Shown here: positions 1 through 32,000 of the stretch, in pieces
Position numbering within the stretch: position 1 is the stretch's first letter
Layout: each line of letters starts with the position of its first letter
From: Collimonas sp. OK242
Lineage (GTDB): Bacteria; Pseudomonadota; Gammaproteobacteria; Burkholderiales; Burkholderiaceae_D
Direction: 5' to 3'
Assembly: GCF_900107095.1 (NCBI RefSeq)
Contig: NZ_FNOR01000019.1
Span: 1 to 32,000 of the forward strand
DNA length: 32,000 nucleotides
Notes under the pieces: generated by a model
Told to the model about the DNA's origin: nothing
Databases searched by the model: none
The model's input: the letters and a program-made list of their open reading frames with translations, nothing else
Position numbers and translations under genes: made by a program

Positions 1-356
1 TTCAACAACGGTGGCCAGACCAAGGATTGGTCGTTCACTCAGACCGTGGCAGCCAGTACGCAAGTGCCCAGTACCAAGCATTGTTGACCAGCCACGGTTT
101 CATCTGCAGCATGAGCCGTAAAGGGAACTGCTGGGACAATGCAGTTGCCGAACGCTTCTTCCTGAATCTCAAGATGGAACGGGTGTGGCAGCGCCAATAT
201 GCCAATCACGCGGAGGCCAAGATCGATATCGCCGCCTACATCGTCGGCTTCTACAACAACGAACGTCTGCATTCAGTTCTGGGCAATCTGCCGCCCTCCG
301 TCTACGAACGGAACATGGCAGCAAAAAAACCTATCGCCGTGTCCGAATTTACTTGA
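1..356 (+). CDS. IS3-family transposase OrfB (DDE/rve integrase core), C-terminal part; 5' end lies outside the window
   Basis: The frame is open from the window edge. The product contains HSDRGSQYAS...NCWDNAVAERFF...FYNNERLHSxLGxxPP, typical of the IS3-family OrfB C-terminus. Stop codon at 354-356. Confidence 0.85.
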   Translation, partial: QQRWPDQGLVVHSDRGSQYASAQYQALLTSHGFICSMSRKGNCWDNAVAERFFLNLKMERVWQRQYANHAEAKIDIAAYIVGFYNNERLHSVLGNLPPSVYERNMAAKKPIAVSEFT

Positions 357-667
357 CCACTACACAGTGAGGATCGGCTAGCCATGGTCAACAATCCCGA
401 CTTTCTCGGTCTGGGTCGGATGTTCCCGGCGCATATACCTGCGTAACGGCTTCAAGGTACACTGCCGGCTGAATTTTTGTTTGGCGCCTAAACGCGAGGT
501 CGAATAAACTTCACCCCTTGGGAAATTTGGCTTGCATTCAAGGGAACGTTGCCTCCATGTAATCGCAGTTTCCTGGCTAATTCAGCGTGCCCTTAAGGGA
601 GTGGTGGCAGGAAGCACCAAACCAATGCTGCCGCGCCAACCGACACACCAACCGCAAGGAGATTACA

Positions 668-2902
<2,235 letters not shown>

Positions 2903-2914
2903 CGGCAAGGTAAT

Positions 2915-2942
2915 GCGGATCTGCATAATTATGCAGATCCGC
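2915..2942 (+). terminator. Perfect 12-bp-stem hairpin just after the icd stop (GCGGATCTGCAT-AATT-ATGCAGATCCGC)
   Basis: Inverted repeat read directly from the sequence, 13 nt after the stop. There is no clean T-run, so the terminator assignment is tentative. Confidence 0.5.
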
Positions 2943-3096
2943 ACCAGCTTTCCGGCGCAATTTCGCACTTCGCGTCGCAACGCTACGTGTTTTGGAATGG
3001 AAGCGGTTCGAATTATTGTGTGCGAAGTACAATTCCCGACTCCGTCTAGTGCGGAGTCGGGAGCGACTTTCTGTTTGCCGACGATGTCAGTGAAAT

Positions 3097-3303
3097 CTAG
3101 TCACTGGTAATCATCAGGCATCCGGGCATGACCCTGACACGTACGTTGGCATTGGGGTTGAAGCCTGTTTGCCTGATCCCGTTGCCATGCAGGCGAATCC
3201 AGAGTGTTTCAGGATCGTCGTCCTGATAGAAGGAGACGTTGAGCCGTTGTGCTGGGTTTACTATCGATGTGCTGCTATCTCGCGTACTATTGCGCTTAGC
3301 CAT
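3097..3303 (-). CDS. symE: SymE-like (AbrB/SpoVT-fold) type I toxin, ~68 aa
   Basis: The C-terminal LWIRLHGNGIRQTGFNPNANVRVRVMPGCLMIT resembles E. coli SymE [31 protein letters not shown]. The ATG at 3303 has GGAG 6 nt upstream; the ORF-track start at 3309 is a TTG. Confidence 0.6.
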   Translation of the reverse strand: MAKRNSTRDSSTSIVNPAQRLNVSFYQDDDPETLWIRLHGNGIRQTGFNPNANVRVRVMPGCLMITSD

Positions 3304-3698
3304 ATTCAACTCCGGTTTAGTTGCTTGTGGTTAGCGGGTCATGGGTGTTTCCGCACCTCTGACCCGCGTCTATTTACTGCTCTGCATAGCGCTCTTTACT
3401 CTGAACGCCTTCTTAAAAATAGCACGTGCGCATGTTTAAAGACATCATTATCGTGCGTCGATGGATTTTTAAGAAAATGCAGATACTTGGCGTTGTTGGC
3501 TTCGACTCAGCGGGTGCAGGCTTCTTTGGATTCTTTGCCGAAAAGAAGGTCATACCTATTAGCGGATAGGGGCAAAGGCGGTTGGTATTTCAATCACACA
3601 GAATATCTGGAGATGTTTCTGCTGTATGCTCGTTTTCGCAATCTATGAGAAACTAATCGACGGCAAATTTTACGGTCACACGATATGGAGATATAGCT

Positions 3699-3986
3699 AT
3701 GGGACGGGCAAAACAAGGGCAATTCGATCAAGAGGAAAAAACGAATCGAGCTTTAGCGTTATGCGTTGAAATTGGCGCCATCGAAATATGCGATTCGCAT
3801 GAGGATACATACATCGATACTCTAGAATATTCAGACTACGACGAATTGACAACAGCAATCCTAAAAAATAATCCTGACTCGATTGATTTCTTTGATAATC
3901 GAGACGACATGCTTGACTCTATAGGAGACGCTATGGGTTCTGCTGGGGATGAGTGTGGCTCTTGCGAAAAAAACCGTAATTCATAG
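3699..3986 (+). CDS. Hypothetical very acidic 95-aa protein (23 D/E vs 8 K/R by my count; 4 Cys as Cx8C and CxxC)
   Basis: An ORF with GGAGAT 8 nt upstream of the ATG and a hairpin plus T-run downstream. No family recognised. Confidence 0.55.
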   Translation: MGRAKQGQFDQEEKTNRALALCVEIGAIEICDSHEDTYIDTLEYSDYDELTTAILKNNPDSIDFFDNRDDMLDSIGDAMGSAGDECGSCEKNRNS

Positions 3987-4066
3987 ATTGCAAATTCGAA
4001 GACCAAACATAAAATGCAAACCTGCCTGTTATAACAGGATTAAAAGTAACGCTTAACTTGGACTTG

Positions 4067-4101
4067 CCAAAGGCTTTCGTTTCCGAGGGCCTTTGGTTTT
4101 T
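4067..4101 (+). terminator. Rho-independent terminator candidate downstream of the acidic-protein gene
   Basis: CCAAAGGC (4067-4074) pairs with GCCTTTGG (4089-4096), followed by TTTTT (4097-4101). Confidence 0.55.
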
Positions 4102-4373
4102 AGACTTATCAACAGTTGCGTGATAAGCCCATGAGCTGGAAAGGGTGGAATTGTAACTCGGCGTTGGATGTCATATATCCTTGGTCGGCATAGAGGTGAC
4201 TTTACACGACGCTGCCTGCTTCGCCGCTGCGTATCTAGCATTTCATTTTGCCCCCGACCCAATAGTCTCGTACATGGCAACATCGAACACCGAGTGTTCG
4301 ACTTGATACAACTTAACGTCTTTTTTCCTGAAATGCTATTGCGTTGTCTGCGGCCATTGAAATGACTACGCGA

Positions 4374-5501
4374 TTAAACAGTGGAGAGCGCTATCTCTGC
4401 TTCGCTTTCTGTCGCTGTCGATGCCAATTGTTGTATGAGCCGGGCCAGTTGGCGGGCTGTATAGCAAACGTGATGGTTCATGTCAGCTATGACCCACGTA
4501 GCAAGTGAACCGGGCCTAATTAGGCGTCTTGCGCAATCATCGATGTAAGTATCACCAAAGCTGCGTGTCCGACCCACATATCGAAAATCTGCGCTAACGC
4601 GACTGGCTAGATCGTGATACTGATCATAGTCCTTGATGGGGTGGTGGAGGGCATGGCCTCTAAAATAGATGATTTTATCGCCAGCGGTATAGCGAATTTT
4701 GGCGTTCACGTACCGGCTTGTTGTTTGATCACTGAAATCGGGATGTATGATGCCGTAATCCCCAAATGTTGGTTTGATTGTATCGGGCATGTCCCGCCAG
4801 AGAGCTGACCAAAGACGCAGTTCTTGGCGAATCACCTCGCCGACCTTATTTTTCTCGATACTACCCACGGTTTTCAGTGCGGAAGAACCGGCAATTACTA
4901 TTGATCTATAACCGGCGATGTTCGGGTTGTGAAAGAGAAAAGAAACTATGTTCTCTGCTAGGTTCGATGTGTCGTCCCCATCTATGTGTCGCAAGTCTAA
5001 AAGTAAATCAATTTTGTTTTGTGGCAGCCGCATCTGAGCGGTGCGTTCGATAATTTGCGCCCAGACATCATCGAAGAGATATTCAGCTAGATCGTCACGA
5101 GACAAGCGAAAGCAAAATCCTTTATTGAAATCCCGAGCAATCACGCCGAGCGCATCCCACAAATCATCATTTCGTTCGAATCCATACGCCGGAGTCACGG
5201 AGCGTCCGAATGCTTTTAATAGCGCGAATCCATGAAGGGTAGCGTTTGTGCCGTCTGAGATCGTCGCGTCCGGCATCAAACCGTGGAAATCTACGAAAAT
5301 CTCACCAAGCGGCAAATGCTTTCGAATGTACTCGCAGAGTTTGAAGACGTGCTCCTCTACCAGTGGAGCCTTGGGATTGATTGGCATCGCTTCGATGAAC
5401 GGTTTCATCAGTTGACGAACATCATTGTTGACCCTGCCAACGGCCATCAAATCATTTTTTTTGCCCTTGACCAGCGGCACATAAACTGAGCGACTATTCA
5501 T
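4374..5501 (-). CDS. 375-aa protein, tentatively Beta_protein (PF14350)/sce7725-like; third gene of the higB operon
   Basis: AGGAG lies 6 nt upstream of the ATG, which is 29 nt after the upstream stop. The N-terminal YVPLVKGKKNDLMAV...KPFIEAMP matches my recollection of the 'beta family protein' N-terminal signature. The family call is from memory and unverified. Confidence 0.5.
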   Translation of the reverse strand: MNSRSVYVPLVKGKKNDLMAVGRVNNDVRQLMKPFIEAMPINPKAPLVEEHVFKLCEYIRKHLPLGEIFVDFHGLMPDATISDGTNATLHGFALLKAFGRSVTPAYGFERNDDLWDALGVIARDFNKGFCFRLSRDDLAEYLFDDVWAQIIERTAQMRLPQNKIDLLLDLRHIDGDDTSNLAENIVSFLFHNPNIAGYRSIVIAGSSALKTVGSIEKNKVGEVIRQELRLWSALWRDMPDTIKPTFGDYGIIHPDFSDQTTSRYVNAKIRYTAGDKIIYFRGHALHHPIKDYDQYHDLASRVSADFRYVGRTRSFGDTYIDDCARRLIRPGSLATWVIADMNHHVCYTARQLARLIQQLASTATESEAEIALSTV

Positions 5502-5530
5502 CGATATCTCCTGCTTACGTCAACAAGATT

Positions 5531-6748
5531 TCATTGAAAATGCTGTTGTACCAATCCCTGCTCTAAAAATTCACGAAAATGCTCGTAGTGACCGCTCTCG
5601 AACTGAATTCGTCCAGCCACAATTGCTGGGTGAATATGCAGACTGTCCGCAAGTTCTTGAATGCTTTGATTTGTAGGGGCGAGTCTAGCCGACGAACGCT
5701 CCCAAACGGCACGGCGAATAAATGAATCGCGGGCTATACGATTCGCTTCATTCTCTTTTTGTTCGCTCTTCTCAGTACTCGCAATTCGTTCAATGCGATC
5801 AATAAACGCCTCGTCGGCAGTATTCAAGTGTTTCCACACGTGCGCGACCTCGTGCATCAATGTGAACCAAAAATAGTCAGTTCGATCAATTCGCAGCGTC
5901 AGACCAATCACCGGGGTGCCTCGCTCAGACAGCATCGCTGCGCCATCTATTACAGCGTTCGGTAGCCGAGGCTCGACGATCACTGCAATACCACACTTCG
6001 ATAGGAATTCAACTGCCAGGCGAGGGCCATTACTGAACCAACTTAGTCGAGCAAGGTCTCGCAACGTATCAGCAGAAATTTTTCCAGGATCAAATTTAGG
6101 TAAATCATTCTCGACATCCTTGGCACGCATCAAGACCCGGGCTGTCCATGCTAATGTCGAATAGTACGCCTTTTCATCGAGCTTATCGCCCCGAAACCTG
6201 CGTCTAAACATGATAGGCACTTGGCGGCTCGGAACAATCTGGGTAAGGAAAGAGCGAAGCCTCTCTTCTGCATTCTTCCCGCTAATTTTTGCTGCGCTGA
6301 ACCACCCACGCCTTTCCATCTCCCGATAGGGAAACCGTTTCCAGTCGATTTCTTCGACGTTGCTCTCACTGTCACGTGATGGAACGGGTTCTCTTCCGAT
6401 GAGAGCATCTGCTGGAATTCCAAGGCCGCTCGACAGAGCGCGAATCATTTGCACCGTTAGAGGTCGTTTGCCTCCTAACACTTCAGAAACCCGGCTTCTG
6501 CTGCCCAAGAGCGGAACGAGGTCCTTCTGTCGAAGTCCCTGTTCAGCCATTCGAAATTCAATAATCTCGATTGGATCAAGTGCCTCGAATTGATATGCAC
6601 GCTTTTCGTAATCTTCAATCAGGAGAGCAAGCAATGCGAGGCGATCACCTTCGGTCGATCCAATCGGTGGGTCAAGTGCAACAAGCTCCTCCGCTTCTAG
6701 CAGCGCAGTTTGATGTTCAGTTTCGCTTTTCAGAATTCTATATTCCAT
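5531..6748 (-). CDS. higA: HigA-type XRE HTH antitoxin domain fused to an ImmA/IrrE (M78, COG2856) zinc metallopeptidase domain (405 aa)
   Basis: The N-terminal ~120 aa align with E. coli HigA/YgjM (GSRSRVSEVLGGKRPLTVQMIRALSSGLGIPADALI vs GSKSMVSRVLSGKRKLTLEHAKKLATRFGISPALFI). The C-terminal domain carries HEVAH (nt 5840-5854) and a downstream ENEANRIARDSFI (ExxANxFA) motif. The ATG at 6748 lies 1 nt after the higB TGA. Confidence 0.85.
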   Translation of the reverse strand: MEYRILKSETEHQTALLEAEELVALDPPIGSTEGDRLALLALLIEDYEKRAYQFEALDPIEIIEFRMAEQGLRQKDLVPLLGSRSRVSEVLGGKRPLTVQMIRALSSGLGIPADALIGREPVPSRDSESNVEEIDWKRFPYREMERRGWFSAAKISGKNAEERLRSFLTQIVPSRQVPIMFRRRFRGDKLDEKAYYSTLAWTARVLMRAKDVENDLPKFDPGKISADTLRDLARLSWFSNGPRLAVEFLSKCGIAVIVEPRLPNAVIDGAAMLSERGTPVIGLTLRIDRTDYFWFTLMHEVAHVWKHLNTADEAFIDRIERIASTEKSEQKENEANRIARDSFIRRAVWERSSARLAPTNQSIQELADSLHIHPAIVAGRIQFESGHYEHFREFLEQGLVQQHFQ

Positions 6749-6749
6749 A

Positions 6750-7034
6750 TCAATGCATCCGCTTCGTGTACTGGTCATGTGTGCCCACCCATTTGATGGA
6801 TATCACCCCTGCGTTGTACGCCACCTGGGTTTCCAGGCGGTACTCGTTGCCGCGCACGTTAAAGATGACAATGTTTGTCGCTAAAAAGCTGGCAGACGGA
6901 TATCTGTCCTTGATATCGTGGCTAGTCTCCCAGCGACTGGCGCGTGCATCTGCGATCCAGTTCGATATCCACTTGCGGCAGTCTGCGTGCTTGTCGCAAA
7001 AGGCGGCAAGCACCCCAAGTCCAACAATCCTCAT
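6750..7034 (-). CDS. higB: HigB-type (PF09907, YgjN-like) mRNA interferase toxin, 94 aa
   Basis: FNVRGNEYRLE...IKWVGTHDQY parallels E. coli HigB FNVGGNELRVV...IREVMTHKEY. I take the start at MRIVGLG (ATG 7034) with GGGAG upstream; the longer ORF-track start at 7133 is unlikely. Confidence 0.85.
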   Translation of the reverse strand: MRIVGLGVLAAFCDKHADCRKWISNWIADARASRWETSHDIKDRYPSASFLATNIVIFNVRGNEYRLETQVAYNAGVISIKWVGTHDQYTKRMH

Positions 7035-7045
7035 TAAAACCAGGC

Positions 7046-7083
7046 TCCCATAAATGCTTCGAATCTCGAATCCCATTATGGGA
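7046..7083. promoter_or_regulatory. 8-bp inverted repeat TCCCATAA-N22-TTATGGGA overlapping the higB Shine-Dalgarno; candidate HigA operator or SD-sequestering hairpin
   Basis: The repeat arms are at 7046-7053 and 7076-7083, with an internal TCGAATCTCGAAT tandem. The proximal arm overlaps the GGGAG SD on the minus strand. Confidence 0.4.
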
Positions 7084-7458
7084 ACATATTTATTGTTACC
7101 GATTTGGGATCGGTCGTCAATGCCAAATTGCACCTAAGTAAGTGCCTTCCTGTCGCGACATGCCTGGTAATCGAGGAATTAGTGTTTAGCTAGAAACAGA
7201 CATGTGGTGATATTCATGCAGTGTGACAAAAACAGCGCCAAATGCATTTTCCAATTATGAGCATTGCTCAAGTGCAAATATTTCTCAGCTTGAATGCGAT
7301 AGTGCCAGCCCGTCCAACAAGGCATACTTTCTTTGCAATACTAATTCATCCGCACTTGCCCCACAGATTTTGTCCAACAAGTATATGTTTAAGATTTTCT
7401 TTACATATTCTATGAAGTACTAAATACTTGTTATGCATTATCAAAAAAGGGGAACAGA

Positions 7459-8019
7459 ATGGCAGCAGGGCAAACTATTGGATACTTGCGAGTATCGACC
7501 GCTGGGCAAAATACAGCGCGTCAACTTGACGGCATTGCGCTAGATCAAGTATTTGAAGACAAATGCAGTGGAAGCACGACGGATAGGCCACAACTTACGG
7601 CAATGCTCAAACATGCTCGATCAGGTGACACAGTCGTAGTGCATGAGATAAGCCGACTAGCTCGTAACACTGCCGATTTGCTAGACCTCGTAAAGCTGCT
7701 CACTACCAAGGGTGTGACTGTCTCGTTCATCAACGAGTCAATGACCTTTGCCGCTGGCAAAGATAACCCGATGAATACCATGTTCCTAACCATCATTGGA
7801 GCCATTAGTGCATTCGAGCTATCGATGATTAATGAGAGACGTGCTGAAGGCCAAGCCAAGGCGCGAGCTGAAGGTAAACACATGGGACGTACTGCGAAGC
7901 TGACAGCCGAGCAGATCGCAGTAATTAAGCAACGCGCTGCAACTGAGAGCAAGACCGCGCTGGCTGATGAGTATGGCGTATCCAGGGCAACGCTATATTC
8001 AGTATTGAAGGTGGCTTAG
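7459..8019 (+). CDS. Small serine recombinase (resolvase/invertase family), 186 aa
   Basis: An N-terminal IGYLRVSTAGQ catalytic-serine motif, a central SRLARN, and a C-terminal HTH (EYGVSRATLYSVLK). GGGGAA lies upstream of the ATG. Confidence 0.9.
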   Translation: MAAGQTIGYLRVSTAGQNTARQLDGIALDQVFEDKCSGSTTDRPQLTAMLKHARSGDTVVVHEISRLARNTADLLDLVKLLTTKGVTVSFINESMTFAAGKDNPMNTMFLTIIGAISAFELSMINERRAEGQAKARAEGKHMGRTAKLTAEQIAVIKQRAATESKTALADEYGVSRATLYSVLKVA

Positions 8020-8183
8020 GTCCATACAGCCGTCGGAATTGCATTAGGCCCATAGGCCGTCGTGAGTCGCACAAACCGGGAGCTGTACGATGCTTTTTTT
8101 CCTGACAATTCAACCCACAATTAAGGCTTGATTCTTACTATCTGATATACGATGTTATTCTTATTTGGCCAGAGAGGTCAGTC

Positions 8184-8408
8184 ATGAAAAAATCTGCAAG
8201 GATCAGAAACACAGTTTCCTATGTCAATGAGAAAAACCAACGCATCAATGTTCCGTTGGGACCGTGCGAGATTGAAGAATATCCTTCATCGAGCAAGATC
8301 GCTGCAAGAATTTGGTGGACTGACAAGGATGTGGAGAATATGACTGATCTCAGTGATGCGGAATGGGCGCACTACAAGTCCACAAAAGCATTCGTCATTG
8401 ATGATTAA
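8184..8408 (+). CDS. Hypothetical 74-aa protein upstream of the HEPN gene
   Basis: An ORF with GAGAGG 6 nt upstream of the ATG. No family recognised. Confidence 0.45.
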   Translation: MKKSARIRNTVSYVNEKNQRINVPLGPCEIEEYPSSSKIAARIWWTDKDVENMTDLSDAEWAHYKSTKAFVIDD

Positions 8409-8465
8409 TATGGTGCAGCCATTTGGAATTGCTCATGCAAACCAATCGTCGCCATTCGATACTCA

Positions 8466-9989
8466 ATGACGGCAGCATTTGAAATAACTAATACTGGGCA
8501 CGCGACCATGAAGAATTCCAAGAAAAATAATCTACAAAGCGCAGGCAATTTCACGATACCAAATGAACAAAAAGTATTTGGAAACCTTCATCTAAATGGC
8601 CGCAGCACAGTATTGCATCTTCAGCCCAAAGCTGAATTATCACCGCTCGATGAGAACAGCGTAATAAATGGAGAGTTGGGTGATCTCAGAAAAGTGAGCT
8701 GCTTACAGTGCGTCGTTGGATCTACAGGAGGTGGATTTCGAGGTGATGCTGGACAGTATCACTATGCTGACATATTCCCACATTTTGTCACTATAGGGGA
8801 TCAGCACTTAAAACCTGACGCGCACTCCATCAAAGCCGCTCATTTCACAACCAATGACGTGCCCTTGATTTTCAACGACTTTGGCGCATTCGGCCACTTT
8901 ACAGATTCAAACTCGCTAGTTAAATCTTTTGTTAAGGAAAATAGGCCCACGCACGAAATTGCACTTGGCGACTCACCCGAAATTTTCTATTTTTCAGGGA
9001 AAGATGAGGTTATTGCAGTAGATACACCTATCGGCCAGTTCCGCGTATCTCATCGACCAAGCTACCGTACGGGCGGTTCAAATGGTTCGCTCGTAAAGAA
9101 CAGCATGATTGTGACCTTGGAATACTCTGAGCCGGTCGTCCTTGGCGTGTGCATCGAGAGACTGATGTCGATCCACCGATTCCTTAGCCTCATGGCAGGT
9201 CGCAAGCAGTCAATCGAGTCAGTCTCTCTTGAGCTTGTCGGCCATTCCGTCAGCAAGCCGTCACTGCTTGAGTTGCACTGGTCTTTCGCGCCCAAACGGC
9301 CCAAAAAAGATGATAACGTGCCTCGTATAGGAGATATTCCTCTCGATGCAGTTCGTCGACCGGAGGAATTTAAAGTCGTTCTCAAAAATTGGCTAAGTCG
9401 AGAAGCCGAATGGCGGACAGCACGTATCCGATACGCAGGATGTATGGGAAAAGGAAACTCTTATAGTATTGATCGCATTGTCGCCGCCGCAAATATGTTT
9501 GATATTTTGCCCCAGGATGCGATGCCATCGGCATCTCCTCTTTCGGACGAACTTATCAAGGCACAGAAGGATTGTCGTGAAATTTTGAAGCGATTAGCTG
9601 TGGGAGTAGAGCGAGACAGCATACTTGGGGCACTAGGCAGGATGAACCAGCCTTCGCTCACGAAGAAAGTACTTCATCGAGTCGATATGGTGAATGTCCA
9701 TTTGGCCAGTCAATTTCCTGAGCTTGCGTCGGTTGCTACTACAGCGGTCAAGATCCGCAATTTCTTCGTGCATGGAAGCTCAGGTGGCTTTGATCCAGAG
9801 AAATTAGAGCCGTTACTGCCATTTCTCACGAATACTCTGGAATTTATCTTTGCCGCGTCTGATTTGATAAATGCCGGTTGGGATGCTCCAGCTTGGGGCA
9901 AAAGGCACCATAGTCGGGGGCATAATTTCATAAGTTTTCGGTGGGGTTACGAAAATCATCTTGCGCTTCTGAAGAAAGCTCTGTCGTAA
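8466..9989 (+). CDS. ApeA-like defence protein: ApeA-type N-terminal domain plus a C-terminal HEPN RNase-like domain
   Basis: An RNFFVH (Rx4H) HEPN motif at nt 9756-9773. The N-terminal GNFTIPNEQKVFGNLHLNGRSTVLHL resembles the ApeA_NTD1 opening (GxFWLP...GxLxf). The start is uncertain (8466 or the ATG at 8508). Confidence 0.6.
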   Translation: MTAAFEITNTGHATMKNSKKNNLQSAGNFTIPNEQKVFGNLHLNGRSTVLHLQPKAELSPLDENSVINGELGDLRKVSCLQCVVGSTGGGFRGDAGQYHYADIFPHFVTIGDQHLKPDAHSIKAAHFTTNDVPLIFNDFGAFGHFTDSNSLVKSFVKENRPTHEIALGDSPEIFYFSGKDEVIAVDTPIGQFRVSHRPSYRTGGSNGSLVKNSMIVTLEYSEPVVLGVCIERLMSIHRFLSLMAGRKQSIESVSLELVGHSVSKPSLLELHWSFAPKRPKKDDNVPRIGDIPLDAVRRPEEFKVVLKNWLSREAEWRTARIRYAGCMGKGNSYSIDRIVAAANMFDILPQDAMPSASPLSDELIKAQKDCREILKRLAVGVERDSILGALGRMNQPSLTKKVLHRVDMVNVHLASQFPELASVATTAVKIRNFFVHGSSGGFDPEKLEPLLPFLTNTLEFIFAASDLINAGWDAPAWGKRHHSRGHNFISFRWGYENHLALLKKALS

Positions 9990-10026
9990 CATCGCTACGA
10001 CGTTCGAAGTGACATGCGTCACGCTT

Positions 10027-10908
10027 CTATGCCGGTGCTGGACCGAATAGTCTCTCAAACAAGGCCAGAACATTCTTTCTCATATCTAACTGCTGCTGCA
10101 TGAACTCTGCCTCATCAGGCGACAAGTGAATTTCTTTCCTCAACGAGCTAATTAGCTGCACCATTGTTTTTTGTAAAGGTTCCATTTCCGCGATCAGTTT
10201 ACGCGAGTAGGCTAATTGTTGCGGGGCGAGAGCTTCTCTCATATGAGCCCGGTGTCTTTTGATTGCATCCACAAGATCATTTGCCTCTTTCCAAGCCTTT
10301 TGAACTGCCTCGATAACGTTAGCGTCTGCCCCTTGCTCAGCCAGATCGGCAAGTTTCACACTTTTGCGCAGCACCTCGCTTTCGGCGTGGATCAGCTTCT
10401 TATTTAGCTCCCAGACTGGATCCAGCGCTAATCGTAGAGGAAATGCAGATGCTAGCGCCAGCAAGTACACTTCTGACATTTTGTTAGCAAGGTCGCGCGA
10501 TAAATGAGCAGCTTCCGACTCTGCTACAAGCCAAATTTTTGAGTTGGCCTTTAAGAAAACCTGAAGGGCATCACTATCAGTGTTTCCGGAAAAATCTAAG
10601 GGCTTAAAAGGGAAACCACCAATAGCCCCAAGAGCCGCGTGTGTCTCCTCCACTGCTTTCGTGTAGACCTCACGCCTAATTGCTGCTTTTCGATCTTCCT
10701 CTTTTTGGATGGCGTCATGGGATCGCTGTTTGTCAGCTTCCAATTTATCGTGAACGTGTTGGTCTCTCAAACGCTTGTAGCTGCTATTGTTGGCAGAACG
10801 GATCCCAACATACGACATGCCGGATGCCAGCAAGGCACCAATTGCCCCCGACCAAATCACAGCCGGTATGCTATCAATCCAAACGAAAAACGCGTCCCAC
10901 AAATCCAT
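10027..10908 (-). CDS. Hypothetical membrane-anchored all-alpha protein (one N-terminal TM, then a ~250-aa helical/coiled-coil region)
   Basis: A hydrophobic segment IPAVIWSGAIGALLASGMSYVGI is followed by charged helical sequence. GAGGTG lies upstream of the ATG, 60 nt downstream of the DUF4145 gene on the same strand. Confidence 0.7.
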   Translation of the reverse strand: MDLWDAFFVWIDSIPAVIWSGAIGALLASGMSYVGIRSANNSSYKRLRDQHVHDKLEADKQRSHDAIQKEEDRKAAIRREVYTKAVEETHAALGAIGGFPFKPLDFSGNTDSDALQVFLKANSKIWLVAESEAAHLSRDLANKMSEVYLLALASAFPLRLALDPVWELNKKLIHAESEVLRKSVKLADLAEQGADANVIEAVQKAWKEANDLVDAIKRHRAHMREALAPQQLAYSRKLIAEMEPLQKTMVQLISSLRKEIHLSPDEAEFMQQQLDMRKNVLALFERLFGPAPA

Positions 10909-10968
10909 CTTTCACCTCAAATCATTGATGTAACTTGGAACACGTGGGCTTCGCGTAAGCTGAAGCTG

Positions 10969-11622
10969 TTATTGCTTCATCTCTGGTTTTCCAGCCGCTT
11001 TGAGTTTTGCATTTAGTGCATCTCGTCTTTGCTTTGCTTTTTCCGGTTGAACGTAGAAAAAATCAAATAACTCTTCCAAAACGTCTAAGTTCCACTCTGC
11101 CTCCTCGGGTTCCACGGACATAATTGACCCGCTGCTGGTGTCCTTCATTGGATGGGCGGCAAAATTACCTATATTGCGTACCGCGTCCAGATTGTCGGCA
11201 ATTGCAGGTGGCAATTTATTTGAATCTATAGCTGCCTTAATTGCTGGAGCAAGATTGTGTTGAGTGAAGCCATTCTCGTGCAACACGCCTTGAAGACAAC
11301 GCCGACTCAATGCAGCAGACGCTTTAGGGCTATCAGATAGTACAAGGCACGCTTCGTTAAAATCCTCTGCGAGATTTGCTGGCACCTCTGCCGGTGCCTT
11401 CGGCCTATTAGCCGCACGAGGATAGACTAATCGCATCGGTGTACCAATAATCCCGTTTCCTAACTGAGAGGATAGGAAAATTATCGCGTCATGGCAGGAT
11501 GGACATTCCATATGCGTCGCGGTCCAATATAAAGGTGCGCCGTGTTTTTCCCCAATTGCTGGATTAAACGTTGTTGTGTGAAAGCCTGGATGAATCTCAA
11601 TTTGGCAGTGCGGACATTGCAT
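10969..11622 (-). CDS. Zn-ribbon (CPHC...CPSC) plus DUF4145-like domain protein, 217 aa
   Basis: Cys pairs at residues 3/6 and 40/43. LDAVRNIGNFAAHP (nt 11152-11178 cover R149-H157) matches the conserved RxxGNxxAH signature I associate with DUF4145 (PF13643). AGGGG lies 6 nt upstream of the ATG. Confidence 0.7.
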   Translation of the reverse strand: MQCPHCQIEIHPGFHTTTFNPAIGEKHGAPLYWTATHMECPSCHDAIIFLSSQLGNGIIGTPMRLVYPRAANRPKAPAEVPANLAEDFNEACLVLSDSPKASAALSRRCLQGVLHENGFTQHNLAPAIKAAIDSNKLPPAIADNLDAVRNIGNFAAHPMKDTSSGSIMSVEPEEAEWNLDVLEELFDFFYVQPEKAKQRRDALNAKLKAAGKPEMKQ

Positions 11623-11745
11623 TGTTGGCCCCTAACAGAAAATGATTGTGCAGTTCATATAGTTTTTATTTATGCAAGTTAGAGTATCCGGAATACTGCC
11701 CAATTGCATCAATTTGCATCAAAATAATTCTCACCTGTCTTGCCA

Positions 11746-11773
11746 TTGCCATATTTCGCAAATCTCATATACT
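11746..11773 (+). promoter_or_regulatory. Sigma70-type promoter TTGCCA-N16-TATACT
   Basis: The -35 is at 11746-11751 and the -10 at 11768-11773. The -10 overlaps the LexA box. Confidence 0.55.
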
Positions 11774-11789
11774 GTACATTCATACAGTT
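11770..11789. promoter_or_regulatory. LexA (SOS) box TACTGTACATTCATACAGTT
   Basis: CTGT (11772-11775)-N8-ACAG (11784-11787) with TA/T flanks, a full match to the beta/gammaproteobacterial CTGT-N8-ACAG core. Confidence 0.7.
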
Positions 11790-11805
11790 GTTTGGGGTGG
11801 CAAAA

Positions 11806-11940
11806 ATGTTTGTGCGTGTCGAATGCCTCTGGGATGAGGGACGCCGATTAGAACGTGACGTATTGGCAGCACGCAAGAGAAATTGCATTTGTGGCGAACT
11901 GCGCCTAGAGCGTCAAAAGCATGAATATCTTGCGGAGTGA
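11806..11940 (+). CDS. 44-aa ORF (MFVRVECLWDEGRRLERDVLAARKRNCICGELRLERQKHEYLAE) downstream of the SOS promoter
   Basis: GGGGTGG lies 5 nt upstream of the ATG, which is 17 nt downstream of the LexA box. The product is charged and helical-looking with 3 Cys. It may instead be part of a non-coding RNA. Confidence 0.4.
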   Translation: MFVRVECLWDEGRRLERDVLAARKRNCICGELRLERQKHEYLAE

Positions 11941-12020
11941 ACTACTCTTGTGGCACGTCTAATGAATGGGGACTTTGACTCACTGTCACCGTTACAAGAT
12001 GCTGTAGATTAGATCGGTGG

Positions 12021-12040
12021 ATAGCGTTTTAAAACGCTAT
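12021..12040 (+). terminator. Perfect 20-bp palindrome ATAGCGTTTTAAAACGCTAT, then TTGAGTCTT; likely end of the SOS-controlled transcript
   Basis: Read directly from the sequence, 80 nt after the micro-ORF stop. Confidence 0.4.
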
Positions 12041-12152
12041 TTGAGTCTTAAATTAATCCGCTGATTTCGCAATCAATTACGATTTTGGTTCAGCCTATGG
12101 CTGTATCTGATACGTCTTGAAAATTTGGAGATTCCGGCGAATGCGGGAACCT

Positions 12153-12899
12153 TTATTCTGATTGCAATGTTTTTTGAGCGAATCGTATTTGCACAAAACT
12201 TTGCCCGGGAAATATGCTTTGCAACGCGATTTGCATTTGGTTATCCATTTTCTTCGTCGTGGCGATGCCCTCGTCCACTTGCCTGATGAATTGATCGGTC
12301 AACGCGGCCAGCTTGGCATACTCAGCTCTAAAAATCGTCTGCAATGATTCGTGCGTCAGATTAGGGATGTTCTTTGAAAGCACGGCCTTGCGCAAATCAT
12401 CGTGCGCGACGGCTCGCAGTTCAACGGTGTTGAGCAGAGCTTGATGATGCCAGTCAAGGACTCGCAACTCCACCAGAGCCATTGAGCACAGCTCGCCGTC
12501 TTGATCCAGAAAATAGTTGAGGCTGTCGAAATCGAAATGGAGCGATTGCATCATGCCGGGCTGCGGCGAGTCCATGAGGAATGCACGGTCTTCGCTTTGC
12601 CTGATGTCTTCGTGATCTATGAAGAATTGACGCAAATTGTCGAATACGTTGAACATGGTTGCAATTGTGAACAACGCTTTGTTCGCTGACGAAATACGTA
12701 TATTGCGCTCGGCCTCATCGCGTGTTTTCCGCTCCGCGCTGAACGCAGCCCATCCGCCTGCCCACGCCGCTACAAATGTTCCGAAGACTGTGACGATGAG
12801 ATCGACGTATCTATCATGATGCGTGTAGATCAGCACTCCGGAAAAAATGAATGCGGCGAGAATGACTACGATGAACGGACGGTTGAATTTGGACAGCAT
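12153..12899 (-). CDS. Hypothetical protein with an N-terminal 2-TM hairpin plus a ~190-aa soluble helical domain (248 aa from MLSKFNRP)
   Basis: Two hydrophobic helices (FIVVILAAFIFSGVLIY; LIVTVFGTFVAAWAGGWAAF). I take the start at 12899 because the ORF-track start (13001) overlaps the upstream gene. Confidence 0.6.
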   Translation of the reverse strand: MLSKFNRPFIVVILAAFIFSGVLIYTHHDRYVDLIVTVFGTFVAAWAGGWAAFSAERKTRDEAERNIRISSANKALFTIATMFNVFDNLRQFFIDHEDIRQSEDRAFLMDSPQPGMMQSLHFDFDSLNYFLDQDGELCSMALVELRVLDWHHQALLNTVELRAVAHDDLRKAVLSKNIPNLTHESLQTIFRAEYAKLAALTDQFIRQVDEGIATTKKMDNQMQIALQSIFPGQSFVQIRFAQKTLQSE

Positions 12900-12952
12900 C
12901 GCGCTTTTCCATGAAATGGGGGCAGTGCACAGTATGAAAATGGGTTGAATGT

Positions 12953-13582
12953 CTATGCGTCGGTGCGCGGCTTCGATTCTCGAAATCCACGAACGATCCA
13001 ACGGACGACGGAAGCGAAAAGCTCAGAAAACATCCATAACAGCAATGGAAGCGCGATGCCGACAAGTAGGAAGCGGGACCAACGAATTTCCGATGTCTTC
13101 GGAATGCCATCCTGTTTCGACCAATAGATTTCCCAAGGTTTGATCTCTCTCTCCGTCGACAGATCGAATCCTTTCTTATCGCCACTCTGCTTGGCTTGCT
13201 GATTCTTGGGAACGAGAGATGCGGCCGAGCGGGGGGCGCGCAGCAAGGCTTCCAATCGGGCCGCGAGTTCCGGCGTCAACTTGTTGGGCATGTCCACTAT
13301 GGTGCCGTCAGGCATCTGCACGGGGACAGCGGACTGTCCCTCTTCCTTTTCTCGGCGAACAGCGAATTCAATTTCTTCTTGGTCCGAAAGCCGGACGTTG
13401 CGGCCATCCGGCAAAGTGGCCGTGTCGCCTTTGACCAATGTCCCGACAGGAATACCTTGATAAACGAAGTAGCCGTCGTTCTTGCTGAAATAATCCGTTC
13501 CCGCGATTATCGACGCGATGCCGATCCACAGTATCGACATCGCCAAGGCGATGCGCCTCCACCCATTTAAGCGGACAACCAT
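12953..13582 (-). CDS. Hypothetical membrane protein with N- and C-terminal TM helices flanking a ~150-aa charged domain (209 aa from MVVRLNGW)
   Basis: GGGAGA lies 5 nt upstream of the ATG at 13582. TM segments are IALAMSILWIGIASIIAG and FLLVGIALPLLLWMFSELFASVV. Confidence 0.6.
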   Translation of the reverse strand: MVVRLNGWRRIALAMSILWIGIASIIAGTDYFSKNDGYFVYQGIPVGTLVKGDTATLPDGRNVRLSDQEEIEFAVRREKEEGQSAVPVQMPDGTIVDMPNKLTPELAARLEALLRAPRSAASLVPKNQQAKQSGDKKGFDLSTEREIKPWEIYWSKQDGIPKTSEIRWSRFLLVGIALPLLLWMFSELFASVVRWIVRGFRESKPRTDA

Positions 13583-13964
13583 ATTTTTCTCCCGTCGATA
13601 TACCGCTGGAGTAGACAGGCTATCACAACAGGCAAATTCGATGCCTCCATTCAATCAAAGCGGCAATTAGAGACTCTATGGATCAGATCGGGGAATTGTT
13701 TGGCGAGTGGCTTCGGTCACTCGCCATTTTTATCGGGCAAACGAAAAGTTTAAAAAATTGCCGGAGATTTTTGAGGCTACGGGTGAGCAAAATTAAAAAA
13801 TTGCCCGTTAATAAGTGTACCCGCCACTTTCAAAGCGGACGGCTAACTAACTTTGGTCTCGATGGTGGCGAGTTAGGATTTTCTGACCGAATAAGTTCTT
13901 GGTTTTTGCGACTCAAAGAAATGAAGCGGGTCGATACAGACCATCCATTTTGTACCCTGAGAGG

Positions 13965-13999
13965 CAAAAAATGAAAAAGGCCAATCCGAAGATTGGCCT
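13965..13999 (-). terminator. Rho-independent terminator of tRNA-Pro
   Basis: The minus strand reads AGGCCAATC-TTCG-GATTGGCCT followed by TTTTCATTTTTG, starting 17 nt after the tRNA 3' end. Confidence 0.75.
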
Positions 14000-14015
14000 A
14001 AGTCATTGATTCAAT

Positions 14016-14092
14016 TGGTCGGGGCGAGAAGATTCGAACTTCCGACCCCTTGCACCCCATGCAAGTACGCTACCAGGCTGCGCTACGCCCCG
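14016..14092 (-). tRNA. tRNA-Pro (anticodon GGG), 77 nt with encoded CCA
   Basis: The minus strand reads CGGGGCG-TA-GCGC-AGCCTGGTA-GCGT-A-CTTGC-ATGGGGT-GCAAG-GGGTC-GGAAG-TTCGAAT-CTTCT-CGCCCCG-ACCA. This is a cloverleaf with anticodon loop AU-GGG-GU. A TATAAT at 14103-14108 (minus strand) is a likely -10. Confidence 0.9.
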
Positions 14093-14244
14093 ACAAGCCT
14101 GCTATTATATCAGAGCAAAATTGCTTTGTTTCCAAGGCAATACATAAAATTTTAACTGTTTGTTCGCCAGACGATGACGCCGTTCATTGCAGTTTGCAAT
14201 GAACCGTCAGATCGCCCGGCCGGCAATCCTCATTCGATAATCTT

Positions 14245-15366
14245 ATGCCAATAAAAATTAGCCAGCAGTTTGACGCCGCCGCCATCGAAGTGTTGCGCGC
14301 CGATAGTCCTCAGCAGATTGAATTGAACATCCGTAGCGACTCGCATGCGGATTTCACGCAATGGTTCTATTTCCGCTTGCAAGGTGCGCGCGGCGAGGCT
14401 TGCCGCATCCGTTTCATGAATGCCGGCGCCGCTACCTATCCCAAGGGCTGGGAAAACTATCAGGCGGTGGCCAGCTACGATCGCGAGACCTGGTTCCGGG
14501 TGCCGACCAGTTTTGACTGCGAGGTGATGACCATTGCCCATACGCCGGAACGCGATAGCGTGTATTACGCCTATTTCGAACCGTATTCGTGGGAGCGTCA
14601 TCTGGCCTTGCTGGGGCGCGCAGAGAAATCGCCTTTGGCGCGGGTGCAGGATCTGGGCGGCACGGTTGACGGTCGCGATATGAATCTGCTGGTGATCGGC
14701 AATCCGGCCGCGGCCAAGAAGGTGTGGGTGATTGCGCGCCAGCATCCGGGTGAAACCATGGCGGAATGGTTTGTCGAGGGCATGGTCGATGCATTGCTGG
14801 ACCGTGCCAATCCGCTGGCGAACAAGGTGCTGCAGCATGCGGTGTTCTACATCGTGCCGAACATGAATCCGGATGGTTCCGTGCGCGGCAACCTGCGGAC
14901 CAACGCTGCCGGCGCCAACCTGAATCGCGAGTGGATGACGCCGTCGCTGGAGCGCAGCCCCGAAGTATTTGTGGTCAAGAACAAGATTCACGAAACCGGC
15001 TGCGATCTGTTCCTGGACGTGCATGGCGATGAGGCTTTGCCGTATGTGTTTGTGGCCGGCTCGGAAATGCTGGAAGATTTTAGTCCGCAGCAGGGCGTGG
15101 AGCAGCAAAAATTCATAGCCGATTTCTTGCGCGCCAGCCCGGATTTCCAGACTGAATACGGCTATGCGGCGAGCAAGTACAGCAGCGATGTGCTGACCCT
15201 GGCGTCGAAATATGTCGGCCATACCTTCAAGTGCATATCGCTGACCCTGGAGTTGCCGTTCAAGGATAACGTCAACCTGCCGGATGCGCAGGTCGGCTGG
15301 GATGGCGCTCGCAGTGCGCGTTTGGGGGCGGTGGTGTTGCAGCCGATATTGCGGGCGTTTGAATAG
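14245..15366 (+). CDS. M14-family zinc carboxypeptidase (cytosolic carboxypeptidase-like, with an N-terminal beta domain)
   Basis: ARQHPGETMAEW (HxxE zinc motif), NPDG...R.N..G.NLNR and LDVHGDE motifs. Confidence 0.85.
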   Translation: MPIKISQQFDAAAIEVLRADSPQQIELNIRSDSHADFTQWFYFRLQGARGEACRIRFMNAGAATYPKGWENYQAVASYDRETWFRVPTSFDCEVMTIAHTPERDSVYYAYFEPYSWERHLALLGRAEKSPLARVQDLGGTVDGRDMNLLVIGNPAAAKKVWVIARQHPGETMAEWFVEGMVDALLDRANPLANKVLQHAVFYIVPNMNPDGSVRGNLRTNAAGANLNREWMTPSLERSPEVFVVKNKIHETGCDLFLDVHGDEALPYVFVAGSEMLEDFSPQQGVEQQKFIADFLRASPDFQTEYGYAASKYSSDVLTLASKYVGHTFKCISLTLELPFKDNVNLPDAQVGWDGARSARLGAVVLQPILRAFE

Positions 15367-15403
15367 GCCGTACTGCATGCGGTCTTGGTGCATGTTGTGA
15401 AAG

Positions 15404-15437
15404 AGCCGGGCATGTCCAACATGCCCGGCTTTTTTTT
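15404..15437 (+). terminator. Rho-independent terminator (AGCCGGGCATG-TCCAA-CATGCCCGGCT plus T8); may act bidirectionally with the convergent pirin gene
   Basis: An 11-bp stem and a T-run, read directly from the sequence. Confidence 0.85.
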
Positions 15438-15469
15438 GCGCCGTAGTTCTGCTGAGCCGGCAGCGACTG

Positions 15470-16342
15470 CTAGGCCTGTTCAGTTATCTGCGCAAAGCGC
15501 CCGCTGTTGAAGTCGACGATCGCCTGGGCGATTTCTTCCTGGCTGTTCATGACGAACGGGCCATGGCCGACGATCGCTTCATCGATCGGCTCGCCGCTAA
15601 GCACCAGCACTACCGCGTCGTTGTTGGCTTCGATATCGACGCTGTTGCCGTCGTTGTCGAGCAACGCCATTTGCGCTTCGCGCGCCACGGTCTCGCCATT
15701 GATCAGCACGGTTCCGTGCAACACCACCAGCGCAGAATGCCAGCCGGCGGGCAAGGACAGTCTGGTGTTGCCGCCCTGGTTCAAGCGCATATCCCACACG
15801 TTCATCGGTGTGAAAGTACGCGCCGGACCGGCATGGCCGTCGTATTCGCCGGCAATCACCCTTACTGTGCCGGCGCCGTCAGGCAAGGCCACAACAGGAA
15901 TGTCGCGATCTGCGATGGCTTGATAACCGGGCGCTGTCATCTTGTCCTTCGCCGGCAGGTTCACCCACAGCTGCACCATTTCGAGCGTGCCGCCGGAGCG
16001 CGTGAACGCTTCGGAGTGGAACTCCTCATGCAGGATGCCGCTGCCTGCTGTCATCCATTGCACGTCGCCGGGGCCGATAGTGCCGCCATTGCCGGTCGAG
16101 TCGCGGTGCGTCACTTCGCCCTTGTAGACGATGGTGACGGTTTCGAAGCCGCGATGCGGATGCGAGCCGACGCCGCGTGGGCGGGTAGCAGGCCTGAACT
16201 CGGCCGGACCGGCGTAATCGAGCAGCAGGAAAGGACTTAGTTGCTTGCCGTGGCTGGTGTAAGAAAACATCGAACGAGCAGGAAAACCGTCGCCGACCCA
16301 ATGTTGGCGAGGTGCGCTGTAGATGCCGAGGACTTTTTTCAT
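15470..16342 (-). CDS. Pirin-family (bicupin) protein
   Basis: HPHRGFETVTIVYKGEVTHRDS..G.IGPGDVQWMTAGSGILHEE is the canonical pirin N-terminal cupin signature. Confidence 0.9.
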   Translation of the reverse strand: MKKVLGIYSAPRQHWVGDGFPARSMFSYTSHGKQLSPFLLLDYAGPAEFRPATRPRGVGSHPHRGFETVTIVYKGEVTHRDSTGNGGTIGPGDVQWMTAGSGILHEEFHSEAFTRSGGTLEMVQLWVNLPAKDKMTAPGYQAIADRDIPVVALPDGAGTVRVIAGEYDGHAGPARTFTPMNVWDMRLNQGGNTRLSLPAGWHSALVVLHGTVLINGETVAREAQMALLDNDGNSVDIEANNDAVVLVLSGEPIDEAIVGHGPFVMNSQEEIAQAIVDFNSGRFAQITEQA

Positions 16343-16476
16343 GATCGATTCCTTGTGGTGGTTGCATAGTTGTTGCAGGTAGAAGATTAAATCAAGGACA
16401 ATGGCTGCGGTAGTCTGTGGAATTTGCCATCAGCGTCCTATTTTATGAACGATGAAATGTTTGCGCGGGAATTGTT

Positions 16477-17382
16477 ATGCAGGATTTGAACGATCTCTAC
16501 TATTACGTTCAGGTGGTCGACCATGGCGGCTTTGCGCCGGCCGGACGGGCCCTGGGCATGCCGAAGTCCAAGCTGAGCCGGCGCCTGGCGTTATTGGAGG
16601 AGCGCTTGGGCGTCAGGCTGATCCAGCGTACTACCCGGCAATTTTCCGTGACAGAAGTCGGGCAGTCGTATTACGAGCACTGCAAGGCGATGCTGGTGGA
16701 GGCAGAGGCTGCGCAAGACGCGGTCGAGCTGACGCGGGGCGAACCGCGCGGCATTGTGCGCCTGACTTGCCCGGTGGCTTTGCTGCATGCGAATGTGGAC
16801 GTGATGCTGGCAGATTTCATGGCGGCCAACCCGCGTGTGACGGTGCTGCTGGAGGCGAGCAATCGCCGGGTTGACGTGGTGGCCGAGGCGGTGGATATTG
16901 CGATCCGGGTACGGCCGCCGCCGATTCCGGATAGCGAGCTGGTGCTGCGGGTACTGGCTGAACGCAGTCAATGCCTGGTCGCCAGTCCGCTGCTGCTTAA
17001 GGGGCGCTCGCTGCCGGCCTCGCCTGCCGATTTAAACGGCTGGCCGAGCCTGGGGCTGGGGACAGGGCAGCAAAATCATATATGGACATTGTTCGGCCCG
17101 GATGGCGCCAAGGCGGCGATTCATCACACGCCGCGTTTTGTCACCGGCGATATGGTGGCATTGTTGCGGGCGGCAGTGGCTGGCGTCGGCATTGTGCAAT
17201 TGCCGACCATGATGATACGCGAACAGGTAGCGCAAGGCACGCTGTTGCATGTGCTGGATGACTGGCGGCCGCGCCACGAAATCATCCATGTGGTATTCCC
17301 GTCGCGGCGCGGCTTGCTGCCCTTGGTGCGTACCCTGATCGATTATCTGGTACAGCGTTTCCGGGCACTGGAAGAAGATTGA
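16477..17382 (+). CDS. LysR-family transcriptional regulator, divergent from the pirin gene
   Basis: An N-terminal LysR HTH (FAPAGRALGMPKSKLSRRLALLEERLGVRLIQRTTR) plus a C-terminal substrate-binding domain. Confidence 0.9.
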   Translation: MQDLNDLYYYVQVVDHGGFAPAGRALGMPKSKLSRRLALLEERLGVRLIQRTTRQFSVTEVGQSYYEHCKAMLVEAEAAQDAVELTRGEPRGIVRLTCPVALLHANVDVMLADFMAANPRVTVLLEASNRRVDVVAEAVDIAIRVRPPPIPDSELVLRVLAERSQCLVASPLLLKGRSLPASPADLNGWPSLGLGTGQQNHIWTLFGPDGAKAAIHHTPRFVTGDMVALLRAAVAGVGIVQLPTMMIREQVAQGTLLHVLDDWRPRHEIIHVVFPSRRGLLPLVRTLIDYLVQRFRALEED

Positions 17383-17406
17383 GATGATTGAAGGGCGTGC
17401 GCCGGC

Positions 17407-18660
17407 TCAGTGAAAATGGGCTGAGCCGCTTGGTGTGTCATCAGGCATTTCCGGATGCACCAGATCGCCTTCGCGGTCCGGGTAAAGCGGGGTGCCGCAA
17501 TCGTCGCAGAATTCCATCGCATACATTTCGGCATGCCGCTGAATGTCGTCGATACCGCATTCGCGCAGCAGGCTCAGGATTTGTTCCAGCGGGGTTTCCG
17601 GTTCGGCCGCGGCCTCGTCGCTGTCGCTGGCGCGGGTAATGATTTCTTCAGTCGCTTCTTCCTGCCCGTACAGCGGCCACACCACGCCGTAGATCACCTC
17701 ATTGGTTTGGCCCAGCGAGAAGCCGATCCGGTATTCGTCGACCCGGCCGCTTTCCGGCTGTTCGCTAAAGCGGCCGATGCTGGCGTGCAGGTCTTTCGAT
17801 GCGATGTCCAGCGTGTGCGTCAGGTAATAGCTGGCGGCGCGCAGGGAAGCCGGACGGATTTGCAGGTCGGCCTCGCGGCAGGCGGCAAAGTAAGCCTCGG
17901 GTAGCAACACCTGGATGCCGCAACCTGGCAGCAAGCGTGTCAGGTTGGGAGTGACTTGAACGCGCCATTGTTCCAGTGCGTTTTCCTTGTCGGCGGCAAT
18001 ATGCCCCGTTTGTCCACGCGTCATTTGCCAGTGGAACAAGGGCATGCCGCTCGGGACTACCAGGGCGGCCAGCAAATAACGGGTATCGGCCAGGAAGGGC
18101 GCGGTCTCCGGCGGATTTGCGGGGCTGCGCACCGGTGCGGCGTTGAGTGCGGCATGCGACAGTTGCTGCAGCAGGGTAAAGGTTTCGCAATGGGTGCGCG
18201 GCAACTGATCGATGGCGTACAAGGTCGGCACGATGGCGGTTAGCACTTCCGGCGCCAGGATATGGGCGTGCAGATGGGCGTTCAGCGTCATGACGACGTC
18301 GGCCGGAATCGGCCCCGATCCGATCGAGAAGCGCGTCCACGCCAGCAGCGGAATGCCGACCAGCAGGCAGTCGTATTGCTTGCCTTGGTACTCGATGGTG
18401 CTGGATTCGCTGCAGGCTTCGACCACGTCCATCAAGGCGTCGTAGGCATCGGGCTGGGTCGGAAACAGCTGTTCCAGCGCGCCGTCGATAGGCTCCTGGT
18501 GATGGGCTTTGAAATGCCTGCCGAGCAGGGCTTCAATCTCGCGTTCCCATGCGCGCTCCTCAAGACGGCTGGAGGCTTGTATCAATGCTTGCGCCAGCTC
18601 GGCCAGGCGGTGGCTGTCGGCGGAAAATTTACGGGAAGGTTTTTTTGACGGGCGGCGCAT
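17407..18660 (-). CDS. Conserved hypothetical protein, probably a DUF2863 family member (417 aa)
   Basis: A long ORF with GC3-rich codon usage like its neighbours. The DUF2863 assignment comes from recollection of betaproteobacterial homologues and is unverified. Confidence 0.7.
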   Translation of the reverse strand: MRRPSKKPSRKFSADSHRLAELAQALIQASSRLEERAWEREIEALLGRHFKAHHQEPIDGALEQLFPTQPDAYDALMDVVEACSESSTIEYQGKQYDCLLVGIPLLAWTRFSIGSGPIPADVVMTLNAHLHAHILAPEVLTAIVPTLYAIDQLPRTHCETFTLLQQLSHAALNAAPVRSPANPPETAPFLADTRYLLAALVVPSGMPLFHWQMTRGQTGHIAADKENALEQWRVQVTPNLTRLLPGCGIQVLLPEAYFAACREADLQIRPASLRAASYYLTHTLDIASKDLHASIGRFSEQPESGRVDEYRIGFSLGQTNEVIYGVVWPLYGQEEATEEIITRASDSDEAAAEPETPLEQILSLLRECGIDDIQRHAEMYAMEFCDDCGTPLYPDREGDLVHPEMPDDTPSGSAHFH

Positions 18661-18941
18661 AGTAGATAAGGTAAGGAGCTGACAACATAGTCAAAATCTT
18701 ACTGCGCGACCGTAGCGGATGCATGCATCCGATGACCGGCAACTGAGACGCTCACATATTCATGGATGAATATGCTCCGCTTTTCTGCGCTGCCTTCTGG
18801 CCTACGACCGCTTGCTGAGAGTTTTCAAAGACTCTGAGGCAGGAAGACTGCAAGATCCTATTGTAGTGGATTTAACGGTATGTTGAATAACTACCGTAGA
18901 TGAATGGCAACAATCCCTTGATTGAGGCCGAAAACGAGAAA

Positions 18942-18966
18942 CGCCGGCATGGCCGGCGCTTTTTTT
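18942..18966. terminator. Bidirectional terminator-like hairpin CGCCGGC-ATG-GCCGGCG with a T7 run on the plus strand and TTTCTCGTTTTC on the minus strand (acnA side)
   Basis: Read directly from the sequence. A second 13-bp-stem hairpin at 19004-19040 lies immediately after the acnA stop. Confidence 0.6.
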
Positions 18967-19047
18967 GTACATTCTTGAGTGACTTTGTCGGTGCATCCGA
19001 CTGCCAGCCGGCCGCCCATGCAGAAGGGGCGGCCGGCTGGTGTGTCG

Positions 19048-21759
<2,712 letters not shown>

Positions 21760-21784
21760 GATTTCTCCTGGGGTTTTAATTTAA

Positions 21785-22282
21785 TTACAAGCTGTGTGCT
21801 GGATCGACAGCTGCGGCGGCCGGCATTGCTTCTTGCGCTGCGGATTTACATTCGTTCGCAAGTTGATGTCCTGTTTTCGAATCCAGCAAAATACCCTTGG
21901 CAGGGATGCCGATCCAGAGCAGGCCGTATTTGCGGTTTTCGAAGCGGATGGCGCCGGTGGTGGTCGGTACGCGCGACAGGCGGTGCAAGGTTTTGCCCCA
22001 GCGCAGCGCGATGTGCTTCTCGTCTTCGGCGTTGGTGAAAATTGTCAGGCTGTTGCCGAGTTCGCATTTGTAATCGACGGAAACGGAAGTCTTGACGTCC
22101 GGCGTGCCTTCGTCCTCGCCATCGTCGACTTCTGCCGGCGCTGCTTTTGCAGCTGGCTTCTTGACGGCTTTCTTGCTGGTTTTCTTGGTGGTGGTCTGGG
22201 CCTGAACTTGCGGCGCTACAACTGCCAGGCTGGCGCATAGTAAAACAAGCATTGATAAACTCGTCGACAATCTCTTTTTCAT
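21785..22282 (-). CDS. Secreted protein with a signal peptide, a K/A/T-rich linker and an MliC-like (C-type lysozyme inhibitor) domain
   Basis: A signal peptide MKKRLSTSLSMLVLLCASLAVVAPQVQA. The C-terminal YKCELGNSLTIF...ALRWGK...TTGAIRFEN...LWIGIPAKGILL...ANEC resembles the MliC fold pattern with two Cys. The start at 22282 has GGAG 8 nt upstream. Confidence 0.5.
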   Translation of the reverse strand: MKKRLSTSLSMLVLLCASLAVVAPQVQAQTTTKKTSKKAVKKPAAKAAPAEVDDGEDEGTPDVKTSVSVDYKCELGNSLTIFTNAEDEKHIALRWGKTLHRLSRVPTTTGAIRFENRKYGLLWIGIPAKGILLDSKTGHQLANECKSAAQEAMPAAAAVDPAHSL

Positions 22283-22332
22283 TTTCATTGCTCCGTAATG
22301 CATCCCGTTATCTCGGAAAAGGCGGGCTGCGG

Positions 22333-23304
22333 TTATAACAAAATTGTTGCATCTTCGGGTAGTGCGATGCCGTTATTTTTTGCGCGCTGCAGAACACCCC
22401 AGTAATAACGATAACTGGCGCGGTCATGCAGCGTGCCCTCGTGTTGTATTGGTCCCCATGCTGCTTGCCTGGCCGCAAGCAGGATTTGTGCCGCGGCGGC
22501 TATCTCTGACGGCGGCGGGGTAAATGCGTTCAATATCGGTTTGATCTGTTGCGGATGGATGCTCCACATCCGGGTATAGCCGAATTCAGCCATGGCGCGG
22601 CTGGCATCGGCGGCGACGGTGGCGTTGTCCTTGATGTCGGTGGTGACGTTATGCGAGGGCACCTTGCCGTGCGCATGGCAAGCCGCGGCAATTTCCAGTT
22701 TTGCGCGCGCGACCAGCGGATGGCTGAACTGCGCCGGCGAACGCATCGCCGCGCTGGGAATGGCGCCGTAATGCGCTGAAACGAAATCCATGATGCCGAA
22801 CGACAGCGACTGTACTTGCGGCAGGGCGGCGATGGCGAACACATCTGCCAGCGCGCCATGGGTTTCTATCAATACATGGACCGGCAGCGCCTGCCGTCCG
22901 GCCAGGCTGCTGTGGTGATCTATCAGGGCGATGGCGGCGCTGACGTCGGCCAGGCTTTCGGCCTTGGGCAGCATCAGGTAAGCCAGCCGGCGCGCTGCGC
23001 CTTGGCAGATGATCTCTACGTCTTGTTCGAAAAAAGTGCTGCCGATGTCGTGTACGCGAGCGCCAATGCGCTCAAAGCGATTGTCGGCGCCGGCGATGAC
23101 GCCGGCGACCAGTTGTGCGTGCGCTGCTTCGTTGCCGGCGCTGGCGCCGTCTTCGCAGTCAAGTGTGATGTCGAATACCGGACCCAGCTCCTGCTGCAAA
23201 GCGACTGATTTACGCATGAGCTTTTCAGCGCCGGCGTAATGATCGCAGACCGGTAGCGAGACCGGCTGTTGCTTGCCTAGGAATAAGACCTGGGTAGGAT
23301 GCAT
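22333..23304 (-). CDS. HpcH/HpaI aldolase / citrate lyase beta-subunit-like (CitE family) protein
   Basis: DITLDCEDGA, ARVH, YLMLPKAES and other motifs typical of CitE-like acyl-CoA lyases. Confidence 0.8.
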   Translation of the reverse strand: MHPTQVLFLGKQQPVSLPVCDHYAGAEKLMRKSVALQQELGPVFDITLDCEDGASAGNEAAHAQLVAGVIAGADNRFERIGARVHDIGSTFFEQDVEIICQGAARRLAYLMLPKAESLADVSAAIALIDHHSSLAGRQALPVHVLIETHGALADVFAIAALPQVQSLSFGIMDFVSAHYGAIPSAAMRSPAQFSHPLVARAKLEIAAACHAHGKVPSHNVTTDIKDNATVAADASRAMAEFGYTRMWSIHPQQIKPILNAFTPPPSEIAAAAQILLAARQAAWGPIQHEGTLHDRASYRYYWGVLQRAKNNGIALPEDATILL

Positions 23305-23331
23305 TGCGAAGTTCTTAATAATAATTGCGGA

Positions 23332-23379
23332 GTAGGGCAGACACCTGTGCGTACCAACGAGTACCAGCGTCCGCCCTAC
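23332..23379 (-). terminator. Long hairpin (11-bp stem with 1 mismatch) between mdh and the CitE-like gene, followed by AT-rich sequence; attenuator or terminator candidate
   Basis: GTAGGGCAGAC (23332-23342) pairs with GTCCGCCCTAC (23369-23379). Confidence 0.4.
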
Positions 23380-23393
23380 ATTGAAGCAGTTGC

Positions 23394-24383
23394 TTAGCCG
23401 ACCAGGTGTTTCACGCCGTCACGCTCTTCTTGCAGTTCTTGCAGCGTAATGTTGATGCGCTCTTGCGAGAAAGCGTCGATTTCCAGGCCTTGAACGATTT
23501 TGTATTCGCCGTTTTCGGTGGTTACCGGGAAGCCGAACATGGTGCCTTCAGGAATGCCGTAGGAGCCGTCCGATGGCACGCCCATGGTGGTCCACTTGCC
23601 GTTGGTGCCGAGTACCCAGTCACGCACGTGATCGATGGCTGCGTTGGCGGCCGAAGCAGCCGACGACAGGCCGCGCGCTTCGATGATGGCGGCGCCGCGC
23701 TTGCCGACGGTTGGCAGGAACACGTCTTTGTTCCAGACTTGATCGTTGATCAGGTCTTTGACCGACGCGCCGTCAGCTGTCGCGTAGCGATAGTCTGCGT
23801 ACATGGTTGGCGAGTGATTGCCCCAGACGAACAGCTTTTCGATGGCTGCAACCGGTTTGCCGATCTTGGCCGCGACTTGCGACAGGGCGCGGTTGTGGTC
23901 TAGGCGCAGCATTGCGGTGAAGTTCTTGGCTGGCAGGTTGGGCGCCGATTTCATGGCGATGTAAGCGTTGGTGTTGGCTGGATTGCCCACCACCAGGACC
24001 TTGACATTGCGCGAAGCGACGGCGTCCAGCGCCTTGCCTTGCACGGTGAAAATCTGTGCATTGGCTTCCAGCAGGTCTTTACGTTCCATGCCTGGGCCGC
24101 GTGGGCGGGCGCCAACCAGCAGGGCAACGTCAGCATCCTTGAATGCTGTCATCGGGTCGCTGTGCGCGGTGATGCCGGCCAGCAGCGGGAACGCGCAATC
24201 GTCGACTTCCATGATCACGCCCTTCAACGCTTTTTGTGCTTTTTCGTCAGGGATTTCCAGCAGTTGCAAAATGACCGGCTGGTCTTTGCCGAGCAGGTCG
24301 CCGTTGGCGATGCGGAACAGAAGGGAATAACCGATTTGACCAGCGGCGCCGGTCACGGCAACACGCAGAGGGGACTTAGCCAT
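23394..24383 (-). CDS. mdh: Malate dehydrogenase (329 aa)
   Basis: [45 protein letters not shown] is the LDH-like MDH N-terminus. The ATG at 24383 has GGAG 7 nt upstream; the ORF-track start at 24431 is unlikely. Confidence 0.95.
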
Positions 24384-24759
24384 GTTGAATCTCCAGAGAG
24401 GTGATAAAAATATTCGCGGGGCAGAATCCAAGAGCCGCCAGGCTGAGCTGAGCCCCGTGGCGGATTACTCTGCCCTTAACCGTTCAATTCAAATAAGAAA
24501 GACGGTTAAATTACAAAAAATCCCAGCAAAATATATAGCAAGATACAAAAAGCGGCGACTTAAATACGCAACCTCTAATCATACCGGCGAAAACCGCCTG
24601 CGTCAGTTTGTTTCGCTTTAATCCCGGCGCCAGAATTTACAGCCGGCATCTATGCCATGAAAATCGATTTGCGCGAAACAAACACTATCCAGCGATCGTC
24701 AAATAGTGCTTATGCCCGCGAGTTTAGGCGTGGCAACATGGTATGTCAATCAATATCTT

Positions 24760-24777
24760 ATGTCTTATATAAGACAT
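24760..24777. promoter_or_regulatory. 18-bp perfect palindrome ATGTCTTATATAAGACAT; candidate GntR/HutC-type operator
   Basis: It fits the GT-N(x)-AC architecture of GntR-family operators. It lies 40 nt upstream of the gntR start, in the mdh/gntR divergent region. Confidence 0.5.
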
Positions 24778-24816
24778 ATCATTGCGTATTTTTTACTGGA
24801 CGACAAGGGGTGTTTT

Positions 24817-25629
24817 ATGGTGAAATCTGAGCTTATGAGTTCCATCCCGTCCAATGTGAGTAGTGACCCAGCCGGCCAGAGCGCTGCGGTTCCTGCGTCC
24901 CCCTCAGTATCGTCTCCAACCTTCAGTCCACTCTATCAACAAATCAAGGCGCTGATCATGCAGCGCCTGCAATCCGGTGAGTGGAAGCCGGGCGAACTGA
25001 TTCCTAGCGAAGTCGAGCTTGGCAACCGTTTCAAGGTAAGCCAGGGCACGGTGCGCAAAGCGATTGACGAACTGGCGGCAGAGAACCTGCTGGTGCGGCG
25101 TCAGGGCAAGGGCACGTTTGTCGCCACCCATCACGAAGCGCGCTCGCAATTTCGCTTCCTGCGCCTGATGCCCGACAGTGACCAGCCGCAAGTTACCGAT
25201 AAAAGAGTGATCGAGCTGAAGCGCTTGCGCGCGCCGGCGGAAATCGCCCGTCTGCTGGGCATGAAATCGGGCGACTCGGTGATATATGTCAAGCGCGTCA
25301 TGTCATTTGACGGCGTGCCGACGATACTGGAAGAATTGTGGCTGCCGGGTGCGCTGTTCAAGGCTTTGACGCTGGAGCGCCTGGTCGAGTACAAGGGGCC
25401 GATGTACGGTTTGTTTGAAACCGAATTCGGCACGCGCATGATCCGTGCCACCGAGCAGATTCGCGCCGCCGGCGCCGACGCCGATGCGGCTGAGTTGCTG
25501 GCGGTGGAAAAAACATCGCCTTTACTGTGCGTGGAACGCGTGTCTTTTACCTATGGCGACAAGCCGGTGGAAGTGCGGCGTGGTTTGTATGTGACCAATC
25601 GCCATCACTATCAGAACGAATTGAGCTGA
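24817..25629 (+). CDS. GntR-family regulator, HutC/FarR subfamily (winged HTH plus UTRA domain), 270 aa
   Basis: LIPSEVELGNRFKVSQGTVRKAIDELAAENLLVRRQGKGTFV is the HTH, with a UTRA-like C-terminus. The ATG at 24817 is preceded by AAGGGG. Confidence 0.85.
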   Translation: MVKSELMSSIPSNVSSDPAGQSAAVPASPSVSSPTFSPLYQQIKALIMQRLQSGEWKPGELIPSEVELGNRFKVSQGTVRKAIDELAAENLLVRRQGKGTFVATHHEARSQFRFLRLMPDSDQPQVTDKRVIELKRLRAPAEIARLLGMKSGDSVIYVKRVMSFDGVPTILEELWLPGALFKALTLERLVEYKGPMYGLFETEFGTRMIRATEQIRAAGADADAAELLAVEKTSPLLCVERVSFTYGDKPVEVRRGLYVTNRHHYQNELS

Positions 25630-25859
25630 CAAGTGGGAGCGGCGAGTTGGAGTAGGGAGTTGGAATAGGTGGCTGGCTGGCGACAGCGGCGACTGGTGGC
25701 AATATGAGCAAGCTGACCAAGCAATATCAAGCGCAACATAATGATTGCCAGGGATTATTTGCAATATCGAATAATAACTATTGGTGTGCTGCACAAAAAT
25801 CGGCGAAAATTGCGGGATTGCGCTTGCTCTAAAAATTTTAAACTGAGGAGAACCCTGTT

Positions 25860-26270
25860 ATGTCTGAAGCCGCGAAGCCCAATCGGCCACAGTTTCGTAA
25901 TATAAGCATTACTCAAATTGTCGGTTACCGCTTTCCGTTGGCAGCCTTCATTTCGATTTTGCATCGTATTAGTGGCTTGCTGATGTTTTTGCTCCTGCCT
26001 TTTATCTTGTTCATGTTGGATAAAAGCCTGGTATCTGAAAGTTCTTTCGAATACTTCAAAGGTTTTACGTCGGGCTGGTTCGTAAAGCTTGTCATCCTGG
26101 CCCTGTCCTGGGCCTATCTGCACCACTTCTGCGCCGGCATTCGCCACCTGATCATGGATAACCACATCGGCCTGGATAAGGATAGTGCGCGCAAATCGGC
26201 TGCGGGAGTCCTGATTATCAGCGTGCCGCTGGCGTTGATCGTTGCATTGAAACTGTTCGGAGCGTTCTGA
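25860..26270 (+). CDS. sdhC: Succinate dehydrogenase cytochrome b556 subunit
   Basis: A 136-aa protein with three TM helices and an HRISG motif, first in the sdhCDAB order. GAGGAG lies upstream. Confidence 0.9.
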   Translation: MSEAAKPNRPQFRNISITQIVGYRFPLAAFISILHRISGLLMFLLLPFILFMLDKSLVSESSFEYFKGFTSGWFVKLVILALSWAYLHHFCAGIRHLIMDNHIGLDKDSARKSAAGVLIISVPLALIVALKLFGAF

Positions 26271-26638
26271 TGGCTGACAACAAGAATATTGGCGCCAAGC
26301 GCCTGGTAGTGGGAGCCCATTACGGTTTGCGGGACTGGCTGGCGCAACGCCTCACGGCTGTCGTCATGGCGATCTATACCGTCATCCTGCTGGTGTCGTT
26401 TCTGACCGCCAGCAATTTTACTTATGAAGGCTGGGCAGGGCTGTTTTCGCATCAGTGGTTCAAGCTGGCTACGTTCGTAGCGCTGATGTCGCTGTTCTTT
26501 CATGCATGGATAGGCGTGCGTGATGTCTGGATGGATTATGTCAAGCCGGTCGCTCTGCGCCTGGTCTTGGATGTTGCCACAATCCTGTGGTTGGTTGCTT
26601 GTGCCGGATGGGCGGCGCAGATTTTGTGGAGAGTGTAA
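26270..26638 (+). CDS. sdhD: Succinate dehydrogenase hydrophobic membrane anchor subunit
   Basis: A 122-aa TM protein whose ATG overlaps the sdhC TGA (TGATG). Confidence 0.9.
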   Translation: MADNKNIGAKRLVVGAHYGLRDWLAQRLTAVVMAIYTVILLVSFLTASNFTYEGWAGLFSHQWFKLATFVALMSLFFHAWIGVRDVWMDYVKPVALRLVLDVATILWLVACAGWAAQILWRV

Positions 26639-26640
26639 TC

Positions 26641-28419
26641 GTGGCAGCTATTAAATCCACAATTCCTACACGCCGCTTTGATGCGGTAATCGTTGGGGCC
26701 GGTGGTTCCGGTATGCGTGCTTCGCTGCAGTTGGCGGAAGCTGGTTTGAATGTAGCAGTCTTGTCGAAGGTGTTTCCTACCCGTTCGCACACAGTGGCGG
26801 CGCAGGGCGGCATCGGCGCCTCGCTGGGCAACATGTCCGAGGACAGCTGGTACTGGCACATGTTTGACACCGTCAAGGGCTCGGATTACCTGGGTGACCA
26901 GGACGCGATCGAATTCATGTGTCGCGAAGCGCCAAAGGCGGTGTATGAGCTGGAACACTTCGGCATGCCGTTCGACCGTAATGCCGACGGCACGATTTAT
27001 CAGCGTCCGTTCGGCGGCCACTCGGCCAACTTCGGCGAAAAGCCGGTAGCGCGCGCTTGCGCCGCTGCCGACCGTACCGGCCATGCGCTGTTGCACACGC
27101 TGTATCAGCGTAACGTGCGCGCCAAGACGCATTTCTTCGTCGAATGGATGGCGATCGATCTGGTGCGCGATGCCGAAGGCGATGTCATCGGCGTAGTGGC
27201 GCTGGAAATGGAAACCGGCGATGTCATGATCCTGGAAGCCAAGACCACCGTGATGGCTACCGGCGGCGCAGGGCGTATCTGGGCGGCTTCGACCAATGCC
27301 TTTATCAATACCGGCGACGGTATGGGTATGGCGGCGCGTGCCGGCTTGCCGCTGGAAGACATGGAATTCTGGCAATTCCACCCGACCGGCGTGGCTGGTG
27401 CGGGCGTTCTGATTACCGAAGGCGTGCGCGGCGAAGGCGGGATTCTGATCAACGCCAACGGCGAACGTTTCATGGAGCGCTATGCGCCTACCCTGAAAGA
27501 TCTGGCGCCGCGCGATTTCGTATCGCGTTCGATGGACCAGGAAATCAAGGAAGGCCGCGGCTGCGGTCCGAACAAGGATCACGTGATGCTGGATCTGCGC
27601 CACATCGGCGCCGAAACCATCATGAAGCGTCTGCCTTCGATTTTGGAAATCGGCCACAAGTTCGCTAACGTTGACGCTCTGAAAGAGCCGATTCCAGTGG
27701 TGCCGACCATCCACTATCAAATGGGCGGCATCCCGACCAACGTTTACGGTCAGGTCGTAGTGCCGAAGAACGGTATCCCGAACGCGGTAGTCAATGGCTT
27801 GTACGCCATCGGCGAATGCGCTTGCGTATCGGTGCACGGCGCCAATCGCCTGGGCACCAATTCGCTGCTGGATCTGGTGGTGTTCGGCCGCGCCGCCGGC
27901 AATCATATTGTCGACAGCAAGCTCAAGGAACGCAGCAACAAGGCTTTGCCGGCAGACGCAGCCGACGTCGCCCTGGCGCGCCTGGCCAAGCTGGAAGCCA
28001 GCACCGGTTCCGAGCGCGTGCAAGACGTGGCCGGCGATATCCGCAAGACCATGCAGCACTACTGCGGCGTGTTCCGTACCGATGAGCTGCTGCAGCAAGG
28101 CTACAAGGAAATCATGGTGCTGGACGAGCGGCGCAAGCATGTTGCGTTCAAGGACAAGTCCAAGGTATTCAACACCGCACGTGTCGAAGCGCTGGAGCTG
28201 GACAACCTGATCGAAACCGCCAAGGCCACCATTACCTCGGCTGCAGCTCGTAAGGAATCGCGCGGCGCCCATGCGCATCGCGATTATGAAAAGCGTGATG
28301 ACGAAAACTGGATGAAGCACACTTTGTGGTATTCCGAAGGTAATCGTCTCGACTACAAGCCTGTCGTTACCAAGCCGCTGACAGTTGATACGTTCAAGCC
28401 AAAGCCACGCACATTCTGA
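26641..28419 (+). CDS. sdhA: Succinate dehydrogenase flavoprotein subunit (592 aa)
   Basis: FDAVIVGAGGSGMRA is the FAD fold; RSHTVAAQGG contains the covalent-FAD His. The GTG at 26641 has GGAGAG upstream. The ORF-track start at 26587 would overlap sdhD. Confidence 0.95.
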   Translation: MAAIKSTIPTRRFDAVIVGAGGSGMRASLQLAEAGLNVAVLSKVFPTRSHTVAAQGGIGASLGNMSEDSWYWHMFDTVKGSDYLGDQDAIEFMCREAPKAVYELEHFGMPFDRNADGTIYQRPFGGHSANFGEKPVARACAAADRTGHALLHTLYQRNVRAKTHFFVEWMAIDLVRDAEGDVIGVVALEMETGDVMILEAKTTVMATGGAGRIWAASTNAFINTGDGMGMAARAGLPLEDMEFWQFHPTGVAGAGVLITEGVRGEGGILINANGERFMERYAPTLKDLAPRDFVSRSMDQEIKEGRGCGPNKDHVMLDLRHIGAETIMKRLPSILEIGHKFANVDALKEPIPVVPTIHYQMGGIPTNVYGQVVVPKNGIPNAVVNGLYAIGECACVSVHGANRLGTNSLLDLVVFGRAAGNHIVDSKLKERSNKALPADAADVALARLAKLEASTGSERVQDVAGDIRKTMQHYCGVFRTDELLQQGYKEIMVLDERRKHVAFKDKSKVFNTARVEALELDNLIETAKATITSAAARKESRGAHAHRDYEKRDDENWMKHTLWYSEGNRLDYKPVVTKPLTVDTFKPKPRTF

Positions 28420-28491
28420 TTTGTCGCGGCAGGGCGGTGCGCCACATGGTGGCCCGCAGCTCTGCCGCACAATTAATAAAAAGGTATAGCC

Positions 28492-29205
28492 ATGTCATCA
28501 CGTACTTTGAAATTCAAAATCTACCGTTACGATCCCGATAAGGATGCCAAGCCTTATATGCAGGACCTGACGGTGGAACTGCTGCCGACCGACAAGATGC
28601 TGCTGGATGCCCTGCAGCGTATCAAGGCCGACGTCGACGATTCGCTGGCGCTGCGCCGCTCCTGCCGCGAAGGCGTGTGCGGTTCCGACGCCATGAACAT
28701 CAACGGCAAGAACGGTCTGGCTTGCACCACCAATCTGAACGAGCTGAGCGAGCCTATCATCCTGAAGCCGTTGCCAGGCCTGCCGGTGATCCGCGATCTG
28801 ATCGTCGACATGACGCAATTCTTCAAGCAATACGATTCGATCAAGCCGTTCCTGATCAACGACAGCATTCCGCCGGAAAAAGAGCGTCTGCAGTCGCCGG
28901 AACAGCGCGAAGAGCTGGATGGCCTGTACGAGTGCATCCTGTGCGCATGCTGCTCGACTTCCTGCCCGTCGTTCTGGTGGAATCCGGACAAGTTCGTCGG
29001 CCCGGCCGGCTTGCTGCAAGCCTACCGCTTCATCGCCGACAGCCGCGACGAAGCCACCGGCGCCCGCCTGGATAATCTGGAAGATCCGTATCGCCTGTTC
29101 CGTTGCCGTTCGATCATGAACTGCGTCGATGTCTGTCCGAAGGGCTTGAATCCTAACGCAGCGATCGGCAAGATCAAAGAGTTGATGGTCCGTCGCGCTG
29201 TATAA
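28492..29205 (+). CDS. sdhB: Succinate dehydrogenase iron-sulfur subunit
   Basis: Three Cys clusters: CREGVCGSDAMNINGKNGLAC, CILCACCSTSCP and CRSIMNCVDVCP. Confidence 0.95.
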   Translation: MSSRTLKFKIYRYDPDKDAKPYMQDLTVELLPTDKMLLDALQRIKADVDDSLALRRSCREGVCGSDAMNINGKNGLACTTNLNELSEPIILKPLPGLPVIRDLIVDMTQFFKQYDSIKPFLINDSIPPEKERLQSPEQREELDGLYECILCACCSTSCPSFWWNPDKFVGPAGLLQAYRFIADSRDEATGARLDNLEDPYRLFRCRSIMNCVDVCPKGLNPNAAIGKIKELMVRRAV

Positions 29206-29214
29206 GAGAGTAAG

Positions 29215-29254
29215 CAGGGCGGCGGAGCTTCCGAGTCTTCCCGCCCTGGTTTTT
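29215..29254 (+). terminator. Hairpin CAGGGCGG...CCGCCCTG plus GTTTTT after sdhB (terminator/attenuator)
   Basis: An 8-bp stem (29215-29222 / 29241-29248) followed by a T-run. Confidence 0.5.
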
Positions 29255-29320
29255 GCAACAGTTTTAGAACTGTTCGTCGAAAGCGCCGAACGGCGATATC
29301 AAATAGAATAAGTGGTTTCC

Positions 29321-29590
29321 ATGCCTATCATCCATCAAGCCGATCCAGCTAACCGAGCCCGCCTGCGCTGGCGTGCGCGACGCGGCCTGCTTGAAAACGA
29401 TCTGATACTGACCCGTTTCCTGGATGCAAACGAGGTCAGCATGACGGACGACGACGTCGACGCTTTTTCGCGCCTGATGGAACTGTCCGACATTGAACTA
29501 ATGGATTTGCTGCTGGTCCGTAAAGAACCGGACGGCCTGCTGGATTTGCCGCAAGTGCATGCACTGTTAGCCAGAATACGCACTGCTTAA
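29321..29590 (+). CDS. sdhE: FAD assembly factor SdhE (SDHAF2/YgfY, DUF339)
   Basis: [22 protein letters not shown]...[16 protein letters not shown] is the SdhE signature, and the gene sits between sdhB and gltA. Confidence 0.8.
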
Positions 29591-29679
29591 GCCCGTATCT
29601 TCGCCGGCGGCGACGGCCGCTGAAGATGCCGATCGGCTTGCGGGCGCATCTTTTGTTTTTTTTGATTGAGGGAAGAGCC

Positions 29680-30984
29680 ATGACCACCGCTGATACAAAA
29701 GCCACGCTATCGTTTTCCGATGGCAGTCCATCCGTAGAGTTTCCTATTTACAAGGGCACCGTCGGCCCGGAAGTTATCGATATCCGCAAGCTGTACGGCG
29801 CTACCGGCAAGTTCACTTACGACCCCGGTTTCATGTCGACGGCGGCATGCAATTCGTCGATCACCTATATCGATGGCGACAAGGGCGAATTGCTGTATCG
29901 CGGCTATCCGATCGAGCAACTGGCGGTCAATTGCGACTTCCTGGAAACCTGCTACCTGTTGCTGAACGGCGAACTGCCGACTGCAAAGGAAAAGGAAAAA
30001 TTCGACGCCACCGTGACCCAGCACACCATGGTGCACGAGCAGATGCAATTCTTCTTCCGCGGCTTCCGCCGCGATGCACATCCGATGGCTGTGCTGGTTG
30101 GTACCGTCGGCGCCTTGTCGTCGTTCTACCATGACTCGCTCGATATCACCAATGAGCACCATCGCGAAGTGTCCGCGATCCGCCTGATCGCCAAATTGCC
30201 GACCCTGGTCGCCATGGCGTACAAGTACACAGTCGGCCAGCCTTTCGTCTATCCGCGTAACGACCTGTCGTACAGCGCGAACTTCATGCACATGATGTTT
30301 TCCACGCCGTGCGAAGAGTACAAGGTCAACGACGTGCTGGTGCGCGCACTGGACCGTATCCTGACCTTGCATGCCGACCACGAGCAGAACGCTTCGACTT
30401 CGACCGTACGCTTGGCCGGTTCCAGCGGCGCCAATCCGTTTGCCTGTATCGCTGCCGGTATCGCTTGCCTGTGGGGCCCTGCGCATGGCGGCGCCAACGA
30501 AGCCGCACTGAACATGCTCAAGGAAATCGGTTCGGTCGACAAGATCCCTGAGTTCATCGCCAAAGTGAAAGACAAGAACTCCGGCGTCAAGCTGATGGGC
30601 TTCGGTCATCGCGTCTACAAGAACTTCGATCCGCGCGCCAAGCTGATGCGCGAAACCTGCTACGAAGTGCTGAACGAACTCGGCCTGCATGACGACCCGT
30701 TGTTCAAGCTGGCGATGGCCTTGGAAAAAGTGGCGTTGGAAGACGAATACTTCGTTTCCCGCAAACTGTATCCGAACGTCGACTTCTACTCCGGCATCGT
30801 GCAGTCGGCGCTGGGCATCCCGGTATCGCTGTTCACCGGCATCTTTGCCATGGCGCGTACAGTCGGCTGGATCGCGCAATGGAACGAAATGATTTCCGAT
30901 CCTGAGCAAAAGATCGGCCGCCCGCGCCAGCTGTTCGTCGGTTCGCCGACCCGTGACGTGCCGGCAATCGCCAAGCGCGGCTAA
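29680..30984 (+). CDS. gltA: Type II citrate synthase (434 aa)
   Basis: [42 protein letters not shown] and [13 protein letters not shown] motifs. The ATG at 29680 is preceded by GAGGGAAG. Confidence 0.95.
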
Positions 30985-31023
30985 AAAGGGCGCGAGCAGG
31001 CAATAGCAACACAAGCAACACAA

Positions 31024-31057
31024 AAACAGCGAATCCAAGGATTCGCTGTTTGCATTT
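31024..31057 (+). terminator. Rho-independent terminator after gltA (AAACAGCGAATCC-AA-GGATTCGCTGTTT, then GCATTTC)
   Basis: A ~12-bp stem with a U-rich tail, read directly from the sequence. Confidence 0.75.
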
Positions 31058-31179
31058 CTGCAGGTTATGCTATGCTCTCAATCTGTGCCGATTTGTACCG
31101 TCACAGCATAGTAAAAGCATGTGATGAGCATGTTTTGAAGGGCAGGCGTAAAGAAGTACCCGAATTGAAATTGTAGTAA

Positions 31180-31288
31180 TAGAGCCCTTCCCCACAACTT
31201 GATGTGCAATCCGCTAACCGGTCAGGCCGTGTCGCGGAAGGTTATGTTAACCCGCTAATCTCGCGAAACGCGAAGAAAGGTGAGCAAG
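31180..31288 (+). ncRNA. Structured sucA 5' leader; candidate sucA RNA motif (Burkholderiales cis-regulatory element)
   Basis: Nested pairings CCTTCC/GGAAGG and TCCGC/GCGGA, a TCGCG-AAA-CGCGA hairpin just 5' of the SD (AAAGGTGAG), and a duplicated CCGCTAA. The position upstream of sucA matches the published motif context. No covariance model was run. Confidence 0.35.
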
Positions 31289-32000
31289 ATGATGCAACAA
31301 TACCGCTCTAATTCTTATCTCTTCGGAGGTAATGCACCGTACATTGAAGAGCTGTACGAGTCTTACCTCGACAATCCCGGTTCAGTTGCCGATAACTGGC
31401 GTGCTTATTTTGACGCCATGCAACATGTGCCTGCCGTCGACGGCACCGACAAGCCTGACGTAGGCCACGCCTCTGTCATCGCCTCGTTTGCCGAGCGCGC
31501 CAAACATGGTCCGATCCGCACTATCTCCGCTTCGGCAGATGCTGAAATGGGACGCAAGCGTGTTGCTGCAACGCAACTTATCGCCGCCTACCGTTATCTG
31601 GGTTCACGCTGGGCCAATCTGGACCCGCTGCAACGCCAGGAACGTTCCGTATTGCCTGAACTGGAACCAAGCTTCTACGGTTTCACCGATGCCGACATGG
31701 ACATCGTGTTCAACATCAGCAATACCTACTTCGGTACTGAAACTGCTACGCTGCGCGACCTGCTGAATTCGCTGCGCGATACGTATTGCCGTTCTATCGG
31801 CACCGAGTACATGTACATCAGCGACCCGACTGAAAAACGCTGGATGCAGGAGCGCCTGGAGTCGACGCGTTCGGCGCCGGTGTTCACCGCAGAAAAGAAA
31901 AAACACATCCTCGACCGCCTGACCGCGGCTGAAGGACTGGAGCGCTACCTGCACACCCGTTACGTCGGTCAAAAGCGTTTCTCGCTGGAAGGCGGCGAAA
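31289..32000 (+). CDS. sucA: 2-oxoglutarate dehydrogenase E1 component, N-terminal 237 aa (continues beyond the window)
   Basis: MMQQYRSNSYLFGGNAPYIEELYESYLDNPGSV...LIAAYRYLGSRWANLDPL...IGTEYMYISDPTEKRW is the canonical SucA N-terminus. It is absent from the ORF track because no stop falls within the window. Confidence 0.95.
   Translation, partial: MMQQYRSNSYLFGGNAPYIEELYESYLDNPGSVADNWRAYFDAMQHVPAVDGTDKPDVGHASVIASFAERAKHGPIRTISASADAEMGRKRVAATQLIAAYRYLGSRWANLDPLQRQERSVLPELEPSFYGFTDADMDIVFNISNTYFGTETATLRDLLNSLRDTYCRSIGTEYMYISDPTEKRWMQERLESTRSAPVFTAEKKKHILDRLTAAEGLERYLHTRYVGQKRFSLEGGE

Follow-up and report, generated by a model that had tools for sequence, protein, structure and literature searches.

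A probable PD-lambda-2-type abortive-infection operon with a complete HigB motif in Collimonas sp. OK242

PD-lambda-2 is an anti-phage abortive-infection system from Escherichia coli ECOR42 that was found and partly tested in 2022 (Vassallo, PMC9519451). Its three genes, A, B and C, were listed under the Pfam families PF09907, PF06114 and PF14350, and together they provide abortive-infection defence against lambda-vir. The HTH-peptidase, protein B, is toxic by itself and is neutralized by the HigB-like protein A, a polarity that was called 'unexpected'; protein C is needed for defence, not for neutralization, and its deletion is tolerated (PMC9519451). Both PADLOC and DefenseFinder carry PD-lambda-2 as a named system, and literature searches found no mechanistic follow-up on it. 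In the ImmA/ImmR, IrrE(PprI)/DdrO and CapP/CapH pairs, DNA damage or ssDNA activates the peptidase, and Mycobacterium tuberculosis VapB52, an antitoxin that joins an Xre domain to an IrrE-type peptidase, cleaves itself on ssDNA and frees its toxin (PMC13273310). Such a self-destructing, toxin-releasing antitoxin had been predicted earlier (Makarova 2009).

The window analysed here covers 32,000 nucleotides (positions 1 to 32,000 of contig NZ_FNOR01000019.1) of the Collimonas sp. OK242 genome. Within it, three minus-strand genes at 4374-7034 encode a HigB-fold protein (A), a HigA-type HTH fused to a peptidase (B) and a PF14350 beta protein (C). The PADLOC models PD-Lambda-2_A (PDLC03981, 2.5e-44), PD-Lambda-2_B (4.1e-157) and PD-Lambda-2_C (PDLC03983, 2.6e-184) were matched over their full length; an NCBIfam search of the three proteins gave zero matches. 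On this evidence we consider it highly probable that these three genes form an anti-phage system of the PD-lambda-2 type, acting by abortive infection through an A:B complex as proposed below. A preliminary description of this DNA had assigned the domains as HigB, HigA-type HTH with M78 peptidase, and beta protein, which the Pfam and fold matches bear out, and its guess of abortive-infection defence agrees with PD-lambda-2 membership (PADLOC; Vassallo 2022, PMC9519451). Its proposal of an undescribed system falls, since the same triad of PF09907, Xre/PF06114 and PF14350 is PD-lambda-2, and its reading of a HigB toxin held by a HigA-peptidase antitoxin is contradicted for the E. coli prototype, where B is toxic and A neutralizes (PMC9519451). 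The triad is another copy of an already described system whose mechanism is unsolved, and because standard defence finders already annotate that system by name, the triad is not a target for discovery. New in this analysis are the division of the family into two subtypes, the conserved promoter and operators, and the TIM barrel predicted for the beta protein.

Gene A (6750..7034, minus strand) was identified by Pfam, PADLOC, alignment and gene calling as encoding a 94-aa HigB-fold protein in which the GNEYR...GTHDQY motif is complete. It matched the Pfam family HigB_toxin (PF09907, 3e-22) at profile positions 3-73 of 74, and its residues 2-94 aligned against positions 1-93 of 94 in the PADLOC model. 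Alignment to E. coli K-12 HigB (5IFG) extended across GNEYR...GTHDQY, with the C-terminal motif common to both proteins. The start, placed near 7083 in the preliminary description, was moved to the ATG at 7034, which is backed by the PADLOC profile alignment, by homologue alignment and by an independent 94-aa gene call made for this contig. A ribosome-binding site, GGGAG, was read from the sequence at 7045..7049 (minus strand), where a GGAG-type element is kept in the upstream alignment. That the HigB motif is catalytic is an assumption carried over from the RelE family. The compared E. coli loci lack this motif and the Collimonas subtype has it in full, so Collimonas HigB may remain an active RNase.

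Gene B (5531..6748, minus strand) encodes 405 aa, in which PADLOC, Pfam and Foldseek recognized a HigA-like N-terminus and HTH fused to an IrrE/CapP-type zinc peptidase. PADLOC aligned residues 1-405 against positions 1-397 of 402. The Pfam matches to HTH_3 (1.5e-4) and Peptidase_M78 (2.6e-4) were both just below the gathering scores and both were confirmed by fold: in Foldseek searches the structure model (pLDDT 80) matched HigA (6KMQ_B), CapP (7T5T), PprI (8SLM) and IrrE (3DTI). Residues 1-120 fold like the whole of E. coli K-12 HigA (29% identity), and the C-terminal half folds like CapP/PprI/IrrE. The Xre/HigA-type HTH domain comprises residues about 59-116 (6401..6574, minus strand), as delimited by Pfam HTH_3 (residues 64-115), by a phmmer match to E. 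coli HigA 5IFG_B (residues 59-113) and by the helices H59-116 of the model. The zinc-binding/catalytic motif HEVAH, read at 5840..5854 (minus strand), contains H299, E300 and H303, which were invariant in 40 homologues, and is followed by ENEANRIA, of which ENEAN forms residues 332-336. No cysteine occurs between HEVAH (299-303) and ENEAN, and the cysteine-switch loop is absent; the sole cysteine of the protein, C252, is not conserved among homologues. A conserved FR dipeptide (residues 65-66) was considered as a VapB52-like cleavage site and is only a weak lead, because in the model it falls within the first HTH helix and not in a linker. The operon structure given in the preliminary description was confirmed on the minus strand, with TGA-T-ATG joining A to B at 6752-6746, a 29-nt gap between B and C (5530-5502) and AGGAG at 5512-5508; the start of gene B is placed at 6748 and not at the upstream ATG 6778.

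A consensus scan upstream of gene A predicted an operon promoter on the minus strand, with a -35 box TTGACG (7115..7120) and a -10 box AACAAT (7092..7097) separated by a 17-nt spacer. TTGAC and AACAAT were invariant in an upstream alignment of five out of five loci, the flanks of which were otherwise unalignable. Two operator-like sites, also on the minus strand, resemble the palindrome TTCCC-N5-GGGAA. O1, ATCCCAAATCGGTAA (7096..7110, two mismatches), overlaps the spacer and the -10 box; O2, TTCCCATAATGGGAT (7070..7084, one mismatch), lies just downstream of the -10 box, and its core palindrome starts at position 7083. A conserved promoter carrying the palindrome stood upstream of A in all 82 loci, with at least two copies of the palindrome in 70 of them, while only 68 of 571 control windows held any such site. 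These sites are probably bound by the HTH of B, and a palindrome shared family-wide offers a handle on PD-lambda-2 regulation.

The third gene had been taken as part of the system, and its synteny bears this out. A homologue of B (43-92% identity) occurs in 80 genomes, of which 79 carry a beta gene 17-140 nt downstream of B and a small HigB-like gene upstream. The PD-lambda-2 family splits in two according to whether the HigB motif GNxYR...GTHxxY is intact or degenerate. Searches with the operon nucleotide sequence against E. coli genomes (megablast, blastn) and plasmids returned nothing, and the E. coli relatives were therefore reached through a Salmonella locus (L051). Collimonas A has the full GNxYR...GTHxxY, and the E. 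coli A proteins compared with it are without the motif. Identity between the Collimonas and E. coli proteins was 22-25% for A, 46-47% for B and 25-26% for C, and the best PADLOC sub-models were PDLC03981/03983 in Collimonas versus PDLC03980/03984 in E. coli. In complete E. coli genomes only the degenerate-HigB subtype, to which E. coli PS2C and strain C belong, was found. From this survey, together with an identical operon length of 2625 bp, we infer that the tested ECOR42 system belongs to the degenerate-HigB subtype. Two-gene relatives on plasmids (L001 and L003) have a canonical HigB and the same HTH-peptidase, no C, and adjoin other toxin-antitoxin pairs.

In the mechanism that we favour, one autoregulated sigma-70 promoter would drive A, B and C, with the HTH of B probably seated on the two operators. 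Protein A would bind the HigA-like N-terminus of B, in a mode suggested by the fold match to HigBA, and the two would restrain each other in an inert A:B complex. On infection, a signal that needs C would switch on the IrrE/CapP-type peptidase of B; a plausible co-signal is ssDNA, which would act on the peptidase as it does in CapP, PprI and VapB52. The A:B complex would then fall apart, leading to arrest or death before phage release, the abortive phenotype known from E. coli. Since A has the complete HigB motif, released A would be expected to cut mRNA on the ribosome, adding to any damage by the peptidase of B. Counting against the proposal are the low identity to the E. coli proteins and the lack, in B, of a cysteine-switch loop like that of CapP and VapB52.

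The strongest competitor, to which we give a clearly smaller probability, keeps the classical polarity: HigB would be the sole toxin, B an antitoxin and autorepressor that cuts itself on a phage or DNA-damage signal, and C a sensor or helper. This circuit was predicted by Makarova (2009), and the N-terminal domain of B matches the HigA of a HigBA complex. The closest two-gene plasmid relatives, which do without C, resemble ordinary toxin-antitoxin modules. The whole HigB motif of Collimonas A (Pfam positions 3-73 of 74), with the precedent of VapB52, which cleaves itself on ssDNA and releases its toxin (PMC13273310), keeps a self-destructing antitoxin in consideration for the Collimonas subtype. 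However, the sole PD-lambda-2 tested has a toxic B and a neutralizing A (PMC9519451), and because Collimonas B is 46-47% identical to E. coli B and has the same invariant active site, toxic potential is probably common to both. The lack of a cysteine switch in B and the position of the conserved FR inside an HTH helix also argue against self-cleavage in the manner of VapB52. Tentatively, and with about the same small probability, the canonical-HigB subtype may be ancestral and mechanistically distinct, a two-toxin module in which RNase and peptidase inactivate each other and C releases both on a phage cue. If so, the E. coli subtype would be derived, its HigB having decayed to a pure antitoxin, which would explain the 'unexpected' polarity. 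Comparison of the intact and degenerate subtypes offers a direct test of why a 'toxin-like' protein acted as the antitoxin in E. coli.

Protein C bears on a further alternative. Gene C (4374..5501, minus strand), whose ribosome-binding site AGGAG was read at 5508..5512 (minus strand), was assigned by Pfam, PADLOC and modelling to a 375-aa beta-family protein with a predicted TIM-barrel fold. It matched Pfam Beta_protein (PF14350, 7e-51) over its full length, and the model was of high confidence (pLDDT 92, pTM 0.92). PDB fold matches were generic TIM barrels (TM about 0.35-0.5), so that the chemistry cannot be inferred from them, and phmmer against the PDB gave chance ribosomal-protein matches only. 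Forty-three residues were invariant, many of them charged or polar and at strand ends (K12, E37, D71, D137, S206, D248, K268, R270, H283). Polar and charged residues at strand ends are the usual pattern of TIM-barrel active sites. Together, the model and these conserved residues suggest that protein C, essential to the system, is an enzyme. It is also distantly homologous to P4 beta (hhalign 95.7%, E 8.9e-9; PADLOC 'beta' 2.7e-6).

It might then be supposed that C is the executioner, with A:B a protease switch that cleaves or derepresses it, and that C harms the cell or the phage, perhaps through a nucleotide or sugar-phosphate metabolite on which it acts. The confident TIM-barrel prediction and the invariant strand-end residues fit this, as does the requirement for C in E. 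coli defence (PMC9519451). We nonetheless regard it as improbable: B is toxic even without C, no toxicity of C was reported and its deletion is tolerated (PMC9519451), the homologous P4 beta acts as an antidote to Gop and not as a toxin, and the PDB fold matches are generic.

The operon sits in a small, horizontally acquired defence island that is low in GC and lies next to tRNA-Pro. Genes in its vicinity encode an ApeA-like HEPN protein and a PD-T7-4-like DUF4145 protein. An Rfam scan found tRNA only, and a search for att-type direct repeats matching the 3′ end of tRNA-Pro, meant to delimit the island, found none. The att search turned up only a 16-nt repeat in two copies, probably a chance occurrence. 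A serine recombinase gene divergently adjoins the operon, as it does two E. coli copies, and for this reason an invertible-promoter or phase-variation switch was considered. It was rejected, since the sole inverted repeat around the intergenic region is 14 nt at 86% (7173-7186, 7337-7350) and since, of 85 loci compared (80 from genomes, the others from plasmids and E. coli), only 6 have a recombinase in the vicinity. That the operon is a plasmid or island addiction module or a stress regulator merely resembling PD-lambda-2, with no defence role in its host, would suit the acquired island and the plasmid relatives beside other toxin-antitoxin pairs, but is very improbable given that the proteins belong over their full length to a defence family validated by experiment, that the neighbours are of defence type and that the third gene is strictly conserved although addiction would not require it.

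Returning to the PD-lambda-2 reading, the locus can be set against the closest known systems. With the P4 gop-beta-cII locus it shares a distant homologue of beta, and both the P4 locus and E. coli PD-lambda-2 protect against lambda. P4 beta, however, is thought to neutralize Gop, whereas C of PD-lambda-2 is not needed for neutralization, and models for gop or cII (sce7726 family) had no match in the operon or in eight neighbouring ORFs.

The ImmA/ImmR, IrrE(PprI)/DdrO and CapP/CapH pairs resemble the locus in coupling an M78/IrrE-family HEXXH peptidase to an Xre HTH partner. In protein B, by contrast, the HTH and peptidase are fused and the operon has no separate Xre gene; neither a GAF domain nor a Cys switch was detected. 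The PD-lambda-2 prototype ends in death or arrest of the cell instead of derepressing a regulon. VapBC52 likewise combines a partner-binding Xre-type domain and an IrrE/CapP-like HEXXH peptidase in one polypeptide, encoded next to an RNase-fold toxin. Its toxin VapC52 is, however, a PIN-domain protein and not HigB, and it has no beta-family third gene. The cysteine-switch loop and the C-terminal toxin-occluding domain of VapB52 were not seen in Collimonas B, and sequence similarity between the two proteins was not detectable.

Canonical HigBA modules (E. coli K-12; 5IFG, 6KML, 6KMQ) share the HigB-fold first gene and the toxin-first order. They comprise two genes, with an antitoxin of about 100-140 aa and no enzyme domain, whereas the 405-aa Collimonas B has about 285 extra residues with a zinc peptidase. 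Moreover, the third gene is conserved at PD-lambda-2 loci and indispensable to how the family works, and the polarity of toxicity is reversed in the tested PD-lambda-2 relative (PMC9519451). Differences from E. coli PD-lambda-2 itself lie in the betaproteobacterial host, the HigB motif kept in A and the low protein identity. The two loci are alike in their three genes, gene order, tight spacing and Pfam families, in protein lengths of about 90, about 402 and 375 aa, in the invariant HEXXH and in the type of operator palindrome found upstream.

The three-gene minus-strand operon in the window is the known defence system PD-lambda-2, of a subtype carrying a canonical HigB, in a betaproteobacterium. 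Genes A (7034-6750, 94 aa), B (6748-5531, 405 aa) and C (5501-4374, 375 aa) are arranged head to tail on the same strand. The feature outlined in the preliminary description is real, and had been parsed correctly apart from start codons. As noted there, the TGA of A (6752-6750) and the ATG of B (6748-6746) are separated by one T, the HEVAH codons of B (5854-5840) are followed by ENEANRIA, and 29 nt, with AGGAG at 5512-5508, lie between the stop of B and the ATG of C. The start of A, previously placed near 7083, was corrected to the ATG at 7034, and that of B was set at 6748 in preference to the ATG at 6778 of the longer ORF. Profile alignments and homologue alignments support both starts, as does an independent gene prediction for the contig, with products of 94, 405 and 375 aa. 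A perfect 7-bp hairpin, CGAACAC-TCG-GTGTTCG (4284-4300, minus strand), without a T-run, lies approximately 75 nt past the stop of C and may be a transcript end or stabiliser.

All three proteins matched PADLOC-DB models over their full length: A to PD-Lambda-2_A (2.5e-44), B to PD-Lambda-2_B (4.1e-157) and C to PD-Lambda-2_C (2.6e-184). PD-lambda-2 was obtained by functional selection from E. coli ECOR42 (Vassallo et al. 2022, PMC9519451), and shares its three Pfam families, PF09907, PF06114 and PF14350, with the window triad. Its first component was described as HigB-like, the second as a HigA-like Xre HTH with a C-terminal peptidase, and the third as a relative of a P4 phage antitoxin (PMC9519451). 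The E. coli system defends against lambda-vir via abortive infection; B is toxic when over-expressed alone, co-expression of A rescues from this toxicity, and C is dispensable for neutralisation and required for defence (PMC9519451). The earlier proposal of a defence system was thus borne out, the triad belonging to a known defence family. It is not, as had been supposed, an uncharacterised triad, PD-lambda-2 having already been described and partly characterised, and the proposed polarity, with HigB as toxin and the HigA-peptidase as antitoxin, is the opposite of that found in E. coli (PMC9519451).

In Pfam, A matched HigB_toxin (PF09907, 3e-22), and matches of B to HTH_3 and Peptidase_M78 were slightly under gathering scores. 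Structure comparison of the AlphaFold model of B (pLDDT 80) matched residues 1-120 to E. coli K-12 HigA (6KMQ_B, 29% identity) and the C-terminal half to CapP (7T5T), PprI (8SLM, 8SLN) and IrrE (3DTI). Both domains, HTH and peptidase, are confirmed by this predicted structure.

Motifs were counted on an alignment of 82 A proteins. Twenty, from the window, 17 other triads and two plasmid pairs, have the canonical form, FNVxGNxYR...W(I/V)GTHxxY; this stretch can be aligned to HigB of E. coli K-12, and the motif is taken as catalytic by analogy with RelE-family RNases. The degenerate form (62/82) was shorter and lacked both the GNxYR and GTHxxY elements. Both E. coli versions retrieved, from strains C and PS2C, fell in the degenerate group, their Pfam match ending at profile position 65 of 74. 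C co-varied with A, identity to the window C being 34-83% in canonical-A loci and 22-30% in the others. PADLOC already holds separate sub-models for the two subtypes under one system name. The ECOR42 operon, at 2625 bp, has the exact length of the PS2C-type operon, and a search of 5426 complete E. coli genomes gave no copy of the canonical subtype; from these two observations, we infer that the degenerate-HigB subtype is the one in which the published polarity was determined.

Homologues of B at E ≤ 1e-20 numbered more than 2700, and one protein, from Collimonas sp. PA-H2, shares 99% identity with B. A survey of one genome per species gave 80 loci with a B homologue of 43-92% identity. A beta-family gene lay directly downstream of B in 79 of these, the exception being truncated by a contig end, so that the third gene is conserved with the pair, and a HigB-like ORF of 84-95 aa lay directly upstream of B in every locus with room for one. 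More distant relatives on plasmids (38-40% identity) occur as two-gene HigB and HTH-peptidase pairs without C, in Acinetobacter (L001), Paraburkholderia (L002) and Limnohabitans (L003). These B homologues score 497 bits against PD-Lambda-2_B, and therefore the B model alone cannot tell triads from pairs. The pairs belong to a class that combines RelE/PIN toxins with Xre-COG2856 fusions, and a protease-controlled circuit was proposed for it (Makarova et al. 2009).

Among loci with 67-92% identical B, upstream regions were otherwise unalignable, yet held in common a conserved promoter, TTGAC-N17-AACAAT, and a palindrome. In the window the -35 and -10 boxes fall at 7120-7115 and 7097-7092, and the candidate operators O1 and O2 at 7110-7096 and 7084-7070, all on the minus strand. 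The palindrome TTCCC-N5-GGGAA, with at most 2 of 10 positions mismatched, lay in the 160 nt preceding A at 82 of 82 loci, in either subtype, with at least two copies in 70, as against 68 of 571 control windows (12%) taken inside operons. By analogy with HigA-type autoregulation, it is probably the operator bound by the HTH of B.

The operon lies in a small defence island of approximately 11 kb, with G+C of 44-50% (3000-14000) versus 55-61% in the flanks (1-3000 and 14000-24000), bounded by a monomeric isocitrate dehydrogenase gene (587-2902) and a minus-strand tRNA-Pro(GGG) (14016-14092) whose 3′ end faces the island. No integrase gene or att repeat was found at 3000-14000. The island also encodes two other defence-type proteins, an ApeA-like HEPN protein (8466-9989, plus strand; ApeA_NTD1 and HEPN_Apea), which hit none of the PADLOC models, and a DUF4145 protein (10969-11622, minus strand), which matched PADLOC PD-T7-4 (3.2e-20). 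ORFs at 10027-10908, 12153-13001 and 12953-13654 had no family match. At the isocitrate dehydrogenase edge lie a 68-aa SymE_toxin-like ORF (3097-3303, minus strand; precomputed Pfam match, Logan contig) and a 95-aa lambda Ea8.5-like ORF (3699-3986, plus strand; 1.1e-5, slightly under gathering score). A 16-nt direct repeat, TTGCCCCCGACCCAAT, with one mismatch (4248-4263 and 10842-10857, 6.6 kb apart), is probably due to chance. A small serine recombinase/resolvase gene (7459-8019, plus strand) adjoins the operon, as in E. coli C, E. coli PS2C, Salmonella, Enterobacter and Buttiauxella (35-39% identity; counterparts at 2938-3513 of L084 and 2211-2774 of L085). It may be a sign of a small mobile cassette; it was near the operon in only 6 of 85 compared loci, and the flanks showed no convincing inverted repeats.

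For PD-lambda-2, the contrast between the two subtypes offers a clean experimental test. In the best-supported model, A and B would form an inert complex via the HigA-like domain of B; a C-dependent infection signal would switch on the IrrE-type peptidase, and the complex would come apart, leading to cell death or arrest. The canonical subtype would likely add a HigB RNase arm through A. Experiments, in E. coli only, establish the abortive-infection phenotype, the toxicity of B, its relief by A and the need for C (PMC9519451). The main rival is the earlier proposal, with HigB as toxin and B as a self-cleaving antitoxin. It has a 2026 precedent in VapB52, a Mycobacterium tuberculosis Xre-IrrE-peptidase antitoxin that self-cleaves on ssDNA and frees VapC52, with an 'FR motif' as the proposed cleavage site (PMC13273310). 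However, the cysteine switch is absent from B, and B of the prototype is itself toxic. A nearly invariant F65-R66 dipeptide (6551-6556) does occur among B homologues, but in the model it sits within helix 1 of the HTH, and its equivalence to the VapB52 site is thus doubtful. Linker residues 120-131, poorly conserved and of low confidence in the model, would be a more natural cleavage target.

In Pfam, C matched Beta_protein (PF14350, 7e-51) over its full length. Its high-confidence predicted model (pLDDT 92, pTM 0.92) is an alternating beta/alpha barrel whose PDB neighbours are generic TIM barrels only. Many of the 43 invariant residues are charged or polar ones that the model places at strand ends, the usual site of TIM-barrel active sites, which suggests an enzyme, though one whose chemistry cannot be named. 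P4 beta, which is thought to counteract Gop, is a distant homologue of C (hhalign 95.7%). The P4 gop-beta-cII locus likewise defends against lambda.

Follow-up and report, generated by a model that had tools for sequence, protein, structure and literature searches.

A single-gene anti-phage defense that combines a zinc finger with a HEPN ribonuclease domain is known from Escherichia coli UMB1727 and from Klebsiella variicola; it was formerly designated PD-T7-4 and is now called RAZR, for ring-activated zinc-finger RNase (PMC9519451; PMC13017515; PDB 9y9c). RAZR needs no partner protein: ring-shaped phage proteins are sensed by its zinc finger, the HEPN domain of the same polypeptide acts as the effector, and a conserved linker (residues 66-79) packs on the HEPN helices (PMC13017515). 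In its active form, RAZR is a 24-mer ring assembled around phage portal- or Gp77-like rings, and the E. coli and Klebsiella proteins cleave single-stranded RNA non-specifically, which leads to abortive infection; the substitutions R146A and H154A each abolish defense (PMC13017515). A zinc finger and a HEPN domain are also present in a single protein in DS-38, a validated defense system from the DefensePredictor screen; its authors report that superposition with PD-T7-4 is confined to the HEPN domains (bioRxiv 10.1101/2025.01.08.631726). In addition, HEPN domains fused to transmembrane segments, TM-DUF4145 fusions among them, have been described (PMC3710099).

The window that we analyzed, a stretch of 32,000 nucleotides from Collimonas sp. 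OK242, contains two adjacent, co-oriented genes between positions 10027 and 11622 (gene A and gene B; Table 1). Inspection of the open reading frames and of the sequence confirmed both genes as initially annotated with respect to their strand, their coordinates, the 60-nt gap between them, and the Shine-Dalgarno sequence of gene B (GAGGTG, 5-6 nt ahead of the ATG). Both are real genes under selection. A megablast comparison of the region with E. coli genomes and plasmids gave no match, and exact matches of the proteins led to Collimonas sp. OK242. They lie in a low-GC island (positions ~2950-14000; GC content 0.44-0.50 inside versus 0.58-0.61 outside), one end of which is marked by a tRNA-Pro gene, and this defense island carries a PD-Lambda-2 system and an ApeA-type gene besides gene A and gene B. 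The proposed association of both genes with a defense island was thereby borne out. The initial annotation had viewed the two genes as one functional cassette; we consider it quite probable that they are two independent single-gene cassettes that became neighbors by chance in this tRNA-Pro-linked, low-GC defense island.

Table 1. Features of the gene A-gene B locus and of its surroundings (positions refer to the window).
Feature	Position	Strand	Remarks
PD-Lambda-2 system	4374..7133	(-)	Complete, three genes: A 6750-7133, B 5531-6778, C 4374-5501
ApeA-type defense gene	8466..9989	(+)	Convergent with gene B; Pfam ApeA_NTD1 E 1.4e-17, HEPN_Apea E 2e-8
Gene-B cassette	10024..10951	(-)	Block common with metagenome contig L002, 90.5% nucleotide identity
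Gene B	10027..10908	(-)	293 aa, ATG start; unnamed membrane-anchored all-helical family
Gene B, signature motif QKxEDRKAAIRREVY	10663..10707	(-)	Residues 68-82
Gene B, N-terminal hydrophobic, small-residue-rich helix	10801..10869	(-)	Residues 14-36; putative membrane anchor
Intergenic region A-B	10909..10968	(-)	60 nt; recombination breakpoint and Shine-Dalgarno sequence of gene B
Gene A	10969..11622	(-)	217 aa, ATG start; predicted RAZR/PD-T7-4-family zinc-finger HEPN RNase
Gene A, DUF4145/divergent HEPN domain	11077..11358	(-)	Residues 89-182; Pfam PF13643 E 4.4e-15
Gene A, predicted catalytic motif RNIGNFAAH	11152..11178	(-)	Residues R149-H157
Gene A, zinc-finger domain	11422..11622	(-)	Residues 1 to ~67; Cys4 (C3, C6, C40, C43)
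tRNA-Pro(GGG)	14016..14092	(-)	One boundary of the low-GC island; ARAGORN and Rfam

On the basis of its amino acid sequence, gene A is a new member of the PD-T7-4/RAZR family. PD-T7-4 (PDLC04109) was its sole match in a PADLOC search (E 3.2e-20, 70.5 bits), and positions 15-155 of the 211 positions of this profile aligned with residues 2-158 of gene A, so that the zinc finger as well as the HEPN core lies within the aligned segment. RAZR itself (PDB 9y9c) was matched with an E-value of 3.4e-8 when a single sequence was used and of 1.7e-13 when a profile was used, with the HMMER alignment running at modest similarity from RAZR residue 61 through the linker; PHROG 1305 was matched as well (E 3e-32). 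R149 and H157 of gene A align residue for residue, and with the same R-x7-H spacing, on R146 and H154 of RAZR (RIVGNQAVH, chain 9y9c_OA). The two proteins belong to the same length class (217 versus 219 amino acids) and share the order of their parts, an N-terminal Cys4 zinc ribbon followed by a linker and the DUF4145/HEPN domain; both are encoded by single-gene loci without a conserved partner that are usually found in mobile or island DNA. The pair of genes had initially not been recognized as a named system; gene B belongs to an unnamed family, whereas gene A belongs to a system that carries a name and has been solved in its mechanism (PMC13017515), and its match to the RAZR family fits the abortive-infection type of protein that gene A had been suggested to be.

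The domain composition deduced in the initial annotation, a four-cysteine ribbon combined with a DUF4145-type, HEPN-like domain, was corroborated by the presence of the cysteine pairs CPHC (C3, C6) and CPSC (C40, C43) and by the Pfam match to PF13643; likewise, the predicted catalytic motif was found where it had been placed (Table 1). Among 55 homologues of gene A, none of the four cysteines varies, nor do R149 and H157; for this family, we recovered 7,028 homologues. The AlphaFold2 model of gene A (pLDDT 92) possesses a beta-rich N-terminal domain (pLDDT >90; strands at residues 15-18, 29-39, 46-54, and 64-67), and a hydropathy scan detected no hydrophobic segment in the protein. When gene A was used in a Foldseek search, only weak HEPN matches (7ae6, 1wol, 2hsb), none of them significant, were obtained, and 9y9c was not retrieved; confirmation through the fold was therefore dropped in favor of the sequence-based match.

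Several features set gene A apart from RAZR. The identity across the linker and the HEPN core amounts to only ~30%, the zinc finger is too diverged for an alignment by phmmer, the host is a soil betaproteobacterium, and gene A is followed at a distance of 60 nt by an unrelated gene for a membrane protein. From the degree of identity in the HEPN core, we infer a RAZR-like activity for gene A. Because the zinc finger sets the specificity of RAZR and is diverged in gene A, the phage triggers of the latter probably differ from those of RAZR. DS-38 resembles gene A in its domain content. The PD-T7-4 profile aligns through the zinc finger of gene A.

By homology with the E. coli RAZR, gene A would exist at rest as linear oligomers. 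Upon infection, its Cys4 zinc finger would bind a large, ring-forming phage protein (in the case of the E. coli RAZR, portal proteins or the Gp77 recombinase), and this binding would bend the gene-A oligomer into a ring in which neighboring DUF4145/HEPN domains bring their R149 and H157 residues together into active RNase sites. The ensuing non-specific cleavage of single-stranded RNA would stop translation and abort the infection. Gene A may thus carry the RAZR mechanism, equipped with a strongly diverged zinc finger, into soil Burkholderiales, and it could serve to explore what ring-shaped proteins of phages other clades of the RAZR family recognize.

In the initial annotation, gene A had been likened to a cytosolic sensor and gene B to a membrane-disrupting or membrane-tethered effector; taken as a model, gene B would be the dedicated membrane-disrupting effector of gene A, and the two would form a specific two-gene abortive-infection system. 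The adjacency of the genes on the same strand, the 60-nt gap, the strong Shine-Dalgarno sequence, the lack of a terminator motif between them and the position of both within the defense island speak for such a system. Yet, among ~47 distinct loci, the pair occurs nowhere else. None of the 24 loci recovered in a scan of metagenomes with a gene-B profile contained a relative of gene A, and none of the 16 loci from a scan of genomes for gene A contained gene B. A gene-A relative was absent from all of the ~30 distinct contexts of gene B (~22 of which offered enough upstream sequence to be judged), gene B was absent from all of 17 gene-A loci, and a re-check with profile HMMs identified the window as the only one of 53 sequences with both genes; the additional gene-B contexts, which stem from exact-protein look-ups and plasmids, were assessed through gene calls and annotation, and the HMM re-check covered part of them. 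Since the adjacency is found only in this genome, the two genes do not make up a conserved system, and the absence of the pair from other loci refutes the sensor-plus-effector model on grounds of synteny. The two families also differ in size by a factor of ~100 (7,028 gene-A homologues versus 72 close homologues of gene B), and gene A possesses an intact effector site of its own; its characterized homologue unites sensor and effector in one protein and defends as a single gene. We therefore regard a dedicated pair as highly improbable.

Further evidence against a unit composed of gene A and gene B comes from contig L002, which is related to the window, lies at the same tRNA-Pro island, and has the flank at window positions 13947-14618 in common with it. 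In the region of interest, blastn found just one block common to both (L002 positions 3958-4906; Table 1), which comprises gene B and its 43-nt leader. Homology with L002 breaks off in the intergenic region, 18 nt past the stop codon of gene A; the L002 sequence upstream of the block is unrelated, and the gene positioned there in front of gene B is PD-T4-7-like and unrelated to gene A. Hence, the segment that had been described as a two-gene cassette contains a gene-B block that moves without gene A. The borders of this block contain only short repeats at chance level, with no recombination sites or other repeats detected.

The genes found upstream of gene B elsewhere are a mixed assembly: PD-T4-7-like, PD-Lambda-4_A-like, MauJ-like, DUF4209, serine recombinase, KfrA, AHSA1, T5orf172, JmjC, GGDEF protein, and HU genes, a type I restriction-modification (R-M) operon, or no gene at all. 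All-against-all BLAST comparisons of the neighbors of gene B yielded no conserved family other than antisense shadow open reading frames and near-duplicate contigs. In the same vein, no conserved partner was apparent across the 17 gene-A loci apart from a synteny specific to the Anaerolineales lineage; we rejected the latter as a partner, as it represents a housekeeping dnaX/ybaB-recR operon into which gene A is inserted.

Gene A and gene B of Collimonas sp. OK242 are probably present on one transcript through read-through, because they are co-oriented and only 60 nt apart, the conserved leader of gene B measures only ~43 nt, and consensus scans of positions 10909-10968 detected neither a promoter-like nor a terminator-like site on the minus strand. 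Such read-through would be an accident of the packing of cassettes and not a sign of functional coupling. Tight, co-oriented spacing and the appearance of a sensor next to a transmembrane protein do not suffice for calling a two-gene system in a defense island, because the cassettes in such islands lie packed together and are exchanged at gene borders.

The gene-B protein is all-helical, as had been predicted, according to its AlphaFold2 model (pLDDT 94.3, pTM 0.75), with helices at residues 16-101, 113-128, 131-191, 196-241, 243-259, and 266-288; the region that had been described as coiled-coil-like is a folded helical bundle in this model. With regard to the single N-terminal transmembrane helix that had been postulated, the picture is mixed: near residue 15, 88% of the close and 94% of the distant relatives reach a Kyte-Doolittle value of ≥1.6 (median 1.9-2.0), so that an anchor appears to be a family-wide trait, but the Collimonas copy itself (residues ~14-36) peaks at 1.49 in a 19-residue scan, just under the usual cut-off of 1.6. 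The flanking charges fit an N-out, C-in topology. Across 70 sequences, six residues of the signature motif (D72, R73, K74, R78, R79, and Y82) never vary. Proteins of this family are ~280 amino acids in length; a word-indexed search returned 72 close homologues and an exhaustive profile search 1,212 clusters.

The gene-B family has no name in any library that we searched: Pfam, PADLOC, NCBIfam, and PHROGs gave no match, and every annotation among the distant relatives reads "hypothetical protein." Foldseek searches against the PDB and BFVD provided nothing significant (best E 0.029, TM-score ≤0.31). BAR domains, Vipp1/PspA (ESCRT-III), and four-helix-bundle sensors (PilJ, TorS, McpS), which appeared in the top Foldseek rows, are elongated antiparallel helical bundles like gene B, but this is a resemblance in shape only, without a sequence relationship. 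We considered and rejected three candidate relatives: PD-Lambda-4_B, which gave no PADLOC match, and a nearby 282-amino-acid transmembrane protein and the 296-amino-acid upstream open reading frame of L002, for each of which the hhalign probability was <1%.

One might ask if gene B is a promiscuous partner, acting as a membrane tether, regulator or second effector for any HEPN RNase that happens to be encoded just upstream. A protein with a HEPN motif is encoded directly upstream of gene B in five of ~23 contexts, compared with two of 95 other nearby open reading frames (Fisher p 0.003-0.004), which could point to a loose functional tie to HEPN RNases; when the canonical RNxxxH motif is considered, the numbers are four of 16 upstream open reading frames versus two of 95 others within 5 kb (p 0.004). 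These four cases are the loci L048 (in which the upstream open reading frame also matches Pfam HEPN with E 0.06 and PADLOC CARF_HEPN with 7e-4), L017, L015 (DUF4209, of the C6orf70 HEPN family; PMC3710099), and L011 (where the motif falls inside a MauJ-like match), and the RAZR-family gene of the window is the fifth. In each arrangement, the HEPN gene precedes gene B on the same strand with short gaps of 24-170 nt. The existence of HEPN-transmembrane fusions (PMC3710099) lends further plausibility to such pairing, and linking a DUF4145-type HEPN RNase with a membrane span corresponds in its logic to what the initial annotation had proposed. In those fusions, both parts reside in one polypeptide; gene A, by contrast, contains no transmembrane segment, and gene B is a separate protein for which neither Pfam nor PADLOC gave a HEPN match. 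About 18 of the 23 contexts of gene B have a non-HEPN gene upstream or none, and several copies are clearly monocistronic, with upstream gaps of 200-600 nt or divergent neighbors. The difference between HEPN genes upstream and directly downstream of gene B (five of 17 versus two of 17; p 0.40) is not significant, and HEPN proteins are among the most frequent gene products of defense islands: a preprint survey counted them in 18 of its 132 systems (bioRxiv 10.1101/2024.10.26.620412), and another study in six of 21 (PMC9519451). RAZR, moreover, functions on its own (PMC13017515). Modular pairing of this kind is consequently improbable in our view.

A role for gene B outside of defense is a possible but rather unlikely alternative; the protein would then belong to a mobile element or to the housekeeping of the envelope (membrane stress or remodeling, for instance) and merely hitch-hike in variable regions. 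This reading would agree with the presence of some gene-B copies among housekeeping genes (Lysobacter L051, L060, and L056, the last after a gene for a GGDEF protein), with the non-significant fold resemblances noted above, with the lack of a PADLOC match, and with the finding that no relative with the patterns of the close subfamily was detected among IMG/VR viral contigs. The patchy, cassette-like distribution of gene B with its sharp homology borders argues against it, as does its repeated position amid bona fide defense genes: between PD-Lambda-4_A-like and Dsr2-like genes in L041, among Mrr, HNH, and type ISP genes in L052, next to a type I R-M system in L064, and between RAZR-family gene A and the ApeA-type gene in the window. 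Gene-B neighborhoods are rich in PADLOC matches, which include Dsr2, R-M systems of types I, IIG, and IV, MADS, AriA, and PbeA.

Within the explanation that we prefer, that of two independent cassettes, gene B would stand outside of the RAZR system as a free-standing protein, anchored by an N-out hydrophobic segment and bearing the invariant D-R-K...R-R...Y patch on an elongated helical bundle in the cytoplasm. It would travel as a short cassette consisting of the open reading frame and its leader, hosted by defense islands, small integrative elements, and prophage-like regions. We infer, with low confidence, that its role is most likely an autonomous, membrane-acting one in defense or exclusion. 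A broader proposal, which we put forward as doubtful, is that gene B typifies a new defense-island family, either as a protein that acts alone at the membrane, against phages or in exclusion, or as a plug-in membrane partner of upstream HEPN RNases such as RAZR, DUF4209, and MauJ-like proteins. If the plug-in reading were true, the pair in the window would be a real, although non-obligate, functional couple. While the finding of gene B alone will not surprise a specialist, it flags a sizeable, uncharacterized family in the vicinity of defense genes and integrative elements and is a reasonable candidate for functional screens.

An Rfam scan for structured RNAs recovered the tRNA-Pro gene and a distant sucA motif and nothing else. 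The PD-Lambda-2 system was recognized in PADLOC through its B and C components (PD-Lambda-2_B, E 4e-157; PD-Lambda-2_C, E 3e-184), and its three genes correspond in Pfam to HigB_toxin, HTH_3 plus Peptidase_M78, and Beta_protein.

Both minus-strand open reading frames lie exactly where the initial annotation had placed them, and its description of the sequence held up overall. Many homologues exist for each of them, so both gene A (a zinc-ribbon/DUF4145 protein) and gene B (a putatively membrane-anchored, all-helical protein) are real genes. A gap of 60 nt lies between the two, and the ATG of gene B is preceded by GAGGTG at a distance of 5-6 nt; judged from spacing only, gene B is probably co-transcribed with gene A in this genome.

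Coordinates of the features discussed; positions refer to the window or, for loci with an L number (other loci or contigs holding homologues of either gene), to the respective locus
Feature	Position	Strand	Remarks
Island boundary	2903-2954		Hairpin, 26-nt arms, directly past monomeric isocitrate dehydrogenase gene
PD-Lambda-2, complete	4374-7133	minus	Three genes, PADLOC; defence/TA-like
PD-Lambda-2 C	4374-5501	minus	Beta protein; PADLOC E 3e-184
PD-Lambda-2 B	5531-6778	minus	Xre-HTH + M78 peptidase; PADLOC E 4e-157
PD-Lambda-2 A	6750-7133	minus	HigB-like
Small serine recombinase, 74-aa ORF, ApeA gene (in this order)	7459-9989	plus	Recombinase 186 aa, resolvase/invertase type
Gene B	10027-10908	minus	ORF, 293 aa
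Gene A	10969-11622	minus	ORF, 217 aa
AT-rich segment	11623-12152		530 nt, upstream of gene A
282-aa ORF	12153-13001	minus	Two hydrophobic segments; 49-nt overlap with 233-aa ORF
233-aa ORF	12953-13654	minus	Two hydrophobic segments
Island boundary	14016-14092		tRNA-Pro(GGG)
sucA RNA motif	31204-31286	plus	
L048, ORF upstream of gene B	3086-3889		RNxxxH; Pfam HEPN E 0.06; PADLOC CARF_HEPN 7e-4
L017, ORF upstream of gene B	2557-3366		RNxxxH
L015, ORF upstream of gene B	57-644		RNxxxH; DUF4209 protein
L011, ORF upstream of gene B	2546-3901		RNxxxH inside MauJ-like match
L041 (Collimonas sp. OK307)	4156-12914		Gene-B homologue (60% identity) between PD-Lambda-4_A-like (1266 aa) and Dsr2-like SIR2 (1300 aa) proteins, same strand
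L031, L032, L035, RAZR-like insertion	~5001-5660		Anaerolineales
L036, RAZR-like insertion	2941-3600		Anaerolineales
L023/L022, gene-B relative P0192	3479-4690 (L023)		403 aa by ORF call

The reading of gene A as a zinc ribbon joined to a DUF4145 domain was correct: Pfam places DUF4145 at residues 89-182 (E 4.4e-15), the cysteine pairs CPHC and CPSC are present, and RNIGNFAAH occupies residues 149-157 (window 11152-11178). Its sole PADLOC match is PD-T7-4 (E 3.2e-20), with residues 2-158 aligned to positions 15-155 of the 211-position profile; the match thus covers both zinc finger and HEPN core. The only significant PDB sequence match is chain 9y9c_OA, the PD-T7-4 protein RAZR (E 3.4e-8 with the single sequence, 1.7e-13 with a profile of 55 sequences); this alignment sets R149 and H157 on RAZR R146 and H154, with RNIGNFAAH opposite RIVGNQAVH. 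All 55 relatives conserve R149, H157 and the four cysteines without exception. The AlphaFold2 model (pLDDT 92) combines a beta-rich domain at the N terminus with a helical one at the C terminus, and its weak Foldseek matches to HEPN proteins (7ae6, 1wol, 2hsb) are consistent with the family assignment, while not decisive alone. The zinc fingers of gene A and RAZR were not aligned by phmmer, in agreement with the published variability of this region, the most variable of RAZR and the one that sets phage specificity (PMC13017515). At the level of sequence, family membership and the conserved metal-binding and catalytic residues are well established, and gene A is a new, diverged member of the known single-gene system PD-T7-4/RAZR. 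Its abortive-infection flavour had been rightly recognised in the initial annotation, but its membership of a system that is both named and structurally solved had been overlooked.

PD-T7-4 was discovered by functional selection in E. coli (PMC9519451) and was later renamed RAZR, for ring-activated zinc-finger RNase, and structurally solved (PMC13017515). Large phage proteins that form rings, such as portal proteins or the Gp77 recombinase, are bound by its Cys4 zinc ribbon at the N terminus; RAZR assembles into a 24-mer ring, and its DUF4145 domain is a divergent HEPN RNase with the catalytic residues R146 and H154; non-specific cutting of ssRNA stops translation, resulting in abortive infection, and RAZR alone, carried on a low-copy plasmid, is enough for defence (PMC13017515). 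By analogy with this characterised homologue, gene A is predicted to hold sensor and effector within one protein: its zinc finger would recognise a phage trigger, whose binding would template oligomerisation into a ring, and the oligomer would activate the HEPN domain for non-specific RNA cleavage and abortive infection.

The central proposal of the initial annotation was that genes A and B form a two-gene sensor-effector cassette, and synteny in other genomes had been named as its decisive test. Scanning metagenomes with the gene-B profile yielded 24 loci, and neither tblastn nor a profile HMM (E up to 1) detected a relative of gene A in any of them; gene A was likewise absent from the further gene-B contexts that we obtained by looking up identical proteins and by searching plasmids (Collimonas OK307, Variovorax, Janthinobacterium, Lysobacter, Paraburkholderia, Burkholderia and several metagenomes). 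The upstream neighbour of gene B differs in nearly every locus: a PD-T4-7-like protein (E 1e-26) in the metagenome contig L002, a PD-Lambda-4_A-like protein (E 1e-77) in L041, and elsewhere MauJ-like, serine recombinase, KfrA, DUF4209, AHSA1 or T5orf172 proteins, JmjC across a 600-nt gap, a GGDEF sensor, HU or a type I R-M operon; the remaining loci have a divergent gene or small ORFs only. No neighbour family recurs around gene B across the loci examined. Conversely, the 17 gene-A loci (16 by genome scan, one by further look-up) lack gene B and, the Anaerolineales set excepted, share no neighbours. In that set, four Anaerolineales/Chloroflexota MAGs, a RAZR-like homologue of about 50% identity is inserted into a housekeeping operon, with dnaX on one side and ybaB-recR on the other, which is an uncommon location for a defence gene.

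The most telling comparison is L002, in which the tRNA-Pro and carboxypeptidase flank of this island (window 13947-14618) recurs at 85% identity and gene B is 90.5% identical at the nucleotide level. The gene-B homology is limited to window positions 10024-10951, starting 18 nt past the gene-A stop and ending 3 nt past the gene-B stop, and gene B therefore moves as its own cassette, consisting of the ORF and a 43-nt leader with the Shine-Dalgarno sequence. The A-B junction is a recombination joint. With no A+B pair in the other loci examined and a gene-B block that moves alone, the two-gene cassette must be given up; the sequence comparisons show the two genes to be independent in evolution.

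A looser arrangement, in which gene B would be the membrane partner of varying HEPN proteins, deserves consideration. The ORF directly upstream of gene B encodes the canonical HEPN motif RNxxxH at four loci (L048, L017, L015, L011), one of them a member of DUF4209, the C6orf70 HEPN family (PMC3710099), and the RAZR gene of the window provides a fifth case. The four proteins are mutually unrelated, two have no family above the Pfam curated cut-offs, and they could be HEPN defence proteins not recognised so far. The enrichment is significant when set against the other ORFs within 5 kb (2/95; Fisher p 0.004), but not against the immediate downstream neighbours of gene B (5/17 vs 2/17, p 0.40); the downstream neighbour in the window, ApeA, is a HEPN protein too. 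Moreover, six more gene-B contexts added no HEPN case (5/23 overall). Because of these weakening counts, and because HEPN proteins are very common in defence islands (bioRxiv 10.1101/2024.10.26.620412; PMC9519451), we hold such a modular partnership to be a minority reading and rather improbable.

Gene B has no match in Pfam, PADLOC, NCBIfam or PHROGs. A word-indexed search returned 72 relatives, chiefly from Burkholderiales and soil metagenomes, and an exhaustive profile search 1,212 clusters at E <=1e-3 (597 at <=1e-10), nearly all of 270-300 aa and matched end to end; those bearing a name are all called "hypothetical protein". One relative, P0192, has an N-terminal extension of ~130 aa. The N-terminal segment of gene B (residues ~14-36) is hydrophobic and rich in Gly, Ala and Ser, with a Kyte-Doolittle peak of 1.49, slightly below the usual threshold; a hydrophobic segment at the same site is clear in 88-94% of family members. 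Family signatures are a P-x-V-I-W-S-G hydrophobic helix near residue 15, a charged, invariant patch (QKxEDRKAAIRREVY, residues 68-82), and the motifs FLKANxKxWLVAE and LVSxLRKE. The remainder, labelled coiled-coil-like in the initial annotation, was instead modelled by AlphaFold2 as a confident helical bundle (pLDDT 94.3, pTM 0.75). Foldseek against PDB and BFVD gave nothing significant (best E 0.029, TM-score <=0.31); the non-significant matches were BAR domains, Vipp1/PspA and four-helix-bundle sensor domains.

Among 111 ORFs neighbouring gene-B relatives we found matches to Dsr2, R-M types I, IIG and IV, MADS components, AriA, PbeA and several PADLOC candidate families. At L041, 44 nt separate the PD-Lambda-4_A-like gene from gene B, and a HipA TA pair and a reverse transcriptase adjoin; no PD-Lambda-4_B equivalent was seen there. 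From these neighbours, the putative N-out anchor with its small-residue zipper, and the invariant basic patch on the predicted cytoplasmic bundle, one may speculate that gene B acts at the inner membrane as an autonomous defence or exclusion factor. This uncharacterised family is worth screening.

Genes A and B are both cargo of a low-GC island (~2950-14000; GC 0.44-0.50 vs 0.58-0.61), flanked by the monomeric isocitrate dehydrogenase gene on one side and tRNA-Pro(GGG) on the other, and neither is therefore absent from defence islands. The proposed defence-island setting was borne out by PD-Lambda-2 and ApeA within the island and by the defence genes around gene-B relatives elsewhere. The ApeA gene (ApeA_NTD1 + HEPN_Apea) is convergent with gene B. 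No integrase was found within the island; the serine recombinase, for which no matching repeats were found, could be involved in island shuffling. Further cargo comprises two membrane-protein genes (the 233-aa and 282-aa ORFs), which match nothing in Pfam, PADLOC, PHROGs or NCBIfam and are missing from L002; together they could form a genuine two-gene membrane module of the island. The AT-rich segment upstream of gene A contains no long ORF, Rfam match or minus-strand promoter match, and is presumably a gene-A regulatory region or cassette debris. Far from both genes, the window also carries a sucA RNA motif (Rfam RF01070, 85.5 bits).

Follow-up and report, generated by a model that had tools for sequence, protein, structure and literature searches.

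The window (the whole stretch of 32,000 nt that was analysed) comes from Collimonas sp. OK242, a member of the Oxalobacteraceae, Burkholderiales, Betaproteobacteria. Between positions ~3000 and 14000 it contains a low-GC island of ~11 kb, with a GC content of 0.44-0.50 compared to 0.55-0.61 in the surrounding sequence. The island lies between the gene for a monomeric isocitrate dehydrogenase and tRNA-Pro(GGG) (14016-14092, minus strand), where it adjoins the 3′ end of the tRNA. A direct repeat of the tRNA-Pro end, as in att sites, was not detected. The island has no tyrosine integrase, and it encodes a 186-aa serine resolvase at 7459-8019. Its other main features, among them the parts of a small unit between two gene cassettes, are the following:

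4374-7133 (−): complete PD-Lambda-2-type defence set (HigB-like toxin, PD-Lambda-2_B, PD-Lambda-2_C)
8466-9989 (+): ApeA (HEPN) gene, a defence-type gene
10027-11622 (−): gene for a DUF4145 protein, PD-T7-4-like (PD-T7-4 match, E 3e-20)
11746-11751 (+): −35 hexamer TTGCCA of the promoter TTGCCA-N16-TATACT (score 10/12)
11768-11773 (+): −10 hexamer TATACT, sharing bases with the left half of the LexA box
11770-11789 (no strand): predicted LexA operator (SOS box), TACTGTACATTCATACAGTT, extending over the −10 and the predicted start of transcription
11794-11800 (+): Shine-Dalgarno sequence GGGGTGG, 5 nt 5′ of the ATG; homologues have GAGGTGA at the equivalent position
11806-11940 (+): codons 1-44 of a putative fam113 pseudogene with a premature TGA (11938-40); homology to proteins P0037-P0040
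11941-12003 (+): in-frame continuation past the stop, TTLVARLMNGDFDSLSPLQDA, homologous to fam113 residues 46-66
12004-12017 (+): 3′ end of the original gene (GTA GAT TAG + ATCGG), still present and fused in frame to codon 66, with ~45 codons deleted in between
12021-12040 (no strand): perfect 20-bp palindrome just past the end of the fam113 homology, at the junction
12153-13654 (−): cassette of two membrane proteins (233 aa and 282 aa), without a Pfam or PADLOC match

In the PD-Lambda-2-type set the HigB-like toxin has 94 aa (called in L001), PD-Lambda-2_B is a HTH and M78 peptidase protein (E 4e-157) and PD-Lambda-2_C is a Beta protein (E 3e-184). At the left edge of the island a small ORF (3699-3986, plus strand) gave a borderline match to a lambda ea8.5-related domain (26.4 bits at a cut-off of 27).

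The unit with the LexA box occupies the 530-bp gap 11623-12152, and blastn with this gap against plasmids and phages gave no match. On its left side, the 293-aa protein encoded downstream of DUF4145 (TM293, family unassigned) is absent from all 16 loci with DUF4145 homologues, and therefore the two genes do not form a conserved cassette. On its right side, the 233-aa and 282-aa genes are a conserved pair, with two neighbouring counterparts in the metagenome contig L019 (230-1508) at 44% and 78% identity. The 282-aa protein has ~35 homologues and is 100% identical to a Collimonas sp. OK242 protein. Neither the LexA box nor the ORF behind it is present in the 16 DUF4145 loci, and box, ORF and palindrome are all missing from L019-L021, the three loci that encode a homologue of the 282-aa membrane protein. 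As judged from these comparisons, the unit has no link with the cassettes on its two sides, and the proposal of the earlier note that an sRNA from it acts on a neighbouring cassette finds no backing in the homologous loci.

We also considered whether the box belongs to one of these cassettes. Membership in the DUF4145 cassette was rejected, since box, ORF and TM293 partner are absent from all 16 loci with DUF4145 homologues. Membership in the membrane-protein cassette was rejected as well, since L019-L021 lack box and ORF and the palindrome is not conserved.

The LexA box and its promoter

In a scan of positions 3000-14200, TTGCCA-N16-TATACT was the top sigma70-like site of the 11-kb island. 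The LexA box, with the half-sites CTGT (11772-75) and ACAG (11784-87) and, on direct reading, the flanks TA...TA, lies on the −10 of this promoter, which is the classical arrangement for SOS repression. The ATG of the ORF at 11806 follows 16 nt past the end of the box. These elements had been described in the earlier note, and the perfect CTGT-N8-ACAG at 11770-11789 inside the promoter and on its −10, as well as GGGGTGG, the 44-aa ORF at 11806-11940, the 20-bp palindrome at 12021-12040 and the 530-bp gap, were all read just as given there.

CTGT-N8-ACAG occurs once in the 32 kb, at a chance expectation of 0.43. For the extended motif TACTGT-N8-ACAGT with at most one mismatch, 0.11 occurrences are expected in the window by chance. 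The box agrees in 16 of 20 positions with the E. coli LexA-box consensus. CTGT-N8-ACAG is the LexA motif for most beta- and gamma-proteobacteria (PMC3323433), and it is used by the class to which Collimonas sp. OK242 belongs, a match at the level of the class. Taken by itself, the box in the window is suggestive, and the case is carried by comparative evidence. Because the same box is kept in homologous promoters elsewhere (see below), it is not regarded as a chance match. As far as can be judged from aligned sequences, operator and promoter are real and conserved, and from this we infer LexA binding and inducibility; the promoter in the window is probably still SOS-inducible. The comparisons also support the view that the box serves the coding sequence downstream on the plus strand and not the divergent DUF4145 gene.

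Immediately upstream of the −35, two tandem direct repeats with 10-bp spacing, AATTGCATCAAT and ATTTGCATCAAA, are found at 11702-11723. They are conserved in no fam113 locus.

The reading frame behind the promoter

With the 44-aa sequence as query, HMMER was run exhaustively over 1.84 billion representative proteins and returned four homologues, P0037-P0040, with 62-78% identity and E values from 8.6e-13 to 5.1e-8. The alignment starts from residue 1 in each of them, and with lengths of 84-114 aa all exceed the 44 aa of the query. A word-index protein search with the ORF gave no match, and an exact-product look-up was without result as well, since no gene had been called for the ORF. The homologues belong to a family designated fam113 here, which comprises 13 clusters among 5.8 billion proteins; the clusters with a named source are all from Collimonas. 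Intact members have 105-114 aa, and MFVRVE.LWDEG... is the motif of the family.

When the window is translated beyond the TGA in the same frame, the product reads TTLVARLMNGDFDSLSPLQDAVD up to the next stop, and it matches fam113 residues 46-66 up to ...QDA. In tblastn the region 11806-12003 showed 74% identity across 66 codons. Codon 45 is CGN (Arg) in 9/9 homologous genes examined, with CGA in the closest one, while it is TGA in the window; Arg45 is invariant in the family. Amino acid identity to the homologues amounts to 26-33/44 before the stop and 15-17/21 after it, at ~70% nucleotide identity in both parts. Since conservation is equal on either side of the TGA, the nonsense mutation is considered to be recent and not a selected endpoint. 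This pattern indicates that the sequence past the stop was under protein-level constraint until recently. The TGA at 11938-40 is read from one strain, for which the NCBI and Logan assemblies concur, probably on the basis of the same reads.

Collinear homology stops at 12003. The next 14 nt, GTAGATTAGATCGG, agree in 13/14 positions, and in frame, with the gene end GTAGACTAGATCGG (...V D stop + ATCGG) of the fam113 loci L022, L029, L030 and L037. By our estimate, <0.01 matches of this kind would arise by chance, all placements considered. The boundaries of the deletion are ambiguous by 1-2 codons. The homology past the TGA and the jump to the conserved gene end therefore mark the gene in the window as a broken copy of a gene of ~113 codons. 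By its sequence, the 44-aa ORF represents the N-terminal remainder of a fam113 gene for ~113 aa that was hit by a nonsense codon and an internal deletion, and the dedicated 44-aa protein that the earlier note had envisaged gives way to this view. The window copy has lost what characterises intact fam113, namely a length of ~105-114 aa, the C-terminal strands and the invariant W95. No remnants of SRAP or DUF2471, two gene families that accompany fam113 elsewhere, were found in 11400-12400.

An AlphaFold2 model of P0037 predicts a single beta-rich domain with seven strands over residues 2-99 (pLDDT 76.6, pTM 0.67). The stub would comprise strand 1, a helix and strand 2 of this protein, and it is most likely non-functional; truncation and predicted fold together point to a loss of function of the fam113 copy in the window. 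The 44-aa peptide is charged and hydrophilic and has no transmembrane segment. Being hydrophilic and a fragment of a ~113-aa family, it does not fit the small toxin that had also been suggested.

The palindrome behind the gene remnant folds with −10.8 kcal/mol (z = −2.9), is A/T-rich and has a weak U-tract. A terminator scan did not call it, and it is conserved neither in fam113 loci nor downstream of the membrane-protein homologues in L019-L021. It may act as a weak bidirectional terminator that ends part of the transcripts. On these points the description of the palindrome in the earlier note is corrected. Read-through past the palindrome would be antisense to the convergent membrane-protein genes; this juxtaposition is unique to the strain and probably accidental. 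Searching Rfam with the unit at E<=1 gave no match, and its RNA fold was no better than that of shuffled sequences (z = −0.44). These two results speak against the suggestion that the unit encodes an sRNA.

Conservation and gene neighbourhood of fam113

We read the gene contexts of fam113 in the contigs of P0037/P0039, six IMG/VR contigs, two complete Collimonas genomes and a 20-kb view of the C. pratensis locus (WXXL01000002.1, L022/L040). The layout with TACTGT-N8-ACAGTA on the −10 heads fam113 homologues in 22 other distinct loci, of which 11 are metagenome contigs and one is a Massilia plasmid, the others being Collimonas prophages and genomes. In these four sets, every locus with an intact upstream region has a strong LexA box that overlaps the −10, with its end 12-16 nt from the fam113 ATG or ~21-22 nt from a leading DUF2471. 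The overlap reads TATACTGT in all homologous loci but L037/L038, where it reads CATACACTGT (−10 TACACT). The end of the box is 11-16 nt before the fam113 ATG in L028, L029, L030, L037/38, L041 and all 11 metagenome loci, and ~21-22 nt before DUF2471 where this gene leads (L022, L026, L032-34). A distant subfamily of ~105 aa starts with MFVRVAQLFE..., and in 12/12 of its loci 11-12 nt separate the box from the ATG: L041 (2969-4809 of the Massilia sp. WG5 plasmid NZ_CP012641.2) and L044-L054. A comparison of 11 distinct boxes from homologous loci showed no variation at positions 2-6, 10 and 13-19, while the other spacer positions vary. Invariant half-sites with a variable spacer are, at the level of sequence, the signature of selection on a LexA operator.

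Exceptions are L036, which lost its upstream part, L042 with an IS1595 insertion upstream, and L031 with an N6 spacer. In the latter, an IMG/VR prophage, CTGT-N6-ACAG at 2560-2582 has a 2-bp deletion in the spacer, and a canonical box is present ~240 nt further upstream.

Decay is also seen in other copies. In L036 a stub of 40 aa is left, and truncated SRAP genes occur in L030, L037 and L038. At 3920-4261 of L037/L038 (CP013233.1, CP013235.1), fam113 is annotated with 86 aa, while the ORF is intact for 113 codons. The true ATG is 16 nt past the LexA box; as the frame is open for 113 codons from this ATG, the annotated start was mis-called. SRAP behind it is truncated to ~52 codons.

Two architectures recur, LexA box-DUF2471-fam113-SRAP and LexA box-fam113-(SRAP). 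In L028, in L037/38 (with the truncated SRAP) and in the window, fam113 is the sole gene of these families that remains. For 7/12 loci of the distant subfamily the next gene encodes an IMS/Y-family, ImuB-like polymerase; we found no description of such a two-gene SOS cassette of fam113 and an ImuB-like protein. SRAP (YedK-like) and the ImuB-like Y-family polymerase are damage-tolerance partners of the SOS type. In the P2-like prophages of Collimonas, the module occupies the edge of the prophage: past the portal gene no other operon comes before it, and RES/HNH/AAA cargo genes follow. The presence of SRAP in Burkholderiales prophages was noted by Aravind et al. 2013 (PMC3765255). An origin of the unit in the window from a temperate or mobile element is supported by these findings. 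A backbone shared by the window and L028 was considered and rejected, as the resolvases are just 27% identical.

Members of fam113 have no Pfam or NCBIfam match and are hypothetical proteins where they are named. Nine of ten members match phrog_5560, a phage family of unknown function (best E 4.7e-9), which represents a weak and distant link. The distant homologues show 26-33% identity, and for the Massilia homologue hhalign gave a probability of 98.2% (E 2.7e-14). W95 near the C-terminus is invariant and basic residues are conserved. Fold searches with the fam113 model gave nothing significant, and a sequence-profile search of the PDB returned a noise match alone (Inscuteable, E 0.013). P0037 and DUF2471 had no tblastn match in annotated phages. 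A literature search yielded no papers on DUF2471 and none on LexA in Collimonas prophages.

Origin of the unit and alternative explanations

Considering these data together, we regard it as likely that the window contains a genuine LexA operator in a sigma70 promoter, which stems from a mobile SOS module and is now attached to a crippled fam113 gene. The source module would have the order LexA box, (DUF2471), fam113 (~105-114 aa), SRAP or ImuB-like Y-family polymerase. It would circulate on P2-like prophages, plasmids and islands of Oxalobacteraceae, and the window would have inherited its operator and promoter from it. In OK242 the promoter with its operator, the ribosome-binding site and the crippled fam113 would be retained, and the partner gene would be lost. 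Two lesions are seen in fam113: CGA has become TGA at the invariant Arg45, and ~45 codons are deleted in frame. LexA dimers would occlude RNA polymerase at the promoter; upon DNA damage, LexA autocleavage stimulated by RecA* would derepress a short transcript, which in OK242 would encode the 44-aa stub only. An apparent orphan SOS promoter in a defence island would in this way be explained as debris of an SOS operon from a mobile element.

The intact promoter, operator and Shine-Dalgarno sequence would be expected as well if the stub were still in use. The 44-aa N-terminal peptide would then be a functional SOS-induced micro-protein, e.g., a regulator or anti-repressor. Promoter, LexA box, Shine-Dalgarno sequence and ATG are indeed intact and strong, and the N-terminal ~40 residues are the best conserved part across the short members P0038 and P0048. 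However, the codons past the stop are conserved as well as those before it, Arg45 is invariant, and the predicted fold is a single beta domain that needs residues 2-99. Moreover, the other stub (L036) has no LexA box and abuts host genes, and the short member P0038 derives from a contig of 669 bp. We therefore consider a functional micro-protein improbable, and the stub in OK242 serves as a warning against reading such ORFs as micro-proteins. The SOS transcript could also be a regulatory RNA, either an sRNA or an antisense read-through into 12153-13654 (−). The promoter faces the convergent cassette, which lies 213 nt past the stop, and the sole hairpin (12021-40), rich in A/T and with a poor U-tract, was not called as a terminator. 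Against this stand the missing Rfam match, the fold that does not differ from shuffles, and the fact that the juxtaposition is unique to OK242, with neither box nor ORF downstream in L019-L021. The transcribed sequence is, in addition, conserved as protein-coding sequence and not as RNA, which makes a function as RNA unlikely.

The palindromic box is located 148 nt upstream of the start of DUF4145 (11622), and it might control the divergent DUF4145 (PD-T7-4-like)/TM293 cassette, so that a defence gene would become SOS-inducible. No minus-strand promoter was found within 11623-11800, though, the CTGT-N8-ACAG box is present in 0/16 DUF4145 homologue loci, and in every other locus the box accompanies fam113. 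Such a control is very unlikely. As to a chance palindrome without regulatory meaning, a bare CTGT-N8-ACAG is expected 0.43 times per window, but the extended motif just 0.11 times, and the box lies exactly on the best promoter of the island. The arrangement is kept in 22 homologous loci, down to 26-33% protein identity, so that coincidence can practically be dismissed. The reading as a genuine operator that outlived its SOS module is thus preferred over these alternatives.

LexA-repressed promoters of genes on mobile elements are already known, and the copy in the window, which is attached to a pseudogene, is ordinary in this respect. Phages of the 186 type, which are P2-like, have Tum as their LexA-controlled antirepressor (PMC12055606). 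In the p95-tum-orf97 region of coliphage 186 the LexA box begins at the −10 and tum follows 18 nt past the box; the geometry in the window, with the box on the −10 and 16 nt between box and ATG, is nearly identical. Coliphage 186 and the fam113 relatives also appear alike in that an accessory operon of a P2-like prophage is gated directly by the host LexA. No sequence similarity was found between Tum (DinI domain) or Orf97 and fam113, DUF2471 or SRAP. Unlike tum of 186, the copy in the window is truncated and lies outside a prophage, as the window has no prophage genes, and unlike Tum, fam113 is also found on plasmids beside an ImuB-like polymerase, which points to damage tolerance rather than prophage induction. 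The Tum-type factor of a temperate element suggested by the earlier note is therefore upheld with regard to the origin and the geometry of the promoter, but not to homology with Tum/DinI.

Intact fam113 resembles the SOS mutagenesis cassettes (SRAP/YedK, imuA-imuB-dnaE2, ImuB-C) in standing under a LexA box together with SRAP or an IMS/Y-family gene. Unlike in imuA-imuB-dnaE2, neither dnaE2 nor imuA adjoins fam113. Small beta-rich standalone ImuB-C proteins occur in operons with SRAP or Y-family polymerases (Aravind et al., PMC3765255). By the published description, on which this comparison is based, fam113 shares with ImuB-C the small size, the high content of beta strands, an invariant Trp close to the C-terminus and conserved basic residues. 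For fam113 there was no Pfam match at E<=10, and a comparison by hhalign with the C-terminus of the adjacent Y-family protein was negative. The SOS-regulated type I toxins TisB, DinQ, HokE and SymE share with the window the short ORF right behind a LexA box, here in a defence-rich region. Unlike these toxins, the peptide of the window is hydrophilic, has no transmembrane segment and is a fragment of a larger soluble protein. An antisense sRNA partner of the type I toxin kind was not found, and neither was an Rfam match.

The family fam113 is unannotated, consistently LexA-controlled as judged by its boxes, and coupled to SRAP or ImuB-like polymerases. It is a new candidate member of the SOS/damage-tolerance network on mobile elements of Burkholderiales, and it is experimentally tractable in Collimonas. 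Possibly, though this is tentative, intact fam113 is an undescribed core SOS component of Oxalobacteraceae mobile elements, which could work as a small beta-rich adaptor or lesion-recognition factor for SRAP or ImuB-like Y-family polymerases, or as a prophage-induction switch analogous to Tum. If this were true, the stub in OK242 might retain a dominant-negative or regulatory activity.

Residues 5-35 of the 44-aa ORF are also weakly matched (E 1.4e-5 over three stretches) by a motif, ...LWDERPKWIKYS.EAKKR.LSCG., which is repeated in P0041, a metagenome protein of 692 aa with MORN repeats; the similarity reflects either convergence or homology.
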